DNA from: a virus | Lineage: Duplodnaviria; Heunggongvirae; Uroviricota; Caudoviricetes | Reading direction: 5' to 3' (one strand) | Length of the DNA stretch: 64,000 bases | IMG/VR virus record: IMGVR_UViG_3300035680_000003 | Part shown: one piece after another, positions 1 to 64,000 of the stretch | Numbering within the stretch: position 1 is the stretch's first letter | How the letters are laid out: each line of letters opens with the position of its first letter | The notes under the pieces: generated by a model | Told to the model about the DNA's origin: nothing | Databases searched by the model: none | The model's input: the letters and a program-made list of their open reading frames with translations, nothing else | Translations under genes and position numbers: made by a program

Positions 1-2
1 GA

Positions 3-3000
3 TATGTTACTCCTCCTCTAGTTACAATTACTGGCGGCGGCCAGTACGTGACATCAACTGCAACTGTATCAGTTGTAATGGGTAATGACACAATTAGAAA
101 AAACACTGTTGGTATTAAATTTGACAGAGTTGGTACAGGCTACGAATTAGGTGATACTACAGTAACTGAAACGTTCGTCTGTTCAGGAGATGCAAATAAG
201 TTTGTACTTAGCTGGTTAGCTGAACCTAACAAGTCTAATATTACTCCATTAGTAGATGGTAAGTTGGTGCTTGCTACTGACTATACTATTGAATATTATA
301 CAGAAACATATAATAATTACACTAAGAAATATTCTAGGTTTGTATTTTTAAACTATGTTCCTGGTGAAGGACAGATATTTAAAATTACATATAATAAAAA
401 TATCAACCTTTATACAGCAGTTGATAGAATTCATAATTATTACGAACCTACAGACAGCATGCCTGGACTAGAATTGCCTCTATTAATGTCTGGTGCAGAA
501 TTTGGTGAGACTCAACTGCAAGGTTTAAGATTTGATTATTCTCCACCTTGGGGCCACGGAGCATACGACAACAATTCTGCATGGTCTGACTTAACTGATT
601 ACTATGCTTCTGCAAAATTAGTAGCAGATGCGCTTTACAATACAGGTACACTAGTATTAAGTACCACTGAAGGAATTTCTCCAGGGCAGAAAATTATCTT
701 AACGAACACTGCCTTAAATTATCTAAGGACAGATACTGTAGTTGTTTCTGTTAACACTGGCGCCAACTCGATTGAAGTTAGTAATTATGAATTTCAAATT
801 AAACGTGTTTGGTCTGACAGCCTAACTACCAGAGGAACTTTAGTATTCTACACAGTTGAAGATTTCGGCGGCGATATTAGAGTAGGAGACTACGCAGAAA
901 TTTGGGGAATTAATGGAGGCGAAGGCGGAACACTTACTGGCTTCGACGGTAGATATCAAGTAACTGGAGTTGGTACAGATAGATTTACTGCAATCGGAAC
1001 GGGCACACACTGGTCTAGTGTGTTGTCGACATCGACTGTGCGTTCTGCTCCAGCAGGCACAACAGTTCGTATTCCATCAATGTTAAGAGACTACGAAGTT
1101 ACATCAACTTATAAGATATATTCTTTTGCTGATGATATCATAAACACTACAACAGTTTATTATGATACTTTAATTTCTATTCAAGATGTTTCAACATCAT
1201 CTGTTTACTTAGATTATTCTACTTTGCCGTTGCAAACAAGTTCATTGGCTGAATATGTTGAAACAACTGCTACTTCTAGCGGAACACTTGCTCTTACTAT
1301 TCGTGGGCTAGGCCTAAGTGGTCATCATATTGATGTTGATATTTACGGATATCCAAAATTAGAATTTTGGAAAGATAATTTTAATGTTAACGGAGTTGAC
1401 ACAGAACTTACAGCAGGATCCTGGGACAGTGCTGGCAACTTTGTTGGAGCACTAGGAGTAAATCCTACAGACTTAACAGTCAATGGCAGCGGCTTCTTAA
1501 ATGCTCAATTAGGGTATGCTCCCGAAGAGCATGTTAAAGGACAGACATTTGATAGTGTTAGTATTAATGTCTATACACAAGAAAATAACTCATCTCCTCT
1601 AGTAATTTCAGGCGCTGTTCCTGTAGTCAGCGGTAGAGTTTCTGTTACTACATTGCCACATCCTGTTACAGAATCCGTAGGTGTTCAGGTAGAATATAAA
1701 GGATTAATTTTTGATAGATTAGATACTCCACCTAATCCTGGTACAATAGGTCCTTATTTTAGCTCTTCTCTTGCTACGCCAATCGGCGTTTCTGGGGCAC
1801 CTATCGGAGCCTCTGCCGGTGACGATACATTTACTGGACCCTATTCGCTAGGGTTTAATTGGAACATGTTTGGTACAGTGTACACTGAAGTGTACGTTGG
1901 CACAAATGGTTATGTAACGTTTGGCGGAGGAGATACTGAGTACACGCCTTTAAATATCGACGCTCTTGAAAATCCATCAATTATGGTGATGTTCTGCGAC
2001 TTATGGCAGGCAATAGGAATATTCGGTCAACCATTAGAAAACGGACAACTTCCTGGGCTATGGTTCGATACCGGTACGATTTCAGGAACAACTACTCAAT
2101 TTAATTACTGGAGATTGCGCTTTCAAGGTAGTCATTACCAGAAAAGAGATGAACCTGGAGTGTTACCTGCGTACCAGTATGAACTCGGATTATATTCTGA
2201 TGGAGTGAATCAGTATGTAGAAATGATTTATGAAAACACATGGCGCGAGTATGATCCTTTAAACGCTTCATCTTCTGTTCCAAATGGCGGATTTATAACA
2301 GGTATTTCTAATCAAAATGGCGCTAATGCCGTTCAGGTGCCGTATACTTCTATACAAAATAATACCAGTCATGTATTCTATAGTACTTCGGAGGGCGGAA
2401 ACTGGCAGTATGCAGGACAAGGAAGTTTTGATCCTAATAAAGAACCGTATAACTTTACAGCAAGAAATCAGTTCTTTATCTATGATCGAACTTTGTACAT
2501 TGCTCCTCAGACAACAACTGGTAGAGCAGGTTATACATTAATGACCATGGGAGGCGATTATCTGTTAGATAGTAACCTAGTATCAGTTAGTGATCAATCA
2601 TCTGTATTAATTCCTAGTTTAGCTAGTATAGACGATGTTCGTTCTGTTTATGTAACAGTTAATGGTACTCAAATTTTTGAAACACTATCAACTTCATCAT
2701 ATGGTTATATGGTATCTCCTACTGGTATTGAAAATAATAGAGCGGCAGTTACAGTTTACAATATTCCTGCTGGTACTAACGTGATTCAAGCATGGTTTTT
2801 TGAAACTAACTATCCTGAGTTTAACGGAGTTTGGACAGAATATTTCAACATTACTACAACTACTACTGTGTTGAATTTAACAAAGCCTATTGCTAATATA
2901 GAACCGATTAGTGCTCAGGTATTAGTAGAATATGAAGCATTGGCTGGAGCAGGCAGAAGAAGACTTTCTCCTCCTGATGTGACTTATTATAAATTTGATG

Positions 3001-4472
3001 GAACTCAACTTACATTCAATATTGACAATAAGCCTAGACCATCAGGTACATATTCTATTGAAACAGTGCATGTTTACTTAAATGGCTTCTTACTAAGATC
3101 GGGCTTTGATTATACGCTATCCGTAAGTAACAGTACAATTACTTTCCCTACCGGATTACTTGTAAACGGTGATGCAATTGCAATCGAAAGCCTTATTGAT
3201 TATGATTATATAGTGTCTGGTAACACGGTTATTTTATCAACTCCTCTTACATCCGGATCTGTAAAAGTAACTACGTTTACAGACCATGATGGCATGTTGA
3301 TTAGAACAGAACGTTTCTCAGGTAATTCTATGCGTAGATTTACTCTTAGCTTACCTGTTATTAGTGCAGAGTATGTCTGGGTCTATGTAGACGGAGCACC
3401 GTTAATACCTGGATATGACTTTGGACTTCTTCCAGATCAACGAACTATTCAACTTAGTGAATGGATATTTGTCAATACGTCAAACGACATTATGATTACC
3501 TCTATTAATTCACCATTAAGAAATAACGTTACTTTAGGTTATAGAATTTTTAAAGATATTTTTGATAGAACATCATATACTCGATTATCAGATTTTTACA
3601 GTACACGTTTAACTAAAGAGTTAACGCTCACTGATACTGAAATTCACGTTGAAGATTCTAGCAGATTGATTCCTCCTAATCCTATTAGAAATATTCCAGG
3701 AGTAGTATTTGTTGACAGCGAACGTATTGAGTTCTTTGAAAAAGCCAGTAATACATTAAGCAATTTACGAAGAAGCACTCACGGCACAGCACCCGCATTG
3801 TTTTCTGAAGTTGGAACTAAACTAATGGATCAAAGTACACAACAACAAGTTCCCTACAGTGATGTAATTAAGAAGCAATATCATATTACTACCAGCACAA
3901 CAAATGCTCGAGTATTAAGTACTGTAACTAACTCGTTCAACACATACACATTTGTTATTAGCACTTCCAGTTATTCCACTGACGTGGGCCCATACCAGTT
4001 TGTGTGTGACGGAATTACTCTTTCTACATCGACTGATGCAACTAATCAGGTAACTATTAAGTACGGTGGAAGGACACTTCGCAAAACAAGTACCTTGGTA
4101 CATGATTCTAGAAGAGCCTATGATACGACTTCAACAAGTTTAGTAACACTGGATTCTGAATTTACTGTAGTTTATAATTCGTTGACTAACAATCATGAAT
4201 TAAAATTAAATATTGAGGGATTTGTTTCCGGAGTGAGATTAGAAATTGAACAAAGAACTGGTCAGTTCTGGCAACCGATTGAAGAAGTATCTGCTAATGA
4301 GTGGGTAATTAAATCTTCGTTATTGACTGCTGTAACACCGCAGGCTATGTTTATACAACAGAAAACAACAGAATTACCTGATTATTATTATTATGGTGGA
4401 GATCCTACTCTAACAGACAATAATAATTTTGAATTGACAGACGACAATAACAATCCGATAGAGGGATATTAA
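3..4472 (+). CDS. Giant virion structural protein (baseplate-wedge-like), 5'-truncated by window edge; internal NIDO-like segment
   Basis: The frame is open from base 3 (YVTPPLVTITGGGQYV...). >1470 aa, Thr/Ser/Val beta-rich, with VYxNG/VYVDG repeats typical of baseplate proteins. Heads a co-directional tail gene block. Confidence 0.7.
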   Translation, partial: YVTPPLVTITGGGQYVTSTATVSVVMGNDTIRKNTVGIKFDRVGTGYELGDTTVTETFVCSGDANKFVLSWLAEPNKSNITPLVDGKLVLATDYTIEYYTETYNNYTKKYSRFVFLNYVPGEGQIFKITYNKNINLYTAVDRIHNYYEPTDSMPGLELPLLMSGAEFGETQLQGLRFDYSPPWGHGAYDNNSAWSDLTDYYASAKLVADALYNTGTLVLSTTEGISPGQKIILTNTALNYLRTDTVVVSVNTGANSIEVSNYEFQIKRVWSDSLTTRGTLVFYTVEDFGGDIRVGDYAEIWGINGGEGGTLTGFDGRYQVTGVGTDRFTAIGTGTHWSSVLSTSTVRSAPAGTTVRIPSMLRDYEVTSTYKIYSFADDIINTTTVYYDTLISIQDVSTSSVYLDYSTLPLQTSSLAEYVETTATSSGTLALTIRGLGLSGHHIDVDIYGYPKLEFWKDNFNVNGVDTELTAGSWDSAGNFVGALGVNPTDLTVNGSGFLNAQLGYAPEEHVKGQTFDSVSINVYTQENNSSPLVISGAVPVVSGRVSVTTLPHPVTESVGVQVEYKGLIFDRLDTPPNPGTIGPYFSSSLATPIGVSGAPIGASAGDDTFTGPYSLGFNWNMFGTVYTEVYVGTNGYVTFGGGDTEYTPLNIDALENPSIMVMFCDLWQAIGIFGQPLENGQLPGLWFDTGTISGTTTQFNYWRLRFQGSHYQKRDEPGVLPAYQYELGLYSDGVNQYVEMIYENTWREYDPLNASSSVPNGGFITGISNQNGANAVQVPYTSIQNNTSHVFYSTSEGGNWQYAGQGSFDPNKEPYNFTARNQFFIYDRTLYIAPQTTTGRAGYTLMTMGGDYLLDSNLVSVSDQSSVLIPSLASIDDVRSVYVTVNGTQIFETLSTSSYGYMVSPTGIENNRAAVTVYNIPAGTNVIQAWFFETNYPEFNGVWTEYFNITTTTTVLNLTKPIANIEPISAQVLVEYEALAGAGRRRLSPPDVTYYKFDGTQLTFNIDNKPRPSGTYSIETVHVYLNGFLLRSGFDYTLSVSNSTITFPTGLLVNGDAIAIESLIDYDYIVSGNTVILSTPLTSGSVKVTTFTDHDGMLIRTERFSGNSMRRFTLSLPVISAEYVWVYVDGAPLIPGYDFGLLPDQRTIQLSEWIFVNTSNDIMITSINSPLRNNVTLGYRIFKDIFDRTSYTRLSDFYSTRLTKELTLTDTEIHVEDSSRLIPPNPIRNIPGVVFVDSERIEFFEKASNTLSNLRRSTHGTAPALFSEVGTKLMDQSTQQQVPYSDVIKKQYHITTSTTNARVLSTVTNSFNTYTFVISTSSYSTDVGPYQFVCDGITLSTSTDATNQVTIKYGGRTLRKTSTLVHDSRRAYDTTSTSLVTLDSEFTVVYNSLTNNHELKLNIEGFVSGVRLEIEQRTGQFWQPIEEVSANEWVIKSSLLTAVTPQAMFIQQKTTELPDYYYYGGDPTLTDNNNFELTDDNNNPIEGY

Positions 4473-4475
4473 AAG

Positions 4476-5192
4476 ATGAAAATTAATCAATTACCATTTA
4501 TAACTTCAGGTACAACTGTTACAAGTTTTGTAATAGTTGATGAGATACTACCGAGAAGAATCCGTTACACTGACTTAGTTGATCAAGTTGTTACAGAAAT
4601 AGGTGCCGCCGAATTTACTGGTCCCACAGGGCCTGCGGGTCCTAAAGGACCGACTGGACCAGCAGGTTCGAGTGTGGTCCCAGGCCCAACTGGCCCAACT
4701 GGACCAGGTCTACCAGATGGTGGATCTATTGGGCAGGCGCTGATTAAAATTTCAGGTCTAAACTATGATTATGATTGGGGAACTGTTTCTGGCGGCAGCG
4801 GAGTTGGTCTATCTTCGAGAATATTAACTACTGGAACAACAGCATCTCTTGCTGCTAATGCTAGTGGAAATACAGAAGCAACTGGTTTTAAAACTTATAT
4901 GTTGTCAAAGGTACAAACTTCTCATGCTGCATGGGTTCGAATTTACTCAGACAGCACTAGCAGAACTAATGATGCAGCAAGGACCGAAGGTAATGATCCG
5001 TTGCCAGGTAGCGGAGTTATTGCGGAAGTTATTACAACTGCATCCTCTCTAACTCAATTAATAACTCCCGGAGTTATAGGGTTTAATAATGATGTGCCTA
5101 CCACTACTACTGTTTATCTATCTGTAACAAACAAAGACACGGTATCTAGAACAATCGATGTTACGTTAACATTACTACAACTGGAGTCTTAA
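4476..5192 (+). CDS. Short collagen-like (GPT) tail/fibre-associated protein
   Basis: Short G-X-Y runs (GPTGPAGPKGPTGPAG, GPTGPTGPG); sits in the tail block. Confidence 0.65.
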   Translation: MKINQLPFITSGTTVTSFVIVDEILPRRIRYTDLVDQVVTEIGAAEFTGPTGPAGPKGPTGPAGSSVVPGPTGPTGPGLPDGGSIGQALIKISGLNYDYDWGTVSGGSGVGLSSRILTTGTTASLAANASGNTEATGFKTYMLSKVQTSHAAWVRIYSDSTSRTNDAARTEGNDPLPGSGVIAEVITTASSLTQLITPGVIGFNNDVPTTTTVYLSVTNKDTVSRTIDVTLTLLQLES

Positions 5193-5193
5193 A

Positions 5194-6861
5194 ATGAGTT
5201 CTGAAGCTAGAGAGTATATTATAACTTTAAAAAATAAAGAAGATCTTGAATCTTTTTATAATGATATGGAGTTGTCTAACGGGGCAAAATTTATTCCTCA
5301 CCGCGCCATTCCGGTAAAGGATAGAAGACCGGTAAGTCGAAATACTCATTATACGTTATATGCATCTGAAGCCGAACTTATTAAAAACGATCCTAGAGTG
5401 TTGCATGTTGAATTGAGCCTTGAAGAACAAGGTTTAAAATTTAAACCATTTTGGACACAAGCTAGTACGTTATGGAACAGGTCTAATACTCTAAGTTCAT
5501 CTCATAGAAACTGGGGAATATTAAGATCTGTTGAAGGAGTACAAAGAAGTGGATGGGGAACAAACGGAACTACTAATGTATCCGGAACAGTTAATACAAC
5601 TTCGAGCGGAAAATATGTTGATGTGGTTATAGTAGACGGACATTTTAATCCCTTACATCCCGAGTTTGCAGTCAATGCAGACGGCTCTGGTGGGTCTAGG
5701 GTTGTTCAATATAATTGGTTACAACATAACCTAGCTGTACTAGGAACAGCACCTGGTACATATGCTTATACTCCTTATATTGATCCTTCATATCCAGATA
5801 ACAATCTTGATGGAATATCTGACAGAACAGTAGACGGCGATCACGGGACACACGTTGCTTCTACAGCATGTGGTAACACCTACGGATGGGCAAGAGATGC
5901 AAACATTTATAATATAAGTCCGTACTCAACGAATCCATCTAATACAGGAGCACGGACAATAGATTACATCAGAGAGTGGCATAGAACTAAGCCTATTAAT
6001 CCTGCCACAGGTAGACGTAATCCTACGGTTACTAATCACAGTTATGGAGTATCTATTGAAGTACCTATTTCTGAAATTACTATTGTTAGATTTCAAGGTA
6101 CAGAATTTAGTGGTCCTTTTACGGAATCAGAATTAACCAATTATGGATTGGTTGTAAGTGCAGGAAACGTAGCATTTCCAATAAGAAGCGTTGCATACGA
6201 GGAAGATTTAATAGATGCGATGAACGAAGGGATTATCGTTGTCGGAGCCGCAGGAAACGATTATACAAAAATTTCTAATTTTACAGTTGATACTGGGGAT
6301 GACTATAATAATTACATTGTTCAAAGTGATGTGTTTACTTATTACTATAACAGGGGCCCATTAGGTGCAGCATCTGGATCAATTTGTGTCGGCGGCGCAG
6401 ACGCAAATACAACTGAAACAAAAATTGTTTACAGTAATTGCGGACCTAGGATAGACTTGTATGCTCCGGGAAGATTTATTGTTGGCGGAGTAAACTCTAC
6501 TACTGGAGTTACAACTGGAGATAGTAGAAACTCTGCGTATAGAGTGACTAAAAGATCTGGAACTAGTATGTCTAGCCCACAAGTTGCGGGAGTTCTAGCC
6601 TGTCTTGCAGAGCAATGGCCTACTATGAAACAATCACAGGCTAGGGATTACATTAGAAATAAAGCTAAAATAGGGCAAATTACTGCTACTACAGGCGGTA
6701 TAGGTGACTATACAGACTTGCAAGGGTCTACAAATAGATTCCTATACTACAATAAAGAACGCCTAGATCAAGGTATGGTTGGTCCCAAAGTTAATCAAGG
6801 TAATCGATCTAGTACAGGGCACATATGGCCTAGAACTAAAATCTACCGATACGGAAGATAA
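5194..6861 (+). CDS. Subtilisin-family (S8) serine protease with prodomain
   Basis: Catalytic motifs VVIVDG (Asp), HGTHVASTA (His), GAAGND (oxyanion Asn) and GTSMSSPQVAG (Ser) are all present. Confidence 0.92.
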   Translation: MSSEAREYIITLKNKEDLESFYNDMELSNGAKFIPHRAIPVKDRRPVSRNTHYTLYASEAELIKNDPRVLHVELSLEEQGLKFKPFWTQASTLWNRSNTLSSSHRNWGILRSVEGVQRSGWGTNGTTNVSGTVNTTSSGKYVDVVIVDGHFNPLHPEFAVNADGSGGSRVVQYNWLQHNLAVLGTAPGTYAYTPYIDPSYPDNNLDGISDRTVDGDHGTHVASTACGNTYGWARDANIYNISPYSTNPSNTGARTIDYIREWHRTKPINPATGRRNPTVTNHSYGVSIEVPISEITIVRFQGTEFSGPFTESELTNYGLVVSAGNVAFPIRSVAYEEDLIDAMNEGIIVVGAAGNDYTKISNFTVDTGDDYNNYIVQSDVFTYYYNRGPLGAASGSICVGGADANTTETKIVYSNCGPRIDLYAPGRFIVGGVNSTTGVTTGDSRNSAYRVTKRSGTSMSSPQVAGVLACLAEQWPTMKQSQARDYIRNKAKIGQITATTGGIGDYTDLQGSTNRFLYYNKERLDQGMVGPKVNQGNRSSTGHIWPRTKIYRYGR

Positions 6862-6893
6862 ACCGCTTATAATTTAGATGGATAAATATCATT

Positions 6894-7523
6894 ATGGATA
6901 ACAGAAACATGAACAATTTACCGAATGAAGCTGGAGCAATAGGCATCCAGGGTCATATTAAAATCTACGATCCTATCTCTCAAGAAGTCTTTATTAATAA
7001 AAGAAACGCTATTCATTATGAGAATTTTTCCATAGCATTGGCACAGAGTATAGCAAATCAAGGCGAAGGACCCATTGCCGAGATGGTGTTCGGCAACGGA
7101 GGAAGCAGAGTTGATAGTACAGGAATCATTACTTACCTTACACCTAACAGTGTAGGAACAAGTGCTAGCCTATATAATCAAACTTATTATAAAACTGTTG
7201 ATTCGAAAAGTTCATACTCGTTAGATCCTGCACGTAATTTTATGGAAACTAGACACATTGCTGGCACAGTTTATACTGACGTGCTAGTAAGTTGTTTGCT
7301 TGATTTTGGTGAGCCGAGCGGTCAAGCCGCATTTGATACAGAAACAAACACTGAATCTAATTTTGTGTTTGATGAATTAGGATTGAGATCCTTTAATCCA
7401 GAAGGTCCGAATACAGGAATGTTATTAACACATGTTATCTTCCACCCTGTTCAGAAATCATTAAACAGGATGATTCAGGTAGATTATACAATTAGGATCC
7501 AAAGTTTGAGCACCGGAGTTTAA
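6894..7523 (+). CDS. Virion structural protein (baseplate/tail)
   Basis: 209 aa ORF in the tail block, preceded by a GATAAATA late-promoter-like motif. Confidence 0.6.
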   Translation: MDNRNMNNLPNEAGAIGIQGHIKIYDPISQEVFINKRNAIHYENFSIALAQSIANQGEGPIAEMVFGNGGSRVDSTGIITYLTPNSVGTSASLYNQTYYKTVDSKSSYSLDPARNFMETRHIAGTVYTDVLVSCLLDFGEPSGQAAFDTETNTESNFVFDELGLRSFNPEGPNTGMLLTHVIFHPVQKSLNRMIQVDYTIRIQSLSTGV

Positions 7524-7526
7524 AAC

Positions 7527-9347
7527 ATGGCTAATTCATATACACTTCGATTCTCAGACCCTACAAACACTGGCACAGTGCAGGTATTAGGAACAACATT
7601 AGGTCCTGGAAAGAACAATTATAGTACCAGTCTTGATCTAGTCGGGCCAGGATATACTAATTACGGTCTTGATACTACACAAAATTTTTTAAAATTGTTG
7701 GAAAATTTTGCAGGACCTAACCCTCCTATTAATTCAATTAAGGGACAACTATGGTATGATACTAGCAATCCTAACAGAAAAGTTTTAAGAGTTAATAATG
7801 GTGACATTACAAGTAATCGATGGCCAGCTGCTAGCGGAATCTATCAACAAAATTCTGATCCTAGTTTAAGTTATAGTTCTGGAGTAACAATTGGAGACAT
7901 CTGGGTTGATACAGTTTCGAATCAATTAAACATACGTGATGCCGATGGATGGACTCTTGTTGGTCCTAGTAGCTTATCTGGTACTTCAAAGTCCGGAGCA
8001 GAAGTTAGAGTCATTGAAACTAATACTAGTACCGTTGCTAATAAAGTAGAGTATCCTGTTATTTTAAACTGGGCAAACGGCAAAGTAGTTGAAATTATCT
8101 CTTATAATGAATTTACTCCTAGAAGTGTTATTGATGGTTTTACTGTTATTAAGGCAGGAACAAATTTAACTTCCAGAATTCCTACAAGATACAACGGAGT
8201 AGCAGAAAGTGCTGCATCTTTATATCTCAGTTCGGGTGTAACCGTTAAAGCATCTGATGTATTAAGAAATAAATCTATACTTGCACCTCAGATTCATACA
8301 GGTACCTTTGTAGTTGAGTCATCTGGCGGTATTCAAATTAAAAAAGATACAACTGCAAAAGCTATTAAAATATATAGTACTGCATCTGAGGCATTTGTTA
8401 CCTACGCTAACACTAGCTCTTCTGGAATGAAGATAGGTATTTCTGATAGTTTCTTTGACAAGTCTTATTTAAAGCTCACATCTGCAGGATTTGTGGGAGT
8501 TAATAATCCTATTCCTACCAAAACATTAGATGTTACAGGTAGCGGTAAGTTTTCAGATGATGTAACAATTACTTCTAATACCGATTCTGCTCTAGATGTT
8601 TCCGGTGGCGGGTCGTTTGGAAGAACTTTAGAAGCAAACACATTAACTGTAGTAACAACTTCTTCAATGGTTGGGCTAATTACAATAGGTCAGCCCGGCG
8701 GAAGCGGCACTATTTTACAACCAGCAGAAAACAATTCATATGAATTAGGATCTCCAACTAGAGCATTTCGTAGAATTTATACATCACAAATTGGTTCAAC
8801 TGGATCTACACTTACAATATACGGAGTTGCTTCACAGGCTGTTCAATTAGAAGCTTCTCGACAATTTAGTGTTATTGGACAGTTTGCAACAACCGGATCT
8901 GTATCATTTAATGGATTAGGTAATGTAGCTCTTAATACTACTGCTACCACAGCTTTAATTACAGCACAGTCAACAGTTACATCGACCACTGCTACTCAGA
9001 CGTTGTTAGTAGTTGACACCGCAACATCTACAACTATAGAGCAAGGTGTAAGACAAATCAGCAAGGCAGATTTCTTATCAGATGTTTACGACATGGTAAT
9101 GCAGCCAGGGATGATTATTCCGTGGCCAACTTCAACACCTCCCTCAGCGGTTAAGCCAGACGGTCAGCCTACATGGATTTTATGCAATGGCGGGTCTACA
9201 TCTACCGTGTTACAGGGAGATTTATTTGGTGTAATTGGTTATACATTTGGTGGAGCAAGTGGTAGCTTTAGTGTTCCGGATTTGAGATATGCTACTACCA
9301 CTACAAACATTGTACCAGTTACAATGAACTATATTATAAAGACATAA
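7527..9347 (+). CDS. Tail/baseplate fibre protein with C-terminal phage tail collar domain
   Basis: C-terminal WILCNG...LFGVIGYTFGG...FSVPDLR is the tail collar signature. The N-terminal domain is shared with the next two genes. Confidence 0.8.
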   Translation: MANSYTLRFSDPTNTGTVQVLGTTLGPGKNNYSTSLDLVGPGYTNYGLDTTQNFLKLLENFAGPNPPINSIKGQLWYDTSNPNRKVLRVNNGDITSNRWPAASGIYQQNSDPSLSYSSGVTIGDIWVDTVSNQLNIRDADGWTLVGPSSLSGTSKSGAEVRVIETNTSTVANKVEYPVILNWANGKVVEIISYNEFTPRSVIDGFTVIKAGTNLTSRIPTRYNGVAESAASLYLSSGVTVKASDVLRNKSILAPQIHTGTFVVESSGGIQIKKDTTAKAIKIYSTASEAFVTYANTSSSGMKIGISDSFFDKSYLKLTSAGFVGVNNPIPTKTLDVTGSGKFSDDVTITSNTDSALDVSGGGSFGRTLEANTLTVVTTSSMVGLITIGQPGGSGTILQPAENNSYELGSPTRAFRRIYTSQIGSTGSTLTIYGVASQAVQLEASRQFSVIGQFATTGSVSFNGLGNVALNTTATTALITAQSTVTSTTATQTLLVVDTATSTTIEQGVRQISKADFLSDVYDMVMQPGMIIPWPTSTPPSAVKPDGQPTWILCNGGSTSTVLQGDLFGVIGYTFGGASGSFSVPDLRYATTTTNIVPVTMNYIIKT

Positions 9348-9351
9348 TAAC

Positions 9352-10320
9352 ATGGCATATATCATATATAGAAGTGACGGTACAGTATTGTTAACCATGG
9401 CAGATGGAGATGTAGATTCTATCACTACTAGTTTAGATTTAATAGGTAAGAATGTTAACAAGTACGGACAGTATGTAAACAATAATTTTGTAAAACTGTT
9501 GACTAATTTTGCTTCTCCTAATCAACCTTTACAAGCACAAGTTGGTCAGTTGTGGTACGACACAATTAACAGTAAATTAACAGTCTATGATGGTGTAGAG
9601 TTTAATCCTACATACGGCGCAACTATCAGTGGTACGCAACCCGTAACAACAAGTACAGGAGATTTGTGGTACAATAGCACTAATGGTGAATTTAAAATCT
9701 GGCAAGGATATCCTTTAAATCAATGGTTCCTTGTTGATCCTAGAGTAGATCTACAAAATGGTAAAATGGGAGTTATGGTTCCTCCTGTAAATATTTTAGA
9801 GAATACGTTTAACCAAAAACAAAATGTTTCAGTGCTGTATTCTTACGGTGCTCCGACTGCGTTAGTGACTACTGCATCCTTTACAATGAGTGCTTCTAGC
9901 TCAACAGTGTACTTTGGACAGACAACAGCAACTAATGTTGTTAACGGTATTACAATTTTAGATGACCTTGATGTAAAAGGAAATTTATATGTAAGGGGTA
10001 ATACAGTTTATGATAAGAATTTAACAACTGCATTTGATATTACCACATACGGTGATACAAAAACTGGCACAACTGGAACAAATCTAACAAACATCAATGA
10101 TGGAAACAATGCTTTAAGATTAAAAGCATTGCCTAATTTGTTTAGTACCGCAACCTATGTTATAGGATCTCAGGCTAAAGTGCTGTGTAATTACAATGCT
10201 CTTCTTTCTGTTAGACACTTTACATTAACAAATGTAGGAGGACTTGCTCGCTGGGATACTGTAGATGCATATTATAATTCTTTTACCACTTTTAACAATA
10301 ACATTACATATCAGGAATAA
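9352..10320 (+). CDS. Virion structural protein, paralog of the neighbouring fibre proteins
   Basis: Shares the N-terminal LIGKN..YG...NFVKLL.NF...P...GQLWYD motif with 7527 and 10323. Confidence 0.7.
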   Translation: MAYIIYRSDGTVLLTMADGDVDSITTSLDLIGKNVNKYGQYVNNNFVKLLTNFASPNQPLQAQVGQLWYDTINSKLTVYDGVEFNPTYGATISGTQPVTTSTGDLWYNSTNGEFKIWQGYPLNQWFLVDPRVDLQNGKMGVMVPPVNILENTFNQKQNVSVLYSYGAPTALVTTASFTMSASSSTVYFGQTTATNVVNGITILDDLDVKGNLYVRGNTVYDKNLTTAFDITTYGDTKTGTTGTNLTNINDGNNALRLKALPNLFSTATYVIGSQAKVLCNYNALLSVRHFTLTNVGGLARWDTVDAYYNSFTTFNNNITYQE

Positions 10321-10322
10321 TT

Positions 10323-11591
10323 ATGCCTTACATTCTCAATAAAACAGATGGAACACAGATTACGATAGTACAAGATGCTTCGTTGGATCTCACAACTGAT
10401 TTAATTTTTGTTGGAAGAAACTATGCAGGTTACGGTGAATGGCAAAATGAAAACTTTTTAAAATTGCTTGAGAATTTTTCAAATACTATTCCTCCATCTA
10501 AACCGATTGATGGTCAACTTTGGTATGATACTGCAAACAAAAGACTCAATGTGTTTGATGGCGCAAATTGGAAAAGCATTTCCAATTTAGATGTTAATAC
10601 TGAAAATCCTAACAATACTAAAATCTACGAATCAGGCGATCTATGGTTTGATAGTAGAGAAGAACAACTTTATGCCTACAATGGTGAGAATTTTGTTTTA
10701 ATAGGTCCTCCTAGCGGCGCCGACACCAGAGCTCAATGGAAAGGCGATGTCGAATACGCACAAGAAGATACTGGTACACCAAAATACAATATTAAAGCTA
10801 TTGTAGGAGCAAATGATGAAGTAGTTGCTATGGTTTCTGCAGAAACATATACAGTAACTCAAGCAGATCAACCACCACTACCAAAATATCCTATCTATGA
10901 TTCAGGTTCTACATCAACGATCAGTAAAGGTATTACTTTAAGAGGTGCAAACTACTCAACAGGTGAATCAGCGTCTCAGGGAATTTACTTTTGGGGAAGT
11001 GCAAGGCATGCAGTTAATGCAAATACTGCAACCACTGCAATCGGACTTGTTACAGATATTCCGCCAAGTGTAGGTACATTTCCTATTCCGTTTACAACTG
11101 GCACAACTTATACCAAAACAGACGCAATCTACACTACTTCATCGTTTTATTATAATCCATTTGATAAAAGTGTTAAAGCTGATATTTTTAAAGGCGTTGC
11201 AACCAGTGCATATTATGCTGACATTGCTGAACGCTATGCCGCAGATGCGGCATATGAATTTGGAACTGTACTAATGTTAGGCGGAGAAAAAGAAGTTACT
11301 CTTGCTACATTACAGGCAACGACAACGGTTGCAGGAGTAGTGAGTAAAAATCCGGCATATATGATGAATTCCGAGGCAGGAACCGACGAAACTCACCCCT
11401 ATATTGCCTTAAAAGGTCGTGTTCCTTGCAAGATTTGTGGCCCCGTTAAGAAGGGCGACCTATTAGTTACCAGTGGATATAAACAGGGATATGCTACTAA
11501 GAAACAGGATCATGACAGTTCGGATGCTGTAATAGGAAAAGCCCTCGAAGATTTCGAAGGCTCTTTTGGTGTAATAGAAATTAAAGTTTAA
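10323..11591 (+). CDS. Tail fibre/spike protein with C-terminal intramolecular-chaperone-like domain
   Basis: Shared N-terminal domain. The C-terminal ADIAERY...GTVLMLGGEKEV...IALKGRVPCK...GDLLV...IGKAL pattern resembles phage fibre autocleaved chaperone domains. Confidence 0.7.
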   Translation: MPYILNKTDGTQITIVQDASLDLTTDLIFVGRNYAGYGEWQNENFLKLLENFSNTIPPSKPIDGQLWYDTANKRLNVFDGANWKSISNLDVNTENPNNTKIYESGDLWFDSREEQLYAYNGENFVLIGPPSGADTRAQWKGDVEYAQEDTGTPKYNIKAIVGANDEVVAMVSAETYTVTQADQPPLPKYPIYDSGSTSTISKGITLRGANYSTGESASQGIYFWGSARHAVNANTATTAIGLVTDIPPSVGTFPIPFTTGTTYTKTDAIYTTSSFYYNPFDKSVKADIFKGVATSAYYADIAERYAADAAYEFGTVLMLGGEKEVTLATLQATTTVAGVVSKNPAYMMNSEAGTDETHPYIALKGRVPCKICGPVKKGDLLVTSGYKQGYATKKQDHDSSDAVIGKALEDFEGSFGVIEIKV

Positions 11592-12472
11592 ACAGCCATT
11601 GGTGCTTTAATAGCATCGTGACTAGTATAATTTACCAATTCAATATCGTCCATTGTAAACCCTGTGATGTTTTTGACAGCAGGGTTTAGTTTTAACTCTG
11701 GCAACGGTAATGGCTTACGTGCTAATTGCTCGTTAACCTGATCAACATGATTGGTGTAGATATGAGCGTCACCTAGGGTAATAATAAGTTCGCCGACTTC
11801 TAATTCACAGGCTTGTGCAATCATATGTGTGAACAGTGCATAGCTGGCAATGTTAAACGGTACTCCGAGGAACATGTCTGCACTACGTTGATACATTGAA
11901 CAACTTAGTTTCCCGTTGCTTACGTAGAATTGACTCATCATATGGCACGGAGGTAATGCCATTAGTTCTAGTTCGCCTGGATTCCATGCAGTAATGATAT
12001 GTCTACGACCGTAAGGGTCTTTCTTTAAGCCGTCAATTAAATTAAGCAACTGGTCGCAATTTTGTAGGACAACTTTGTTAATACGAACTAACGGAGCACG
12101 CCACTTTCGCCATTGCACGCCGTAGACACGACCGAGATCACCTGCATGCCGCTGGAGTCGTTTGTTTGTCCAGTAAGGTGCTGTGGCATTATCTGACCAT
12201 ATAGTTTTCTTATCGGTATAACGCTCACCGTGTAGGATTTCCTTTAAGCGATTCTCATCACCACTGCCTTCAATAAACCAAAGCAGTTCGCTAACACAGG
12301 CACGCCATGCTAGCTTCTTAGTAGTAACAGCAGGAAATCCTTTCTGCAGATCAAATCGCAATTGTACACCGAACTTACTAATAGTCCCGACTCCAGTTCT
12401 ATCGGGTCGCTGTTCACCTGTTGCTAAAATGTCTTTAAGTGCATTGAGATATGCTTGTTCTGGATGTGTCAT
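11588..12472 (-). CDS. thyA: Thymidylate synthase
   Basis: DRTGVGT, LPPCH (catalytic Cys), YQRSAD and GVPFN (Asn, dUMP specificity) motifs. Confidence 0.97.
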   Translation of the reverse strand: MTHPEQAYLNALKDILATGEQRPDRTGVGTISKFGVQLRFDLQKGFPAVTTKKLAWRACVSELLWFIEGSGDENRLKEILHGERYTDKKTIWSDNATAPYWTNKRLQRHAGDLGRVYGVQWRKWRAPLVRINKVVLQNCDQLLNLIDGLKKDPYGRRHIITAWNPGELELMALPPCHMMSQFYVSNGKLSCSMYQRSADMFLGVPFNIASYALFTHMIAQACELEVGELIITLGDAHIYTNHVDQVNEQLARKPLPLPELKLNPAVKNITGFTMDDIELVNYTSHDAIKAPMAV

Positions 12473-12945
12473 AAGTTGTATTCTTTTATTGTATATTTTA
12501 TCGGGTCATTAAGTATAGCGTGTTCTTTAACCTTTGTAAAGTGTTCTTTTACATAGGTAAGGTCAAAAAACTTATCACACTCATAGTCTGCATCTATTTC
12601 GGTAATATAAAATCTGTCAATAATATCGAGATATTGTTCATAAACGGCACTTCCGCCGATAATGAAAATTTCCTTATCAGGGTATTCTACAGAACAAAAA
12701 TCTAAGGCAGCACCGCAGTCGTCAAAGGTGTGATCACCTAGCACTCTCTTTCTGCTTATCACTACATTAATTCTATTAGGTAAAGATTTACCCAAACTAT
12801 CATATGTGGTTGAACCCATAATAACAACTTGATTAGTTGTCATTTGTTTAAACCACTGCATATCACCCCTAAGGTGAGGCCAGGGCATTTGACCATTAAA
12901 TCCTATGCCCTGGTTTCGTTCAACTGCAACTAAACAGTTAATCAT
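12469..12945 (-). CDS. folA: Dihydrofolate reductase
   Basis: GIGFNGQMPW, VIMGxxTY.S, LPNRINVVISR and IIGG motifs; translationally coupled to thyA. Confidence 0.95.
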   Translation of the reverse strand: MINCLVAVERNQGIGFNGQMPWPHLRGDMQWFKQMTTNQVVIMGSTTYDSLGKSLPNRINVVISRKRVLGDHTFDDCGAALDFCSVEYPDKEIFIIGGSAVYEQYLDIIDRFYITEIDADYECDKFFDLTYVKEHFTKVKEHAILNDPIKYTIKEYNL

Positions 12946-13550
12946 TAAGCTTCGGCTTTTGTTGCCTTAGCCGTCTTCTTAACTGGCGGAGACATTTCGT
13001 CTGCTTTGCGGCGCATCTCTGCTGCCTGCTTAGAAAGTTTGTCTGCCATTGACCGCAAGTCAGATGCAGTAACTGGTGCTTCTGCAATTGTAGGAGCAGT
13101 GTCGACAATAATATCATCGACAATAATTTCTTCCTTGGCTTCTTTTTTAGTAACGGTAGATTTTTTCTGACCATCACTAACAGCCAAATCCTCAACAGTG
13201 ATTCCTTTCTGAGTTGCAATCATTTCATTGAGTTCATTCAATGGAATTTGTGTTTGAGTATTGGGAGTCATTAACACGAGATTAGTGGGAACTTTTTTAA
13301 GTTGTCCACGGGCGTGTAACCAACTTAGCATTACATCACCGTCTGGGAATCGGCGTGTTGCTAAGATGTCAGCTAACTCGTTTGCTTGTTGACCGGATTC
13401 ACTTTGAATAACGCTCATCAAAGCATCGTGATTAGCATCTGGCAAGCCACTAGTCCCAACTACTAATGCGTTGTTGGGCTCTCCCGGAACAGTCCTATAA
13501 ACTACTGCTACTCGAGCAGCATTATTTTTCATTTTTCCCACATGTTTCAT
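12945..13550 (-). CDS. Hypothetical protein
   Basis: 201 aa ORF coupled to folA by stop/start overlap. Confidence 0.7.
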   Translation of the reverse strand: MKHVGKMKNNAARVAVVYRTVPGEPNNALVVGTSGLPDANHDALMSVIQSESGQQANELADILATRRFPDGDVMLSWLHARGQLKKVPTNLVLMTPNTQTQIPLNELNEMIATQKGITVEDLAVSDGQKKSTVTKKEAKEEIIVDDIIVDTAPTIAEAPVTASDLRSMADKLSKQAAEMRRKADEMSPPVKKTAKATKAEA

Positions 13551-13562
13551 GTGAATCTCCTT

Positions 13563-13805
13563 TTATTGTTTTGGTGCTTTGTCGTCTGACTTAGGAGGTG
13601 CAACAGCATTTAAGAATGCGTTTAGTTTATCAAATACTGTGCCTACTCCGGACGCTTCTGAAGCTCCAAATGCCCCTCTACGAACTGCAACATCAATGAT
13701 CGCACGGATATTTGTTAGATCAGTGATTGTAAGATCTGGTTGTTGCGGTGGCGCAGCCTCTGGAGTTACTTGACTAGCGTCTTGAACTGTTTCTTGGTTT
13801 TCCAT
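13563..13805 (-). CDS. Hypothetical protein
   Basis: 80 aa ORF, tightly packed in the operon. Confidence 0.65.
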   Translation of the reverse strand: MENQETVQDASQVTPEAAPPQQPDLTITDLTNIRAIIDVAVRRGAFGASEASGVGTVFDKLNAFLNAVAPPKSDDKAPKQ

Positions 13806-14096
13806 TTAATTAATTCCTTTTTTATGTAAATGTTGACATCCTAATGATAACATAGTTAGTTCTTTAGGATCCTCGATTCCTATTTCAATAACAGAAATCA
13901 TTTTCCTATTTGCATCTAAACTATATTTTCCTTGTATAGCGTATCTGCTATTTAAATTATATTCGATCCATTGTTCTATAATTTTGGTATCAAACTTTGA
14001 ATCAATAGAGATTTTGGAAAAATGTTCTGGAATAAAAGATAGTTTTCTAAATCCTAGAACATTTAAAGCATTTACCGTTCCTCTATTTAATGCCAT
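13806..14096 (-). CDS. Hypothetical protein
   Basis: 96 aa ORF, tightly packed in the operon. Confidence 0.65.
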   Translation of the reverse strand: MALNRGTVNALNVLGFRKLSFIPEHFSKISIDSKFDTKIIEQWIEYNLNSRYAIQGKYSLDANRKMISVIEIGIEDPKELTMLSLGCQHLHKKGIN

Positions 14097-14108
14097 AATC
14101 TACCTATA

Positions 14109-15377
14109 TTATTTATAATGCGCGGTCTGGCCGAATGGAGAAATTATGGCATCGTTACCGTGAATAATAAAGATAGTATCACAATAATCTTCATCTCCCC
14201 AGCTACCGCAGGGATAACCGTCAGTAAACATAATAAACTTCTTGGGTTGAATATCATTGTACTTCATGAATTCCCAGTTTGCATCAAAATCAGTACCACC
14301 GCCACCTTGGCAATCGTACTCGTTAATATCATCAGCAGTATCTCCGGTAAATTGTTTGTAACCGTATACGTTAGTATCAAAACACCACAAATCTAATTTA
14401 AAGTCCTTGTACTCATCCATAATACCTTTGACTTCTGACAAGAAATCTTTAGCCATAGCATCTGAAATACTACCAGACATATCGATTGCTACAGATACGT
14501 CAATAGTTTCTTCATTCATCATACCTGGCAAGATAGCGCCACATTGTTGACTCTTGCGGTTAGGGCGAGCAAAGCTAAAATTGCTTTTAAGAATACTTTG
14601 GATATTCATGCGCAACAGTTGTCGCCAGTCCATCTTTGGCTCAGTAAAGTCTTTGATCATTCTAGCAATACCTGCAGGCACTTTACCTGCACCTGCTGAT
14701 TGAGCAGCCGCTACCATAGCTTCTTTGATCTCATCACGGATTTGTTTCTTTTCTTCTGCAGTCAAACGTGGCCGGCCCTTACCACTTCCGTTAATTTCTT
14801 CTCCATCTTTGCCTTCACCTTCCCCATCTTCACCCTCACCATCTAGGTGTTCGTCGAGCAATTCCCCTAATTGGGAAATATCAATCTTTTCAGCCTTGTC
14901 GTAAAGGTCCTGATAAATCTGCTCGTAACTCCATCCGCGATATTTGTCGTCCTGGAAAATCTTAATAAAGCTAGGAACTGTACCGATACGTTCGTCTTTA
15001 AGAATTTGGTTAGCGGCATAGTCTGCGGCAATGTTTGACAGTTGAGGGTCGCGCCCGTCTCGCCGACCCATATGATCAAATACATTATGGAGGACCTCGT
15101 GTGCAAAGCCAAACTCTGCTTCCTTAGGAGTAAGTTTATTTACAAATCCTAAATTAAAATAAAAATTGCGACCATCTGTTGCAAGGGTTTGACACCAGTC
15201 GCTAGCCTCTACCATTTTCATTCGGGTAGCAAGATTACCAAAAAACGGATGGCGGAGCAAGAGCCCAACTCGTGCGGTAATTAGTTTATCGAGAATTTTA
15301 GCTTTTTCACTTTCGCTAAAAGTTTTACCTAACCAATCTTGTTTCTTTTGTTTTTCTTGTTTCATTACTGCGGACAT
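14109..15377 (-). CDS. Putative metallopeptidase (HEXXH) plus VWA domain protein (DUF2201/VWA-like)
   Basis: HEVLH motif, acidic Gly-rich linker, then the VWA MIDAS motif DMSGS, GGGGTDF and FTDG. Confidence 0.88.
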   Translation of the reverse strand: MSAVMKQEKQKKQDWLGKTFSESEKAKILDKLITARVGLLLRHPFFGNLATRMKMVEASDWCQTLATDGRNFYFNLGFVNKLTPKEAEFGFAHEVLHNVFDHMGRRDGRDPQLSNIAADYAANQILKDERIGTVPSFIKIFQDDKYRGWSYEQIYQDLYDKAEKIDISQLGELLDEHLDGEGEDGEGEGKDGEEINGSGKGRPRLTAEEKKQIRDEIKEAMVAAAQSAGAGKVPAGIARMIKDFTEPKMDWRQLLRMNIQSILKSNFSFARPNRKSQQCGAILPGMMNEETIDVSVAIDMSGSISDAMAKDFLSEVKGIMDEYKDFKLDLWCFDTNVYGYKQFTGDTADDINEYDCQGGGGTDFDANWEFMKYNDIQPKKFIMFTDGYPCGSWGDEDYCDTIFIIHGNDAIISPFGQTAHYK

Positions 15378-15403
15378 TTATTACTCCTAGTTGCGATAGT
15401 ACT

Positions 15404-15432
15404 ATTATACATTCAATTTATCAAAAGAGCAA
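15404..15432 (-). promoter_or_regulatory. Sigma70-type promoter for the VWA gene
   Basis: Minus strand reads TTGCTC-17 bp-TATAAT with an extended TG. Confidence 0.7.
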
Positions 15433-15434
15433 GT

Positions 15435-15453
15435 AAAAAGGCCCCTAAGGGCC
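15435..15453 (-). terminator. Intrinsic terminator after the MoxR ATPase gene
   Basis: Minus strand GGCCC-TTAG-GGGCC followed by TTTTT. Confidence 0.65.
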
Positions 15454-15457
15454 AATT

Positions 15458-16540
15458 TTAACCTTCCATTGCCTGGATAATGTACTTGCCGTACTTATCG
15501 TGGAACTTGTCAAAGTTCTTCAATTTGCTAGCATCAAACGGCAGTTGATAGTTAGTCAACGCAACCTTTGCACCCATAACAACTAATTCAGTTGGGAAGT
15601 TATCCATCATGAATCCAAAGAAGTTGTCTGCCATTTCATCCCAGTTCTTAGCTTTCTTTTTATCAGCTTCTTGGAGCTCGTAGCACAGGCTAATAGTCAA
15701 CGAATACATAGCAGAGATTTCTTTGATATCCGATTTCTTAATCTTACCTGCTAAGATATCTTCTGGTTTCGGCATCTGTTTAGCAACCTTGCGGTGTGCC
15801 ATAAATTTAACAGCAAGGCCCTCACCGATAGCACCTGCAATCAAATCAGTTAATGTGTTTTCTGGAACATCATCTTCCTCCAACAATTCGGATACAAATG
15901 ACCACGAGCGAGGAGTAGCAAATGAGCGTGAGCTAGACTTTGGATCAAAGTCATACAAGTCCTGCTTGGCAAAACCAATATAACCGACAACCTGTTCGTG
16001 AATTCTATTGTTAACTGCCCACTGATGCCAGTCTTCAAAATCTGTACGGAGTTCCAAATGCAGGAAACGGTTAGCCAACGGAGCAGGCATACGATAAGTA
16101 ACACCCTTGTCAGTTTCACGGTTACCTGCGGCAACAATGCTAACACCTTTTGGCAATTGATAAGTACCAACACGACGATTCAATACTAACTGGAAAGCCG
16201 CTGCCTGTGTAGCAGGAGCCGCAGAGTTCAATTCATCCAAAAACAGAATAGCAGTAGACTCTGGATCTGTAGGCAGTTCTGCAGGAGGTGCCCAAGTCAT
16301 TGTATTGGAAGTAGAATTGTAATACGGAATACCTTTAATGTCAGTAGGTTCCCATAAACTCAAACGAACGTCGATGACTTCGCGATCTGACTCATCGCCT
16401 AGTTGTTTAACAATATCGGATTTACCAATACCGGGGGGACCCCACATAAAAACCGGACGTTGCTTTTTCAAGCATTTACGGATAGCTGCCTTAGCTTCGT
16501 TTGGACCAACTGTGCGATTTGCGGAAATTTCTTTTGACAT
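15458..16540 (-). CDS. MoxR-like AAA+ ATPase
   Basis: Walker A GPPGIGKS, Walker B LFLDE, AAGNR and PLANRF motifs; adjacent to the VWA partner. Confidence 0.9.
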   Translation of the reverse strand: MSKEISANRTVGPNEAKAAIRKCLKKQRPVFMWGPPGIGKSDIVKQLGDESDREVIDVRLSLWEPTDIKGIPYYNSTSNTMTWAPPAELPTDPESTAILFLDELNSAAPATQAAAFQLVLNRRVGTYQLPKGVSIVAAGNRETDKGVTYRMPAPLANRFLHLELRTDFEDWHQWAVNNRIHEQVVGYIGFAKQDLYDFDPKSSSRSFATPRSWSFVSELLEEDDVPENTLTDLIAGAIGEGLAVKFMAHRKVAKQMPKPEDILAGKIKKSDIKEISAMYSLTISLCYELQEADKKKAKNWDEMADNFFGFMMDNFPTELVVMGAKVALTNYQLPFDASKLKNFDKFHDKYGKYIIQAMEG

Positions 16541-16590
16541 AGTGCGCTTTCTTTAAAAAACTGTTAAAGTAAATTGTTTACAGTGTCACT

Positions 16591-16619
16591 ATTGTAGCAA
16601 AGATCTGCGGTCTTGTCAA
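16591..16619 (-). promoter_or_regulatory. Sigma70-type promoter for the MoxR gene
   Basis: Minus strand reads TTGACA-17 bp-TACAAT. Confidence 0.8.
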
Positions 16620-17005
16620 GATGTTTTCTGTTTTTCTGTAAATCTTTTTTGGGCTCTATGAAATTTAGCTATGTTGCCAGAAAACAACACTAATTGTACT
16701 GCGGTTTTCTCACCAAAAACCCATATTTTTCGAGCAGTTAAGTAAAACGGGCAATCAATATTTTGATCTATCCAAATGGCTAATTCATTAGTGAATAAAA
16801 TGGGTTCTTCAAATTTTATCTCATAACATTTAATATCTGCTTTCTGGAGACATTCGAACCCTTGCTCAGTTAGGCGTAGCCCACCTTTGAGCTTGTTTCT
16901 GGTGTTAACCCACCAGGTAGGAATAGTTTTTTTGATCCTTTGTTCGTCGGCGGGCAATCCTAATGACTCCAGGACAGCTTTGGTTATTTCATGCTTCGGA
17001 TTCAT
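16616..17005 (-). CDS. Hypothetical protein
   Basis: 129 aa ORF overlapping the upstream gene. Confidence 0.65.
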   Translation of the reverse strand: MNPKHEITKAVLESLGLPADEQRIKKTIPTWWVNTRNKLKGGLRLTEQGFECLQKADIKCYEIKFEEPILFTNELAIWIDQNIDCPFYLTARKIWVFGEKTAVQLVLFSGNIAKFHRAQKRFTEKQKTS

Positions 17006-17288
17006 TTTCGACTTTTTCTCCGGTAGTCAACTTATACACGGAAAAGTCTGTTGTATTGAAAGTTTTGTTTAGTTTTTCGGATAGATTAAACGCATGTCCA
17101 CTATTTGAAAAACTTACTTTTTTATACTTTGGACCTAGTTGTTGTGCTACTACACTGCTGGTTTTTAAATTGATAGGTTTGTCTTTGTAGAATACAGCCC
17201 AGATAGCATCAGCTTCCAAAACCTGATCAGTTTTGTAATTCTTTTTATTTGTAATCTCTAATAAAATATTTGGTTTTGGTCTGCTCAT
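16989..17288 (-). CDS. Hypothetical protein
   Basis: 99 aa ORF preceded by a TAAATA motif (~17315). Confidence 0.7.
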   Translation of the reverse strand: MSRPKPNILLEITNKKNYKTDQVLEADAIWAVFYKDKPINLKTSSVVAQQLGPKYKKVSFSNSGHAFNLSEKLNKTFNTTDFSVYKLTTGEKVENESEA

Positions 17289-17329
17289 ACATACGTCTCC
17301 GAAAAGTGCGTATATATTTAGCAGGGTAT

Positions 17330-17551
17330 TTAAAATTTACCACCATCCATTTTAATCTGGATTACATCATTATTTTGATTTTTTGCTATTACATCTAACT
17401 CGCCTGCAAGCCTAGTCATTACAATACTAAGACTATTTTGCAAATCTGTAACCTCTTTTATGCTTAAAGTAACTGAATTTTGATTACTTTTAATTGCAAT
17501 TCTAGCTTTATTTAAAAAGTCTTCAATCGGTAATGTATTGAGTTGTTTCAT
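17330..17551 (-). CDS. Hypothetical protein
   Basis: 73 aa ORF coupled by an ATGA overlap. Confidence 0.65.
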   Translation of the reverse strand: MKQLNTLPIEDFLNKARIAIKSNQNSVTLSIKEVTDLQNSLSIVMTRLAGELDVIAKNQNNDVIQIKMDGGKF

Positions 17552-18045
17552 TGTTTGTTAACTGTGTTTAGTGCAGCTTTCATTTCGGATTCTGTTTTGT
17601 AAGGCCCATGAAAGGGATACCTTTCAAGAGTAATTAATTTAGGACAAAAACTTTTAACCCACCCTTTACGGAATTTAATAACATAGTAACCTGCACAATA
17701 TTGACTTTTACTTTTATCACTTTTAGCAAATAACGGTAACTTTTTCTTTACGTTATACATAGGATCGTATGGTTTAGATCCGCAAGGATAATCATATATG
17801 GAAAATGTTACAGATTCTGGTTCGTTAGATTTTTTAACAGAATCACTTAAGGTAATTCCTAACTCTTGTTTAAGTTCATCTAAATTTTTAAATTCAAACT
17901 TTTGTCCTTTGCGTAAAAATTCGTAACCTTTTTTATGTTTAGCAATGGACCCTATTTTTTTGTCTTCGTCCTTAATAAGCCATTCTTTATTTGGTACTAA
18001 TACTTTTGAAATTACATTCATATTATCTTCCTTGCTGATATTCAT
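17548..18045 (-). CDS. Hypothetical protein
   Basis: 165 aa ORF coupled to the nuclease gene. Confidence 0.65.
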   Translation of the reverse strand: MNISKEDNMNVISKVLVPNKEWLIKDEDKKIGSIAKHKKGYEFLRKGQKFEFKNLDELKQELGITLSDSVKKSNEPESVTFSIYDYPCGSKPYDPMYNVKKKLPLFAKSDKSKSQYCAGYYVIKFRKGWVKSFCPKLITLERYPFHGPYKTESEMKAALNTVNKQ

Positions 18046-19034
18046 GCTGAGTAACGAGCATTAAGAGGTTCTGCATAACTAGTAACCTGCTCGCCAATCT
18101 TAGGCAGATCGTATTCTGCACAGTATTTTAATAGTCGTACACCGACTTGTGGAATATTCTTATTTGCAGTGGTTGCACCAGTGATTGTTTCTGTAATTAA
18201 CAACTTAATATTATTGGGCTGTGCGGTAAGATCGCACAACACTACATTTCGATTATAATCATCCAATACACGATGCTCGACACCTTCGTGATCAGTCCAC
18301 TTCTGCAACATCATATTGTTCCAATTGTAGCCTTTGCTATCGCGGTCTGCAAATGCTTCACGAAGTCCAATTTTGTTCTTTGTACCCTTTTCACGGACAC
18401 CGGGATATGCACTGAAGATGTTGTCGCTTGTATCGCCACGCATACATTTTTCAAACAACAACCAAATAGGATCAGGTTCGGGTTTCGGCAACAGTGTTTT
18501 CTTGTCGATTACACGTTTACCTTTTTCATCAAAGTAGCCCTGGTGCGTTGTAGTAACTTGCATTACTCCGTTATACTGTTTTACATTTGGTGCAATTAAT
18601 TGTGCGAAGTCGCCGTCTGTCGAAATAATCACATGGCTGTCAGCTGGATGACTTTGAATCCAGCCTGCAATTAAATCATCAGCTTCGAGCTGCGGATGTT
18701 GTAAAACAGTACAATTAGTCTTGTTGGTAACAAAATCTTTAAACTGATCAAACGTTTCCCAAAACACTCGATCCTCTTCTTGTTCGCGTGGACTCTGAGC
18801 TGCCCGGGCTTCTGTACGCTGCCGCTTATAGGGAGCATAATAGTCCTTGCGCCAGCTACGCCCCTCTAAGAAAAAGATAACATGGTTACCATTAAATTCT
18901 CGCCACGCCTTGCGAACACTGCTCAATACAGTAGAGATACTCATACCTACTTTGTCTTCGATGCTGCCACGAACTACGTGACGTGCCCGAAAGAACGTGT
19001 TTGCTGTATCCACAAGGATATATGTTTTTGACAT
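18042..19034 (-). CDS. rnh: T4 RNase H-like 5'-3' exonuclease/flap endonuclease
   Basis: N-terminal LVD...FFR, LEADDLIA, STDGDFAQL and GDTSDNI motifs of the 5' nuclease family. Confidence 0.9.
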   Translation of the reverse strand: MSKTYILVDTANTFFRARHVVRGSIEDKVGMSISTVLSSVRKAWREFNGNHVIFFLEGRSWRKDYYAPYKRQRTEARAAQSPREQEEDRVFWETFDQFKDFVTNKTNCTVLQHPQLEADDLIAGWIQSHPADSHVIISTDGDFAQLIAPNVKQYNGVMQVTTTHQGYFDEKGKRVIDKKTLLPKPEPDPIWLLFEKCMRGDTSDNIFSAYPGVREKGTKNKIGLREAFADRDSKGYNWNNMMLQKWTDHEGVEHRVLDDYNRNVVLCDLTAQPNNIKLLITETITGATTANKNIPQVGVRLLKYCAEYDLPKIGEQVTSYAEPLNARYSA

Positions 19035-19501
19035 TAAAATACTTCCGACTTACCGTCGCCTAAATTGTTTACGTTAATAAATCCACTACCTCTACGATCC
19101 ATGTCAACGCCAGATTCTGACCCAACACCTTTGCAAAGTTCTTGGAACCACTGATCAACAACTGCCTCTTCTGTTTCGCCTTTGTAACCAGCTTCTTTTA
19201 ACTGTAACACAAAGTATTCATTCCAGTCAAGCTCAAAAAAACCATTGCGGATATTGTCCTTGTTTACATGAGTATCCAGTACCGCCACCCAAGGTTCTTT
19301 TTTTTCAGTAGCAAGCGCCTTTGGTCCAAGCTTCGCAAGTCTTTCTTCTTCTTGTGCTTGTACTGCTGCCTGTCTTGCTCGTTCCGCTTCTCTTTGTTGA
19401 GCCGCCGTTTCGTCTACTGCTTGACTCATTCTAGTCTCGGCATCGGAAATAGCTTTTTCGATCTTATCAATGCCAAAAAGTTTTTTAATAAATTTGTTCA
19501 T
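19034..19501 (-). CDS. Hypothetical protein
   Basis: 155 aa ORF between queE and rnh, coupled to both. Confidence 0.7.
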   Translation of the reverse strand: MNKFIKKLFGIDKIEKAISDAETRMSQAVDETAAQQREAERARQAAVQAQEEERLAKLGPKALATEKKEPWVAVLDTHVNKDNIRNGFFELDWNEYFVLQLKEAGYKGETEEAVVDQWFQELCKGVGSESGVDMDRRGSGFINVNNLGDGKSEVF

Positions 19502-19502
19502 A

Positions 19503-20351
19503 TCAAGTACCCCATTCGTTCTTAAACAATGGAACTTGCAATCTATCGCTATAACGGAGTCCGTTTTTCATAGCGGCTATTGCTACTGTTTTATTATTTA
19601 ATGCGTAAACACTCTCTACTCCACCTACCGGCATCAAATATACATGGCCAGTAAATCCTTCAGCGCGGAATTCTTCTGTAGCCCTTAGTGCATCTTCGAT
19701 ATCTTGTTCTGTTTCTACAACAAACTTCAAATATGCTGTTCCATAATTCTCATAGTCGCAAACAACTTTGGGTTTAATAGCATCTTTCCAGGGCTCGCCG
19801 CTTGCCGGCAGTTTAGCACTTACGCTAAATGTAATCTCTCTATCATCTCCGCCGAATGTCCAGTCTGTTAGATATTCTTTAAACTTTTCAGTTAAACGCA
19901 TTGTACCGTTAGTTTCAAAAGTAATTTCTTTAAGACCTTTCATGCAAGGTTGATTCAGCAAATCTGGATAGGCCTTTTGCCACCCCAACAACGGCTCACC
20001 ACCCGTGATAACAAGATGTTCGTCACGCCATTCTTTAAACGGCAATGTATCAACTACAGCCTTAGCAAGACCTTCAGTTTCGATCATCGGGCTTAGGTCT
20101 TTAAATGCAGGATGCCAACTTGCATAACTGTCGCAGCCTGTGCTAACTAGCGGAAGTGATTTGTATTCTGCAAATTCAACAGCACGTTCTGCAATTTTAT
20201 CTGCTTCTGCGCTCAGTTCACCGCGTGGCATACCAAAACCTTGACAGGTAAAGTTGCAGCCATATGTACGTAAGAATACAGAAGGGACGCCCATATAACG
20301 CCCTTCTCCTTGGATTGAATAGAATAGTTCGGATACTTTAATTTTGCTCAT
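19503..20351 (-). CDS. queE: 7-carboxy-7-deazaguanine synthase (radical SAM)
   Basis: FYSIQGEG...VFLRTYGCNFTC...CDS (third Cys displaced by an insertion), ITGGEPLL, ETNGT, SAK and RLQV motifs of QueE. Confidence 0.9.
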   Translation of the reverse strand: MSKIKVSELFYSIQGEGRYMGVPSVFLRTYGCNFTCQGFGMPRGELSAEADKIAERAVEFAEYKSLPLVSTGCDSYASWHPAFKDLSPMIETEGLAKAVVDTLPFKEWRDEHLVITGGEPLLGWQKAYPDLLNQPCMKGLKEITFETNGTMRLTEKFKEYLTDWTFGGDDREITFSVSAKLPASGEPWKDAIKPKVVCDYENYGTAYLKFVVETEQDIEDALRATEEFRAEGFTGHVYLMPVGGVESVYALNNKTVAIAAMKNGLRYSDRLQVPLFKNEWGT

Positions 20352-20381
20352 TTAATAGACCTTTAAGAGAGGTGATAAGTA

Positions 20382-20409
20382 ATTATACATTATTATTTAG
20401 GCGTGTCAA
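20382..20409 (-). promoter_or_regulatory. Sigma70-type promoter (with embedded TAAATA) upstream of queE
   Basis: Minus strand TTGACA-16 bp-TATAAT; the spacer contains TAAATA. Confidence 0.6.
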
Positions 20410-20427
20410 CTATAAAGGTAAAAATAA

Positions 20428-21279
20428 ATGAAAACAGTAGTAATCTGGCAGATACATAATTATTGCACAGGCGGCTGCGAATATTGTCCAAAAACATTTT
20501 GGGGAGGTGACAAACCTAGACACGTAGATGAATATCTAGCAGTAGCAAACACATTTATAGACCATTATGATAAAAAATTAGGAAGACATATTGACTGGAT
20601 ATTTAATGGTGGCGATCCGTTGGAATTTTTTGATTTCCCTGCACTGTTAAAACTATGTAAAGAAAATGGCGGAAATACTACACTACATACTGCCGGAGGA
20701 AAACTTTGGATGGATTGGTGGGCTATAGAACCTCATGTAGATTTTTTAAATCTTACATGCCACTCTTGGCAAAATTTAAATCTTATTAAATTTATTGTAA
20801 AAGCATTTCAAAAAAAATATAAACCATTTCATTTAGGTGTTCCTATTCGACCTGATTTTTTTGATGAAGATCTTAACCGCATAGATGAGCTCGAATCTTC
20901 ACTAGGAATTAAAGTTGGAAAAGAATTATTATATGTACAGGCTAGCAACTATCTAGGAAGATTAAACTATACCAAAGACCAGTTGATATATTTGTTTGGG
21001 GAAGAATGGGTTTTAAACAATCATGTCAGTGTTAACAAAACTTTTGAAGAAAGATCTGCAGAGAGTGTGCAGTCTAATCCTGTCTTTACAGGCAAACTAT
21101 GTAATACAGGTATAGAAAGAATTAATATAAGTGGAGAAGGTTGGGTCCGAGGAAGCGATTGTAATAATTCGCCTTTGGGAAATATATTTGATGGTAGTTT
21201 AGAACTACCATCTACTCCTCAAATTTGTAAAATGCAAGCCTGCATTTCGTCCGCAGATCAACTTATAACAAAATTTTAA
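20428..21279 (+). CDS. Radical SAM protein with C-terminal Cys cluster (SPASM/twitch-like)
   Basis: CxxxCxxC (CTGGCEYC), GGDP, and C-terminal CNTG...DC...GNI...CKMQAC. Inverted relative to its neighbours. Confidence 0.85.
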   Translation: MKTVVIWQIHNYCTGGCEYCPKTFWGGDKPRHVDEYLAVANTFIDHYDKKLGRHIDWIFNGGDPLEFFDFPALLKLCKENGGNTTLHTAGGKLWMDWWAIEPHVDFLNLTCHSWQNLNLIKFIVKAFQKKYKPFHLGVPIRPDFFDEDLNRIDELESSLGIKVGKELLYVQASNYLGRLNYTKDQLIYLFGEEWVLNNHVSVNKTFEERSAESVQSNPVFTGKLCNTGIERINISGEGWVRGSDCNNSPLGNIFDGSLELPSTPQICKMQACISSADQLITKF

Positions 21280-21551
21280 GTATTAAAAATATTAGACCAT
21301 TGTTTTAATTTTTCAATCTTAGCAGCTTTTGCAACTTCTAAGTGCTCTAACGATATTACATTCTTTTCCAACATAATATCGATCATTGCTAACATATCGC
21401 CTAATTCTTCTTCAAGGTGTTCTCGATTAGTTTTGGACTTACCTGGCTTGAAGTTGTCAATACCGAATCGACTAATCTTACTTACTGCTTGAATTACTTC
21501 AGCACATTCTTCTTGTAGAATGTCCATCACTTCTTTAGTTTGACTGTTCAT
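21276..21551 (-). CDS. mazG: MazG-like NTP pyrophosphohydrolase
   Basis: EECAE and EEELGD acidic helical motifs. Confidence 0.8.
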   Translation of the reverse strand: MNSQTKEVMDILQEECAEVIQAVSKISRFGIDNFKPGKSKTNREHLEEELGDMLAMIDIMLEKNVISLEHLEVAKAAKIEKLKQWSNIFNT

Positions 21552-21556
21552 TTATA

Positions 21557-21733
21557 TTATCCGTTATTGAGTTGTTCTTGGAATCTGCTAGTAAATGCAT
21601 CTTTTAGGCATGAGTATTTTTGTTGTGTCTTTGAGTTTACATAAAAGATCCAAGTTTGCTCGTTGATAATTTCTATATTTTTGATAATAAATGTTGTTCT
21701 ATCAGCCGATTGCCAGACACTTCCAATTTTCAT
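21557..21733 (-). CDS. Small hypothetical protein (58 aa, below ORF-track cutoff)
   Basis: MKIGSVWQSADRTTF...QEQLNNG; ATGA overlap with the cupin gene. Confidence 0.55.
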   Translation of the reverse strand: MKIGSVWQSADRTTFIIKNIEIINEQTWIFYVNSKTQQKYSCLKDAFTSRFQEQLNNG

Positions 21734-22188
21734 TTTACTGCCTTTTCTTCTAGATATTCTGTATTATGGATCCACTTATTCTTTACAAGAAAACCCCATT
21801 CTCGTTTTTGTGGACCAGGCATGAACATTGTCCAACAGTCTGTTCCTTCTTTAAGCTCAACACGGTGATAGCTATTAGCAGGGCAAATACGGCAGTGCCC
21901 AGGACCACGCCAATGCCGTGTTTCACTGATCTTGGCACCTTGTGAATCAAAGTTAGGAGTCCATTCATAATAACCGCCTTTTAAGATAAGTGTAGCGTAA
22001 GACCATGGATGATCATGTACATCATCGGGGTCTGACTTAAGAAACTTGTGAATGAACACATTAAAGGGGAAATGCTTTCTGTCTTTAAGAAAAATGTAGT
22101 AGCGTTCGAGGTAAGGTTCATTATTTTGTCTATCCATTACAATTCTTTTGCGACCAACACGTTCTAAAAAGTTTAGAAACCATTTCAT
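21730..22188 (-). CDS. Cupin-fold metal-binding protein
   Basis: HDHPW...GYYE and a downstream YHRV His, the two-motif cupin pattern. Confidence 0.75.
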   Translation of the reverse strand: MKWFLNFLERVGRKRIVMDRQNNEPYLERYYIFLKDRKHFPFNVFIHKFLKSDPDDVHDHPWSYATLILKGGYYEWTPNFDSQGAKISETRHWRGPGHCRICPANSYHRVELKEGTDCWTMFMPGPQKREWGFLVKNKWIHNTEYLEEKAVK

Positions 22189-23258
22189 TTGATCATCTCC
22201 AGTAATTTATTTGCACTAAAGAATAGTTCTGTTAAATCAGCTGCCTGCTTGCGAACCTGCGGCACCCGCTTGTCATAATGAGACATAGTAACAATAATGT
22301 GATGACATAATTCTTGTCTATGTGCTAGGTAACTGTTCCAGTCCTTAGTCCACTCACTAGGATATTTGAATCCTTCATAATACATTTCACTATAACTTAA
22401 TCTATCCGGCACCATAGGTATAGCATCTACTAATGCACCTTCGTAGCAACTAATACCCAGTGTCTCTTGCAAATTTGCACTGAAAATAATCTTAGCACGA
22501 CCTAGCAACTTGTGATATTCATGCTTGTCCAACTGCGTATCTTGACACACAATAAATTCATATTGTGGTAAGTGTGTAGCCAAGTCACGGAAAATTTCAA
22601 CCTGTTTCTCTGGAGCAATACGATGTGGGAACAAGATAAGATCATGCTTGGAACTGGTGTTATAGTTCTCTAAGGTATCAGCCATATATTCCATGGGCCA
22701 CCCTGTACGAACAATTTGCTTGTCCTGCATATAACGCATAGAACCTGTTCGGAAATCAATACCTAACAAATTTTCCATAAACATTTCAATATGAAATTTT
22801 GTTGCAAAATAGTTGTGATCAAATGCGTGGAAGAAACTCTTTTCGGCGTGTCTAACCCAGGGCCTGTTGCCAACAAGACGACCTAGGAAGTCTTGAGGGT
22901 CATAACTACCGGCGTGCCATAGTCCATGTGTTGTTACTGGAATACCCAGCAACTCACTCATATACTTGAGATTGATGATACCAGGGTGCCAAGCATCAGT
23001 AAATATAAAATGATCACCTGCATGAACGGCTCCGTCGCAAAATAGCCGACCCATCTGCTCAACCTGCCGAGCTTTGTAGATGTTTGTGCCGCCAAAATTA
23101 AGAAAAGCCCCAGGGGTAGTAGCACTAGGAATATCTGTGGGACCAGAGATAATTTGAACATTGTGTCCTGCCTTTTTAAGTAGATCAGGTACATGAGTCT
23201 TCCATTGACCCGTATACCTTGTCTCGACAGATTCTAAATCAACGAGAAAAATTGTCAT
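22185..23258 (-). CDS. GT-B fold glycosyltransferase (GT4-like)
   Basis: C-terminal LFPHRIAPEKQ...Y..LL.RAKIIFSANLQETLGISCYEG...PMVP matches the GT4 nucleotide-sugar binding region (ExFG/ExLG...E). Confidence 0.78.
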   Translation of the reverse strand: MTIFLVDLESVETRYTGQWKTHVPDLLKKAGHNVQIISGPTDIPSATTPGAFLNFGGTNIYKARQVEQMGRLFCDGAVHAGDHFIFTDAWHPGIINLKYMSELLGIPVTTHGLWHAGSYDPQDFLGRLVGNRPWVRHAEKSFFHAFDHNYFATKFHIEMFMENLLGIDFRTGSMRYMQDKQIVRTGWPMEYMADTLENYNTSSKHDLILFPHRIAPEKQVEIFRDLATHLPQYEFIVCQDTQLDKHEYHKLLGRAKIIFSANLQETLGISCYEGALVDAIPMVPDRLSYSEMYYEGFKYPSEWTKDWNSYLAHRQELCHHIIVTMSHYDKRVPQVRKQAADLTELFFSANKLLEMIK

Positions 23259-23481
23259 TGTTTTGGCCTCTAGGCTTATAATCCTTGCGGTAGTTTTTAC
23301 GATCGCCCTGATAAGGAGGACGAGAAAAATACCTGTATTCCTGTGACCTATACAAGTCTGAAGGGTTATAAGGAAGGAGGTTAAATCTGCAATGATCTAA
23401 CCAAGCATCGAGATCATCAAAGATCTTTTCAACTTCGGGTTTCATACGAAGAGTTTTCTGAATGTAGGCAGGTTGTGCCAT
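23239..23481 (-). CDS. Hypothetical protein
   Basis: 80 aa ORF overlapping the start of the glycosyltransferase gene. Confidence 0.6.
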   Translation of the reverse strand: MAQPAYIQKTLRMKPEVEKIFDDLDAWLDHCRFNLLPYNPSDLYRSQEYRYFSRPPYQGDRKNYRKDYKPRGQNNDNFSR

Positions 23482-23487
23482 AATGTT

Positions 23488-23889
23488 TTACCTTTGTGTA
23501 GTATTAAAGGGTTGAGGAAATTTAATGAAGCAGCCATTCTCGCCGTCTTCACTTACGTCAATCCAGATCTCACGACCTGGATATCTTGCCGAAATGGTTC
23601 CATGAAGATCACGGCTTATCATTTCACAGGATTTGTGGTTAAGTTCGAGTGTACCATCTGCATAGCAGTGCTCTAACCAACGCTTAAACTGAATAAACTC
23701 AATATCACGATCATCGTGAAATACTTGAATATAGATTTTAAAATGGAAAATGTGACGGTGCGGAGTACCGAGGAAACTAACATCGTACATGTTGCCTGTG
23801 GCAAGTTTGGGGTCTGTAGCCGCAGCCGGATACATATGAACACCCTCCTTACGAAAGGTGACCCAAATCATATTAAGTTCTTGATTCAT
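23488..23889 (-). CDS. QueD-like T-fold protein, DpdL-like (putative CDG decarboxylase)
   Basis: LGTPHRHIF, DRDIEF, SCE and VSEDGENG; T-fold size. The SCE and EDG-like elements parallel QueD. The LxxxHRHxF signature is my recollection for DpdL and needs an HMM check. Confidence 0.65.
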   Translation of the reverse strand: MNQELNMIWVTFRKEGVHMYPAAATDPKLATGNMYDVSFLGTPHRHIFHFKIYIQVFHDDRDIEFIQFKRWLEHCYADGTLELNHKSCEMISRDLHGTISARYPGREIWIDVSEDGENGCFIKFPQPFNTTQR

Positions 23890-24062
23890 TACTGTGCTTT
23901 AACCTTTGTGGTTTTTTTAGCGGGTGCCGATTTTTCAGGAAGATTATCTTTCATCATATTATAGATTTCCCATAACTTCCAGTCAATGCTTTCGAGCAAT
24001 TTAAATAATTTTTCTTCTGAACTTTGTTGATTTGCTTGTTTTGTAACTTTAGAGTTAATCAT
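23889..24062 (-). CDS. Small hypothetical protein (57 aa, below ORF-track cutoff)
   Basis: MINSKVTKQ...LLESIDWKLWEIYNMMK; ATGA and TAATG overlaps with both neighbours. Confidence 0.6.
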   Translation of the reverse strand: MINSKVTKQANQQSSEEKLFKLLESIDWKLWEIYNMMKDNLPEKSAPAKKTTKVKAQ

Positions 24063-24571
24063 TTTATTACCTTGTCGTTTTTATATTGTGCCCAGTCTGT
24101 AAACTTACTACGATCCATTAGTGTGTGTAGACTGTGGGACCATACACCGGGATTAGTTGCCTTAAAATCTTTGTCGTCAATCTTTAACATAGTGTTATAG
24201 TTCCAAAGACGAATGTAAGGAATAGGTACACGAATTTGTGGAATAAAATTATCACGCTCGCAAAGCCCGCCTTCGTGGAATTCTTCTACTTGGTGAATTG
24301 GAATATCCAATGAACACAGGTATTCTTTATCAAGGAAGAACATAATCATTTCTTCCCAGACTTTGTGTTCTTCGTAAGTTTGTGGATTATAACTATGATT
24401 TGCGCCAAAGAAAATATGCTCGCAACCTTGCAAGTTTAGTGCAATATGCTCGCTAGATTGAACTCCTGTAACAAACAATGTTTTCATGCCGTATGCAGGA
24501 GTGTGCTCAACTTCAGTACCAGTAAAGAAAATTACATCTTCACTAATACCTGTATCGTAATCACGCTTCAT
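24059..24571 (-). CDS. Enzyme-like hypothetical protein in the deazaguanine cluster
   Basis: 170 aa with GTEVEHTP, HIFFGANHS and KIDDKDF...NPGVW motifs; function not recognised. Confidence 0.7.
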   Translation of the reverse strand: MKRDYDTGISEDVIFFTGTEVEHTPAYGMKTLFVTGVQSSEHIALNLQGCEHIFFGANHSYNPQTYEEHKVWEEMIMFFLDKEYLCSLDIPIHQVEEFHEGGLCERDNFIPQIRVPIPYIRLWNYNTMLKIDDKDFKATNPGVWSHSLHTLMDRSKFTDWAQYKNDKVIK

Positions 24572-24845
24572 TTTTCTTCTTACGTTTAGTTTTAGTAGTA
24601 TTAACTTTAACAGAATTCTCGTACTCTGTCAAGGCTTTTTGGACATCTCTGAGTAATGCCTCATCGTCCCATTCTAAAACAGTTTTACCGTCTGGAAATG
24701 TAGTAACAGTTAAATGACTGCCTTTTACCACAGTGGGATCATTTGGAAATGTTAATCTAGCACTGCCAATAGTACCGGGCATTTCCATAGACTCTGATAT
24801 TTCGGCAGACATAATAATGTCTGTTTTCTTTTTACCTGTTGCCAT
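24561..24845 (-). CDS. Hypothetical protein
   Basis: 94 aa ORF in the operon. Confidence 0.55.
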   Translation of the reverse strand: MATGKKKTDIIMSAEISESMEMPGTIGSARLTFPNDPTVVKGSHLTVTTFPDGKTVLEWDDEALLRDVQKALTEYENSVKVNTTKTKRKKKNEA

Positions 24846-24846
24846 A

Positions 24847-25050
24847 TTATTCCTTAAAATAACTTTCCATTATGTCCAACTTGTCTTGATATTCAGCAAT
24901 CAATGCTACTTCTTTTTCAATAGCATCCATTAAGTCAGTATGGTCATGTAGTGCCATGGGATTGCTCAACATAATGTCTACATTCATTTTGTGCTTGAAA
25001 ATGTGTGCTTTAAAATGGTGTTTTAATACGCTAATAATTTCTTGTCTCAT
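24847..25050 (-). CDS. Hypothetical protein (small helical, T4-like phage type)
   Basis: 67 aa ORF coupled to the TGT-like gene. Confidence 0.6.
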   Translation of the reverse strand: MRQEIISVLKHHFKAHIFKHKMNVDIMLSNPMALHDHTDLMDAIEKEVALIAEYQDKLDIMESYFKE

Positions 25051-26705
25051 TCTATATCTCCTAATGTGCCTTCTTCAAGTTTTCGTAGTTCGTCGTCATC
25101 TGGGTTAGCAAGATCAATTTCTTCAACCTTAGTAACTTCTTCAATTTCGAACAAGTTATTAAACTTGTTTTGAGCAGGACCGCCTTGTAGTCGAGCACCT
25201 TCTAAACTACGCAGGAATGGACCAGCTTGTTCGATCATTGCAAATGCATCTGCTTTAGTAGCAGTATTAAATAAGTCTTCAACAAAGCTGTTGAAGTATA
25301 AGATATTACGGGGAACCCAATCACTAAACTCATCGCTCATATCCTGTCCCTTGACTTTCTTCCATTGCTTCCAAGTCAGCTTGTCTTTAGATTTAGCAAT
25401 CTCAATGTCCATTAATTGTTGAGCACGTTGAACAGCAACAATATGACATTCGACATTATGTCCCATCATCAATGCATAGGCAAAGCTATCCCAACTTGTT
25501 CTATTTGGAATCTTACCTAATTTGTTAAGTCTAGGTACAACATGGTAGTGTTCTGGTTCTAAATGGTTAAATTCAATTTTTCCACCACGTGGACCAAAAC
25601 CTAATTCTTCGTCTGTTTTACGAACGCCTAAATCGTAGTAGGCAATGTCAGCCATTGTTAGTCTGCGACCGATTGACGATTCGAAAGGGAACGGGATATC
25701 TGATCCTGATAGTGCTTTGTTATCTGGTGCCTTGTCCATAATAACACTCCACCTTTTTGGCGTGTGGACTGCGTTTGTGTAGACAAGTCCGTGCGCTGTT
25801 GCAATGAACGGTGAGGCGCAGTCAAAAGATATGGTAATTTCTTCATTGATGTGTTTCCTGATTTGTCTTTGAATTAAAGTTAAGTAGCAACTCCAGTCAA
25901 GTTGCGCTGTACCCAAGAAGTGGATCCAGTTTTTGCCCTTCAGCAAACCATCTTCTCTAAGTGTCATTAAACGCTTGAGAGTAATATCCATCTTGCACAT
26001 GTTAGCACCACCAAAGGCCCAACCTTCTGCTTCACGCCCTGCATACTTACCTGCCGGGTCGCTAAATTCTTTTACACCTGCATACCACTTTTCAGCAGTG
26101 TCCCAATCACTACCTTGCAGAACGTTGAGCCATTTAGTTTGACCCATTCTGTTCATCAAAAAGTAATCGTTATTGTATCGAGTCTTATCTAAGCAGTCAT
26201 CAAATGTCTTTAGTCCAGTTTTAGGACTGTGAATGTGATCACATGCCCATGTTGGAACGTCTAGCATCATTGACCAATCGGCTGTGACTTCGAGCCACTC
26301 GAGAATCTTCTGACGAGTCTTAGTAGCTTCCTTGCCTTCAAAGTCTAACCAGTCAAACTTAAGAACACCCTTACCAATCTGGTATCCACCTGAGTCGCCT
26401 AAGATCATAGTGTTATTACGATCACGCTGTTGAATCATGGACTCTTGTTCTAAACTCTTAGTAAGATCTAATTGTGCATGACCCGCAGAGTACAGACCGT
26501 ATTTGTAAGTAAAGTATCCTTGTTCAGGATTTAAAAAGTTCATACCTTCGATACCACGATCAAAACCTGCAGGAATACGATCTGTTGGTACGAATTCACC
26601 TAGTCGTTGTTTAGCAACATAGGTACTGTAGAAACTACTAATTGCAGGCAAATAGACTGCATAGTCTTTCTGTAATGGTGTTAGGTTAACTTGTTGTTTC
26701 GTCAT
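25047..26705 (-). CDS. dpdA: Guanine transglycosylase (TGT-fold), probable DNA-modifying DpdA-family enzyme
   Basis: TGT catalytic motifs appear in the correct order: DSGGYQ, MMLD, LQG, GWAFGG, IHFLG, SFDC and a late HN. Located between the polymerase/clamp genes and queE. Confidence 0.8.
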   Translation of the reverse strand: MTKQQVNLTPLQKDYAVYLPAISSFYSTYVAKQRLGEFVPTDRIPAGFDRGIEGMNFLNPEQGYFTYKYGLYSAGHAQLDLTKSLEQESMIQQRDRNNTMILGDSGGYQIGKGVLKFDWLDFEGKEATKTRQKILEWLEVTADWSMMLDVPTWACDHIHSPKTGLKTFDDCLDKTRYNNDYFLMNRMGQTKWLNVLQGSDWDTAEKWYAGVKEFSDPAGKYAGREAEGWAFGGANMCKMDITLKRLMTLREDGLLKGKNWIHFLGTAQLDWSCYLTLIQRQIRKHINEEITISFDCASPFIATAHGLVYTNAVHTPKRWSVIMDKAPDNKALSGSDIPFPFESSIGRRLTMADIAYYDLGVRKTDEELGFGPRGGKIEFNHLEPEHYHVVPRLNKLGKIPNRTSWDSFAYALMMGHNVECHIVAVQRAQQLMDIEIAKSKDKLTWKQWKKVKGQDMSDEFSDWVPRNILYFNSFVEDLFNTATKADAFAMIEQAGPFLRSLEGARLQGGPAQNKFNNLFEIEEVTKVEEIDLANPDDDELRKLEEGTLGDIE

Positions 26706-27057
26706 GTTCTTTACTTAATATTATTGTAGCATCTAGTTGTATCTTGGCTTTCTTTAAATTACCCAAGGCAATGTTAATAGCAGGGTGTTCTTTAGCCAAT
26801 ACTTCGAGCTGCAATTCTTCGTCACGCTTTTTTCGTGCCCAGTCAAGTAATGCTTCTGCCTCACTAGTTAATGCTACATTGGCAAAGTTTGAAGATACTT
26901 CTTTCCAAACTTGCCCGTCGTATACTTCTATGGTATTGATATTTGTATTATAGCGCAACATTCCCGCAGATTGCCCACCGGAAGGAATGTACGGATTCAT
27001 TGGACTACCTCCTTGTACCTGGAGATATCGACCTGAATGAGCTATTCCTTTTATCAT
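26686..27057 (-). CDS. Hypothetical protein
   Basis: 123 aa ORF coupled to the clamp gene. Confidence 0.6.
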   Translation of the reverse strand: MIKGIAHSGRYLQVQGGSPMNPYIPSGGQSAGMLRYNTNINTIEVYDGQVWKEVSSNFANVALTSEAEALLDWARKKRDEELQLEVLAKEHPAINIALGNLKKAKIQLDATIILSKEHDETTS

Positions 27058-27788
27058 GTCTGTGCAGGAATGATATACTTGTAAGTAGCTAAACCGCTGT
27101 CAAGTGTAATCTGTAGAGCACCTTCGTTGCTTAAACTCATCATAGTATTATTAACATCTGATGCTTTAAGAATTGCAAGTACGGGAGCAACAGGCCAAGT
27201 CCATCCTTTATTTAGGTTGCCGGTGACACCTGTAGCAAAAATAAATTCACCACCGTGGCTTGCTTGATCACCAAAAGTAAACTTCAACTTGTCACCATCT
27301 GTCTTAGCCAAGAAAGTTGTGTGCTCATTGTTAGCGGCTGCTTGAAACGCAAATCTTTGCACACTAGCTAAACTTGGAGCAACTTCAACATCCCACTTAA
27401 CACCACGGAACTTAACAGTCTTTAACTTTTCGTTAATGATTTCAGTGTTCATAAAGCGGTAGTCATTCTTAAAGTCGCCCCCTTTGTTTTCAAAGTGTAG
27501 GCCTGTTGGAATTTCTTCACCGTTGCGATCTTGTTTAACAACTTCAATCTTTGCATCTTCTTTGTATTCTGGGCAATCTAGCAAATACTTTAATTTGTTC
27601 ATTTGCGGCATACCAAAAACGCCAGTCATGTCTGCTTGCGGGCTAGCAGTTTCACCATACATAATAACTGTACGGTCATCGGCCATACTGTCGATAGTGG
27701 TCTTTTTATCGTCGCCTGTAATTTTAACGATGTTTAAGAAGCCCAGGCTATGTGTGTGGCTTACGATGTCTTGTAGAATGTCTTTCAT
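27054..27788 (-). CDS. Sliding clamp (gp45/PCNA-like processivity factor)
   Basis: 244 aa, two-domain beta/alpha pattern, immediately downstream of the polymerase; a clamp loader lies at 62628. Confidence 0.7.
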   Translation of the reverse strand: MKDILQDIVSHTHSLGFLNIVKITGDDKKTTIDSMADDRTVIMYGETASPQADMTGVFGMPQMNKLKYLLDCPEYKEDAKIEVVKQDRNGEEIPTGLHFENKGGDFKNDYRFMNTEIINEKLKTVKFRGVKWDVEVAPSLASVQRFAFQAAANNEHTTFLAKTDGDKLKFTFGDQASHGGEFIFATGVTGNLNKGWTWPVAPVLAILKASDVNNTMMSLSNEGALQITLDSGLATYKYIIPAQT

Positions 27789-27843
27789 ATTAATTCCTTT
27801 TGTTTAGTTTATTTAGATTTGCGAGTAAAGTCAATGATTATTT

Positions 27844-30516
27844 TCAATCAAAGGAAAATAATTTGCCAAAGGTATTGTCTTGGGTAGTTGATTCTAAATC
27901 CCAATCCAGCACACCGATGAGGTTGTCCAGTTTGTTGTTAATGATAGCAGTTTCCATTTCGCTGTGATCGAATGGCAGGTCTTGGAACCATTTAGGTAAT
28001 CGCATCTCATCGACCGGATAAGCAATGGATGTGTAGCCTAATGGATTGTCTTTAACTTTACAAACAATGACCTTCATGCCGTCAACAATGCCCATTGAGT
28101 ATTTGTCACCGTTCATGCGTTTTAGCGTATTCCAGTTAATAGCAGCACGGACATGCCCTGGCATATTAGCCTTGCCTTGTTTAGCTTCCTTGGCTTGATA
28201 CTCTGTGATGTTGTTAGCTCGTTTGGGACTACCCTTCTCCCAACCTGGACGGGCTTTGAACTCAGTCCGGAACGCACTGATCATTTCTAGAATTTCTTGT
28301 TCCTCTGCACCATTCAGTACTCGAGTAAGAACTTCTTCTAAGAACTTTTGCATAAATTCGGGAGTATCACTACGCTTAAGATCTAGACCCATAGCTTTGA
28401 TCTTACCTGGCTTACCGTCAGTGTCCTGTCTCTTACCATCTTTGTCGTAATACAATACTGCATAACGTTTCTTGGTAATGAACAGGCCTTTAACAGCAAC
28501 AATTTCTCGCCCACCTTTGATAACCTCACCGCGTGTCTTTGGGCAATGAAATGCATCCAACATGAACTGCGGGAATGTTGCATTTACGTTTTCGGCAATC
28601 TGATCATACAACTGAATAACAACATCTCTATCCCAAGGGATTAGCTTTTTGTTAATATCAGTCTTTAGCGTATTATAAGCTGAGAAGTAGCAACTGTCAG
28701 TATCACCGTAGATAATACTCTTACCTACGTGATCAAACTCACCGGTAATCATTTCATTGACTTTGCCTGCCATATGCTTGGCAATCTGCCTGCCAACAAG
28801 TGTAGTGGACTGCCCAATACGCTTATCAAAGAATCTGCAACCAGGATTCAAAATAGCACCATACAAACTATTCAAGTTAATCTTCTTGACCAACTGTCGC
28901 TTGTCCCAATACTCTTCTTCGATCTTGTTACCTGCTTCGATAGCTGCCTTGAGCTTCTTCTGCATATCTTTACGTTCAGCATACCATCGCTTTAACAGTC
29001 CAGGAATAATGCCTTCATGTTCATAGGTAAAGATAGTGCCGTTGGCGCTTAACATCCAAGGTTGATTACTGTCAAAGATTAACTTATATGCTTCAGCTGC
29101 ACTCATAATATCACTTTGATCGTTTTCCCAATCAACTGTAATTTCAAATGCACGGTCCTGTTGCATAACTGCTTCATACTCTAGGCTACCAAACATACCT
29201 TCCCAAGCCGCCGCAAATGATTTTTTATGAACCATCATTTGTTCATCGATATGTTGATCTGTCCTGTCCTGACGTAACTGACCGATGATAGTTTCTGGAC
29301 CCATGTTGAGCGCACGAATAGCTGACGGATACAATGAGTTAATGTCAATAGATCCGATCCAGTCGTGGATACCTTTCTTGGGATATGCAACATAAGCACC
29401 TGCTGCCTGATTATTTGCGTCCTCGTCACGTTTGGCACGATTGGGCACAATGAGACCACGGTGGTGGGCTTCGTTTACAATAGCCTGTTCAGTTACAGCA
29501 ACTGCACCCATTGTGGTCTGTAATAGCACCGTACATTCGTGTGCCAGTGTGTTAGCAAGATCGATAAACTTTAGTTTCTTATCCAGCTTGTCTAACAATG
29601 CGGTATCTTGTCTGTTGTACTCAATGAACTTACGGAAGTCATTGTTATATAACTGATCAAGTGTACCTTCATAGTGAGTCTTGCTCTCGCCTACTTCCAT
29701 CTCTCCAATGGCATCCAGTCGGTAAGTGTGTCGCTCTTCATATGTGTATTTGCGGTACAGCTCGAGACTGTCCAGATGAACACGACCAACCAGATCATAA
29801 GTAACAGCCGCTTTTCCATATTTTTCGTACTCTCTCTTCTTGGGAAATTGACCCCACAGACAAAATCTACGAGTGTCTTCTTTACTCAGTGCTTTGATAA
29901 CTCTGTTAACTGTGTAAGGGATATCATAGCCTTCACTGTTCCATCCACTGAGAATGTCAGCATCTTGAATGAGATCCAAAAACGCATCTAACATCTCTGC
30001 TTCAGTTTCAAACAGATGTGTATTAGGAAAGTCCTTAACTAACGCTGTTGCTTGCTCCATTGTCAGGGTCTTTGGAGGAACAGCAAAGCAGACCAGTGTG
30101 TCTAACCATTGTAGGTGAACAGCAATCGATGTAATAGGCATGAAAGCATCCTCGGGGGTGCTATAACCTCTTTCAGGATCAAAGTCCACCTCAATGTCGA
30201 AGAACGCCACATTGAGTTTAGGCGGTTCGTGATTGAGATAGTTTTCTTCTAGGGTTTTGAATACAGTGTTGATGTCTGATTCATACAGTCTGTGGCTGCT
30301 GTGGATCCGTTGTTCTTTTTGAAAGTCTTTGTAGGACCTTGTGACAACTTTATTTAGATTTTCACCGTAAATTGATTTGTATTTTCCGCGTTGATCGGGA
30401 TAATAAAATGTATATCTTGCAGGAAACTCCTGAAAGATTCTGCCTTTCTTTAGATCACGCTCAACGACATGCACAATGTCTTTGTCGCGATCCCACATGG
30501 CATCGACGTAGCTCAT
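27844..30516 (-). CDS. Family B DNA polymerase (gp43-like)
   Basis: Exo motifs FDIE, GWNSEGYD and YNRQD; polymerase motifs DINSLYPS, KINLNSLYG, YGDTDS and KKRY. The start is likely ATG 30516 (SD AAGGAG), not 30546. Confidence 0.97.
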   Translation of the reverse strand: MSYVDAMWDRDKDIVHVVERDLKKGRIFQEFPARYTFYYPDQRGKYKSIYGENLNKVVTRSYKDFQKEQRIHSSHRLYESDINTVFKTLEENYLNHEPPKLNVAFFDIEVDFDPERGYSTPEDAFMPITSIAVHLQWLDTLVCFAVPPKTLTMEQATALVKDFPNTHLFETEAEMLDAFLDLIQDADILSGWNSEGYDIPYTVNRVIKALSKEDTRRFCLWGQFPKKREYEKYGKAAVTYDLVGRVHLDSLELYRKYTYEERHTYRLDAIGEMEVGESKTHYEGTLDQLYNNDFRKFIEYNRQDTALLDKLDKKLKFIDLANTLAHECTVLLQTTMGAVAVTEQAIVNEAHHRGLIVPNRAKRDEDANNQAAGAYVAYPKKGIHDWIGSIDINSLYPSAIRALNMGPETIIGQLRQDRTDQHIDEQMMVHKKSFAAAWEGMFGSLEYEAVMQQDRAFEITVDWENDQSDIMSAAEAYKLIFDSNQPWMLSANGTIFTYEHEGIIPGLLKRWYAERKDMQKKLKAAIEAGNKIEEEYWDKRQLVKKINLNSLYGAILNPGCRFFDKRIGQSTTLVGRQIAKHMAGKVNEMITGEFDHVGKSIIYGDTDSCYFSAYNTLKTDINKKLIPWDRDVVIQLYDQIAENVNATFPQFMLDAFHCPKTRGEVIKGGREIVAVKGLFITKKRYAVLYYDKDGKRQDTDGKPGKIKAMGLDLKRSDTPEFMQKFLEEVLTRVLNGAEEQEILEMISAFRTEFKARPGWEKGSPKRANNITEYQAKEAKQGKANMPGHVRAAINWNTLKRMNGDKYSMGIVDGMKVIVCKVKDNPLGYTSIAYPVDEMRLPKWFQDLPFDHSEMETAIINNKLDNLIGVLDWDLESTTQDNTFGKLFSFD

Positions 30517-30585
30517 ATAGTTCTCCTTACCGCTTATGGCCGGCAACCGTTCTTGTGATCATTTATAGCTGATCAAACTTTTCTC

Positions 30586-30885
30586 TTATATATTTAACAA
30601 TCTAATATAGCCGATGACGTCTATAGTGACTAACAGTAGGTAGTTGGCTACCATACCTGTGCTCTTTCGAGTCCATGATGCCCATGCAAAAATTGCACAT
30701 TGCAAAATAAATATCGGATACAGATAGAAAAACAGCGGATCAGTTGCACCTGCTGCCAATGTCAGAGAGCAGCCTAAACTCATTAACCATGCTGAAATTT
30801 CTAACGAAAATCGGACAGGCCATTCTCGATAGTCATTCCTGGCCCAGTTGTACACGTTTCCAAGTACAGTTGTAAGTCTAGTCAT
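30586..30885 (-). CDS. Small membrane protein
   Basis: 99 aa with three hydrophobic segments. Confidence 0.7.
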   Translation of the reverse strand: MTRLTTVLGNVYNWARNDYREWPVRFSLEISAWLMSLGCSLTLAAGATDPLFFYLYPIFILQCAIFAWASWTRKSTGMVANYLLLVTIDVIGYIRLLNI

Positions 30886-31238
30886 TAATCTGCCTGTCTT
30901 GTAATAAAATTTACCCTAATTTTTTTAGGATTAAAATATTTTGTTACTACATTCTGTGCAGTTAGCAAATCAAACTCTTTACAACTAAAAATATCAAAGT
31001 ATGCAGTTCCGTCGAGTTCCATAAAATGACCACAAATATTACTTGTAGTTATTAGCTGCATTAAGCTGTAACCTTGTTTTGAATCTCCAGGTAACAAATA
31101 TTCGATTATAGGTTCTCCGTACGCGACCATGTCGATCTTGTCAACAAGGTCTTTTACAAAATTATAAATGTTATCTTTGCAGTGAATTTGTTCACAACCA
31201 CTACAATCTAACATTAAATGATATCCCCAGTGGCTCAT
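30885..31238 (-). CDS. speD: S-adenosylmethionine decarboxylase proenzyme-like (class 1B)
   Basis: GYHL.LD..GC N-terminus, LITT|SNICGH at the pyruvoyl self-cleavage position, and DIFSC motif. Confidence 0.75.
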   Translation of the reverse strand: MSHWGYHLMLDCSGCEQIHCKDNIYNFVKDLVDKIDMVAYGEPIIEYLLPGDSKQGYSLMQLITTSNICGHFMELDGTAYFDIFSCKEFDLLTAQNVVTKYFNPKKIRVNFITRQAD

Positions 31239-31507
31239 TAGTCTTCACGACGATTAGCGTGACCTGCAATATCGACAATAGTTTCAAGATCGTCGAATTC
31301 ACGGAACACTTGATCCCATTGATCTTTCTGTGCAATTTTGATTGCTTTGCGAATAACACTAGGTTTTACCTCTAGTTCTTCTGCCACTGCTTTGATAGTT
31401 TCATTCAAACCTTCAGTGAGGTCTTGAATTTCCTGCATAACAGTCATACCTTCGGATACGATCTGTTTGATTTTTGCCTGTTCTGGTGCGCCAAATGCTT
31501 TTCCCAT
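31238..31507 (-). CDS. Small dsDNA-binding protein (T4 DsbA/GapR-like)
   Basis: Helical 89 aa protein with a IKAVAEELEVKPSVIRKAIK pattern; has its own sigma70 promoter. Confidence 0.6.
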   Translation of the reverse strand: MGKAFGAPEQAKIKQIVSEGMTVMQEIQDLTEGLNETIKAVAEELEVKPSVIRKAIKIAQKDQWDQVFREFDDLETIVDIAGHANRRED

Positions 31508-31527
31508 AATATCTCCTGTGAGTATAT

Positions 31528-31556
31528 AGTATACAGGGTTGTGATTACAAGGTCAA
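31528..31556 (-). promoter_or_regulatory. Sigma70-type promoter
   Basis: Minus strand TTGACC-17 bp-TATACT with an extended TG. Confidence 0.7.
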
Positions 31557-32174
31557 ACTTTTTTCTGTGTATTCTGCCCTAGTCCAACCAAGAAGAAAGT
31601 TTGCTTTCCAATCATTTTGTGCAAAGCCAGTAAGGTTTTTCCATTGATCTCTGTGTGCTAGAACCTGTCGAGATGCATCACGCCAGTCAGTGTGTCGTAC
31701 CTTAAAATCAAACATCTGCATAGATTTTAGGAATGTGTCGTAGTCGTAGTTGTCATACTCGACGTGCAGTACTTCATAGATATTACCAGCGTCATCTACT
31801 GCATCTAATGCAAAATCAAATCCCCATTTCTGTGGAGTTTTCAATAACCACTCTGCCTCGGGAATATCCTTTTTTATTTTTCTTAGTTGATGTTCTGCGT
31901 AGTCCTCGTATCTGCAACGATGCAGGATCAATGAGTGATCTAGTATTAGACCTATATCGTTATATTCTAGAGCAAACCAAGGTTCTTGCCAGCAGCGATG
32001 ATTAAGTATAGGATGGTCTATAGGATGGTGCATCATCCCGTAATATTTCTGTTCTGCTTGATTTAATTCAAATCCGTCTTTGTCATAGAATTTAAAATCT
32101 TCTGCAACAACATTGTAGATGGGCTCACTACAGACAGGATTTGATACTACCGGTACATCAAATCTTTTAAACAT
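31545..32174 (-). CDS. Hypothetical protein
   Basis: 209 aa aromatic-rich globular ORF. Confidence 0.7.
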   Translation of the reverse strand: MFKRFDVPVVSNPVCSEPIYNVVAEDFKFYDKDGFELNQAEQKYYGMMHHPIDHPILNHRCWQEPWFALEYNDIGLILDHSLILHRCRYEDYAEHQLRKIKKDIPEAEWLLKTPQKWGFDFALDAVDDAGNIYEVLHVEYDNYDYDTFLKSMQMFDFKVRHTDWRDASRQVLAHRDQWKNLTGFAQNDWKANFLLGWTRAEYTEKSLTL

Positions 32175-32177
32175 GTT

Positions 32178-32387
32178 TTATTTTTTTGTGGGCTGCTTTG
32201 CATCGTAGTAGGCTGCTATAGCCATACGATCTTTCTTTTCTGGATCTTTGTTTTTAAATTGACGATATTGATTTGGGTCAGCAGTTTGAAAACGTTGTTT
32301 CCAATAGTCAATAGGCATATCGGGCCTTAGTTTAGGCTGTGGTCCGACTGGCTTAGTTTGTTGAGCAGGCTCCTCTGTCGGTGCCAC
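32178..32387 (-). CDS. Small ORF, probably the -1 frameshift extension of the 897 aa protein
   Basis: The frame is open upstream to 32423 and passes through the A_AAA_AAG site at the end of the upstream gene. An independent GTG start is possible. Confidence 0.6.
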   Translation of the reverse strand: MAPTEEPAQQTKPVGPQPKLRPDMPIDYWKQRFQTADPNQYRQFKNKDPEKKDRMAIAAYYDAKQPTKK

Positions 32388-32412
32388 CGGTTCCTGCTCA
32401 ATTACTTTTTTG
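32361..32412 (-). promoter_or_regulatory. Candidate programmed -1 ribosomal frameshift signal
   Basis: Minus strand TC-A AAA AAG-TAA, followed by a 9-bp inverted repeat TTGAGCAGG...CCTGCTCAA (32361-32369 / 32393-32401). Confidence 0.6.
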
Positions 32413-35095
32413 ATTTCTTCTTTTCAGGAAGACCTTTGTGCTTAGTTGATGCAAAGTCTTTGGCATCTTTCTTGCCCATATCCTTGGCTACTTTGGCAAC
32501 TTCTTTACTGGCAGGCTTTTCACCTTTTTGTGCAGCATGAACCATGCCCATAAACTTTTGTTGCTGCTTGCTTACTGCTTTTTCACTCAGGACCTGTTGC
32601 AATGAGTGGGCAAGACTTTCCATATATACATCAACTTCGGATACTGACTGTTCCATACTTCTCAACTCACCAAGTGTGTCGGAAACAAAGTCTTCATCAT
32701 AGCTGATCAAATATCTTGCCTCCTTTGGCGACATGTTTAATTCTTTGACCAGCACCATGCCTATTGCGTTGATCAATTCATTTTCTTGTGCAGGATCGTA
32801 TTTGATTCCACGATCTGATAGAATTTTAGCAACTTGATAACTTGTGCGATCTTCCGGTGCTTCCGCTACACCTTGCTCACTCTCGCCTATTTCAAGTTCG
32901 CCGCGACTAGCCATTCGGTTTTGTAATTTATCCAGATTACCCGACTGCAACTGACTATCAAATTGTGGTAGCATTTGAGCAAGGGTATCAGGATCCATTT
33001 CAATATCAAATTGATTTGATAGTATCTGTTGCCAATTTAGTATTCTTCTTTTTTCTGGTGTTCCTATAGGAGCCATGACTACTGCTTTTAGATATGCCAT
33101 TGCTAAATGTGTTTTGTTTGCTCCAGAGCCTTCCGCCACACCTTGCTCAGGACTATGTCTCAGATTGGCTATGTAACCATTGGGACCAGTCCATTGATCT
33201 TTATAGTCTTGCCATTCGTTCTGACTCCATGCTATAGGGAACATTTGCCAGGCCCACATTCCATGGGTATTAAACTCGCTAGAAAATTCCTGTATGTCTG
33301 CCAGTGTAATACCCGAGGTCTTGGTCTGTTTAGCAACATCAATCAACCAGTGCGCCATGGTTTCGCCACCGTCTTCGAATTCGCTTAATTTTTTTAATTT
33401 ATTAAATCTATCTGCACCTTGCTTGGCAAACTCACGGCAAAGATCTTCAAGCCATTTTATAAATTCCTGACCAAATTTGGCCAATGCAGTCTCGGGGTCG
33501 CTGCCTGTTCTTGCAGTGAGGGACTTATTCAAATTATCTACACCTTGCCTGGCACCAGCACCGCCTGTGATCTGTCCCATCATGCTGTCAAATCTCTCAT
33601 CGCCTGTTGCCTCCGCCACACCTTGCTTTTTATTTCGCAACAGGCCCACCTGTTTTAGTTTTGGGTCCATGAAGTAATAAACATTCCCGTCAGCACCCAC
33701 AGCATGACTTTTACTTGCAGTGTATCCAGTTCTTAATTCATCAGGAGTTGCAGGTCTTACTTGTTTCACTGATTCACGCAAATCGCCTTCTTCAGGGTCT
33801 TGGCCAGTTTTTACAAAATGTTCAAGTTCTTCAAGTGAATAACCAACTTGATCGGCTAGGTTTTGTTTGTCTTCTGGCGACATTCTGCGCCATCCACTTC
33901 TTATTGTTTGTAGTTGTAGGGACAACTCGTGGCGTCTGGTCATTTCGTTACCAGCATTAGTTACTGGACCGTTTAAAATGTTTCTGATTTCTGAAGTATA
34001 GTATGCGTCTGCTTTACCTGCCATTTGACTACCGTACTGTTGACCTAATGTTTTCCCACCAAACTTTTTGACTTGTTGTGCGCTTAATACTTTGGCAAGA
34101 TGCGTAAAATCTTTTCCGTTTCTTATTGCGGCTACTAGTTTTTCTTCGGCCGCTTCAATCCATTCTTGGAATTCAGGATCTGCTTGAACGGCCAAGTTGT
34201 CTACTTCTTGATTATAGAAGTCAATTGATTGTTGGTGCCCATCTGTACCTGCGGCATTAGCTGGCATGTTTACACTTGAGCTACCAAATGCCTCCGCCAC
34301 ACCTTGCTTTGGCAAATCACTTAATTGATCCGGAATATAGTCTTCATCGTAACTTAATAAGTAACGAATTTGTTTTGAACTCATTCCTGCTTTCTTCATG
34401 TATTGAGCCATCAATCCGATGAGTTCATCTTCTTTATCTGGGCTGTAGGTAATGCCGTCTTGAGCCATTTGCTGTCCAATGGACAACTTAGTTTGATCCG
34501 CTGGGATACTCAAATACTGGTCGCCTGGCATACTGGCTCCACCTTCCTCTACACCTTGCTGCTCTGCTTTTGCTTTGGCCTCATCTCTAGTACGACTATA
34601 ACCTTGGGCTATTGCTAGTTGTACTTGATTAGGGTAGACAGACGTTTTGAACATTTTACCATCTTTAACAACATACCAGTCTGTTGGATCTAAGTCGTGT
34701 CGTTCATCATCGCCGCGATTGAATGCACCACCTACTCCACGAAATGGCATGCCTGCTTCTGCTAACTTTGATTTTAGTTGATCAATTTTTGTGCGTAGAG
34801 ATTCCATATAGGGCTTTTTATGTTTTGCAGCGCCCTGCTTTTGTTCTTTTTTCTTATCCTTGTGTGCGCCTGCACCACTGGACTTGGCATTCTTAGCAAC
34901 AAAATTACGGGGAGTAGTTGCAGGAACTTTGTCTTTACCTGCTTCTTGTGCCAAGATATTTCCGCGCTTTTGGACTTTGCCTAACGAGCTCGGTGCTGTA
35001 GCAACACTACCTGAACCGGTTGCACCTGCTGTCATTGACTCTAATGTATAGCGAGTTTCGTTATTGCTTTTTGATTTTTTAAATTCGTTGTTCAT
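32402..35095 (-). CDS. Modular predicted internal head polyprotein with repeated QGVAE junctions; C-terminal DUF3008-like module
   Basis: Unrelated modules are joined by xQGV(A/E)E; many further L/V/M-x-E sites; basic C-terminal KAVSKQQQKFMG...KHKGLP module. Confidence 0.7.
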   Translation of the reverse strand: MNNEFKKSKSNNETRYTLESMTAGATGSGSVATAPSSLGKVQKRGNILAQEAGKDKVPATTPRNFVAKNAKSSGAGAHKDKKKEQKQGAAKHKKPYMESLRTKIDQLKSKLAEAGMPFRGVGGAFNRGDDERHDLDPTDWYVVKDGKMFKTSVYPNQVQLAIAQGYSRTRDEAKAKAEQQGVEEGGASMPGDQYLSIPADQTKLSIGQQMAQDGITYSPDKEDELIGLMAQYMKKAGMSSKQIRYLLSYDEDYIPDQLSDLPKQGVAEAFGSSSVNMPANAAGTDGHQQSIDFYNQEVDNLAVQADPEFQEWIEAAEEKLVAAIRNGKDFTHLAKVLSAQQVKKFGGKTLGQQYGSQMAGKADAYYTSEIRNILNGPVTNAGNEMTRRHELSLQLQTIRSGWRRMSPEDKQNLADQVGYSLEELEHFVKTGQDPEEGDLRESVKQVRPATPDELRTGYTASKSHAVGADGNVYYFMDPKLKQVGLLRNKKQGVAEATGDERFDSMMGQITGGAGARQGVDNLNKSLTARTGSDPETALAKFGQEFIKWLEDLCREFAKQGADRFNKLKKLSEFEDGGETMAHWLIDVAKQTKTSGITLADIQEFSSEFNTHGMWAWQMFPIAWSQNEWQDYKDQWTGPNGYIANLRHSPEQGVAEGSGANKTHLAMAYLKAVVMAPIGTPEKRRILNWQQILSNQFDIEMDPDTLAQMLPQFDSQLQSGNLDKLQNRMASRGELEIGESEQGVAEAPEDRTSYQVAKILSDRGIKYDPAQENELINAIGMVLVKELNMSPKEARYLISYDEDFVSDTLGELRSMEQSVSEVDVYMESLAHSLQQVLSEKAVSKQQQKFMGMVHAAQKGEKPASKEVAKVAKDMGKKDAKDFASTKHKGLPEKKKSKK

Positions 35096-35457
35096 TTCTT
35101 CATCCAGTTTGCTACAGGGCTTACGGTATATGTATTGTCCAGTTCGCGACTTTCCATATCACCTTTATTTACATCTTTATAGTTTGCACCAACTACCTTG
35201 TATGCTTGTTTAAGCATTTCTTGTTCTTCTTTACTGTAAGGATGAGTAGTTTTAGTTTTACCCGCCCAACTCTTACCATTCATTTCGATGGGGTCTTTTC
35301 CGTTGGCTCCTGCTACTGCCATGCCTAATCTATAGGATGTATAAGTGCTGTCGGCTCTTTCACCGTCCTTGTAGGTATTTAAACCACGAGTAGCCTGTTG
35401 CTGTCTCTTGGTAATTTTACCTGTTTTCATCTCAGTGATTAGTTCATTGATGCGCAT
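35092..35457 (-). CDS. Small predicted internal head protein
   Basis: The likely start ATG 35457 gives MRINELITE, resembling the T4 capsid-targeting sequence; TAAATA lies just upstream. Confidence 0.65.
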   Translation of the reverse strand: MRINELITEMKTGKITKRQQQATRGLNTYKDGERADSTYTSYRLGMAVAGANGKDPIEMNGKSWAGKTKTTHPYSKEEQEMLKQAYKVVGANYKDVNKGDMESRELDNTYTVSPVANWMKK

Positions 35458-35461
35458 AATG

Positions 35462-35737
35462 TTATTTATTTCTTCCGTACCATAGTTCAAACCATGCGGG
35501 AGAACCAGATTTAATTCCATGCTCTTTCATGTATTTAGCCTTATCTACAGCACCAGATTTAACGTAATTGGATTCTCTTACGGATGCATTGTATTCGTGC
35601 AGTCGTTCTGTAGCATTTAGCCCGCCCATATAGCTAACAGTCTTTAAGGCGTGTATAGGATCTTCCGGTGCAAGATAGCAATCGTCCGGACTGTCCTTTA
35701 CCATGTTTTCGTGAGTGATGTAATACTGCTTGATCAT
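35462..35737 (-). CDS. Hypothetical protein
   Basis: 91 aa ORF coupled to the 1606 aa gene by an ATGA overlap. Confidence 0.65.
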   Translation of the reverse strand: MIKQYYITHENMVKDSPDDCYLAPEDPIHALKTVSYMGGLNATERLHEYNASVRESNYVKSGAVDKAKYMKEHGIKSGSPAWFELWYGRNK

Positions 35738-38700
35738 TTTCTAATAAGATTTTCGATCAGTGCGCCCATAATATTTTCAACATCTTCACCTACTGGCACA
35801 CACTTGTCTTTACCGTTCTCAGTACCGTTGTAGCGATAATTTTTCCAACAGGCTTTACCATCAGCACCTTTTTTCTTAGCTTCGTCAACGGCATTCATCT
35901 TGTTTAATAGTTCCTGTGCCTTTTCAACACTGATCATATAACGACCAGTTCTATTAGGATCAGCGGCTTTTTGCAACCACTCTTTATTAAATCCTGCAGA
36001 TGCTGCTGGTTTAACATCGCTAGGAGCGACCTGTGTTACATTGGGTTTGCCTGTTAAACGATTGATATTAGGATCATCGCCAGGTGTAACTCGAGCATTT
36101 GCTCCAGCGGACCCTAGTGCCATTGCACCTGCAAGTCCTAATCCTGCTAGTTTAGATCCAAGTCCTTCATCGACCTCTTCCGACATACCTTGCTGAAAAG
36201 ATTTGAATACCACACGAGCAATTTCTTCAACATTCTTTGGAGATAGTTTTTTACCTAGCTGTTCTTTTGCCTGTTGATAGATATCGTTGATGTTTGGGTT
36301 TTCAAAGTTATTTTCGGAATCCCAATATGTAAATGATACTTCTTCACCATTTACTGTGAGTGTGTAAATATTTTGATTAACATCAGTATCTAAGTCAACG
36401 AGCTCAACGCCTTGCGTCACAGGCTTTTGAACCTGTTCAGGACCCACTACTCCCAAATACTTAACAGCATAGTCCAGTGCTCGTTTAACACCAGCTGGTC
36501 CTGCCAATGAATCAAACGCAGGCTGGCCACGTTTGAAATTGACCTGATCGCCAACTTCATCCCAGTCTCCGTGTGCTGTAATGTCTATCAACTCACGAGC
36601 CGAACCCGGAAATTCTTCAAATCGAGTCTGGCCCATTCTGCCCCACAAGTTAGGTAGGGCGGTGTGACGACCACGTGCATCTATGTATTCATTAGTCTCT
36701 TGATCACGCACATACGCATGTACTACTGAGTGTCGGCTGATATCGTTTGAGATTTCTTCTTGTTCTTCTGGACTTAGATCGTTCCACTCATCATCATCCA
36801 TTTGCATGTCCGGTGCGCCAGCAGACATGTTGTATTCCCAGATATATCCTATTGGATACCTCTTTGGATTATGCTGATTTATAGCAACGGCCAGTACCAT
36901 GCATTGTCCTTCCATGTAGTCGGCTTGCGCCTCTGCTCGGTCAGCGTCTTCCGCCACATTGTAATCAGGCATAGGTCTTTGACCAGGGCGACCTTTAACT
37001 CCACGCTTCTCTGTGCTTGGTGGTTTCGTTGGAGGAACAATGTCACCCTGATTTCTATATGGCTGCGGAGCCTTTTTAGGATTGCGGACATCGATAGGAG
37101 ACTGTGCTACTACGATAGGAGCACCTTCCGCCACACCTTTAGTATCGTTAGCAAACTGTTTCTTAGTTGCCTTGACAATGCCACTGAAACGCTTGTCGGC
37201 TTTTTTAGTGTTGCCTGCCTTGTCAGCAGCACTGGCTTGTGCGCCGGCAGCCTTCTTATACTGTCCTAACTTTTCATTGGACAACTCTGCAACAATCTGC
37301 TTCAATCCTGCTAACGCACGACTTTCATTAACTTTAGGGTCCATGCCTAGTTCTTTCTGACTCTGCAAATAGTCCCAAACACTGACCAACATCATCTCGG
37401 CCTTGGCAATCTTTTCTTGTCCCCACTCTGGTAAGTTGTCGTTGTTCTTGATTGTTTTTAACAAGCCATCAACAGCACGAGCCATAGTGCGTAGATTGCT
37501 CTGCGCCATTCCTGCTTCGTCGTCGTATTCACTATTGAATTCTTCTTTCTTTAAATTGCCCCAATCGTCTTTCTCGCTAGAATACTTGCGGCTATTACGA
37601 TCTGCTAATGCACCTTTCTCCATCTTGGCTCTGCGCTGTTCTCTATCACTGTCGAACTTAGCATACTTCTGTGCTTCGCGTCCTTGTGGATTGATTAGGT
37701 CTCTAACCATTTGACTGGTCGGCGCATTTTCAAACATTGGCGTTTTCTGTGTTCTAATCAATGCGTTAAATAATCTTTGTTCTGCAACCGGTACTGGTTG
37801 TGGTGCTGCTGCGGGCTGTTGAACAATGCCCATACCTTTTCTTGAGATGTCCATAAGATGTAGTATCCAATCTTTACCTAATTGTTGTGCGTTAAATCCC
37901 TGCGCCCATACTGCATACTGCTGTTCCGGAGTAGCATTGGGATTTTTTAGAACATCGCGTAGTTTAGTAAAACTTATAGGTCGTGTTCTTGGGATAGTTT
38001 CCAAACCGACCTTAACATGCTCGTAGCCCGGAAACTTATTAACAGCCTTCATTAGCGCACCTGCGATAGGCATGTCTTTACGATCTTCACCTACCATGAT
38101 AACAATGTTGTCATACTTGGGAGGCTTGCCCGGCTGCGGACTGATCAATTCGTGTTTGACCTTTTGCATTAAACTTCCACCTTGCATTACAGCACCGATA
38201 TTGTCAGCATACTGCGGATATAGTTTATGCCATGTCTGTACCTTAACGTCTGTTGGGATAGGATCGTCTGCACCCACTGCATTGCCAATAAACAGGTAAG
38301 GATCACCGCCTAATTCGTTGGCCTTCTTAACAGTTTCGTTAAACAAGTCTTCGTGTCCTAGATGTCCTGCAAAACTACCAACTGCTACCACTGCGGTCTT
38401 TAGGGGACCTTGACGTTTTGCACCCGGTTGAGCCATTTTAGCAGCCATAGCCGACTTCATCTGCTGACTAGTGACTTTAAATATTTGACCGTTAGGCATA
38501 TTAACAACAACACCTTCCATGTTGTCGCCTAGCGCATCTTTGCCTGCTAATTTAGGATTATTAATAATAGCATCGCTTAGTGCTTGTTTAGCTTGATCGA
38601 ACGCAGGCTTATTAGCTTTGTCTTTAGGATCTAAGTTTAGAATAGGATTAATAATCTTGCTGACGTTAATGCCTTTTTGTTCTAGATTATTACTGACAAT

Positions 38701-40554
38701 TTTAATGTTGCTATCACTGGCTGCTAACAAACGCTTTTTGATCTTGTCAGCATCGGGTCTTTCGTCTCCTGTGCTGTATTGTTTGAATACAAAAGGCACC
38801 AGTGTCATCTGCTTGCCTAGCTTTTTAGGATCGTAAGGAATATTGACAAATTTTAGTCCTTGGTCAGTTTGTTGTGCCATGGGATTATACATCATTTCTG
38901 CTTGTACAATAGTGTCTGCAGGTAGTGATTGTATAAACTTGCTACCGGTAATCAATGCCAGTGCATTGTCATAATTCTTTGTTCTTGCCAATGTCTCTGC
39001 ATCCTGACCTTTTTCTTGACCAAAGCTGGTAAAATAACCTACATCATCTTGATACAATGGAGTAGTCACTTTGCTGGTCATGAAGAACGGACGACCACTT
39101 TGATCTTTACCGAATCGAATGCCTGCGCCGTCTACTTTCAAACTGATAGGCACACCGTCAAGTTTGCCACCATTGTCTGCAATTGCCTTGGCAATTTCTA
39201 AGAAATCTGCATTCTTCATTTCTGCTGTACTTACACGACCATCTGGCAGTCTGTTGTACAGGTGTTTGATACCTTGGCGAGCATAGTCTGGCTTTGCTGC
39301 TACTTCTGCTGCGGCATCTTCTGCTACTTCGGTACTGAGTGCATTTCCTCGTTTGGCATTGAACTGGTCTGCATAGTCCATTGCCATCTTAACTGCTTCT
39401 TGTCTTAGGCCTTGAGCATTTGGTAAGTTTAGAGGCTTAACCCCTCCACCGCCTAGCAACATAGCATCTACTGCGGCAAACTTAACATCACGATCTCGAG
39501 CTGGATCATCTTTAGTAATCATCTGTGCTCCGGGTCCAAATAGAATGTCTAGGAATGCACGAGTTACGGATTCAATTTGTTCAGGTTCAAACGACTTGTT
39601 CATTAGCTGTAGTGTTCCTACAAAGCTACCTTGCAAGTTTCGATCAGCAACACCACGCTTACGACCGAAGTTCATCTGGAACTGTTGGTCTAAATTTTGA
39701 ATATAGTCGCGGTCTTTTGGATCCAGCAGTTGCATAACAGGAATGCCGTCTTTTTCCATATGCTGTCCTGTAGCAGGATCGATGTATGGCTTATACTTTA
39801 TGCTCATGCCGCCGCCCTGAGAACTGCTGACTGCAAAACTGTAGTCGCTGTCTGTAACGGGAGCATCACTAATCTTAACACTTTTCTTAAGTACTCGGGC
39901 TACATACTTTTCACTGGACTGTGCATGTGTTAGAGCACGGTTGATATATTTGTGGAATACACCTTTAATACCAGCAGCCATGTCATCATAGTGACTACTA
40001 TGACTGTAGGCAAACCATTCAGTTGGTGCATTTGTTTTAGCGTCATACGGACCTAATTCATAATCAACTTGAATACGAACCTGCGGATCATCTAGCAACC
40101 AAATGCTTGATAACGAACTGTTAAATCCTAAGAATGTGCCGTTGCCAACTTTCTTACCAATAATACTCTTTAACCAAGCAGTGACTTCATCGCCCATATC
40201 CTGGTCAATCTGCGTGTCGATGTCGCCAACTTTTGTTTTCTTTAGTTTGTTTAAGAAGTCCTGTGTATTGATTCCCTTAACATCAAAGAATTGTAAGCTG
40301 CTACCACTGAGCATCTTTCCCGATGCCAATAGTTTTGGATCCCAAATATATTTGCCGTAGGCTGCTTTAAATGATTCGTTTTGTGCAGACAATAATTCTC
40401 GCAGTTGAGCCACCATGTGATCACGGTCGTGAATCTTTAGATCAATTTCTTCTGCTTCTTGATCAGCAGCACCTTGCCAACCTGGACTTTGACTTGATAC
40501 ATTGCCGCCTTCGAGCAATGGTTTTTTATTTCTGATTAGGTCGAACAACTGCAT
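35734..40554 (-). CDS. Multidomain polyprotein: Pol-beta-type nucleotidyltransferase, RNA-ligase-like domain, HIGH-like (cytidylyltransferase-like) domain, then cleavable cassettes including a papain-like module
   Basis: GDID (40216-40227); KVDG (39127-39138) with QAE, EGVVV and FKV motifs; VGSFAGHLGH (38351-38380); V-A-E junctions in the C-terminal half. Confidence 0.75.
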   Translation of the reverse strand: MQLFDLIRNKKPLLEGGNVSSQSPGWQGAADQEAEEIDLKIHDRDHMVAQLRELLSAQNESFKAAYGKYIWDPKLLASGKMLSGSSLQFFDVKGINTQDFLNKLKKTKVGDIDTQIDQDMGDEVTAWLKSIIGKKVGNGTFLGFNSSLSSIWLLDDPQVRIQVDYELGPYDAKTNAPTEWFAYSHSSHYDDMAAGIKGVFHKYINRALTHAQSSEKYVARVLKKSVKISDAPVTDSDYSFAVSSSQGGGMSIKYKPYIDPATGQHMEKDGIPVMQLLDPKDRDYIQNLDQQFQMNFGRKRGVADRNLQGSFVGTLQLMNKSFEPEQIESVTRAFLDILFGPGAQMITKDDPARDRDVKFAAVDAMLLGGGGVKPLNLPNAQGLRQEAVKMAMDYADQFNAKRGNALSTEVAEDAAAEVAAKPDYARQGIKHLYNRLPDGRVSTAEMKNADFLEIAKAIADNGGKLDGVPISLKVDGAGIRFGKDQSGRPFFMTSKVTTPLYQDDVGYFTSFGQEKGQDAETLARTKNYDNALALITGSKFIQSLPADTIVQAEMMYNPMAQQTDQGLKFVNIPYDPKKLGKQMTLVPFVFKQYSTGDERPDADKIKKRLLAASDSNIKIVSNNLEQKGINVSKIINPILNLDPKDKANKPAFDQAKQALSDAIINNPKLAGKDALGDNMEGVVVNMPNGQIFKVTSQQMKSAMAAKMAQPGAKRQGPLKTAVVAVGSFAGHLGHEDLFNETVKKANELGGDPYLFIGNAVGADDPIPTDVKVQTWHKLYPQYADNIGAVMQGGSLMQKVKHELISPQPGKPPKYDNIVIMVGEDRKDMPIAGALMKAVNKFPGYEHVKVGLETIPRTRPISFTKLRDVLKNPNATPEQQYAVWAQGFNAQQLGKDWILHLMDISRKGMGIVQQPAAAPQPVPVAEQRLFNALIRTQKTPMFENAPTSQMVRDLINPQGREAQKYAKFDSDREQRRAKMEKGALADRNSRKYSSEKDDWGNLKKEEFNSEYDDEAGMAQSNLRTMARAVDGLLKTIKNNDNLPEWGQEKIAKAEMMLVSVWDYLQSQKELGMDPKVNESRALAGLKQIVAELSNEKLGQYKKAAGAQASAADKAGNTKKADKRFSGIVKATKKQFANDTKGVAEGAPIVVAQSPIDVRNPKKAPQPYRNQGDIVPPTKPPSTEKRGVKGRPGQRPMPDYNVAEDADRAEAQADYMEGQCMVLAVAINQHNPKRYPIGYIWEYNMSAGAPDMQMDDDEWNDLSPEEQEEISNDISRHSVVHAYVRDQETNEYIDARGRHTALPNLWGRMGQTRFEEFPGSARELIDITAHGDWDEVGDQVNFKRGQPAFDSLAGPAGVKRALDYAVKYLGVVGPEQVQKPVTQGVELVDLDTDVNQNIYTLTVNGEEVSFTYWDSENNFENPNINDIYQQAKEQLGKKLSPKNVEEIARVVFKSFQQGMSEEVDEGLGSKLAGLGLAGAMALGSAGANARVTPGDDPNINRLTGKPNVTQVAPSDVKPAASAGFNKEWLQKAADPNRTGRYMISVEKAQELLNKMNAVDEAKKKGADGKACWKNYRYNGTENGKDKCVPVGEDVENIMGALIENLIRK

Positions 40555-40558
40555 TAAA

Positions 40559-40921
40559 TTATCCTAGATTGTATTTGTCTTTTTTAATATCTTCACGATA
40601 GTGATCGTATAGTCTCTTGCACATTTCTTCACGTAGGTCTTTGGGAAATACTTTGCCTAACTTGCCCTTCATTTCCTTGTACTCGTAATATTCTTTGCAA
40701 CCTTTTTCCACCATGGGCATAAACAATTCCAGCACCATTTCTGGGCCACACTCTTTTAGAGTTTTAAGTTTTTTAGCAATAGGAAAGAAGTAGTCTTTGT
40801 GCAGTTTATCGTGGTCAACGATGTACCAGAAAAGATCATCGTCAAATTTTTCATCAGTTTGATCTTTTCTTTTGTTAGTGTTGAGGTCCATAGACCTACC
40901 GAAGAATTCTACTAGTTTCAT
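40559..40921 (-). CDS. Hypothetical late protein
   Basis: 120 aa beginning MKLVEFF; GGTAAATA lies directly upstream. Confidence 0.7.
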   Translation of the reverse strand: MKLVEFFGRSMDLNTNKRKDQTDEKFDDDLFWYIVDHDKLHKDYFFPIAKKLKTLKECGPEMVLELFMPMVEKGCKEYYEYKEMKGKLGKVFPKDLREEMCKRLYDHYREDIKKDKYNLG

Positions 40922-40931
40922 AATCTAATAT

Positions 40932-41636
40932 TTACCCTTTTAACTTGGCTAAACCCAAAAACTCTAGCCCTTTAATGTACATCCAACCTATGTCAAATTC
41001 CCACCACTTCTGACTAAACTTAGGATTTGCGATATCTGCATGGTGATTATTGTGCAATTCCTCACCGCCGATCCATATGCCCCATGGCATTAAATTTTTA
41101 CTCTTATCTTTAGTGTCAGTATTGCGATATCCCCACCAATGTGCTAGTCCGTTTATTACACCTGCTGCAAAAAAAGGTATCCACAACATCTGTACACCCC
41201 ATACTAAGAATCCCCACCAACCAAATAACAACACGTCTATAACCAACATTACGAGAATACCCAATCGGTGATGGGGTGTATAAAGTGTACGTTCAATCCA
41301 GTCTTTAGGAGTACCCATTCCGTATTTCATAACCATGTCAGCATCACTGCCTGCTTGATTATAATACTTGACTCCTCTAAATACTAAATTCCAAATACCA
41401 AACACATGCGGACTGTGTGGATCACCTTCTACGTCAGTATTTTGATGATGTTTACGATGTACTGCCACCCATTGTTTAGTGGTCATACCTGTAGTGAGCC
41501 ATAACCAGAAACGCATAGCGTGTGCCAGTACTGGGTGAAATTCAACGCCTCTGTGACTTTGACTGCGATGTAGATATAGTGTAACACACATTATAGTAAT
41601 GTGTGTAAACAGTAACGTTATTAAAATTAAATTCAT
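40932..41636 (-). CDS. Membrane fatty-acid desaturase (delta-9/DesA-like)
   Basis: Three His boxes (HRSQSH, HRKHH, HNNHH), DPHSP motif and transmembrane segments. Confidence 0.93.
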   Translation of the reverse strand: MNLILITLLFTHITIMCVTLYLHRSQSHRGVEFHPVLAHAMRFWLWLTTGMTTKQWVAVHRKHHQNTDVEGDPHSPHVFGIWNLVFRGVKYYNQAGSDADMVMKYGMGTPKDWIERTLYTPHHRLGILVMLVIDVLLFGWWGFLVWGVQMLWIPFFAAGVINGLAHWWGYRNTDTKDKSKNLMPWGIWIGGEELHNNHHADIANPKFSQKWWEFDIGWMYIKGLEFLGLAKLKG

Positions 41637-41640
41637 AGTG

Positions 41641-41657
41641 TATTTACCCTATAAATA
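41641..41657. promoter_or_regulatory. Back-to-back T4-like late promoter motifs
   Basis: TATAAATA on + (41650-41657) before 41663, and TAAATA on - (41641-41646) before the desaturase. Confidence 0.65.
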
Positions 41658-41662
41658 TCATT

Positions 41663-42115
41663 ATGAGTATCAGCGACGACCCGCAATATTGGATCAACTT
41701 ACAGTGGCCAGCGGCTCCTAATCAAGACGATTATTCTGTATTTTCTAGCTATTGTATAGGTCGTGTTTTACTGTTAGGTAGCACTCGACTGCTGTTGCCC
41801 TTGTGTACAGAAGCGTGGGACGTAAATCCTGTATATGATGACCCTAAAATCCAGTCTAGGGATTGGTTTACACTAGACAAACACTGGGATACTATTATCG
41901 TAGACGGTGCGTTAGCATTTGGTAAAGATTACTGCGAGCAGTTGTTAAAAGCAGTATTGCCAAACTGTGATCGTTTTATTGCCCGTAGTTTCCTAAACCC
42001 TAACTGGCCCACTAAGTATGCTCAATATTTTCCTAGAGCACACGAATTAACACCTGTTCCACAAGAACACCCCATCAACGAAGTTTATACATTTTACATA
42101 TGGAACAACAAGTAA
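41663..42115 (+). CDS. Hypothetical protein, possibly class I SAM-methyltransferase-like
   Basis: VLLLGST, then D, then DTIIVDG spacing is loosely like the Rossmann methyltransferase motifs; weak evidence. Confidence 0.5.
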   Translation: MSISDDPQYWINLQWPAAPNQDDYSVFSSYCIGRVLLLGSTRLLLPLCTEAWDVNPVYDDPKIQSRDWFTLDKHWDTIIVDGALAFGKDYCEQLLKAVLPNCDRFIARSFLNPNWPTKYAQYFPRAHELTPVPQEHPINEVYTFYIWNNK

Positions 42116-42690
42116 TATTAGCCATGTACTCAGGCGGCCTGGACAGCCTAGGTATGATCTACAAACTGTTAACAGAACCCGAGTATAAACACTATGTTCT
42201 ACACATACATCACATACACCATCACAATGTAGAACATAGAGATCGTGCTGAAGCTGTAGTTGTTGACCGTGTGCTGAAAGAATTAGAAAGTATGGGCTAT
42301 AGTTTTATCTTCAGTGAAAGTGAGATAGGCTCACAGCCCTACAATGGGCAGTTCATGTATGACACAGACAGCATCAACTTCTTTGCTGGCTATATTTGCT
42401 CTGTTAATCCACGTATTGTACGAGTTGCTATGGGGATGCAGGCCAACGATCATAACCATAGTTTAGAGGAACGCAGAATACGTGCCAATGCTATACTGAC
42501 AGCATTTACACCTGTGGAGAAAATATATCCTGTGTTAGATATGACCAAGCGTGAAATATACGATATGTTACCAGAAGGTTTGCGTAACATGTTTTGGTCG
42601 TGCCGGCGTCCAGTGTACAGTGAAAAAAATATCGCACCTTGTCTAAAGTGCGATACTTGTGTGAAACTGCGTGAGCAGGGTATACGTTAA
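42100..42690 (+). CDS. QueC-like PP-loop ATP pyrophosphatase with Zn site
   Basis: N-terminal YSGGLDS PP-loop; C-terminal WSC...CLKCDTC..LRE as in QueC. Confidence 0.75.
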   Translation: MEQQVILAMYSGGLDSLGMIYKLLTEPEYKHYVLHIHHIHHHNVEHRDRAEAVVVDRVLKELESMGYSFIFSESEIGSQPYNGQFMYDTDSINFFAGYICSVNPRIVRVAMGMQANDHNHSLEERRIRANAILTAFTPVEKIYPVLDMTKREIYDMLPEGLRNMFWSCRRPVYSEKNIAPCLKCDTCVKLREQGIR

Positions 42691-42692
42691 AC

Positions 42693-45089
42693 TTATACTG
42701 CTGTAAATGTTTTAGTCAACGGAACTAATGTAATCGCAGTTGATATTTTGTTAGTTGAACCATATTGGAATATTGGATCAGCATACAGTACTGTGTTTGT
42801 ACCAGTACCGTTGATAGCACGATTTGAACCATCTCCAACAGGTATGTTGAATGTACACACACCAAACTGCATGGATGCTGAACCACTCATTGTAATACCG
42901 TGAGTATCGGACCCTGCTCCAGTGTTGTTAAGAATAACTTCACCCATACCCCATTGTACTGAACCACTTAGGGTAATAACAGAGCCAGTGTTGGCATCCA
43001 ATGAACTTCTCAACATAGTTCCTAATGAATCGTTTGCTTGGTTAAGTACTTGTCCTGTACCGTTAGTTTCAAGATTGTTTATACTACAAAAGCCACGTTG
43101 GATATCTATTAGATATACAGAGCCACCGGCTCTAGCCATGGTACAATCATTCATTTCCACTCTGCTACCTGTGCCAGTGTTATCCGCATAAACACAACTC
43201 TTAGTGGCGTTGCCTTGATAGCAGTATACATCGTTTAGGTAAAGTTTTGCTGGATTAGATCCAGTTAACTCGATACTGTGATACGTATCGTCGGTGCGAA
43301 CGGCAATATTAAATAGGCCAAATCTATTAACGTTTATAGCGTTTGTGCCGGTGTTTGCCGGAGTGATAGTAACATGTCCCTCAATCCAAATAGGTACATG
43401 GCCGGCATCGGGAGTTTCGCCACAGATAAAAATATTTCCACGAGTCAACGCCACATTCTCTGTGATAGAACTCTTTAGGAAAATAAACTGTGGGTTATCA
43501 ACGATAGAACCGTTTATGTCAATTACTAAACTAGTATCAGCAATCCTTGCTTCAATATAGGCCAATGCCGACGCGATATTTTTGAAAGGTTTGTGTAAAC
43601 TGCCATCAGCGGTGTATGTGCCCGTATTAGTTGGGTCGACAATCCATTGACTATCCGCTGTGTCGATATATACACTAACGCCTTCACTGTCGAGGATATC
43701 GCCCGGTACTGTTAGAGTACCATCATTGCCAAATTCCCAAGTATTGCCACCAAGAACATCACCATTGGTGTAGCCACCTGTGATTACCTGTACAACTCCA
43801 GACTGTGTGGTTTCTGTGTAAGCACGGCCGCCTGTGATTCTAACATCGCCACCATAACTACTGCCTGCGGCATTCTCAACAGTTACATCGCCGCCGGTGA
43901 TTTCCACAAATCCAGGATTGCCCGTGGTAGAAGTGTTAAAGTGAGCAACATTGCCCCCTTCAATCCTAACATAGCCACCTGTGTCGTTAAGGCCTTCGCC
44001 GCCGCGTAATTTAACATCGCCACCACTGCCGCCACCTTGGCCCCATCCTTCAGTGTTGCCGTTGGTGTCACCTCCAACTCCGCCCCAAATGTAAACATCG
44101 CCGCCTTCACCTGTGGTGCTGGTTGAGCCGTAGCCACGCTGGCCTTGGATCACAATACGTTGAGCGTTGGTGTTGTTTTCTGTAGCTGTCGGTCCTGTGA
44201 CGATAACTTGATTTTCGCTGTCGTTGCTTAACTGTAGTGTTGGACCACTAAGGGTGGTAGTAACATCGTAGCCCATATTAGATTTAGTTGGCAGAGTCAA
44301 GCCTTCCGGTAGTTCTAGACTGCCATCAAATCTAAATGTCCATGTGTAGTCAGTTGACGTGGTCTCTGTAGTAATCTCAATTCCGCTATTGGCAGGCATG
44401 TCAGCTTGGTTTACAAGTGTTAATTGAAATTCATTGCCTCCTGATATGTAAACATCGTCTGCGGCGTCTAACGTAATATCTCTTCCTGAACGAATAGTTA
44501 TATCATCGTCGCCAGTGGCCATGCCAAAGTAACTGTTACTTTCACCAACACCGTTAACTATGTCCAACCCAATGGTGTTGATGTAGTTGTAATTAAAATC
44601 AATGTCATCTATTGTTATAGGCTCTGGGTGTGCTGTAGCCAGTGTTATGGTGTACAATGGTGGATTACCACTAGAGATTACATTGGTCACTGTTGATGCG
44701 AGATCATCAGTGTTGGGATTTATCACTAGGTTGATGTTGCTGTAATTATAGGGAAAGGCAAGATTGCCATCAAAATACTCCACCCATCTTGACAACAGAT
44801 CATCGAGATACAGTCCAATATTATCTCCCATCTGTACAGCAATAGATCCAGTGGTATAGGCAAAAGTGTGTTCACTACCGTCGTTAAAATTATCTGAATA
44901 AGTTTTTTCTGCTGTTATTTTATTACCAGTACCACCAATGGATTCTAATCCGCTCCATACCGTTGTGCCATCACCAACTCTCAGTTGATTATTAGTAGTG
45001 TCGTAGCCTGCTTCACCTAAGGCCAGTACCGGATCGTTAGTAGTCCAATTAGCGGCTGTATCTCTACGTAGTTTGATTCTTGTTGTCAT
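42693..45089 (-). CDS. Tail fibre/receptor-binding protein with Mtd_N-like N-terminus
   Basis: MTTRIKLRRDTAANWT..DPVLALGEAGYDT...RVGDG..W..L; Gly-rich GGDV repeats; beta-helix-like C-terminus. Confidence 0.8.
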   Translation of the reverse strand: MTTRIKLRRDTAANWTTNDPVLALGEAGYDTTNNQLRVGDGTTVWSGLESIGGTGNKITAEKTYSDNFNDGSEHTFAYTTGSIAVQMGDNIGLYLDDLLSRWVEYFDGNLAFPYNYSNINLVINPNTDDLASTVTNVISSGNPPLYTITLATAHPEPITIDDIDFNYNYINTIGLDIVNGVGESNSYFGMATGDDDITIRSGRDITLDAADDVYISGGNEFQLTLVNQADMPANSGIEITTETTSTDYTWTFRFDGSLELPEGLTLPTKSNMGYDVTTTLSGPTLQLSNDSENQVIVTGPTATENNTNAQRIVIQGQRGYGSTSTTGEGGDVYIWGGVGGDTNGNTEGWGQGGGSGGDVKLRGGEGLNDTGGYVRIEGGNVAHFNTSTTGNPGFVEITGGDVTVENAAGSSYGGDVRITGGRAYTETTQSGVVQVITGGYTNGDVLGGNTWEFGNDGTLTVPGDILDSEGVSVYIDTADSQWIVDPTNTGTYTADGSLHKPFKNIASALAYIEARIADTSLVIDINGSIVDNPQFIFLKSSITENVALTRGNIFICGETPDAGHVPIWIEGHVTITPANTGTNAINVNRFGLFNIAVRTDDTYHSIELTGSNPAKLYLNDVYCYQGNATKSCVYADNTGTGSRVEMNDCTMARAGGSVYLIDIQRGFCSINNLETNGTGQVLNQANDSLGTMLRSSLDANTGSVITLSGSVQWGMGEVILNNTGAGSDTHGITMSGSASMQFGVCTFNIPVGDGSNRAINGTGTNTVLYADPIFQYGSTNKISTAITLVPLTKTFTAV

Positions 45090-45102
45090 TTATCTGCTCC
45101 GA

Positions 45103-45309
45103 TTATGCTGTTCCACCATCTAAGGTGATGTCTGTTGCTGTAGTGTAGGTCCAGGCTGAATCGCCACCTTCTACATAGTATTTTGCTTGATTGTTGGTGA
45201 TTGCCAGGCTAGACGACCAACGATCGCCGGTCCATGTGTAGGTTACTGCGTTGGTAGCCACATAACTTTGGCCCACTGTGGGCGATGAGGGAAATGTTAT
45301 TGCTGTCAT
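45103..45309 (-). CDS. Small virion protein
   Basis: FPSSPTVGQ.Y...TYTW.G.RW module typical of phage fibre-associated proteins; upstream GGTAAATA. Confidence 0.65.
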   Translation of the reverse strand: MTAITFPSSPTVGQSYVATNAVTYTWTGDRWSSSLAITNNQAKYYVEGGDSAWTYTTATDITLDGGTA

Positions 45310-45326
45310 AATGTGTATTTACCCTA

Positions 45327-46034
45327 TCATAGTCCGAATCTTGCCCGTAGAGCCGCATAGTTCTGTAGTTGTTCTGCTTCAGTTAGCACTCTATTGTATA
45401 GTAGGATAACAGCAAGTTTGCCTTTGAATCCTCTACTAAAGTAACCTTCCCCCCATACATAAGGAGTAGATCCCCATGATTGATTGGTTCTGGCGGCTCC
45501 TAGTATATTCCAACCTGTGACCAAATTCCCTGCTCCTGGAATAACAGTACCGTTTATGTAATAGTTAGTTGCTGTTAGATATGCCCAGTCAGCGTTGTTG
45601 CCTGGATTTTGTATACTCCATGGACTTGATCCGTTAGCATTACCAAATCGCATGGTACGGTCAGCATCAACACCTAGTCCATATGCTAGATTAGCATCAT
45701 CTACATTGTAACTGAAATCAGGTTGAAATACCAGTGTACAATCTTGATAGTTCTGTGATAGGCTTGATGTCATACAATTTGCCGAGTCGCCATCAAATAT
45801 AAAGTAACTAGAAGTACCGCTGTTGACAAATCCCACGGTCCCATTTAATGAAGCATCAGCACCTTGACCACTTATATCAAACCATGTGGCAGATTGCGAG
45901 CCTGGATAACTGGCTGTGATGCCTGCATCTAGATGAGCGATAAGGCCGTCTGTGACAATGGGCGGAGGCGGCGTGTGACCCCTCAGTGTAACACCGTTGC
46001 TGATAGTCTGTGCTGATCTAATAGTTATTGACAT
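45327..46034 (-). CDS. ConA/LamG-like lectin-fold virion protein
   Basis: DGLIAHLDAG..SYPG...W.D.SG and the C-terminal F.G.L....LYNRVLT..E..QNY pattern. Confidence 0.78.
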   Translation of the reverse strand: MSITIRSAQTISNGVTLRGHTPPPPIVTDGLIAHLDAGITASYPGSQSATWFDISGQGADASLNGTVGFVNSGTSSYFIFDGDSANCMTSSLSQNYQDCTLVFQPDFSYNVDDANLAYGLGVDADRTMRFGNANGSSPWSIQNPGNNADWAYLTATNYYINGTVIPGAGNLVTGWNILGAARTNQSWGSTPYVWGEGYFSRGFKGKLAVILLYNRVLTEAEQLQNYAALRARFGL

Positions 46035-46051
46035 ACTTTTATTTTACCGTT

Positions 46052-49000
46052 TTAAGTAACAAGAGTTGTTCCATACAGAGGCCACCAAGATGTAACGCCG
46101 TCACCAACAAGATAAATCAATTCTGCTGTTCCCTCAGGAGCAACATTTACCGCACCGTCGATGGCTCCATCTACAGTTAATGTACAATTACTGGAGATGT
46201 TGACAATAACTAATCGTTGTCCCGCCGTCCCGGGAGGCAATACAACAGTATGACCATCACTGCCACTATAACCACCAACCACTGTACAGAACAGTAAGTT
46301 GAATGTAACATTAGTAATCGTTAGCGTAGTATTAACACCATCAAACTCGTAGGTTTCTTGTCCTGTAACTACTGTCAATACTGAAGTACCAGAACTATTT
46401 TTAATGTCTCCACCATCAGGCAGTGTTAAACTACCATCCCCAGCAAAGGTCCACAACTGTGAAGTAGCACTGGTATCAACATTTGGTACTTTTATGTATA
46501 TTTGATCATCTGCGGCCACTTTGACATACTTGTCATCGTTGCCCAGGAATATGCTGGTCTGTGCCATATTCTCACTGATCAAATGTATGTGTCCGCTTTC
46601 ACTGCCTTCGGTTGTGCCGTCTACTATATTGACACGCAGGTAATTGGATCCAGCACCTGGAGCATAAGTTCCAGTAGTAACAATAGTGACAGTAAATGTT
46701 TCTTCGCCTTCAACAATAGCATCGTTAGCTATCATTAGCATGTTGGTATTAGTATAATTAAAACCGCCACCATCTAAAGTCCAATTAGCAGCCGCAAATG
46801 TTCCTGTTAGTACGGCAGGTGTGAAGTCTGCGGCTGTAATACCTGTGCCGGTAATTATGTATTCTACATCACCCTGAACATACTGAAGACCGCTAGCGTC
46901 CCACAATGTTATAGAAATAACAGTACCTTCTGTGCCAGTGCTCACATAAGGGTCAGGATATGTCACTGGATCAAGTTCATGTAAGTATTGCTGATAACCT
47001 TGATCAGTGGGGTAGTCAGCAGTCATATACGAATTATATGTCGAACGCAGAACTAGACTAGTTGCCTGTCCCGGACTGTTTGGAGTCAATACTAATGTGC
47101 TAGTCGTGTCTACAATGGTAGCACCGTTTGGTAATGTTAACCCACCATCTGCGGCAAATGTCCAAGTATTAATTGCTGTTGATGTGCTAGCAGTTTCAAT
47201 GTAGACATTAGGATCACTGTTGTTGCCCAGGATTGTGCTGGCTGTGCTTAATGTTAAGACACCATCTGTGCCAAATACCCAAGTGCTGGTTGTAGCAGTT
47301 GAATAAGTTTGAACAACAATATTACCCCCATTCTTTTCAATCTTAACATACTGATCATCATCGCCTAGGAATAGATCAACTGTGGTAGGATTGCCTGATA
47401 TCAAGTGTATGTGATTTGTTTCAGTAGTGCTGGTACTGCCAGTTGGACGAATAACCAAACTCTGTCCAGCACTGGCTCCAGGTGGGGATATAATCGTAGT
47501 AGTGTTTGTTTCACTTATGGTGCTACCTTGGGGGAATTCTAATTCCCCATCTGTGCCAAATGTCCAGGTGCTGTTGGTAACAGTTGAGTAAGTTCCAACA
47601 ACTATGTCACCACCGTGATCTATTTTAACAAACTGGTCATCGTTGCCTAGATATAGATCAGTCTCGCCACCAAAGCCTGCTGTCAAGTGTATGTGATTAC
47701 CATCAACAACTGTGGGATAAATCAGCAATGCTTGAGTAGCACTAGATGCACCTGCGGGTTCAATTCTAAAAGCCCCCATACCCGATGATATAGTAGCACC
47801 GTCGTTTAATGTTAATGTACCATCCGATTCAAGTATAAATTCAGCGTCATTGTTAACTAATCTATCACCTAATGCTGTGGTACTGTCACCTGTGTACAGT
47901 GTGCCTATTAGAAAGGCACTGCTGTCGACGATTGGTGTAACAGTGGCAACGGTTATGTTTGACGTATTGTCAGTGTCAGTCTTATCTGCGTTGACCACTG
48001 TAATGTCGCTGGCCGATGTGTCTAATGTACCAGTAAGATTTGAGGCTCTGAAATCCCATGCACCCACTGCGAACGGGTCGCCTGTGGCAGGTAACTGTGC
48101 TATTAGAGCATGGAAGTCACTTGGACCTTCAAACGACCCAAAGCCACCGGCAAGTGCTACATAATCTTGTTTGACCGCTAGGTTACTTCCGCCGCCTTGA
48201 CCAGCCAAGAAGTCGGAACCACTGACTGAAAGCGTATCTATATTATCTAATAGTCGTTGCCATACTACTGTACCATCTAGATTATATTTGGCCACTACAC
48301 AGGAAATGTCAATAGGATCGTCGGGCCCTGGATTGGGCACAGTTGTAGTGAACAGTGAACCAGACAGATAAAGTTTATCATCAGCACCAACCACTATGCT
48401 GGTGGCAATTGCTCCACAGTCGCCCTCTACACGACGGCTCCACTGTTTGACACCTGCACTGTTGAATTTAACTAAATTCATACAAATACCGGGTCCAGCA
48501 TTGTCGACTTCGTATTGTCCGCAGACATAGACGTTACCCTCACTGTCAATGTCAGCATCTGCTCCAGTACTGTCATATCCCTCGTCAAACAATATGGCCC
48601 TTTGCCAGTCAATGGTACCATCGCTGAGATACTTGACCACCAGCATGTGATTGTCTGTATCGCCTTCCCCACCCAGTTGATCCATATATCCAACGGCTAC
48701 TACTTCGCCTGTGGGTCCAACTGCCATGCCGTAGGCTTCTTCGTCATCCTGTCCGTCTAGTTTTTTTGACCAAATGATTGAACCATCTTCAGCATCAACT
48801 TTAGTGGTTGTCACATAGCCACCGCCAAGGTTGTCAAAAGTGTAACCAACCATGACGGGATTTCCGTCCGATGCTACATCAACTACCTGGCTGTTACTGT
48901 TAATGCTCTCGCCAAACGCATAGGTCTTGCTCCATTCAACTGAGCCGCCGCCGCTGGCAATTTTAGTTAAAGTGGACTTTTCCTGTCCGCCATCGGTATT

Positions 49001-52000
49001 TGTTTTTCCCGCTACATAGATGAATCCATTGGTTGGATCTACGGCCAGGCCCCATCCATCTGTTTCGTAGCCTGTACTAAATCGTGTGGTCCAAATTCGT
49101 GTGCCAGATGTGGTGTACTTGCCCACTGAATAAAATGACCCGCCACTGTCTTCCCCGTGATAGAAAAGAGCAATCACGTTGCCAACACTGTCATATTCTA
49201 CACTCAGTGCTATCAGTGGTGTATCTAGTAGAGGAGTTGCTGACTCAAATGTCTGTACCCACACGTTGCTGGCAGCACTGCCGCCGCCCAATACACTAAC
49301 TCCATTGCTGTCAAGGATATCACCACCTGGTGGTAGTATGATATTGTTGTTGACAAATGTCCAAGTGTTGGTTACAGTAGAAGATCCACTGACACTGCCC
49401 AAGGCCAGTGTTTCACCAGTGAGTCCAACTATGTCAGTGACATAACTAACGCTGAGACTACTTGTTGACAATATTGCGGTTGATGTACCGGTTGACCACG
49501 TCAGGGTAGTCACAGTATATGTGCCAGTTGAAGAAATACTATCTATGTCACTGGTAAGATCAGCTATGGTTATATTGCCAAAGGTGCCAGTAACGCTGCC
49601 ATCGATGGGCAGTTGTGCCACCAATACTCTTGTCTCATTAGTGCCAGTACTGTCATCAATATCCGAACTGGTTACAGCAGTGACCGCTATCTTATCTTGA
49701 TATATATCGCCTACTCTGTGGCCAGAACTGCCGCCGCCGTCAGCACCTTGATCTATTATAACTACACCCGCATCAGTTATCAGTATACGACTGTATAACA
49801 TTTCTCCGTTGGCAGGATTGAGTTTTGTTATCCATAACTGTGGCTGTCCTACTGGCGGACCAGGTATGGTTCCAGTTACATATACATTGCCACTGGCGTC
49901 AAAACTTAAATCGTATGCTCCTGTACTGTAGGAGCCGGGGCCGCCGTCTGTAATAGGGTCAAGTTCTCCCGTCGCTAGATATGAAGCCCATATCAAGTCA
50001 CCATCTGTGTCGAATTTAGATACCACGGCCTTTTGATCAGGGTCATCGTTGACTATGGTATAAACATAGCCACCGTTGTATATCACCGCAGCGGCTAGAT
50101 CTCCTGTGGTAGTGACTAATTCTTTGGTCCATTGGTGTATGCCATTGATGTCCCACTTGGATAACATCGCACGTAAACCGCCGTCATAATAATCACCTAT
50201 GGCCCAAACATCACCAGTGGCAGGGTTAACAGTCACAGCACGGTATTGTCCATCGACAGGAAGGTCTTCAAAATCCTCGGGTATGATATTGCCGGTCCAA
50301 ATTGGTGTTCCGCTGTCTCCATCGATTTTAATCACTACAGGAGTAGTACTGTACGAGATGTTGTCATAGTAAGAACCTGCTAGATAATAATTTCCAGAAT
50401 TATCACAGGCTATATCCACAGCAGAAACATACCCATCCACGAAACCTAGACTTCCTTGGGCTATTCCGCCCAGTCCAAGATTTCCATCAGTGTCCATATA
50501 GCCGGACCAGCAACCGAAGCCGCTGACAACAGCAGTGGCCAACCAGTAGATTCGATCATTGCTGTCTATGGCAAAGGCCTGATTGACCGCACCGCAATTG
50601 GCACCACTGTTGTCATGCCATGTTCTACTCCATAATAAATTACCATTGGTATCGTATTTTAACAGTAGACTATCTACATCATTTAGGCCGCCGTCACCAA
50701 ATAGTACACCACCTAGCACATATACATTGCCCACGCTGTCATAGAAAGCACCGGTGCCTATGGTATAACTAGAAGTAGTGACCGCAGTGGTTATGCCGCC
50801 AAATTCTGCTGCCCAGTATGGACGAATTACTCCACTACTGGGTACTTGTATTGTCACGCTGTTGTTGCTGACAGATAACTTGGTATTATCGCCACCATCT
50901 ATGACAATGGCATCGCTGTCAACATTGGCAGTACTGATAACGGTACCATCAATGGCCAATCCGTCTAGGTATGTTTCTGGACTTGGGATCTGTGTTGGAC
51001 TTGCGTCTAACCATACACCGCCGGTGGCAACATAGGTACGTCCTTCAACAGTGTCAAACCATTGCGAACCAGGCGTAGTCGCTGCTGGAGCAGTATCTGA
51101 AATTATCACTGCACCGAGTACAATGTTGGTATCTCCCTGGACAGTTAAGTTGCCGGTGGTGTTTACTGTGATGAGAGGGTTGCCGTCAACTGTGACATAG
51201 TTGTCTTGGTTAACTCCCAGTGCCACTCCGCCGATATAGATCGTGCCTGTTCCAACATAGATACTACGCCATTGACTTGATGTAGATCCTAGATCGTACT
51301 CTAGATCAGCGTCGGGAAGGATATGGCCAGGCGCAGTCAGTGCACCATCTTTACCAAAACTCCAAAGATTTGTCACATCTGTACCAATCTGTACACCCAC
51401 GTTGGTCAAAGTTGAATCATAGGGTAACTTGACGTAGTTAAGGTCATCACCGAAGAATAGATCTACAGTGGTAGGGTCATCACGCATGATGTGGAAATGT
51501 GATGCGACGGTTGGCACACACTCCGGAGTGTTACCAAACAATACTGTGCCACGATCGGTGGTTAGTTTAATACCATCTAAAGTACCGCTACCAATAGTTC
51601 CGTACGGTAATACGATATCTCCAGGGGCAGTTAATGTGCCATTACCACCAAATGTCCAATTGCTACCAACATCATCGCCGGCACTGATTTGTATGTCTGC
51701 AATAGATTTAATTAATGCGTTAGTCGTTGTGTATAACGCATTACTAGAGGTGGTTAATGTTATTGTACCATCAGTACCTAATATTACACTGTAACTGCCT
51801 GTAGTTAATCTATCTTCTTGTGCTCGCTCACCTTGTGGACCAGTTGGTCCTGGATCTCCTTGTGGACCTGTTGGACCTACAGAACCTGGATCACCTGTTG
51901 CACCTGCTGGTCCTGGATCACCGATGTCACCTTGTGGACCAACAATTTGTCCAACATCGTTCCACGCTGTATTCGTTCCCCAGAACCATACACGACCTGT

Positions 52001-52672
52001 ATCAACAGCAATATAACCTTCACCGAAGTTAGCACTCAGTGGAAGAGACAATGAATTAGTTACTGTACCTAATAGAACAATACTGACACCTTGATCTCCA
52101 GTTAGACCTCTAGGACCGGGATCGCCCTGTGGACCAGTTGGACCAACAGCACCCGGATCTCCACTTGCGCCTGCTGGGCCAGCAGGCCCACTAATACCTG
52201 TATTACCTTGTGGACCAGTTGGTCCTACAGCCCCGTTTTCACCCGCAACGCCTTGGGGCCCTTGAACGCCTTGTGGACCTGTGGGGCCTGTTACTCCTGC
52301 ATTTCCTTGAGCACCCGAAGGTCCAGATGGTCCAACATCGCCTTGAATGCCCTGAGGGCCTGTTGCTCCTGCATTTCCTTGAGCACCCGAAGGTCCAGTT
52401 GGCCCCACTGCACCTGCATTTCCTTGTGGACCAGTTGCACCCGAAGGTCCTTGTGGACCAGTACTACCGTTTACACCTGAAGGGCCAGTTAGTCCTACAT
52501 TTCCTTGTGGACCAGTTGCACCCGAAGGCCCAGTTGGTCCAGAAACGCCGCCACCTATTCCGCCTGCATAAATTTCGTCGAAGTTAGCATTTACTTTGAC
52601 AAATGCAGAACGAATGCTTTCACCATCACCTGCTAGTTCTCCCGAACCTATACTAATTGTCTGTTTTGTCAT
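46052..52672 (-). CDS. Very long tail fibre/adhesin (2206 aa): collagen stalk, two beta-propeller regions, repeated WxFGxDG modules, Calx-beta-like segment
   Basis: N-terminal G.GDG..IR.AF.KVN.NF.E.Y anchor; long G-X-Y run; KY/F-D..G...W propeller repeats; [11 protein letters not shown] motif. Confidence 0.85.
51820..52550 (-). repeat. Collagen-like G-X-Y coding repeat
   Basis: GPTGPQG/GPSGAQG triplets; DNA duplicate CCTGCATTTCCTTGAGCACCCGAAGGTCCAG at ~52297 and ~52368. Confidence 0.9.
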
Positions 52673-52681
52673 TGCAAGTCC

Positions 52682-53116
52682 TTAATGATTAATTCTAATA
52701 TTGTTTACAGTACCATCAGTCCAATCACTTACTCTGGCTCTAATCCAGACATAGTTTCCGGTAAAATTATAACTCTTTATATTAGTAGTTGCAGTAGTGT
52801 ATTCGACGCTTGAAATGTTTTCTTCGCTAATCAGTCCTGTTGTATCAATAGACATGTTGTTTGTGCCTAGCTCAACAGAAAACCAGTCAGTGGACTGCGG
52901 TGAGGACGCAAGCGACCCCTGCATCTCTATCTTTCCGATAAACTCGTTTATATTGATTTGGACAGTGTGAAAACCGTCGCTACCCCCGAAGTAACCGTCA
53001 CCTTTTATAGGATCGCTGGCATAAATTAGGGCAGTTGTACCTGTATTAGGATAATCTAATACTACTGTACTGGATGAATTGACGTTGAACGTTAAACTTT
53101 GGCTTAGTGATGGCAT
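52682..53116 (-). CDS. Virion structural/late hypothetical protein
   Basis: 144 aa, beta-rich; TAAATA upstream (~53126). Confidence 0.65.
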   Translation of the reverse strand: MPSLSQSLTFNVNSSSTVVLDYPNTGTTALIYASDPIKGDGYFGGSDGFHTVQININEFIGKIEMQGSLASSPQSTDWFSVELGTNNMSIDTTGLISEENISSVEYTTATTNIKSYNFTGNYVWIRARVSDWTDGTVNNIRINH

Positions 53117-53150
53117 AGTAACAATATTTATGCTACTATACCACTTTCAC

Positions 53151-53840
53151 TTATACGGAAAAAGCAGTCTCTCTAAGGATAAACTCTTCAACTTTTTTGA
53201 TGTATCCGCTCAAATATATGCCTACCATGCTGAGCATTTTGTCGTCTTCTACGTACATAAAGGGATCTTGTGCGTAGTGTCTAGTGCTTACAAGCCATCG
53301 TCTACTGGTTTCGCTAATGTCTAGCTTGTCTCCGTACTTATCTGCCCAGGTTACAAATGTAGCTCGCTTGTCTGCAGGGAATCTTGATTTAAAATATACC
53401 CTGTATTTGTACTTTTCTTTGGGAAATACGTCTCGCAGTATCTTTTTATGACCATTACTAAGCATGAATTCTAGTTCTTGGTCCGTAGTCGGCCCGCTTA
53501 TCTTTCTAATCCACTTGTTTAGATCTTTATCTATTGTTTCTAATATAGATTTGTCTGTGCAAAATAGATTAAAATGCGACCCTTCTACTCGAATTTTTAC
53601 ATCGGGGTTGTCAATGAACGGTGCTACTAAGTTAGTAAACTCTAAGTAATCTGCTTTGTTGATTTGCAAAGCAGACAGCCTATCAACGTGCATACCTTTA
53701 CCAGTAGCACACCACTCTCGAACAATATCGACTCCGCTGTGAACAATTCTAGAGGCTCCTACTTGTCTACATTCGACTTTGTAGGGCCACTTGTTATAGA
53801 ACAGTTTACTGGAGTTCAGTTTCTGTATCTGTGTTTTCAT
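53151..53840 (-). CDS. Hypothetical protein downstream of clpA
   Basis: Likely start ATG 53840 (MKTQIQK), overlapping the end of clpA. Confidence 0.65.
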   Translation of the reverse strand: MKTQIQKLNSSKLFYNKWPYKVECRQVGASRIVHSGVDIVREWCATGKGMHVDRLSALQINKADYLEFTNLVAPFIDNPDVKIRVEGSHFNLFCTDKSILETIDKDLNKWIRKISGPTTDQELEFMLSNGHKKILRDVFPKEKYKYRVYFKSRFPADKRATFVTWADKYGDKLDISETSRRWLVSTRHYAQDPFMYVEDDKMLSMVGIYLSGYIKKVEEFILRETAFSV

Positions 53841-56097
53841 CTGGAATCTTTGATTTAATGACTGGCATAACATCAACAATGTTAAGTTTTAGTTGTTCGT
53901 CTACTACATTAACTTCAACTACTCCGCCGTTTGTTAATTTACCAAAAAGAATTTCACGACTCATAGGTTTCTTAATGAATTCGTCAATAGTTCTTTGCAA
54001 AGGACGAGCACCCATTTTACTATTAAATCCTTTGGCAATTAAAAATTCAACTGCTTCGGCATTGGGTTTAACATGAATATTTTTGTCTTTAACTAATGCA
54101 TTGAGCTCGTCAATAAATTTCTTAACAACTTTGATCATTGTAACATGGTCTAACTTACCAAACTTAACAATACCATCTAAACGATTGCGGAATTCAGGCG
54201 CAAAGAATTTGTTAACAGCATCTTTAGGATCACTATCACGCTCTAGACTACCAAAGCCTACTGAATTCTTTTCAGCATCTGCGGAACCTAAGTTTGATGT
54301 CATAATGATAATAGCATTGCGACCATCTGCCTTTTTGCCGTTACTACCGGTAATAAAACCATTGTCCATTAATTGTAGCATAACAGTTAGTACATCCGGG
54401 TGAGCCTTTTCGACTTCGTCTAATAAAAGAACACAGTTAGGTGTTTCTTGTAAGCATGTAATCAACTGTCCTGCATTTTCATCAAATCCTACGTATCCAG
54501 GCGGCGCTCCAATAAATTTAGCAACACTATGTTTTTCCTGAAATTCACTCATATCAAATCGTACAAGTTTAATTCCCATACCAGTGGCGAGCTGTTTAGC
54601 AGCTTCAGTCTTTCCTACGCCAGTAGGACCTACAAACAAGAAACTACCGACCGGCTTATTAAATGGTTTTAATCCTGCTTGGGCAATAAAAATCTTATCT
54701 AACAGGCTAGTGATAGCATTTTCTTGACCGAAAACCTTGTTACGTAGGCCTTTTTCCAGACTTGCAAGATTAACACCTTCTTTTGAGCTAACCTGTTCAA
54801 TTGGAAGATTAGCCAGTCTTGCAACTTCAAAAACAATCTCGTCATGATCAACAACTCCGTTTTCTTCGTCCTTAACTTTAAATCGAGCACATGCACAATC
54901 AATTAAGTCTAGCGCCTTATCTGGAAGCTTCTTGTCAGTCATGTACTTAACAGAGTAGGTTACTGCATCAGTAATGGCTTGATTGGTAATCTTAACACCG
55001 TGGTGTTTTTCGTAATACTTCTTAACACCTTTTAGGATCTTAATAGTAACTGCTTCACTAGGCTCGTCAATAGTAACACGCTGGAATCGACGCATTAGGG
55101 CGCGATCTTTTTCAAAGTGCTTGCGATATTCTTCCCAGGTAGTACTGGCGATAACTTTTAGTGTACCTTTTGTCAGCATAGGCTTGAGCATATTTGCCAT
55201 GTCGTTACTGTTACCATTTGCAGCGCCTGCCCCGTTCATCATATGTGCTTCATCGATAAACAGAATACAATTTTTCTTCTTTTCTAACGCACTGATAATA
55301 GCTTTAAGACGTTCTTCAAAATCACCACGATACTTACTACCGGCAAGCATAGAACTAATGTCCATACTATAAACAGTGTGATCTTGAATAAATGTAGGAA
55401 CAGTACCTTCAATGATTTTTTTAGCCAAGCCTTCTGCAATAGCAGTTTTACCTACACCGGGATCACCGATTAAAATAACGTTACTTTTGTTTCTTCGAGC
55501 AAGTACTAGTTGAACTTCTTCGATTTCTTTTTCACGACCGATAACTGGATCAATTTTCTTTGATTTTGCTTTTGCAGTTAGATTGGTGCAGAACTGACTA
55601 ATCATCCTTTCAAGTTGGAGATTAGATCGTGTGCTACCTGCAGAACTCTCCTCATTGTCTTCTTTGCTATATTCTTTTTGGATAAAATTTAGGAATTTAT
55701 CTTTATCGATATTTGCTTTTTTAATAAAGTGCGTGGCATAGCTTTTCTTTTCAGCAAACATGCTGATAAAACAATCAACTGGTTCAATAACATTTCTACC
55801 AGTAAACAACACCTGAGTAAACGCTCGATTTAAAACGCGATCAACTGTATTTGTTTTTTTAGGACGATCGACGCTTGGGTTAACAATTTCCTTTAAATCT
55901 TCTGATATATATTTTTCTAAGTCTGTAATTAAACTTTTAACGTCAGCACCAAAGCTACCGAGGAGTTTTGCAAATTCTTCGTTAGTAACTAGCCCGTGCA
56001 AGAAGTGTTCAAGAGTAACATACTCGTGTTCGTGTTCGTTGGCTAGACTCACGGCTGATTCGAAAATCTGCTCAAGATCTTTATTTGGTTGTAGCAT
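53806..56097 (-). CDS. clpA: ATP-dependent Clp protease ATP-binding subunit ClpA
   Basis: N-domain HEYVTLEH; two AAA+ modules (GDPGVGKT/FIDE and GPTGVGKT/LLDEVEKAH); GYVG pore loop; GARP motif; no ClpB middle coil. Confidence 0.92.
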   Translation of the reverse strand: MLQPNKDLEQIFESAVSLANEHEHEYVTLEHFLHGLVTNEEFAKLLGSFGADVKSLITDLEKYISEDLKEIVNPSVDRPKKTNTVDRVLNRAFTQVLFTGRNVIEPVDCFISMFAEKKSYATHFIKKANIDKDKFLNFIQKEYSKEDNEESSAGSTRSNLQLERMISQFCTNLTAKAKSKKIDPVIGREKEIEEVQLVLARRNKSNVILIGDPGVGKTAIAEGLAKKIIEGTVPTFIQDHTVYSMDISSMLAGSKYRGDFEERLKAIISALEKKKNCILFIDEAHMMNGAGAANGNSNDMANMLKPMLTKGTLKVIASTTWEEYRKHFEKDRALMRRFQRVTIDEPSEAVTIKILKGVKKYYEKHHGVKITNQAITDAVTYSVKYMTDKKLPDKALDLIDCACARFKVKDEENGVVDHDEIVFEVARLANLPIEQVSSKEGVNLASLEKGLRNKVFGQENAITSLLDKIFIAQAGLKPFNKPVGSFLFVGPTGVGKTEAAKQLATGMGIKLVRFDMSEFQEKHSVAKFIGAPPGYVGFDENAGQLITCLQETPNCVLLLDEVEKAHPDVLTVMLQLMDNGFITGSNGKKADGRNAIIIMTSNLGSADAEKNSVGFGSLERDSDPKDAVNKFFAPEFRNRLDGIVKFGKLDHVTMIKVVKKFIDELNALVKDKNIHVKPNAEAVEFLIAKGFNSKMGARPLQRTIDEFIKKPMSREILFGKLTNGGVVEVNVVDEQLKLNIVDVMPVIKSKIPDENTDTETELQ

Positions 56098-56590
56098 TAA
56101 TTTTTTCCTTTTTAGCTTTCTTTGCGGCCATTGTCCATTTTAATGGACTGGTCCTATCTTGATAAGTAATACCTTCTAAATGATCGAACTCATGTAAAAA
56201 GCACTTACAGTTGTATCCGTCGAACTCACCTTCTTCCCATTCTCCGGAACTGTTTTGCCAACGTGCTTTAATAGCTGTTGGTCTTTTAATTTTAACATAA
56301 ATTCCAGGGAAACTCAAACATCCTTCCTCCAAATCTTCTGTTTCATTTGTATTTGCAATGATAATGGGATTAAAAAATGCCATGCCTGCATCTGGACTTT
56401 CTCGATGTCCCATAACAAATACTCTAGCTGTTAGACCTAATTGATTTGCAGCAAGACCTATGCCATCTTGTGCGTACATAAATTCGAGCATCTGCCTTTC
56501 GAGTTCTTTTGGATTTAATATCGGATTATTAAAATCAAAGTCTGGCATTCTTTCTCTAAGAATTGGGTTTGGAAATTTTACTATGTTCAT
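56081..56590 (-). CDS. def: Peptide deformylase
   Basis: All three motifs present: GIGLAANQ, EGCLS and HEFDH. Confidence 0.97.
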   Translation of the reverse strand: MNIVKFPNPILRERMPDFDFNNPILNPKELERQMLEFMYAQDGIGLAANQLGLTARVFVMGHRESPDAGMAFFNPIIIANTNETEDLEEGCLSFPGIYVKIKRPTAIKARWQNSSGEWEEGEFDGYNCKCFLHEFDHLEGITYQDRTSPLKWTMAAKKAKKEKINATTK

Positions 56591-56598
56591 AATAATAT

Positions 56599-57423
56599 TT
56601 AAGAAACTATTTGACGTATAAGATCTTTTTGTTGATCAGTAAGGTTTGTGGGTGTTTTTAAATTAATAGTTATCAGTAATCTACCCCGCATTCGATTATC
56701 TTGCATAAATGGCATACCGTATCCCTGCACACTCATTATTTGTCCGTGTTGTGTACCCGGGGGAATGTTTATTTCTAATGTTTTATTATCTAATGTAGTA
56801 AATTGTTTCAAACACCCAATAATTGCTTCTAAAGAATTTACATCTAACGTTCTTACTAAATCGTCATTGTTTCGTTGAAAGACTGCATGTGGTATGACAT
56901 GAATAGTTAAATGAATATCACCTCTAGGTACACCACTAATACTGTCATCACCCATTTCTGATAGTCTTAGTGTAGTTCCATCCCTAACACCTGCTGGAAT
57001 TTTTACTTCAAGTAATTGTTCTCTACCGGATGGTAGTTGTATATTGGCGATCAATTCTTTTCCACTAAATGCTTCCTCTAGCGTTATTTGAGTTTGAAGA
57101 TTCATTATCCTGTTGCGAACAGGTTGCTGTCTACGCTGTCCAAATATATCACCAAATGGGCCGCCCCCAAACCCCCGTAGGATATCTTCAAACCCCGGAG
57201 GCATTCCTCCGTACTGTTGAAATCCACCCTGTGGCTGCGGATTATCATATTGTGCTTTTTTATCTACATCCCCTAACGTGTCGTATGCTACTGATATTTC
57301 TTGAAACTTGGCAGTGTCTCCTCCACGATCCGGATGGTGTTTGGCTGCAAGTTTACGATATGCTTTCTTGATATCGTCTTGCGATGCCGAACGATCAACG
57401 CCTAAAATATTGTAATAATCCAT
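56599..57423 (-). CDS. dnaJ: J-domain co-chaperone, class B (CbpA/DnaJ-like, no Zn finger)
   Basis: DYY.ILG, HPD motif, G/F-rich linker, and C-terminal peptide-binding domain (GDIHL, GMP). Confidence 0.93.
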   Translation of the reverse strand: MDYYNILGVDRSASQDDIKKAYRKLAAKHHPDRGGDTAKFQEISVAYDTLGDVDKKAQYDNPQPQGGFQQYGGMPPGFEDILRGFGGGPFGDIFGQRRQQPVRNRIMNLQTQITLEEAFSGKELIANIQLPSGREQLLEVKIPAGVRDGTTLRLSEMGDDSISGVPRGDIHLTIHVIPHAVFQRNNDDLVRTLDVNSLEAIIGCLKQFTTLDNKTLEINIPPGTQHGQIMSVQGYGMPFMQDNRMRGRLLITINLKTPTNLTDQQKDLIRQIVS

Positions 57424-57430
57424 AAGTAGA

Positions 57431-57473
57431 AAAAGGTATAGTAAATTATACTATACCTTTTGGGTTGTGTCAA
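57431..57473 (-). promoter_or_regulatory. Consensus sigma70 promoter overlapped by a 13-bp perfect inverted repeat
   Basis: Minus strand TTGACA-17 bp-TATAAT (57473-57445); arms AAAAGGTATAGTA (57431-57443) and TACTATACCTTTT (57449-57461). Confidence 0.8.
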
Positions 57474-57480
57474 CTGCTAG

Positions 57481-57711
57481 TTATTTCTTTTCCGGAACTG
57501 CTGTTCCCTCTACCTTTTTACGAACTTTAACCTTTTTGCATTCCTGCACAGGCTTACCGTCTTTGCCGTTAATTACTTTACCGGCTTTGTCTTTTTTCTC
57601 TGTGCATACTTCTTTCATTTCCCCTTTTCCTGGACCTTCTTTGTCGTCGGCAGCATATGCATTACCCATAAGTGCTAGTGCAAGTCCTGCTACAAAAATA
57701 ATATTTTTCAT
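57481..57711 (-). CDS. Small exported protein
   Basis: Sec signal peptide ending NAYA; Lys-rich mature part with two Cys. Confidence 0.7.
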   Translation of the reverse strand: MKNIIFVAGLALALMGNAYAADDKEGPGKGEMKEVCTEKKDKAGKVINGKDGKPVQECKKVKVRKKVEGTAVPEKK

Positions 57712-57722
57712 TTTAATTTCCT

Positions 57723-58127
57723 TTAAATTAATGGTTGTGGTTCTTGTGGTACTATTAGTTTACCACTTACGGTTGTTGCATACGGAGATGCACTGGTACT
57801 GCCTGTCGAAGGTACGCCAAATGTTGGAGCCCTGCTTGATAATATGTCGGTTGTTGAGTTGCCATTTATAACTCCTCCTAATTTTTCCTGTCCTCTGCTC
57901 CACGCAGTAACTCCTACTATAGCACCCATTGCTATATGAAAAAGTCCTGCACCTTGCAGTGTTAACGGTTGCCACTGAGATGTTACACTTCCTTTGTCCA
58001 TAGCTTGTAACATGCTCCATAAGATTGGAAATATAATAAAGTCAGTTATGCATACTATCATATACATCCATCCCATAGCTGGACGCCATTTTGTATTCAT
58101 CCAGTCTTCTTTGCTACGGGCTGTCAT
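57723..58127 (-). CDS. Holin-like membrane protein (3TM holin family-like)
   Basis: WRPAMGW...DFIIFP...LFHIAMGAIVG..AW.R pattern, within the lysis cassette. Confidence 0.65.
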   Translation of the reverse strand: MTARSKEDWMNTKWRPAMGWMYMIVCITDFIIFPILWSMLQAMDKGSVTSQWQPLTLQGAGLFHIAMGAIVGVTAWSRGQEKLGGVINGNSTTDILSSRAPTFGVPSTGSTSASPYATTVSGKLIVPQEPQPLI

Positions 58128-58133
58128 AATATA

Positions 58134-58670
58134 TTATAGTTCAGGTTGTGGTTCTTCTGGAACAATACGTTTACCACTTGCAGTCATTGCAAATGTTTGA
58201 CTATTTCCTTGTTGACCAAATCCGCCAAAACCTACGGGGACATTATTTCCAAAACTACTAGTCGGTGTTGCTCCGAATGCTGGCCCTGAACCGAATCCAC
58301 CGTTGTTTGTTGAAGAAATAGTAGAAGAACCTAATGGTCCACTAATTGTTGTCGATGAAGTTTTTGGTCCTCTATCCCATCCGGAATTTGCCGCCTTCAA
58401 TGCTTCTTTCTGTGCTTCCTTGTCACCGGGACTTGCCAACATGATACCACTTAGTGTACCTGTTAAGAATGTAGCAATAGGAATGATTAATTCAAAGAAC
58501 TTTTGATCAATTGGGCTAATAGCGTTAAGTGGTTGTGTGACAAAAATTAACGAATATAACACTACGAATACAATTCCAAATAATGTCAATGACAAGCAAA
58601 TGCCGATGAAAAATTTCAATCGAGCCATTAACTGCTCTTCGGTATAAATGTGTTCTGTTTTATTTTCCAC
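58134..58670 (-). CDS. Two-TM membrane protein in the lysis cassette
   Basis: Two hydrophobic helices followed by a Gly/Ser/Phe-rich tail; probable GTG start 58670 overlapping the upstream stop. Confidence 0.65.
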   Translation of the reverse strand: MENKTEHIYTEEQLMARLKFFIGICLSLTLFGIVFVVLYSLIFVTQPLNAISPIDQKFFELIIPIATFLTGTLSGIMLASPGDKEAQKEALKAANSGWDRGPKTSSTTISGPLGSSTISSTNNGGFGSGPAFGATPTSSFGNNVPVGFGGFGQQGNSQTFAMTASGKRIVPEEPQPEL

Positions 58671-58950
58671 AGTTTGCTCCTTGTGTGTTAGGCGCTCCTG
58701 CAACTGGAGCAGAAATTGTTTTAGTCGGTTCATCTTTTGGTGGTCCTAATCTTGGGTCTCGTTGCCCTTTAAAAATGTGTTCGGGACAGGTACGAGTTAC
58801 ATCACAGGTGGGTAACTTGCATATTTGTTTATCCCAGTTATCTGGATTTTGGCAAGGATAACGAAAACTGTCACCATTGCTAAAATATGCTAACGCAAGC
58901 GGTGCTAATAGTAATACAAACACCCACTTGAGTAATTTTTTATCTTCCAT
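58660..58950 (-). CDS. Small membrane-anchored Cys-rich protein
   Basis: N-terminal hydrophobic helix, then YPCQ...C..P.C...TC. Confidence 0.65.
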   Translation of the reverse strand: MEDKKLLKWVFVLLLAPLALAYFSNGDSFRYPCQNPDNWDKQICKLPTCDVTRTCPEHIFKGQRDPRLGPPKDEPTKTISAPVAGAPNTQGANCGK

Positions 58951-58972
58951 TACTCGGCTCCTTTATATACCA

Positions 58973-59245
58973 TTATTTAACGCTTTCAAAGATTTTTCTT
59001 TGGGTGTTATACCACTCATTCCAGCCATCTACTTTATTAGCACACTCGTAATATAATCCGTAGTTCTTAACCACAGTTTTAAGCAAGTCAGTGATAGCTA
59101 CTTCTTTGCCAGTATTATCTACTGTAGATAATTCTGGGCATTTTTCTTGTAGAGCAGGAACAGCATCTGGAAAGTTTCTTTTAACTGGAGTAGGTGCCGC
59201 ACATCCTACCAATAATACAGCAAGTCCTAAAATAATTATTTTCAT
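58973..59245 (-). CDS. o-spanin (Rz1-like lipoprotein)
   Basis: Lipobox LVGC, Pro-rich, short; overlaps the i-spanin stop. Confidence 0.8.
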   Translation of the reverse strand: MKIIILGLAVLLVGCAAPTPVKRNFPDAVPALQEKCPELSTVDNTGKEVAITDLLKTVVKNYGLYYECANKVDGWNEWYNTQRKIFESVK

Positions 59246-59775
59246 TTCTTAGGCTCTCCTGCTGCTTTGTTTAGTTTTGCCGCGGCATCATGTATATCGA
59301 TTAATTCTTTAGGAACTGGGCAATTTTCAATATACTTTATAACTTCTTCTACGCGAACTCTTTCGGGACCCTGTACTTCTTTGATAATTTCTTTAGTTTC
59401 TAATTTATCAATATACTTTGTTATATACTCTGTCTTGCCCTTAATATACTCTTTTTGTTTTACAATTTTTTCTTGTACAACAACATTTTCTTTCTTAGAC
59501 TCAACTTCGGCCGCAGCAACTTTAGTTTCTAACTCTTTAACTCGATCACGCCACATCATTTCTGTAGTGTAGCCGCCTTTAAAATAAATTCCCGCAGTTA
59601 ACAATACAGCACTGACTATTTGAAATGCTAATGCGTATTTTGACAGTCCGGGAATTTTGTTTAAAATTTTGTGCAGTACAAAAAACGCCAGGATGAAACT
59701 AATAACCCCTACAATCAATATTATATTGACAATGTACATCAACAGGGTGTCAGGGAGGAATGATAGTAACCACAT
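59242..59775 (-). CDS. i-spanin (Rz-like)
   Basis: N-terminal TM helices, coiled coil and C-terminal Cys (ENCPVP); lies between the endolysin and the lipoprotein. Confidence 0.75.
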   Translation of the reverse strand: MWLLSFLPDTLLMYIVNIILIVGVISFILAFFVLHKILNKIPGLSKYALAFQIVSAVLLTAGIYFKGGYTTEMMWRDRVKELETKVAAAEVESKKENVVVQEKIVKQKEYIKGKTEYITKYIDKLETKEIIKEVQGPERVRVEEVIKYIENCPVPKELIDIHDAAAKLNKAAGEPKK

Positions 59776-59776
59776 A

Positions 59777-60412
59777 TTAATGGCCTAGAACGTGAAGTGC
59801 GTGATTGTAATGTTTGATACGATCTTCTAAACCAATTGTACCACCGTTGATACGCTTAGTCAATGTTAGAATGTCGCCTTTGTCTGCCCACTGATTTAAG
59901 TTGTTGGCTTCCCAGAACCAGGCAGCACTTTGCACACAACCTTCGAATGTTGTTAGATGTTCGCCAGCTTCTTCAACTGAGATTTCTAAACTTTGTGCAT
60001 ATCGTGTATAGTTGTCCTTGCCAGTTAGCTGAATTAGACCACGACCGCAATAACGAAAACCGTCGCCTGACTCTTCTGGACCATTGCCCATACGTCCACC
60101 GTAGACCTTATTGGCAATCATTTCTGGCTTGCCTGCATATTGAGCAGCAATGGCATCGTCGGAGAAATATTTAGGAAAAATCTTGCGTAGTGTCACAGCA
60201 CGATAGTTTAAGTTTTCTTTGATTGCTCTATAGCCACCTGACTCGTGTGCAGTCTGTGCTAGGAATGCAGCAACACGTGGCGCTGTTTCAATATCATAAT
60301 CTGGAAGAATTTGAGATATTGCTTCGTACCACTGCTCTGCATACGGAGGATTTCCGCCTACACACTCTTTAAACTTTGCCAATGTAAATTCAAATTTAAA
60401 TCCGTTACTCAT
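59777..60412 (-). CDS. Glycoside hydrolase family 19 endolysin
   Basis: FLAQTAHESGG, GRGLIQLTGKDNY, SAAWFW and TKRINGGTIGLEDR motifs. Confidence 0.93.
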   Translation of the reverse strand: MSNGFKFEFTLAKFKECVGGNPPYAEQWYEAISQILPDYDIETAPRVAAFLAQTAHESGGYRAIKENLNYRAVTLRKIFPKYFSDDAIAAQYAGKPEMIANKVYGGRMGNGPEESGDGFRYCGRGLIQLTGKDNYTRYAQSLEISVEEAGEHLTTFEGCVQSAAWFWEANNLNQWADKGDILTLTKRINGGTIGLEDRIKHYNHALHVLGH

Positions 60413-60431
60413 TTTTTATCCTTTTTAAATT

Positions 60432-61181
60432 TTACCAACTGTTTTTTTCTATAACAACAGCCTTGTCGCCGTTCCTTATTAAAAATTTGTTATCTATCTT
60501 ATTAATTTCGTAGCTGCCCATGTACTTGGCCAAAAAGAACATTTGACTTTGACTAGCTTCATCTAGACTTAATTTGCCTGGGACAGTATGCTTTACATCT
60601 TCATAATCACCGATTGCAATAAACTTGGCTTGTATATCACCGGCATAGGGACGTTTGAAAGTTAGCATATTGTTTTCATCTAATGTAACATCCATTGCAC
60701 CTTGATCAAAGAATTCCTGTACATCGTTTTCTTTGATTGCTACTATTTTACTTTGATATGCTTCGGACGTCATGGGGATATGTGTTTTTACAGAGTCTTC
60801 GTTAAACTCTACACTGGTAGATTCTTTCTGATAACGGAATCTCCATTCGTTGAATCTGCATAAATGTCCAATTCCACCTAATAATTCTTGTAATTGATTT
60901 TTTAGTTGGGGAGTTCTTTCAATTTCAACGAACACTTGATATTGTCCGTCGTTCTCTTCTCCTGCACTCATGTCGGCATCTAGAATAAAGTCGTAACCTT
61001 TTTCAATAAATTCCATTAGATCAATTGCGGGATGTTTTTCTCTAACACGGAAACTTAGTACAACGATATCAGTATCCTCTCCCATTTTGCTGCTGTATCT
61101 GTCAACGGTAAATGTCTCTGATACGTAGTTTTCTAAATCACCGTAACGGAGACCTTCGTTTAAATTATGCTGTTTGGTCAT
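60432..61181 (-). CDS. Hypothetical protein (possible head protein)
   Basis: The likely start ATG 61181 gives MTKQHNLNE|GL..., an L-x-E type leader. Confidence 0.65.
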   Translation of the reverse strand: MTKQHNLNEGLRYGDLENYVSETFTVDRYSSKMGEDTDIVVLSFRVREKHPAIDLMEFIEKGYDFILDADMSAGEENDGQYQVFVEIERTPQLKNQLQELLGGIGHLCRFNEWRFRYQKESTSVEFNEDSVKTHIPMTSEAYQSKIVAIKENDVQEFFDQGAMDVTLDENNMLTFKRPYAGDIQAKFIAIGDYEDVKHTVPGKLSLDEASQSQMFFLAKYMGSYEINKIDNKFLIRNGDKAVVIEKNSW

Positions 61182-61695
61182 TTGGTGCAACCTCCTCGGG
61201 TGTTTCTTGTGCGACTGAATCAACGCTAACTTCTTGATTGCTGTATTTCATTAGCTCTGCCATTCTATTATTTTCTTTATTTTCCTTGCCTATGTAGATA
61301 TCTTGCATTAATTTTTTAGGCATTGTAATTTCCACAGTCCAAATAGGATGTGCATCAATCTTACCCTTCTTTGTGCCCGGGCGGTAGTCGCCAGGATCTT
61401 TAATCTTTCTGGGCAATAGCACTTCTTCTTTGGCAAATACAACTTGACATCCGTAATCCACTAAACGCTTTCCGCCTTTAGGATCTGGCATATCTGCCCT
61501 GGGCCACATGAACTTACAGGTAACATCGTAACGATTTACGTCAGGCCCTTTAATAAGTTCTCCGTCTTCCCAGTTTGTAAAAACATAGATATCTAACTCA
61601 TCAAGTACTCTCTCAAAGTCTTTTAGTACTTTAAATGCTGAGTTATTCTCGCTGAGTGTTTGTAAGTTTTTGATAACGTCTATAATGTCGTGCAT
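61165..61695 (-). CDS. Hypothetical late protein
   Basis: 176 aa; TAAATA upstream (~61715). Confidence 0.7.
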   Translation of the reverse strand: MHDIIDVIKNLQTLSENNSAFKVLKDFERVLDELDIYVFTNWEDGELIKGPDVNRYDVTCKFMWPRADMPDPKGGKRLVDYGCQVVFAKEEVLLPRKIKDPGDYRPGTKKGKIDAHPIWTVEITMPKKLMQDIYIGKENKENNRMAELMKYSNQEVSVDSVAQETPEEVAPNDQTA

Positions 61696-61821
61696 TGCGG
61701 TTCTCTCTATTGAATATTTAGCTAAACGATACCTGGGACTCGTTTTTGGCCTATTATGTCGGAGATTTTAAGTTTGATCTTAAATACTTTGCAGGTTGAT
61801 CAACATGATCAGGAGGTAAAA

Positions 61822-62577
61822 TTGCCTAGAGCCAAAAGAAGAGAAAGGGATTTTTCTATGGAAAAAGACCCTAGATTCCAAAAGAGCGCCGAGAGTAACT
61901 TGATTCCCATCAAGCAATACTTGAAGCGAAACCAGCAAGTCAATATAGTTCCACGGAACTTGTCTCAAGAGCAGTACTTAGAACTGCTTAAAAATCCTAA
62001 AAAATGTATAGTATTTGCCATCGGACCTGCGGGTACGGGTAAAACTATGCTGGCCGTGAAAATGGCTATTAAACTGTTCAAAGAGGGCATGGTTAAAAAG
62101 ATCGTGGTTACTCGACCAGCAGTTAGTGTGGATGAAGAGCACGGGTTCTTGCCGGGAGACCTAAACGCTAAAATGGCGCCATGGACTCGACCTATATTCG
62201 ATGTCTTCGAAGAATACTACCACCCGCGAGAAATTGCGAGTATGCTAGAAGATGGTTCAATAGAGATTAGTCCGTTGGCATATATGCGAGGCAGAACATT
62301 TAAAAACGCCTTCATCGTTGCCGACGAAATGCAAAATGCCACACCATCACAGATGAAGATGCTGTTGACACGCATCGGAGATAACAGCCGAATGGTTGTT
62401 ACAGGAGATTTAAATCAGGCTGACAGACCCAGAGAAAATGGGTTGCTAGAATTCTGCAATTTATACGGCCAAGGAGGTGATTATCGTATGATTGCTATGG
62501 CGGAGTTTGGTATACAAGACATCGAACGTCACCCTGTTGTTAAGGAAGTCTTGCGTATTTACAAAGAAGAAGATTAA
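61822..62577 (+). CDS. phoH: PhoH-family ATPase
   Basis: GPAGTGKT, TRPAV, GFLPG, YMRGRT, DEMQN and GDLNQAD motifs. Probable TTG start at 61822 after SD AGGAGG. Confidence 0.95.
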   Translation: MPRAKRRERDFSMEKDPRFQKSAESNLIPIKQYLKRNQQVNIVPRNLSQEQYLELLKNPKKCIVFAIGPAGTGKTMLAVKMAIKLFKEGMVKKIVVTRPAVSVDEEHGFLPGDLNAKMAPWTRPIFDVFEEYYHPREIASMLEDGSIEISPLAYMRGRTFKNAFIVADEMQNATPSQMKMLLTRIGDNSRMVVTGDLNQADRPRENGLLEFCNLYGQGGDYRMIAMAEFGIQDIERHPVVKEVLRIYKEED

Positions 62578-62582
62578 GAGGG

Positions 62583-62626
62583 TAAACCGGGCGGCAGATC
62601 AACCTGCTCCACCTCCGCCCGGTTTA
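62583..62626. terminator. Bidirectional hairpin between the convergent phoH and clamp loader genes
   Basis: 12-bp arms TAAACCGGGCGG / CCGCCCGGTTTA with a 20-nt loop containing a small inner stem. Confidence 0.7.
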
Positions 62627-62627
62627 A

Positions 62628-63551
62628 TTACTGAAGTCTTGCCAGTTTAACCAGCGTAGCCGCTAAGTTGATTTCTGCATCTGCAATCAACGTGTGATCA
62701 ACTAGACCTTGTTTAATGACCAGTAGAGCCTGGTCTTTCTTTTCATCACTATCGCCAAACAGTTCGAGATTGTCATACATCCAGCGATAGATGTCTTCCA
62801 TCTCTTCAGGACGGGCTTTACCACAGAGCAATTTTCGTGCATCTTGGATTTTACCTTTCTTAAACAATTCGACCATAGCAATCTTATAGTCAGCCCCACC
62901 GCTATCACCTGTAGTGGGTGCAGCTAACACATTATCTTCTGTTACATTTTGTTGTACTAGGTTAATACACTTACGAAGATCTGGGTAAGCAGTTTTAACA
63001 TAGGTGTCAAGTGTGTCAAGATCAAAGTCAATATTCTCAGTTACTAAGATTGTAGCGACCCGAGCAGTGAATTCCGTTTGGTCGGTCTTCTCCACATGAA
63101 AACCCTGGCAACGACTATGCAGTGCAGGAATAATTTTATTCTTATAGTTGCAAGTTAAAATAAATCTTGCTGTATTAGAATAAGTTTCCATTAGCCCTCG
63201 CAAAATAGCCTGTGCGTTAATGGACAAATAATCAGCTTCGTCTAATAGCACAACCTTAAACGGACCAAATGGGATCATTTGTACGAAGTTTGTAATCTTA
63301 TGGCGTACATTGTCGACATCGTTATCTCGACTAGCGTTAATTTCCAATACATCAAATTCTTCAATACCTAGCTCGTTTAATAGAACTTTTGCCAATGTAG
63401 TCTTACCAATACCAGCTGCACCACTTAGCAACAAGTGCGGAATGCTACCCTCCTTGATCCATGACTCAACCTGCCGCTTTTGTGAAGCATCTCGAAATAC
63501 ATAGTCTTCAACCTTTTTAGGTCGGTACTTTTCTACCCATAGTTCTTTCAT
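62628..63551 (-). CDS. Clamp loader subunit (gp44/RFC small subunit-like)
   Basis: WVEKYRP, GAAGIGKT, LDEAD and SRC motifs. Confidence 0.93.
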   Translation of the reverse strand: MKELWVEKYRPKKVEDYVFRDASQKRQVESWIKEGSIPHLLLSGAAGIGKTTLAKVLLNELGIEEFDVLEINASRDNDVDNVRHKITNFVQMIPFGPFKVVLLDEADYLSINAQAILRGLMETYSNTARFILTCNYKNKIIPALHSRCQGFHVEKTDQTEFTARVATILVTENIDFDLDTLDTYVKTAYPDLRKCINLVQQNVTEDNVLAAPTTGDSGGADYKIAMVELFKKGKIQDARKLLCGKARPEEMEDIYRWMYDNLELFGDSDEKKDQALLVIKQGLVDHTLIADAEINLAATLVKLARLQ

Positions 63552-63643
63552 TCTTCTTTACCTTTTGCTACAACACACAATGATACTACCAACATGCCTA
63601 AATAAAAACCTATAAAAAGTCCACCTATAAATGACCAAATCAT
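63548..63643 (-). CDS. Very small membrane protein (31 aa)
   Basis: MIWSFIGGLFIGFYLGMLVVSLCVVAKGKEE; ATGA overlaps at both ends. Confidence 0.55.
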   Translation of the reverse strand: MIWSFIGGLFIGFYLGMLVVSLCVVAKGKEE

Positions 63644-63807
63644 ACCAGTTCCTCAAAAATTCCAAACACTTCTGCTAAAATAATACAAACACCAGCCATT
63701 AGCAAATTTCCCTGCATTAACCAGCAGCCTGCTCCTATGCGAATAACACTCTTTACAAGGCTGACATAAAAATGTCCCTTGCTTGTGTCTTTAGGTTGAA
63801 TTTCCAC
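63640..63807 (-). CDS. Small membrane protein (55 aa)
   Basis: GTG start, MEIQPKDTSKGHFYVSLVKS...LAEVFGIFEELV; coupled to the downstream ORF. Confidence 0.55.
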   Translation of the reverse strand: MEIQPKDTSKGHFYVSLVKSVIRIGAGCWLMQGNLLMAGVCIILAEVFGIFEELV

Positions 63808-64000
63808 GGCGAAACCATCCTTTAATTGTTTGAAAGAGATTATAAAATCTAAAATGATAATTAGTCAGTATCGGTGGATGGTTAGGACACCTGCCTTGAT
63901 TATAGTCGCATGAAGAACTATATTCTTTTTTACATAGATCACACTTCATTAATTAAATCCTTTAGTGCAGAAAAAGTTTTGTCGTCCATGCACATATCAA

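Follow-up and report, generated by a model that had tools for sequence, protein, structure and literature searches.

Hydroxylation of a base followed by glycosylation yields glucosyl-hmC in phage T4 and base J. As far as we know, the sugar-bearing DNA bases described to date are all pyrimidines, and a sugar-bearing deazaguanine, if real, would provide the first case of a glycosylated purine analogue in DNA of any kind. No glycosylated deazaguanine in DNA was described in the literature that we searched, in agreement with the initial annotation of the locus studied here, which held that such a base is not known among the characterized phage deazaguanines.

Among the closest described systems is the DpdL/DpdA3 system of the Cellulophaga phage phiST, whose DNA carries plain dDG at levels reaching 100% (Cui, Hutinet et al., NAR 2023; PMC10516641). 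DpdL is a QueD-like T-fold protein in which the signature LxxxHRHxF replaces the CxxxHGH of QueD; decarboxylation of 7-carboxy-7-deazaguanine (CDG) has been proposed for DpdL and demonstrated for no member (PMC10516641). Expression of ACP17 dpdL and dpdA alone in E. coli gave no dDG (PMC10516641). The DNA of phage PA5oct resists restriction at G-containing sites, and a preprint left its modified G unidentified (PMC12191111). The only described sugars on a 7-deazaguanine nucleoside in nucleic acid are those of mannosyl- and galactosyl-queuosine in animal tRNA (QTMAN/QTGAL; PMC12518689). Here, we analyzed a 64,000-nt stretch of phage DNA (the window) in which a glycosyltransferase (GT) gene lies among candidate deazaguanine genes.

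The candidate genes are co-oriented, coupled, and conserved

In the open reading frame (ORF) list of the window, the four candidate genes hold up as real and are co-oriented and coupled on the minus strand. They encode a DpdL-family T-fold protein (23488 to 23889; 133 aa; a QueD paralog and proposed CDG decarboxylase), an 80-aa ORF without a family match that sits between DpdL and GT (p80; 23239 to 23481), a retaining GT4-type glycosyltransferase of GT-B fold (22185 to 23258; 357 aa), and a small predicted cysteine dioxygenase (CDO)-like cupin with three conserved histidines (21730 to 22188; 152 aa). The DpdL and p80 ORFs are separated by 6 bp, the p80 and GT ORFs overlap by 20 bp, and the GT and cupin ORFs overlap by 4 bp. 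A 58-aa ORF (p58; 21557 to 21733, minus strand), which only a minority of the related loci carry, overlaps the cupin ORF by 4 bp. A promoter-like site lies at 23986 to 23958 (11/12 consensus match) and a terminator-like hairpin at 21212 to 21190, both being consensus-only signals. The initial annotation placed DpdL, p80, GT, and cupin in one operon, and strand, overlaps, and these consensus-only signals agree with that placement.

The gene set and its linkage through overlaps and a 6-bp gap, also claimed initially, were borne out by the coordinates and by conservation. Using jackhmmer over 80 related IMG/VR contigs and other loci, we recovered DpdL in 84 loci, p80 in 79, GT in 89, and cupin in 73. 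Across the 80 IMG/VR loci, p80 always lay between DpdL and GT, and DpdL-p80-GT was contiguous in these close relatives wherever the stretch was covered. No p80 homolog was detected in the PA5oct, Phosso, ACP17, or X1 clusters. Single-sequence Pfam and NCBIfam searches returned no match for DpdL, p80, GT, or cupin, megablast against phages found nothing, and phmmer against the PDB found nothing useful.

The window encodes a DpdL and a divergent DpdA-type protein

The 133-aa protein contains LGTPHRHIF, an exact match to the DpdL signature, and was aligned with 10 DpdLs and 3 canonical QueDs. By tblastn, it was 68% identical to its counterpart in Phosso, 56% to the named DpdL of ACP17 (4e-37), 50% to that of the PA5oct group, and 31% to the named DpdL of phiST (2e-5); it also matched phrog_17812 (1e-32). 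Signature and homology to the phiST and ACP17 proteins thus uphold the original DpdL-like call, and by sequence we identify the protein as DpdL, for which a decarboxylase role is proposed.

Upstream on the same strand lies a 552-aa protein (25047 to 26705) whose C terminus is extended by about 150 aa. A homolog search with this protein found only relatives of at least 86% identity, without Pfam labels, and Pfam TGT gave no match, although it also missed the accepted DpdAs of ACP17 and X1. In hhalign, its family aligned with phage DpdAs, including those of VH7D, pf16, and ACP17, over 193 columns (96% probability; E 4.9e-9), with the DSGGxQ, IHxLG, and isxD motifs in register. A profile of accepted phage DpdAs found nothing among PDB sequences. 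The protein is also 43% identical to the PA5oct-group protein whose gene directly adjoins GT. By these profile alignments, we classify it as a divergent DpdA-type (TGT-fold) transglycosylase.

Between DpdA and DpdL lies a conserved 170-aa protein (p170; 24059 to 24571, minus strand) whose homologs travel with the module: p170 was found in 73 loci, and in ACP17 its homolog (3e-42 after iteration) directly precedes dpdA. Its AlphaFold2 model (pLDDT 84) had no confident match in a fold search, the best Z being 6.7, with STAS, metallo-beta-lactamase, and QueE tied; we do not regard the QueE matches as meaningful. A search of the ESM Atlas found nothing. Separately, a weak p170 relative adjoins a GT paralog in one other locus (L087).

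On the downstream side are a MazG-like nucleoside triphosphate pyrophosphohydrolase (21276 to 21551, minus strand; Pfam MazG 1.2e-6, above cut-off; phrog_4856, 8e-23), of a type also encoded beside DpdL in phiST, and a QueE-like radical SAM enzyme of the CDG synthase type (19503 to 20351, minus strand). The latter matched phrog_2076 at 2e-52, with weak NCBIfam QueE matches below curated cut-offs, and a sigma-70 consensus site (12/12; 20409 to 20382) lies just upstream of its ORF. On the opposite (plus) strand between MazG and QueE, a radical SAM protein (20428 to 21279) with a CxxxCxxC motif and a weak Radical_SAM match is an optional insert, present in only 10 related loci.

Among DpdA, FolE, QueD, QueE, and QueC, the window encodes only the DpdA-like and QueE proteins. 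FolE, QueD, and a phosphoribosyltransferase (PRTase) were not found in the window, which counts against the explanation that we favor below. Large contigs of relatives (40 to 79% complete) carried FolE in 5/5 cases, QueD in 2/5, and QueC in 0/5. QueC was also absent from the six complete GT- and DpdL-carrying genomes of cultured carriers, and it was present in pf16 and VH7D. On balance, we favor an account, the role of GT included, in which the region belongs to a 7-deazaguanine DNA modification module that lacks QueC and lies in a giant T4-like phage's replication operon.

A predicted GT4-type glycosyltransferase

The AlphaFold2 model of the 357-aa protein was of high quality (pLDDT 95.4; pTM 0.91). 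Its top Foldseek matches were BshA, GlgM, glycogen synthase, MshA, and PimA (E about 1e-10), and its full-length structural matches to GT4/GT5 enzymes had Z scores of 20 to 26, consistent with the two-Rossmann-domain GT-B fold. In VIA-align, Z was 26.1 for sucrose-phosphate synthase, 24.6 for BshA, and 20.7 for the pteridine glycosyltransferase 5zer. Among 40 diverse family members, the E-x7-E nucleotide-sugar motif of the C-terminal domain is conserved, with E265 nearly invariant and E273 invariant; the family profile matched the glycosyltransferase PDB 8xsg at 4e-4, and E-x7-E aligned with the same motif there. The window protein itself had no Pfam match at E ≤ 0.1 and so did not reach the gathering score of PF00534 (Glycos_transf_1), a score exceeded by its homologs in X1 (45.5 bits) and BUCT-ZZ01 (26.5 bits). 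By profile and predicted fold, not by the Pfam model, it is a divergent Glycos_transf_1 member. We are confident, from model and motif, in its assignment as a GT4-type GT-B glycosyltransferase with an intact nucleotide-sugar motif, and the GT-B identity given at the outset stands.

The closest structures were small-molecule GT4 enzymes (Z 24 to 26), not DNA glucosyltransferases (T4 alpha-GT, Z 18.0). The family is acidic (median pI 5.7), which does not favor DNA binding; the DpdA-like protein, however, is just as acidic, so net charge tells little here. Metagenomes are very rich in the family: over 8,000 clusters at 90% identity were scored, and 1,131 clusters at 50% identity reached E ≤ 0.001.

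The glycosyltransferase gene accompanies deazaguanine genes

In eight divergent phage lineages, no more than a few genes separate GT from DpdL and DpdA, and usually from QueE as well; seven carrier lineages are in culture. The gene order is QueD..FolE-p170like-DpdA-GT-DpdL-QueE in ACP17, FolE-..-GT-DpdA-DpdL-QueE in X1, pol-clamp-DpdAlike-GT-DpdL-..-SDR-PRTase-QueE in the PA5oct group, clamp-x-DpdL-GT-x-FolE-..-QueE in Phosso, DpdL-..-GT-446aa-x-QueE-..-FolE in BCSR5, QueE-PRT-x-QueD-FolE-GT-DpdA-DpdL-GT in cyanophage BUCT-ZZ01, and pol-DpdL-GT-DpdA in the uncultured P0229 lineage. A GT profile that recovered GT in 5/5 positive-control genomes found it in 0/5 DpdL-only phages (phiST, RHph_I1_18, Ahp1, Bakedbeans, and D479), and the clusters of pf16 and VH7D, which have DpdA with QueC/QueF and lack DpdL, contained no GT. 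Since the eight lineages are all large and myovirus-like, with similar replication modules, part of this linkage could be inherited synteny, although gene order differs between them. These data support the conclusion that GT is tied to deazaguanine genes rather than there by chance. In addition, a UDP-glucose/GDP-mannose dehydrogenase lies inside the module in 10 relatives, and an epimerase-family short-chain dehydrogenase/reductase (SDR) inside that of the PA5oct group.

Proposed mechanism and alternatives

The explanation that we consider modestly probable is that GT places a sugar on a deazaguanine-derived base in a QueC-less DpdA/DpdL module. FolE and QueD, encoded in relatives and not in the window, would act with QueE to make 7-carboxy-7-deazaguanine, which DpdL would convert or handle. 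DpdA would swap guanine in DNA for the deazaguanine base, and GT would transfer a sugar from an NDP-sugar to that base, either while free or once in the DNA. Because GT4 enzymes are retaining, an alpha linkage would be probable, and the product would be a glycosylated deazapurine that shields DNA from nucleases. More specifically, and with less than even confidence, we propose that virion DNA of the window lineage and of the cultured carriers (the PA5oct group, ACP17, X1/BUDD, BCSR5, Phosso, and BUCT-ZZ01) bears a 7-deazaguanine-derived base with a covalent sugar, made by a DpdA-DpdL-GT4 core with no dedicated hydroxylase. The modified G of PA5oct and the negative dDG test of ACP17 dpdL and dpdA fit such a sugar-bearing base. 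Against this account, plain 7-deazaguanine offers no obvious hydroxyl to a sugar, and no oxygenase is encoded in the minimal ACP17 cluster, which leaves the acceptor atom undefined. Also against it are the small-molecule character of the nearest structures, the acidity of the family, and phiST, which makes dDG with DpdL and no GT, so that insertion as such does not require GT. A core without a dedicated hydroxylase would imply unusual acceptor chemistry, such as a carboxyl ester, an N-glycoside, or a C-glycoside.

Alternatively, GT may act on a small-molecule precursor, with the sugar not retained in DNA and a final base of plain dDG or dCDG. The sugar could form a transient glycosyl ester of 7-carboxy-7-deazaguanine that aids DpdL-dependent decarboxylation, or it could be carried by a pterin intermediate, as in the reaction of the cyanobacterial pteridine glycosyltransferase. 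The small acceptors of the nearest structures (BshA, sucrose-phosphate synthase, GlgM, MshA, and 5zer) are in line with this proposal, as are the acidity of the family, the failure of dpdL and dpdA alone to yield dDG, and the tight pairing of GT, closest of all with DpdL, a pterin/purine-binding T-fold protein. However, phiST and four other DpdL phages lack GT, and phiST nevertheless reaches complete dDG substitution. Decarboxylation through a sacrificial sugar would also be unusual, and some clusters encode dedicated sugar-nucleotide enzymes, suggesting that a particular sugar is selected and kept. Taken as a whole, a precursor role in either version appears unlikely.

The initial annotation had proposed that the cupin oxidizes a deazaguanine or its 7-substituent to a hydroxyl, which GT then glycosylates. 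Such a hydroxyl would remedy the missing acceptor, and the cupin is conserved in 72/80 related IMG/VR loci with a putative metal-binding HDH...YH motif whose three histidines resemble those of thiol dioxygenases. It matched phrog_4786, "cysteine dioxygenase," at 2.4e-40, had no Pfam CDO_I or Cupin_2 match, and gave only weak PDB Cupin_2 matches (E about 0.2 to 0.5) and weak CDO-like leads in the ESM Atlas. It is not a TET/JBP-type 2-oxoglutarate (2OG) oxygenase, and Pfam searches found no 2OG oxygenase in the cluster. The ATGA overlap joining it to GT occurs in the window and in 15/72 related loci; in most relatives, however, 0.1 to 4.7 kb of other genes, often including FolE and a PRTase, lies between the two. 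Nor did we find the cupin in the complete genomes of PAC2 (PA5oct group), Phosso, ACP17, X1, and RHph_I1_18, of which all but RHph_I1_18 carry GT. The "epimerase" gene of PA5oct was considered as its counterpart and rejected, since it encodes an SDR. Members of phrog_4786 are spread over 103 phage records, the majority from phages of Mycobacterium, Gordonia, Burkholderia, and Xylella, and no GT- or DpdL-carrying phage was among the 40 listed.

The proposed neighborhood association therefore held in part: GT stays with dpdA, dpdL, and queE, whereas the cupin occurs independently of them. No dedicated base hydroxylase or hydroxymethylase was found to co-occur with GT, the cupin not accompanying GT outside the lineage of the window. 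Because the cupin is missing from other DpdL phages and common in unrelated ones, "hydroxylate then glycosylate" is unsupported as a general logic here, and the cupin as obligatory hydroxylase partner is not upheld. We regard its role as hydroxylase as decidedly unlikely; it is probably a passenger. In the glycosylated-base account that we lean toward, cupin, p80, and the opposite-strand radical SAM gene would be lineage-specific additions, dispensable for the core reaction.

A target unrelated to deazaguanine (another base, a phage or host protein, or an envelope glycan), with GT placed by clustering of early DNA metabolism genes, is very unlikely: GT4 acceptors are very varied, and a distant relative (about 26% identity) in phages PhiXhv and Ep032 is accompanied by GlmS and a BshB-like deacetylase in the absence of deazaguanine genes, but 7/7 cultured lineages with full-length GT (tblastn/family profile) place it in a DpdL/DpdA/QueE cluster whose gene order is reshuffled between them, and no pyrimidine hydroxymethylase is evident, the window ThyA being a canonical thymidylate synthase beside DHFR.

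Comparison with known systems

If GT does add a sugar to a deazapurine, this would constitute a new class of DNA hypermodification, with consequences for restriction, CRISPR, and glycosylase-based defenses and for the sequencing of uncultured phages. It would account for the modified G of PA5oct, a jumbo phage that is a therapeutic candidate, and for the failed reconstitution of dDG from dpdL and dpdA alone.

Mannosyl- and galactosyl-queuosine differ from the proposed base in that they occur in RNA, not DNA, and in that queuosine bears the sugar on its cyclopentenediol hydroxyls, part of a side chain that the window phage, apparently lacking QueC, QueF, QueA, and QueG, would be unable to make. 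T4 glucosyl-hmC and base J share with it the logic of a sugar on a noncanonical base that blocks nucleases, and T4 similarly encodes a GT-B enzyme among its DNA metabolism genes. In those systems, however, a dedicated hydroxymethylase or 2OG oxygenase provides a hydroxymethyl pyrimidine to receive the sugar, whereas the partner genes here are of the kind that make a deazapurine, with no conserved hydroxylase, and the window GT is nearer to small-molecule GT4 enzymes than to T4 glucosyltransferases.

The phiST system resembles the window module in its pathway of FolE, QueD, and QueE without QueC (probable for the window phage, FolE and QueD being encoded in its relatives), its DpdL with LxxxHRHxF, its distant TGT-like DpdA, its MazG-like gene, and the replication genes next door. 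It differs in having no GT-family member anywhere in the genome and plain dDG in its DNA, while the window module adds a GT4 enzyme, p170, and a cupin and has a DpdA of a different, longer branch. The Pseudomonas jumbo phage PA5oct (Wroclawvirus) differs from the window in being cultured, in lacking the cupin, and in having an SDR and a PRTase in its cluster. Nevertheless, its DpdA-like, GT, and DpdL proteins are 43%, 43%, and 50% identical to those of the window, and their genes are mutually adjacent, with QueE a few genes downstream.

Gene order at the glycosyltransferase locus

The window derives from an uncultured giant T4-like phage and carries a minus-strand gene block bordered by DNA polymerase (27844-30546) and RNase H (18042-19034). 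From polymerase to RNase H, this block encodes the sliding clamp, a 552-aa protein (25047-26705), several small ORFs, a 170-aa protein (p170; 24059-24571), and then the four genes of interest: a 133-aa DpdL (23488-23889), an 80-aa protein (p80; 23239-23481), a 357-aa glycosyltransferase (GT; 22185-23258), and a 152-aa putative cupin (21730-22188). A 58-aa ORF, a MazG-like gene (21276-21551), a radical SAM gene on the opposite strand, and a QueE-like gene (19503-20351) follow. The tight spacing reported in the initial annotation was confirmed: the 133-aa gene is followed by a gap of 6 bp, the 80-aa and 357-aa genes overlap by 20 bp, and the 357-aa and 152-aa genes by 4 bp. Each of the four genes is kept across the 80 related IMG/VR contigs that a GT-based search retrieved.

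By consensus match only, sigma-70 sites lie upstream of DpdL (23958-23986 [-]; 11/12) and just upstream of QueE (20382-20409 [-]; 12/12), and a terminator-like hairpin follows MazG (21190-21212), suggesting a putative DpdL-to-MazG transcription unit distinct from QueE. Only 10 related loci share the radical SAM gene that sits between MazG and QueE (20428-21279 [+]; CxxxCxxC). It weakly resembles the STM4011 and viperin-type families and may be a tailoring or defence gene that is mobile or optional. Elsewhere, the window encodes an S8 subtilase (5194-6861 [+]), a canonical ThyA-DHFR pair (11588-12945 [-]), a MoxR-type AAA ATPase with a DUF2201 metallopeptidase/VWA partner (14109-16540 [-]), and a match to phrog_3125, annotated S-adenosylmethionine decarboxylase (30885-31238 [-]).

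Identity of the encoded proteins

The 357-aa protein has no Pfam match of its own; in phages X1 and BUCT-ZZ01, its relatives score above the Pfam Glycos_transf_1 cut-off. From an alignment of 40 diverse relatives, it was predicted as a GT-B enzyme (pLDDT 95.4), with retaining GT4/GT5 glycosyltransferases as the closest solved structures (Foldseek E ~1e-10; VIA-align Z of 26.1 for sucrose-phosphate synthase, 24.6 for BshA, 20.7 for pteridine glucosyltransferase, and 18.0 for T4 alpha-glucosyltransferase). This predicted fold and a conserved E-x7-E motif agree with the earlier GT-B call. The DpdL-like call was also upheld: the 133-aa protein can be aligned over its full length with the phiST and ACP17 DpdLs and carries LGTPHRHIF, exactly the LxxxHRHxF signature that distinguishes DpdL from QueD (CxxxHGH) in a study that puts DpdL forward as a candidate decarboxylase of 7-carboxy-7-deazaguanine (CDG) (Cui, Hutinet et al.; PMC10516641). 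In Vibrio phage Bakedbeans, DpdL forms the C-terminal third of the 383-aa gp176 (L095:8227-9378), behind an N-terminal domain of ~260 aa.

On profile evidence, the 552-aa protein is a divergent DpdA. Compared with accepted phage DpdAs (VH7D, pf16, ACP17, X1, BUCT-ZZ01, and BCSR5), its family profile matched at 96% probability (E 4.9e-9), and the DSGGxQ, HxLG, and D-S motifs line up. Its C-terminal extension (25047-25500 [-]; ~150 aa) is missing from 402-aa homologs in four fetched loci (L087-L090) and weakly matches 6xwx_B, a "chromosome segregation in meiosis protein" chain (phmmer E 0.0016); it is possibly a replisome-docking tail. The p170 gene (in the window and at L083:10236-10718) is kept in the lineage and in ACP17, there directly upstream of dpdA, and a weak relative adjoins a second GT paralog in L087. 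Its AlphaFold2 model (pLDDT 84) gave no confident match in a structure search and no recognisable fold.

Linkage of the GT to deazaguanine genes

DpdL, p80, and GT were contiguous in the 80 close relatives wherever the stretch was covered. Since these form one lineage, this contiguity could be inherited order, and distant cases are informative. The order is DpdA-like, GT, DpdL, small ORF, SDR, phosphoribosyltransferase, QueE in the PA5oct group (GT 43% identical); clamp, one gene, DpdL, GT, one gene, FolE, then QueE in Phosso (49%); QueD, FolE, p170 homolog, DpdA, GT, DpdL, QueE in ACP17 (33%); FolE, three genes, GT, DpdA, DpdL, QueE in X1 and BUDD (27%); and polymerase, DpdL, GT, DpdA in an uncultured branch represented by P0229. 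In BCSR5, the GT adjoins a 446-aa gene alignable with phage DpdAs, with DpdL, QueE, and FolE close by. Such variation argues against frozen synteny alone. In Synechococcus phage BUCT-ZZ01, two different Glycos_transf_1 genes (L091:5665-7008 and 8656-9822), one of this GT family, flank DpdA-DpdL; the pair may point to a disaccharide or to two sugars used as alternatives.

The GT family profile matched 5/5 positive-control genomes and 0/5 DpdL phages (phiST, RHph_I1_18, Ahp1, Bakedbeans, and D479); phiST DNA carries plain 7-deazaguanine deoxynucleoside (dDG) (PMC10516641). Phages pf16 and VH7D, which have DpdA, QueC, and QueF and no DpdL, lack a GT in their clusters and do not appear among the GT matches. 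QueC, found in these two, was absent from six complete GT-plus-DpdL genomes.

Accessory genes and precursor supply

Among 57 relatives analysed, the GT-to-QueE interval contains FolE in 45, a HIT-family protein in 22 (e.g., L030:13506-13970), a UDP-glucose/GDP-mannose dehydrogenase in 10 (L076:13309-14190), and an HhH-GPD glycosylase-family protein in 7 (L033:3039-3536). The dehydrogenase, together with the PA5oct-group SDR inside the module, favours a chosen NDP-sugar donor. A purine-type phosphoribosyltransferase, also in this interval, adjoins QueE in three lineages: 38/57 relatives, the PA5oct group, and BUCT-ZZ01 (L057:10451-11083, L081:11330-11764, and L091:3748-4209). It could salvage guanine freed by DpdA or make deazapurine nucleotides as in tubercidin biosynthesis. 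The window itself contains no FolE, QueD, QueC, QueF, or phosphoribosyltransferase. In large contigs of relatives (40-79% complete), FolE was present in 5/5, QueD elsewhere in 2/5, and QueC in 0/5, a distribution consistent with the DpdL pathways without QueC described by Cui et al. (PMC10516641).

A candidate route to a glycosylated deazaguanine

From these enzyme identities and their linkage we infer each chemical step. In the most likely reading, held with modest confidence, FolE, QueD, and QueE would make CDG, DpdL would process it, DpdA would swap the product into DNA, and, either before or after this swap, the GT would attach a sugar to the deazaguanine-derived base. The acceptor is the main weakness of this reading. 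7-Deazaguanine lacks a hydroxyl and the minimal ACP17 cluster lacks an oxygenase, so the sugar would have to be linked as an N-glycoside, as a C-glycoside, or through an ester with the carboxyl of CDG; to our knowledge, DNA offers no precedent for any of the three. That the sugar is used solely on a small-molecule intermediate we consider unlikely.

The initial annotation had instead proposed that the cupin oxidises a deazaguanine or its 7-substituent and that the GT adds a sugar. The cupin has a three-His HDH...H motif and matches phrog_4786, annotated "cysteine dioxygenase" (2.4e-40). Within the window's lineage it occurs in 72/80 loci and directly after the GT in only 15; given this and the extra genes in relatives, the window's tight GT-cupin overlap is the pared-down state of one sub-lineage. 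The family is common in other phages (103 records, among the matches listed mostly small Mycobacterium, Gordonia, Burkholderia, Xylella, and Achromobacter phages) and has no member anywhere in the genomes of PAC2 (PA5oct group), Phosso, ACP17, X1, and RHph_I1_18. Occurrence apart from the deazaguanine genes is what the initial annotation had named as refuting its proposal; the cupin shows it, whereas the GT stayed near DpdL/DpdA in distant lineages. Judged by gene content, the cupin cannot be a general GT partner; it may act on the base within the window's lineage, and a cupin-then-GT route confined there is quite improbable. We give least credence to a GT target unrelated to deazaguanine. Remote relatives in PhiXhv and Ep032 phages (~26% identical across 64% of the query) sit instead with GlmS and a BshB-like deacetylase, so the deazaguanine link holds for the GT family proper, not all distant GT4 enzymes.

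Glycosylation of a deazaguanine-derived base fits two published observations: PA5oct DNA withstands restriction enzymes with G in their sites and is inferred to contain modified G (PMC12191111), and phiST and ACP17 dpdL plus dpdA yielded no dDG in E. coli (PMC10516641). Full-text literature searches found no paper on glycosylated deazaguanine in DNA, and DpdL mentioned only by Cui et al. (PMC10516641). The nearest precedents are mannosyl- and galactosyl-queuosine (PMC12518689), which likewise bear a sugar on a 7-deazaguanine nucleoside, but in tRNA, whereas the phage modification proposed here would be in DNA.

Follow-up and report, generated by a model that had tools for sequence, protein, structure and literature searches.

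Comparative evidence that a modular jumbo phage gene probably ends in a programmed -1 ribosomal frameshift site

A predicted frameshift site and its two products

The 897-codon gene P0001, located on the minus strand of the 64,000-nucleotide stretch of uncultured jumbo phage DNA analysed here (hereafter, the window), very probably ends in a programmed -1 ribosomal frameshift site and would accordingly give rise to two protein isoforms, as judged from the junction sequence and its relatives in metagenomes. The features of this locus are listed below in the order of translation.

32402..35095, minus strand: zero-frame ORF P0001, 897 aa, a modular protein that ends ...KSKK-stop
32411-32405, minus strand: slippery heptamer A_AAA_AAG; the P-site AAA and A-site AAG are zero-frame codons
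32404-32402, minus strand: zero-frame TAA stop, directly 3' of the heptamer
32361..32401, minus strand: candidate stimulatory hairpin; arms TTGAGCAGG (32401-32393) and CCTGCTCAA (32369-32361), 23-nt loop
32313..32405, minus strand: linker of the -1 frame, VIEQEP...GPQPKLRPDM; Pro-, Glu-, Ala- and Gln-rich, overlapping the hairpin
32196..32312, minus strand: module core, helix-loop-helix, ...DYW..RFQ.A.P..Y.QFKNK.PEKK..MA.AA.Y.A
32178..32180, minus strand: -1 frame stop codon; predicted trans-frame product of 972 aa (897 + 75)

The minus strand at the junction reads ...GAA AAG AAG AAA TCA AAA AAG TAA TTGAGCAGG(23 nt)CCTGCTCAA. The A_AAA_AAG that an earlier note on this DNA had placed directly before the stop codon of the 897-aa ORF is thus present in the sequence and in the correct phase, that is, it conforms to the generic X_XXY_YYZ pattern of -1 frameshift sites when divided along the zero-frame codons. 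Seven in-frame A_AAA_AAA/G heptamers occur in the window within ORFs of at least 100 codons; the one at 32411-32405 is the only one that adjoins a stop codon and the only one after which the -1 frame stays open for long (75 codons, against at most 21 for the others). The same note had claimed a 9-bp stem shortly after the heptamer and a -1 frame running into the 69-aa ORF, and both are confirmed. The stem consists of 9 perfect base pairs, begins 3 nt 3' of the heptamer and folds with a minimum free energy (MFE) of -20.4 kcal/mol (z = -3.6; none of 200 dinucleotide shuffles folds as well). The -1 frame reads KK-VIEQEPVAPTEEPAQQ..., is open from the heptamer for 75 further codons down to 32178, and contains the 69-aa ORF that starts with GTG (32178..32387).

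We infer actual shifting at this site, along with its efficiency and its purpose. In the mechanism that we propose, ribosomes would hold tRNA-Lys on AAA in the P site and on AAG in the A site while the hairpin at the mRNA entrance resists being unwound. Some of the ribosomes would then move back by a single base, pair anew with AAA AAA and read GUA (Val) next, whereas those that do not slip would terminate immediately at the neighbouring UAA. The outcome would be two proteins with a common N-terminus, namely, one of 897 aa (...KSKK) and one of 972 aa that additionally contains the linker and a basic helix-loop-helix. No tRNA genes were found in the 64-kb window.

Conservation of the slippery site and the hairpin

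The same layout was identified in 52 loci from 48 IMG/VR contigs that represent 42 metagenomes and comprise 33-34 unique junctions. In all of these, a long zero-frame ORF ends with A_AAA_AAG/A and a stop codon, and the ORF for the module lies in the -1 frame, where it opens only 10-58 nt ahead of the end of the heptamer. The heptamer is kept as A_AAA_AAG or A_AAA_AAA in each of the 31 unique junction contexts; the stop codon is directly adjacent in 29 of them and occurs one codon later in the remaining two (L006 and L111). The third base of the codon that precedes the heptamer is A in all 34 cases (GCA, TCA, AAA, ACA, CTA or GAA). Among 74 matches to the motif in IMG/VR, 47 come from this family and the remainder are unrelated contexts with short upstream ORFs.

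The heptamer A_AAA_AAG is the most shift-prone one in E. coli, and stimulatory structures begin 5-8 nt downstream of such sites (PMC5009743, PMC4066793). In the relatives, the AGCAGG/CCTGCT core of the stem is paired in 25 of 25 unique sequences and begins 5-6 nt past the heptamer, within this generic range. The span of the core hairpin is 34, 46, 52 or 64 nt, with the 3' arm CCTGCT found at four different distances, and the predicted hairpins have energies from -18 to -27 kcal/mol (z from -1.7 to -5.3). The codons of the 5' arm are GAG CAG in all 28 sequences, although GAG makes up only 16% of the Glu codons, and CAG only 24% of the Gln codons, in the ORFs that lie upstream at these loci; the presence of these rare synonymous codons in every sequence argues for a constraint on the stem at the RNA level. 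Given the invariant 6-bp core, classical covariation can be seen only at two outer positions. At stem positions 7 and 8 both arms vary (one position is A-T, G-C or G-U, the second C-G or G-C), and position 7 is an A/C mismatch in the L003-like subgroup, the commonest one; L086 has a perfect stem of 11 bp. The stem pairs were tallied from individual MFE folds; the MAFFT alignment of the junctions is ungapped, with the 3' arms out of register.

A transcription terminator was considered for this structure and ruled out, the stem having no U-run after it. A search of positions 31900-32900 with Rfam cmscan at E <= 10 gave only chance-level matches, far below the gathering scores, and no frameshift family. 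The window lacks a Shine-Dalgarno-like stimulator at about 10 nt on the 5' side of the heptamer; such a motif is present upstream in 11 of the 34 unique junctions, at ~6 nt in one subgroup, and is not conserved. The stem codons simultaneously encode conserved residues (E-Q ... P-A).

Transcriptional slippage, whereby RNA polymerase would add one A and normal translation of a subset of the mRNA would give the fusion, predicts the identical protein and is supported by the longer runs in some relatives. These are A9G in L006, L114, L116, L117 and L151 and, in the L007 group, A10G within the module, none with a significant downstream hairpin; in bacteria, transcriptional slippage has been documented for stretches of 9 As or Ts (PMC5009743). 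Nevertheless, we consider slippage an unlikely explanation because the run is only A6 in the window and in most relatives, always lies in the exact X_XXY_YYZ phase, and is followed at 5-6 nt by a conserved hairpin that is placed to act on the ribosome and not behind the polymerase.

The -1 frame, its linker and the appended module

The linker is predicted to be disordered (pLDDT ~45-67 in an AlphaFold model). By contrast with the Ig-like domains of phages, the module core is modelled as a basic two-helix hairpin (helices at residues 34-43 and 57-72, pLDDT 83-91) and does not appear to adopt an Ig-like fold. Substitutions in the -1 frame are distributed over the three codon positions as 3080/2641/5013, with the third position favoured in both the linker and the core, and conserved residues of the module vary synonymously (D, GAC 18/GAT 10; F, TTT 14/TTC 14; A, GCT, GCA or GCC). 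By this pattern, the -1 frame downstream of the shift site is protein-coding and under purifying selection. The extension is otherwise isolated. No match was found for its 77 aa by tblastn against 50,697 phage records, nor is there a family for it in Pfam or PHROGs. A search of BFVD with the model of the module produced weak matches only (E-values of 0.07 or worse), to short helical segments in uncharacterised phage proteins, including those of Atu_ph07 and P-TIM68, which point to no function, and the matches in the ESM Atlas are exclusively to unnamed viral clusters, below 0.9.

Homologues, which the earlier note had named as a check of the heptamer and stem against in-frame fusion, display both arrangements: the signals are kept in the 33-34 junctions, and at 28 other loci the module is fused in frame, with neither the linker nor the slippery site. 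These 28 fusions indicate that the module is part of the same protein, in agreement with the earlier view of the 69-aa ORF as another module of the carrier; likewise, the comparison of the unique junctions strongly favours what had been claimed overall, a hairpin-stimulated programmed -1 frameshift with two isoforms. Among the junctions examined, none of the linker type is fused in frame. Insertion of a single A would fuse the two frames, yet no such junction has undergone it, so that both products appear to have been kept. Longer database proteins with the linker and the module in frame were not found either, which is weak evidence. In five relatives (L085, L086, L089, L111 and L114), the -1 ORF extends through additional cassettes, to as much as ~290 aa, and the shift is predicted to be essential there.

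It is improbable, more so than slippage, that the 69-aa ORF is a separate gene translated from GTG 32387 or from ATG 32306 (the M of ...DMPIDYW) with only an incidental overlap of the heptamer. Such a gene would be served in the window by AGGA 4 nt before the GTG and by TAAGG before the ATG, and the public gene calls do begin the small ORF at the GTG. However, this GTG is unique to the lineage of the window and its AGGA sits within an arm of the hairpin, whereas the linker 5' of both starts, which in the window contains the tryptic peptide VIEQEPVAPTEEPAQQTK upstream of GTG 32387, is conserved as -1 frame protein. Furthermore, across the 33 unique junctions there is no conserved in-frame start codon in the linker: an in-frame ATG, GTG or TTG is present in the linker proper in only two, and seven contain no start codon at all ahead of the module core. 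The ATG near the core lacks a Shine-Dalgarno sequence in all but two junctions and is replaced by Val in the L119-L134 group, and the in-frame fusions at 28 loci likewise speak against an independent gene. Most -1 ORFs of the family lack a usable start codon, and the frame has the properties generic for one entered by shifting, with no initiation signal of its own and coding constraint from the shift site onwards. Termination-reinitiation was rejected as well: the GTG that follows the TAA in most relatives is in the zero frame, not in the frame of the module.

The comparison across the 48 contigs makes chance, an assembly error and a separate gene all unlikely. An artefact of homopolymer sequencing or assembly, or a recent frameshift mutation that left a pseudogene tail, is highly improbable and appears to be effectively refuted already by comparison: homopolymer runs are error-prone and the A10 run of the L007 type could include errors, but the same break recurs in all of the 42 metagenomes with 33-34 different junction sequences, the identical A6 sequence was independently assembled in two metagenomes (L081 and L082), and the downstream frame is under purifying selection.

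The carrier gene and its neighbourhood

The N-terminus of P0001 is conserved across the family; the protein also has four QGVAE linkers and, at its C-terminus, a DUF3008-like module. Public databases contain an identical 897-aa protein, labelled as hypothetical. In a tblastn search against the 50,697 phage records, P0001 matched only DUF3008 modules of T4-like cyanophages, and megablast of positions 31500-35600 against the same records of cultured phages yielded no match. One DUF3008 protein, from cyanophage S-SCSM1, carries the annotation of a virion protein; Peptidase_S77, the T4-type prohead protease, was found in two of five related contig fragments; and the V-A-E motifs of the four QGVAE linkers fit the (L/I/V)-x-E rule of this protease. 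Together, the S-SCSM1 annotation, the protease and the linkers suggest that P0001 could be an internal head protein or head polyprotein.

The neighbouring genes encode a 142-aa protein and a 209-aa protein of unknown function, a 1606-aa multi-domain protein, a SAM decarboxylase-like protein and DNA polymerase B. This does not match the position of tail assembly chaperones, which are flanked by the major tail gene and the tape measure gene, and the statement of the earlier note that this is not the classic tail-chaperone site therefore holds.

Relationship to known frameshift systems

It is well supported that the site is a fresh instance of the dnaX/IS911-style class of -1 frameshifts, here on a swappable terminal module. 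The tau/gamma site of E. coli dnaX and those of IS911 and the IS3 family share with it the heptamer, a near-downstream hairpin and products with a common N-terminus (PMC5009743, PMC4066793). There are also clear differences. The shift in P0001 would add 75 aa to the product, whereas on dnaX it leads to early termination; in contrast to both dnaX and IS911, a conserved upstream Shine-Dalgarno-like stimulator is lacking, the zero-frame stop is directly adjacent and the gene family is unrelated. Gene 10B of T3/T7, Lactobacillus phage A2 and Listeria phages A118 and PSA likewise append an accessory C-terminal module by frameshifting, but those carriers are structural proteins, whereas P0001 is a multi-cassette protein and not a capsid or tail protein. 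Ig-like domains are encoded in frame in some phages and reached by a frameshift in others (PMC5009743); unlike a chance out-of-frame landing of such an appendage, the elaborate signal described here is conserved together with the module across variants. The G/GT tail assembly chaperone of phage lambda is similar in that a conserved -1 shift, close to the 3' end of the gene, yields both a shorter and a longer form, but the lambda site is G_GGA_AAG, needs no stimulatory hairpin and has a different genomic position. The internal proteins and Alt of T4 are capsid-targeted cargo processed by the prohead protease; the possible likeness of P0001 to these consists in the V-A-E motifs, the presence of Peptidase_S77 in related contigs and the virion annotation of the DUF3008 protein of S-SCSM1. 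No use of frameshifting is known for the internal proteins of T4. Our literature searches found no paper that describes the frameshift site at 32411-32405.

With respect to function, the heptamer, stop, hairpin, linker and module behave as a single terminal cassette, which in related jumbo phages follows several distinct upstream modules. We propose that the programmed shift serves to supply, in sub-stoichiometric amounts, the last module of what is probably a virion-packaged, protease-processed cargo protein. Were P0001 packaged cargo, we would know of no earlier case of frameshifting that doses an internal or cargo module of a phage, as opposed to a tail chaperone or a capsid decoration. A broader scenario, which we regard as possible but rather doubtful, is that a mobile 3'-terminal cassette is exchanged among the cargo polyproteins of T4-like jumbo phages and doses the last packaged module through at least three recoding routes (A6G at the junction together with a hairpin, A9G lacking one, and A10G within the module), with repeated switches to plain in-frame fusion. 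Should this be the case, recoding would be a tunable dosage control for virion cargo.

Consequences for annotation and for the study of frameshift signals

Gene callers report an 897-aa protein and, separately, an orphan 69-aa ORF at this locus, whereas the real products are probably 897 and 972 aa long; in relatives, up to ~290 aa of protein would be reachable only via the shift. Given these split calls and the shift-only protein, the annotation of this family, which is widespread among environmental jumbo phages, is likely to be systematically wrong at the junction. In addition, the family offers dozens of natural variants of A_AAA_AAG with a hairpin that can be used to relate the geometry of the stimulator to frameshift efficiency; the loops range from 17 to ~45 nt, some of the stems are mismatched, and certain variants combine a longer A run with the lack of a hairpin.

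A probable recoding site where the modular protein ends

The zero-frame ORF encoding the modular protein P0001 ends, on the minus strand, in ...GAA AAG AAG AAA TCA AAA AAG TAA, followed by TTGAGCAGG, 23 nt and CCTGCTCAA. An earlier note interpreted this region as a candidate programmed -1 frameshift signal that extends a head polyprotein.

Features of the junction in the window
32402..35095, minus strand: zero-frame ORF of 897 codons (P0001), from the ORF reading
32411-32405, minus strand: slippery heptamer A_AAA_AAG, phased with AAA in the P site and AAG in the A site
32404-32402, minus strand: zero-frame stop TAA, directly after the heptamer
32401-32393 and 32369-32361, minus strand: arms of the 9-bp stem, from sequence and fold
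32178, minus strand: end of the -1 frame, open for 75 codons past two lysines

The observation itself is confirmed: the heptamer is in the correct phase with the stop adjoining, the stem folds into a hairpin of -20.4 kcal/mol (z = -3.6) that is equalled by none of 200 shuffles, and the -1 frame, read as KK-VIEQEPVAPTEEPAQQ..., is open, with a predicted trans-frame product of 972 aa. Window ORFs of 100 codons or more contain seven in-frame A_AAA_AAA/G heptamers, and none but this adjoins a stop or has a long -1 extension. Another in-frame heptamer within the 897-codon ORF (A_AAA_AAA, 33388-33394, minus strand) is probably meaningless because its -1 frame closes after 16 codons. Past the TAA, the zero frame is open for 23-30 codons in the window (32331-32401, minus strand) and in the L003 group of related loci, overlapping the linker; no sign of coding was seen in this short frame, which in most relatives starts with GTG straight after the stop.

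Distribution of the module among related loci

Two IMG/VR scans yielded 86 loci with the appended module, which were sorted into classes by script. The frameshift class includes 52 loci on 48 contigs from 42 metagenomes, as judged by contig names, with 31-34 unique junction sequences. In these loci, the long zero-frame ORF terminates in A_AAA_AAG TAA or A_AAA_AAA TAA (in two, the stop comes one codon later), and the module ORF, in the -1 frame, is open from only 10-58 nt upstream of the heptamer's end. In the 28 loci of the in-frame class, the module follows a D-x-Y-M-E-S-L linker directly, in the frame of the long ORF, without a slippery site or a Pro/Glu-rich linker. The suggestion that the extension is another module of the same protein is thus borne out. 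Close relatives differ in how the module is reached: the L004 protein has the same N-terminus as the window protein and an 84%-identical middle cassette, yet its module is in frame. The cassette preceding the signal varies: the window and L091 have DUF3008; L002, L084, L102 and others have ...AAWKAKNK[AS]KK; and the L003 group has a bare linker helix, ...VEELAKK. The signal thus moves with the module rather than with the upstream domain.

The two architectures also have different downstream neighbours. Loci of the in-frame class (L004, L008, L122, L124, L133, L136, L149 and others) have, right after the module stop, a gene that begins by an ATGA overlap and encodes a conserved M.L.EF...DY.IH.R..LD..L..LC... 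protein; the window (31545-32174) and L002 have MFKRFDVP... there instead.

Selection on the signal and the likely mechanism

In all 25 unique stem-type sequences, AGCAGG is paired with CCTGCT in the minimum free energy fold, the stem starts 5-6 nt past the heptamer, and the 3' arm lies at 34, 46, 52 or 64 nt, according to linker length. All 28 unique sequences use GAG CAG as the two 5' arm codons; the ORFs upstream at these loci use GAG for only 16% of their Glu codons and CAG for only 24% of their Gln codons. The outer stem positions change while pairing holds: at position 7, L085 has A-T, 11 sequences have G-C and L113 has G-U, and at position 8 the pair is C-G, except for G-C in L134; the commonest subgroup has an A/C mismatch at position 7. 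The AGCAGG/CCTGCT core is invariant and therefore yields no covariation, so that the comparative evidence for RNA-level selection on the stem is good but not perfect. The codon before the A run ends in A in 34 of 34 cases while encoding Ala, Ser, Thr, Leu, Glu or Lys, which indicates that the whole heptamer is under selection. Of 74 IMG/VR matches to the 20-nt signal motif, 47 fall in the module family; the others have short upstream ORFs and unrelated surroundings.

In E. coli no heptamer is more prone to shifting than A_AAA_AAG, and stimulators usually start 5-8 nt downstream (PMC5009743, PMC4066793). The reading of the window site as a programmed extension of P0001 is supported, and ribosomal -1 frameshifting is quite likely the mechanism: two tRNA-Lys would slip simultaneously on A_AAA_AAG, the hairpin would stimulate the slippage, and the adjoining stop would end translation by every unshifted ribosome. 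The site resembles those of dnaX and IS911 in operation but lacks the upstream Shine-Dalgarno-like element of dnaX, and it belongs to no curated frameshift RNA family. In its biological logic the site comes nearest to phage structural proteins with C-terminal extensions: some phages encode the mobile domain in frame, and others gain it by frameshifting (PMC5009743). Those domains are Ig-like whereas this one is not, and here, unlike in those cases, an elaborate signal is inherited together with its module.

Production of the fusion by transcriptional slippage is unlikely for the window but is a serious alternative for two subgroups with longer A runs, since runs of 9 As make bacterial polymerases slip (PMC5009743). 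The A9G subgroup (L006:5220-5260, L114, L116, L117, L151) has a short linker, KKVSERQLEP.MDLD.W, and no GAGCAGG/CCTGCTC hairpin, which suggests that the longer slippery run stands in for the stimulator. In the A10G subgroup (L007:4300-4400 and, within L139-L147, L139, L140, L141, L142, L144, L145 and L147), the upstream ORF runs in frame into the module, which is broken inside by GAA AAA AAA AAG TAA, between ...PEKK and MATAALY..., with its remainder in the -1 frame. This run, a second recoding-like site kept in 8 contigs, splits ...QFKNK.PEKKK from the continuation VMATAALYKARQPK; no significant downstream structure was found in the subgroup, and the site could reflect frameshifting, transcriptional slippage or homopolymer error.

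Coding in the -1 frame

Independent initiation of the module ORF in the window, where the linker contains an in-frame GTG, is more doubtful still. Among 33 unique junctions, the only other start codon inside the linker is a TTG in L111, and in seven junctions the stretch leading up to the module core has no ATG, GTG or TTG whatever. Only two cases have a Shine-Dalgarno sequence for the ATG that immediately precedes the core, and in the L119-L134 clade Val takes the place of this ATG. Furthermore, the linker is conserved as protein (V-S-E-Q-E-P ... P-A-Q ... G-P-Q-P-K-L-K-P). Pairwise differences at the three -1 frame codon positions number 3080/2641/5013 in the linker and 3850/3287/7898 in the core, where invariant residues are encoded by several synonymous codons. 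Across the junctions, the module ORF is unlikely to be a separate gene. A single inserted A would fuse the two frames, but none of the 33 linker-type junctions is fused, which suggests, at the level of sequence comparison, that both isoforms are maintained. An artefact is highly improbable.

In L085, L086, L089, L111 and L114, the module is followed in the -1 ORF by further cassettes (e.g., ...ENFADGKNPQDKGD...SVSSLRKTA...HWLANMKAGRAKK), the longest extension being about 290 aa (L086, 3001-3870), so that in these loci much protein is accessible only via the shift.

The module and its carrier protein

In the AlphaFold model of the extension, built on 32 homologues, the linker is disordered (pLDDT 45-67) and the core is a confident two-helix hairpin (residues 34-43 and 57-72, pLDDT 83-91). 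No function for this lysine-rich module emerged from Pfam, PHROGs, BFVD or the ESM Atlas; the weak structural matches are segments within larger uncharacterised phage proteins, which fits a cassette.

P0001 contains four QGVAE linkers and recurring Y-M-E-S-L motifs, and shares parts in mosaic fashion with >380 database proteins; at its 3' end the gene looks like a chain of interchangeable cassettes. Its Pfam matches are all sub-threshold (DUF7230 near the N-terminus, DUF3008 at residues 840-893), and the PHROGs matches fall on the DUF3008 part. The "head protein" label has only indirect support. A DUF3008 protein of 69 aa that stands alone in the cyanophage Synechococcus phage S-SCSM1 (L160, 91626-91835) is annotated as a virion protein, the only annotation that ties a P0001 cassette to virions; it adjoins another virion protein, of 520 aa. 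In addition, two of the five related long contigs or fragments searched encode a T4-type prohead protease (L162, G005:C1:36795-37229; L163, G003:C1:147577-148005; Peptidase_S77, 89-96 bits), in keeping with T4-like head maturation in this group of phages.

No close relative of the window (GC content 40%) was found among cultured phages; its family-B DNA polymerase is nearest to those of jumbo phages (Sinorhizobium phage Phosso, 50%; Agrobacterium phage Atu_ph07, 46%; GAP32/CBB group, about 43%). Directly upstream of the modular gene, most relatives carry an ORF of 122-142 aa with no Pfam or PHROG match. This synteny is kept in L004, L008, L115, L122, L127, L136, L139, L153 and L157, and in the window the ORF (35092-35520, minus strand) overlaps the modular gene by ATGA.

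Follow-up and report, generated by a model that had tools for sequence, protein, structure and literature searches.

Related phages swap, lose and reorder protein modules exactly at a short joint that encodes the peptide Q-G-V-A-E and is conserved at its silent DNA positions. In the window, the whole stretch of 64,000 nucleotides of phage DNA that was analyzed, this joint recurs inside two large minus-strand ORFs, a cassette polyprotein gene of 897 aa (P0001, 32402-35095) and an enzyme-plus-cassette polyprotein gene of 1606 aa (P0002, 35734-40554). We estimate a probability of roughly 60% that both ORFs are cargo polyproteins of a jumbo phage of the T4 superfamily, their cassettes being swapped at the joint and freed by the prohead protease.

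Repeat copies and modules of the two polyprotein genes

A scan of the window with the 17-mer AGCAAGGTGTGGCGGAA gave seven matches at no more than three mismatches, all on the minus strand; dinucleotide-preserving shuffles contained a mean of 0.16 matches and none of 100 shuffles reached seven. Five copies lie in the 897-aa ORF (starting at 34544, 34292, 33611, 33131 and 32861) and two in the 1606-aa ORF (37126 and 36178). An eighth, decayed copy at 36949-36965 (AAT GTG GCG GAA, peptide NVAE) has five mismatches to the 17-mer; it completes the number of eight in-frame copies given by the initial annotation, whose module spacings were also exact in both ORFs (252, 681, 480 and 270 nt in the 897-aa ORF, 177 and 771 nt in the 1606-aa ORF). 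All copies keep the reading frame and encode (K/E)QGVAE(A/G) or the variants GVEE and GMSE, and GTG GCG is retained in five of them, as had been reported. An assembly chimera was ruled out, since public assemblies list the exact 897-aa protein in 94 blocks, and the 23 contigs on which we read it include two of 226 and 275 kb. Lake metagenomes, JGI 3300042356 among them, contain the phage. A simple recent tandem duplication was likewise rejected, the flanks of the copies being unrelated and the word being common to phages with only 67% identity in polB.

P0001 carries five strong junction repeats in addition to decayed ones. Its conserved N-terminal segment (aa 1-114, 34754-35095), which ends in KLAE↓A (arrows mark the putative cleavage point), contains YTLE↓S (aa 15-19) and, at aa 62-99, a basic motif resembling DUF7230 whose score lay below the cut-off; approximately the first 100 residues are also N-terminal in the polyproteins of many relatives. 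The cassette that follows (aa 115-184, 34544-34753) ends in QQGVEE↓G at a repeat with two mismatches (34544-34560). From just past the LAE site up to the repeat it is 91.7% identical to relatives L003 and L004 over 204 nt, versus 75-79% for their polymerase region, and in other phages it occupies a C-terminal position. Cassette aa 185-268 (34292-34543), ending in KQGVAE↓A (repeat 34292-34308), represents a widespread family of small modules; most of 130 library hits match it, in proteins of 64-1748 aa that carry it in many different places.

Cassette aa 269-495 (33611-34291) ends in KKQGVAE↓A (repeat 33611-33627); no homologue of it was present in the loci fetched, and its few library hits extend from the left junction to just beyond the right one. 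Cassette aa 496-655 (33131-33610), ending in PEQGVAE↓G at an exact repeat (33131-33147), is 92-93% identical in L003, L004, L120 and L125, with differing neighbours, and as a free-standing protein it was represented by two probable fragments only. An ESM Atlas search with cassettes 269-495 and 496-655 gave no usable match. Cassette aa 656-745 (32861-33130) ends in SEQGVAE↓A (repeat 32861-32877) and is followed by cassette aa 746-820 (32636-32860), at whose end, near 32636, a further decayed junction, EQSVSE↓V, was recognized. Cassette 746-820 is a paralogue of cassette 185-268 (39% identity, E 7e-17), the aligned ends being EQSVSE and KQGVAE, respectively; the initial view that all modules are unrelated therefore held for most of them and failed for this pair. 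The gene closes (32402-32635) with a short spacer reaching VLSE↓K and, before the stop codon, a basic DUF3008-like domain (aa 836-897). This domain gave PHROG hits of 1e-14 to 1e-24 and is 69% identical to the free-standing 69-aa ORF93 of cyanophage S-SCSM1. A single-sequence AlphaFold2 model of P0001 (mean pLDDT 41, pTM 0.22) was too poor to place the junctions in linkers; in this low-confidence model junctions 184, 495 and 745 are coil, while 268 and 655 are short helices in mostly coil stretches.

P0002 has VAE-type sites with Glu at aa 412, 1090, 1143, 1202 and 1459, and its architecture is mosaic among relatives. The part comprising aa 1-1090 (37285-40554) has PLLE↓G at aa 12-16 and ends in IVAE↓L. 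Within it, a phrog_19290 domain (aa 13-365) stops near EVAE↓D at 412, past which come ligase-like and cytidylyltransferase-like domains and then a conserved module (aa 1004-1075) that L096, L112 and L120 carry in the other polyprotein gene. The cytidylyltransferase-like domain opens a separate ORF in L094, L108, L112 and L120, and this part of P0002 is weakly similar to the NMNAT-like ORF91 of S-SCSM1 (27% identity, pairwise E 1e-3). A Lys-rich module (aa 1091-1143, 37126-37284) ends in TKGVAE↓G at a repeat with three mismatches (37126-37142); phrog_26930 matches aa 1088-1139, and a protein of Synechococcus phage BUCT-ZZ01 shares 70% identity with residues 1076-1142. Cassette aa 1144-1202 (36949-37125) ends in NVAE↓D at the decayed eighth copy, which keeps GTG GCG GAA, and cassette aa 1203-1459 (36178-36948) in QQGMSE↓E at a repeat with two mismatches (36178-36194). 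The latter cassette was unmatched in L081 and L082, and aa 1161-1559 as a whole were unmatched in L082. After the QQGMSE junction comes the C-terminal module (aa 1460-1606, 35734-36177); its homologue in L094 (74% identity) begins at the junction (aa 1459), where it is joined to a different N-terminal part.

Conservation of the joint as DNA and exchange of cassettes

In well over a hundred phage contigs the DNA of the joint element hardly varies. The exact 17-mer was found in at least 120 IMG/VR stretches, and the loci fetched contained 563 distinct contexts of the element, 537 of which are open in the QGVAE frame; the consensus is a joint of about 20 nt, AG CAA GGT GTG GCG GAR GG, which reads x-Q-G-V-A-E-(G/A). 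Codons were counted at 92 GVAE sites of 50 dereplicated ORFs, which were picked by protein homology, so that the sample was not biased by codon choice. Val was GTG at 70 of the 92 sites (background 13%), Ala was GCG at 72 (background 7%) and Gly was GGT at 82 (background 41%), the joint Gln was CAA in 58/58, and the codon at P-2 ended in AG whichever of three residues it specified (Glu as GAG in 23/28, Lys as AAG in 18, Gln as CAG in 8). GTG and GCG are indeed uncommon here, as had been suspected, making up 12% of Val and 7% of Ala codons in the genes of the window, and the share of GTG-GCG among Val-Ala pairs rises from 1.7% in general (38/2229) to 6.9% in xVAE and 70% in GVAE. This difference rules out plain codon bias and substantiates the earlier proposal of conservation at the DNA level. 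No conservation was seen in the sequence flanking the element. Silent sites of a coding linker conserved about 40-fold over expectation are an unusual and cleanly measurable signal by itself.

It is at the joint, too, that cassettes are swapped, dropped, acquired and reordered, among distantly related phages and between the two genes. Two P0001 cassettes match L001 from repeat to repeat: that at 33121-33627 with 99.8% identity over 507 nt, its adjoining modules being different, and that at 32859-33147 with 92.7% identity over 289 nt, its counterpart in L001 belonging to another polyprotein gene. For comparison, identity to L001 is 67% in polB and 64% in the Clp-like gene. Modules pass between the two polyprotein genes, and when orthologous loci were compared both the content and the order of the modules differed among relatives. 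Moreover, we examined where internal DNA matches end across 221 related genes: 102 of 349 left ends and 150 of 395 right ends fall on the repeat (expected 2.2% and 2.5%), statistics that include related sequences, so that individual events are not independent. Homology thus breaks on the repeat at 29-38% of the ends versus about 2% expected, and the claim of a recombination joint made in the initial annotation is strongly supported.

Two pairs of relatives have flanks 95-99% identical around different middles; in the pair L230/L236 both edges of the differing middle lie on junctions, and in L134/L178 the left edge alone lies on a recognised junction. The 617 segments sampled from the family fell into 519 clusters, with a median cassette length of 82 aa. 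Recurrent cassettes keep a constant length while their neighbours are all different, and matches in a library of 1.84 billion proteins mostly begin or finish at junction positions. The exact P0001 arrangement is identical on the 23 contigs read, from which it follows that shuffling is not fast at the strain level.

The most parsimonious mechanism would be that the short common sequence supports ordinary phage homologous recombination or template switching; as each exchange would regenerate the joint, the joint would stay homogeneous. The likeness to an integron drawn initially holds for the behaviour and goes no further; ordinary homologous recombination at a joint of about 20 nt would suffice. 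Two other explanations of the constant word were considered. That it serves RNA or translation, through a pause at GTG-GCG or a Shine-Dalgarno-like AGGUG core that assists module folding, with exchange as a by-product, appears very improbable to us. The two codons are rare here, and the joint core does contain AGGTG, which is complementary to the 16S rRNA tail; a pause, however, would require rare codons but no constant word of 20 nt, whereas the joint also holds constant the common codons CAA and GGT and the xAG of P-2; moreover, the downstream sequence is unconserved, so that no start codon follows at a fixed distance. Such a role would also leave unexplained the repeat-to-repeat transfer of a cassette at 99.8% identity between phages that share 67% identity in their polymerase genes. 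A dedicated site-specific nuclease or recombinase that reads the 20-nt word and drives the exchange, as a true integron-like system, we regard as improbable. It would account for a word conserved across very diverged phages and for breakpoints within a few nucleotides of it, and a conserved 142-aa ORF (35092-35520), which recurs in relatives, lies between the two genes; nevertheless, this ORF had no Pfam or PHROGs match, general recombination is very active in T4-type phages, and the shuffling of T4-type phages at conserved motifs and at PeSL elements has been explained without such an enzyme (PMC2839356, PMC3157838).

The joint as a candidate prohead protease site

Judged from its sequence, the joint peptide fits the rule of T4-type prohead proteases. 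T4 gp21 cleaves after L/I-X-E, phiKZ gp175 after S/A-X-E and SPN3US gp245 after A-X-E (PMC9026906, PMC10052503), and the internal junctions, V-A-E followed by G or A, match the hydrophobic-x-Glu rule. Glu at P1 is almost always kept in decayed copies, which have Val, Met, Leu or Ile at P3. Both proteins have leaders ending in hydrophobic-x-Glu (YTLE↓S in P0001 and PLLE↓G in P0002), a motif that alone is weak evidence; residues 12-44 of P0001 align with the maturation site of the capsid protein of relative G004 (E 5e-5), and residues 1-60 of P0002 gave no alignment with this capsid protein. A Peptidase_S77, the T4-type prohead protease (PF03420, E 3e-26), is encoded by G004 (the contig of L091), where YLAE↓S occurs in the capsid protein and LAEA in three places of the scaffold protein. 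No match to a prohead protease was found in the contig fragments, 14-65% complete, of eight other relatives.

The proposal that the joint doubles as a cleavage site therefore fits in its Glu at P1, its hydrophobic P3 and the protease encoded by G004, the P3 residue being Val and not the Leu/Ile of gp21. The conserved peptide, Q-G-V-A-E-G, exceeds the minimal gp21 rule, and part of its conservation may be driven by the DNA, or may concern another protease, or none. The DUF3008 end of P0001 starts directly after VLSE↓K, and its free-standing counterpart, S-SCSM1 ORF93, is annotated as a virion protein in its record. The NMNAT-like ORF91 of the same cyanophage has been reported from its virion proteome by mass spectrometry, and NMNAT-like proteins have been repeatedly detected in cyanophage virions (PMC9602691).

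It is possible, if rather doubtful, that the repeat is a recombination joint and flexible linker only, that the proteins work as uncut multidomain beads on a string, whether packaged or not, and that the likeness to a protease site is incidental. Nucleotide conservation and frame-preserving exchange alone would hold the peptide constant, hydrophobic-x-Glu is frequent by chance, and the surroundings of the genes are not those of a head module, nor was a late promoter found. On the other hand, decayed copies lose their DNA identity and still keep the Glu at P1 and the hydrophobic P3, the N-terminus of P0001 resembles the maturation site of a capsid protein, the free-standing DUF3008 protein of S-SCSM1 matches the product predicted from a cut after VLSE, and homologous domains were detected in cyanophage virions (PMC9602691).

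According to the cargo polyprotein reading that we favour, each ORF would begin with a conserved N-terminal part and finish with a conserved basic or enzyme end, mostly unrelated small cassettes being strung between them. The N-terminal part would take the precursor into the prohead, where the T4-type prohead protease would cut at the joints, recognizing the hydrophobic-any-Glu-small peptide, and so produce separate small proteins; these would stay with the DNA and enter the host, by analogy with the internal proteins and Alt of T4. More tentatively, the joint could be a selected dual-use element, at once an in-frame universal adaptor with which very different giant phages trade packaged effectors, like an integron at the protein level, and the protease site that releases them, in which case the hundreds of ORFan cassettes might be a large pool of injected host-takeover and counter-defence proteins. 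If the cargo polyprotein reading holds, phages would evolve their delivered cargo by in-frame exchange, between distant phages, of modules that the same joint later releases, which would extend the ideas of T4 internal proteins with their targeting sequence and of motif shuffling to widespread uncultured freshwater giant phages. The many small proteins (617 segments in 519 clusters in our sample) would become candidates for early host takeover or counter-defence, and the arrangement would offer a natural design rule for putting foreign proteins into large phage capsids.

Known systems, gene surroundings and cargo

T4 IPI, IPII, IPIII and Alt have a capsid targeting sequence and are substrates of gp21, the prohead protease (PMC9026906, PMC3012670); a conserved leader takes this cargo into the prohead, the protease cuts it and it is delivered with the DNA, and the T-even set shares the targeting sequence only. 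Small, diverse and often basic cargo and a leader ending in hydrophobic-x-Glu are shared with the proteins described here, for which packaging and cutting are predictions. The T4 internal proteins, however, have one small gene with its own leader per cargo, whereas the present ORFs of 897 and 1606 aa string many cargos together, and the joint is internal, much longer and conserved as DNA.

The glycine-rich motifs of the gp38 adhesin and the motifs of T-even tail fibres are places where recombination swaps segments (Tetart et al. 1998, as summarized in PMC3157838). As there, we found short conserved in-gene motifs dividing variable segments, with exchange points within or near the motifs; in gp38 the motifs are the structural core of one domain and the variable parts are loops, while the present joint parts whole unrelated transferable modules and its silent sites are conserved across distant phages. 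PeSLs (PMC2839356, PMC4122927) are also short repeated DNA, bounding non-essential genes of T4-type phages that are gained, lost and replaced by recombination. They are nevertheless intergenic and combine an early promoter with a terminator stem-loop, whereas the joint is translated, in frame inside the ORFs, and has neither promoter nor stem-loop. Head and ejection proteins of the giant phages phiKZ and SPN3US are similarly cut after the Glu of a three-residue motif, long propeptides being cut several times (PMC9026906, PMC10052503), but they are single proteins with propeptides and not arrays of unrelated modules. Neither a joint conserved at the DNA level nor cassette traffic is described for them. 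VENN in CdiA is an example of the conserved demarcation motif of polymorphic toxins, and in these toxins, as in integron arrays, a short conserved joint lets variable ends or cassettes recombine. Both are bacterial systems, and integrons employ an integrase and attC sites and move whole genes, whereas the cassettes here are parts of one reading frame; no integrase was found among the scanned ORFs adjoining the two genes. A literature search found no published description of QGVAE-joined cassette polyproteins, and a full-text query with QGVAE gave alpha-synuclein papers only, among the matches listed.

Both polyprotein genes sit among replication and metabolic genes, and no head genes are present within the 64,000-nt window. 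The T4-type late promoter TATAAATA is absent near the two genes, and promoter and terminator scans gave no excess over shuffled controls. A megablast of the region against cultured phages returned no match, and Pfam, PHROGs and PADLOC searches with both proteins and with single modules gave only hits that were below threshold or of unknown function. In the relatives, Pfam recognized GNAT, deaminase, Pol-beta nucleotidyltransferase and SutA RNA-polymerase-binding domains among the cargo.

A probable recombination joint conserved as DNA

The 17-mer AGCAAGGTGTGGCGGAA was found seven times at ≤3 mismatches, always on the minus strand: five times in the ORF of the 897-aa cassette polyprotein (32402-35095) and twice in that of the 1606-aa enzyme-plus-cassette polyprotein (35734-40554). 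In 100 shuffled controls the number of matches averaged 0.16 and never rose to seven. A decayed eighth copy, retaining GTG GCG GAA, lies at 36949-36965; the eight copies reported in the initial annotation were thus recovered, and all six of its spacings (252, 681, 480 and 270 bp in the first gene; 177 and 771 bp in the second) proved exact. Every copy is in frame and encodes (K/E)-Q-G-V-A-E-(A/G) or a close variant. The separated modules had been described as unrelated, a statement that has to be restricted since residues 185-268 and 746-820 of the 897-aa protein, ending in the junctions KQGVAE and EQSVSE respectively, are paralogues. Public assemblies list the identical 897-aa protein in 94 blocks, and it was read on 23 contigs, among them one of 226 kb and one of 275 kb; therefore, the arrangement is real.

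In the window, GTG accounts for 12% of Val codons and GCG for 7% of Ala codons. Codon choice at the joint was analyzed using 131 related IMG/VR loci, a sample free of codon-choice bias because it was collected by protein homology; after dereplication, 50 ORFs with 92 GVAE sites were retained. Val was encoded by GTG in 70/92 sites (background 13%), Ala by GCG in 72/92 (7%) and Gly by GGT in 82/92 (41%), and the Gln directly ahead (P-1) was CAA in 58/58 (73%). At the codon before it (P-2), Glu was GAG in 23 of 28 cases (19%), Lys was AAG in 18 (37%) and Gln was CAG in 8 (27%); whichever of these residues stands at P-2, its codon thus ends in AG, which is a nucleotide signature and not a peptide signature. 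As a control, Val-Ala was encoded by GTG-GCG in 1.7% of cases in general (38/2229) and in 6.9% within xVAE, compared with 70% within GVAE (66/94), bearing out the proposal that this uncommon codon pair is conserved as DNA. The conserved block spans ~20 nt (AG CAA GGT GTG GCG GAR GG), with unconserved flanks on both sides. The exact 17-mer occurs in at least 120 stretches of IMG/VR, on contigs of up to 524 kb, and all fetched loci together hold 563 distinct joint copies at ≤4 mismatches, the QGVAE frame being open in 537.

Exchange of cassettes between phages

We consider it very probable (about 0.85-0.9) that the repeat is a recombination joint. Cassette 496-655 of the 897-aa protein (window 33121-33627) matches the related locus L001 over 507 nt at 99.8% identity, and another gene of that locus shares 92.7% identity over 289 nt with cassette 656-745 (window 32859-33147). 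Each match opens exactly where one repeat begins and stops within a few bases of the next; the adjoining modules are unrelated, and the polymerase and Clp-like genes of L001 are only 67% and 64% identical to those of the window, a pattern which indicates that single cassettes were transferred recently between distant phages. Cassette 496-655 is also present in L003, L004, L120 and L125 at 92-93% identity, from repeat to repeat and in a different context each time.

The initial annotation had predicted that relatives would differ in module presence and order with breakpoints at the repeat, and such variation was indeed observed. Among 221 joint-carrying genes, DNA matches of ≥85% identity were compared for their distinct internal ends: 102/349 left ends and 150/395 right ends fell on a repeat, against 2.2% and 2.5% expected; the sequences being related, these ends do not count as independent events. 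Two locus pairs share flanks that are 95-99% identical around different middles; in L230 and L236 both edges of the differing middle lie on junctions, with one cassette opposite six, and in L134 and L178 a recognised junction is present at the left edge only. The 196 dereplicated genes yielded 617 segments falling into 519 clusters, with a median internal cassette of 82 aa. Internal cassettes that recur do not vary in length (160, 67, 55 and 53 aa), their neighbours on each side differ in every instance, and cassette order may be inverted between phages. When residues 185-745 were searched against 1.84 billion representative proteins, most of the stretches matched in the 130 hits began or ended at junction positions; some matches to cassette 496-655 started 20-40 residues further upstream.

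Comparison with relatives showed the 1606-aa protein to be as mosaic as the 897-aa one. Residues 1161-1559 are without match in L082, and L096, L112 and L120 carry module 1004-1075 in the other polyprotein gene. The front (window 37285-40554, minus strand) holds several nucleotidyl-transfer-type regions, including a phrog_19290 domain common to Campylobacter and Vibrio myoviruses, a KVDG ligase-like motif and an HxGH cytidylyltransferase or NMNAT-like domain whose homologues are cyanophage virion proteins. The cytidylyltransferase-like domain begins its own ORF in L094, L108, L112 and L120, and the L094 ORF has a C-terminal part that matches the 1606-aa protein from residue 1459, the junction, onwards.

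Putative cleavage and cargo

T4 gp21 cleaves after L/I-X-E, phiKZ gp175 after S/A-X-E and SPN3US gp245 after A-X-E (PMC9026906, PMC10052503). In decayed joints P1 is still Glu and P3 is one of Val, Met, Leu and Ile; variation within the joint is lowest at base 2 of the Val codon and at bases 1 and 2 of the Glu codon. The relative G004 has a head module in T4 gene order (L133 3136-7011: portal, small ORF, acidic 300-aa protein, Peptidase_S77 prohead protease, scaffold, capsid), in which the capsid protein has YLAE|S where its maturation site is expected and the scaffold contains LAEA three times. This capsid maturation site aligns (E 5e-5) with residues 12-44 of the 897-aa protein, a segment that includes YTLE|SMTAGATGSG. 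[quoted passage not shown] The evidence fits a gp21-type rule at the joint sites, from which we infer cleavage, and we lean somewhat towards protease release and head packaging of the modules.

No function was recognisable for the window modules in database searches (Pfam, PHROGs, PADLOC; ESM Atlas for cassettes 269-495 and 496-655), and single-sequence fold prediction of the 897-aa protein was too poor for use. Pfam analysis of the polyproteins of 55 relatives detected DUF6321 in six, GNAT in two, and single cases of cytidine deaminase, Pol-beta nucleotidyltransferase and a SutA RNA-polymerase-binding domain, a mix that would fit enzymes and host-directed effectors. Injection of the cassettes, or a counter-defence role for them, is at present a tentative and rather doubtful suggestion.

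In its way of working the system would resemble the T4 internal proteins with their targeting sequence (PMC9026906, PMC3012670), combined with motif-mediated shuffling as in gp38 adhesins and PeSL elements (PMC3157838, PMC2839356); unlike these, it is an in-frame array of unrelated modules, with a joint fixed at silent positions and common to very distant phages. Our literature search found no published description of a QGVAE-joint polyprotein system.

Genomic surroundings

The window comes from an uncultured phage, whose family-B DNA polymerase is closest to those of Atu_ph07, Phosso and Rak2/GAP32-type jumbo phages (43-50% identity). The 64 kb contain replication, tail-fibre and metabolic genes and no head module; gene context and promoter scans around the polyprotein genes were uninformative on expression timing. 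Tail-fibre genes include one for a 2206-aa protein with collagen-like repeats (46052-52672, minus strand), with additional fibre genes after it at 42693-45089 and 45327-46034. A 555-aa subtilase (5194-6861, plus strand; Peptidase_S8, E 3e-29) lies among tail-fibre-like genes and might process fibres. A 763-aa protein (53806-56097, minus strand) matches phrog_4871, labelled ATP-dependent protease (E 3e-250), an unusual type in a phage.

A fatty-acid-desaturase-like gene (40932-41636; PF00487, E 2e-12) is located two genes upstream of the 1606-aa gene on the same minus strand. Between the polyprotein genes are a 142-aa ORF (35092-35520), with no Pfam or PHROG match, and a 91-aa ORF (35462-35737), both on the minus strand; DNA matches to the former region adjoin polyprotein genes in L081, L096 and L111. 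A 117-aa ORF of the S-adenosylmethionine decarboxylase family (PF02675; 30885-31238, minus strand), taken from the gene table of an identical contig, is placed between the polyprotein genes and polB. At the end of the 897-aa gene (region 32178-32430, minus strand), A AAA AAG is proposed as a candidate -1 frameshift site leading into a 69-aa ORF, which is called as its own gene on one identical contig.
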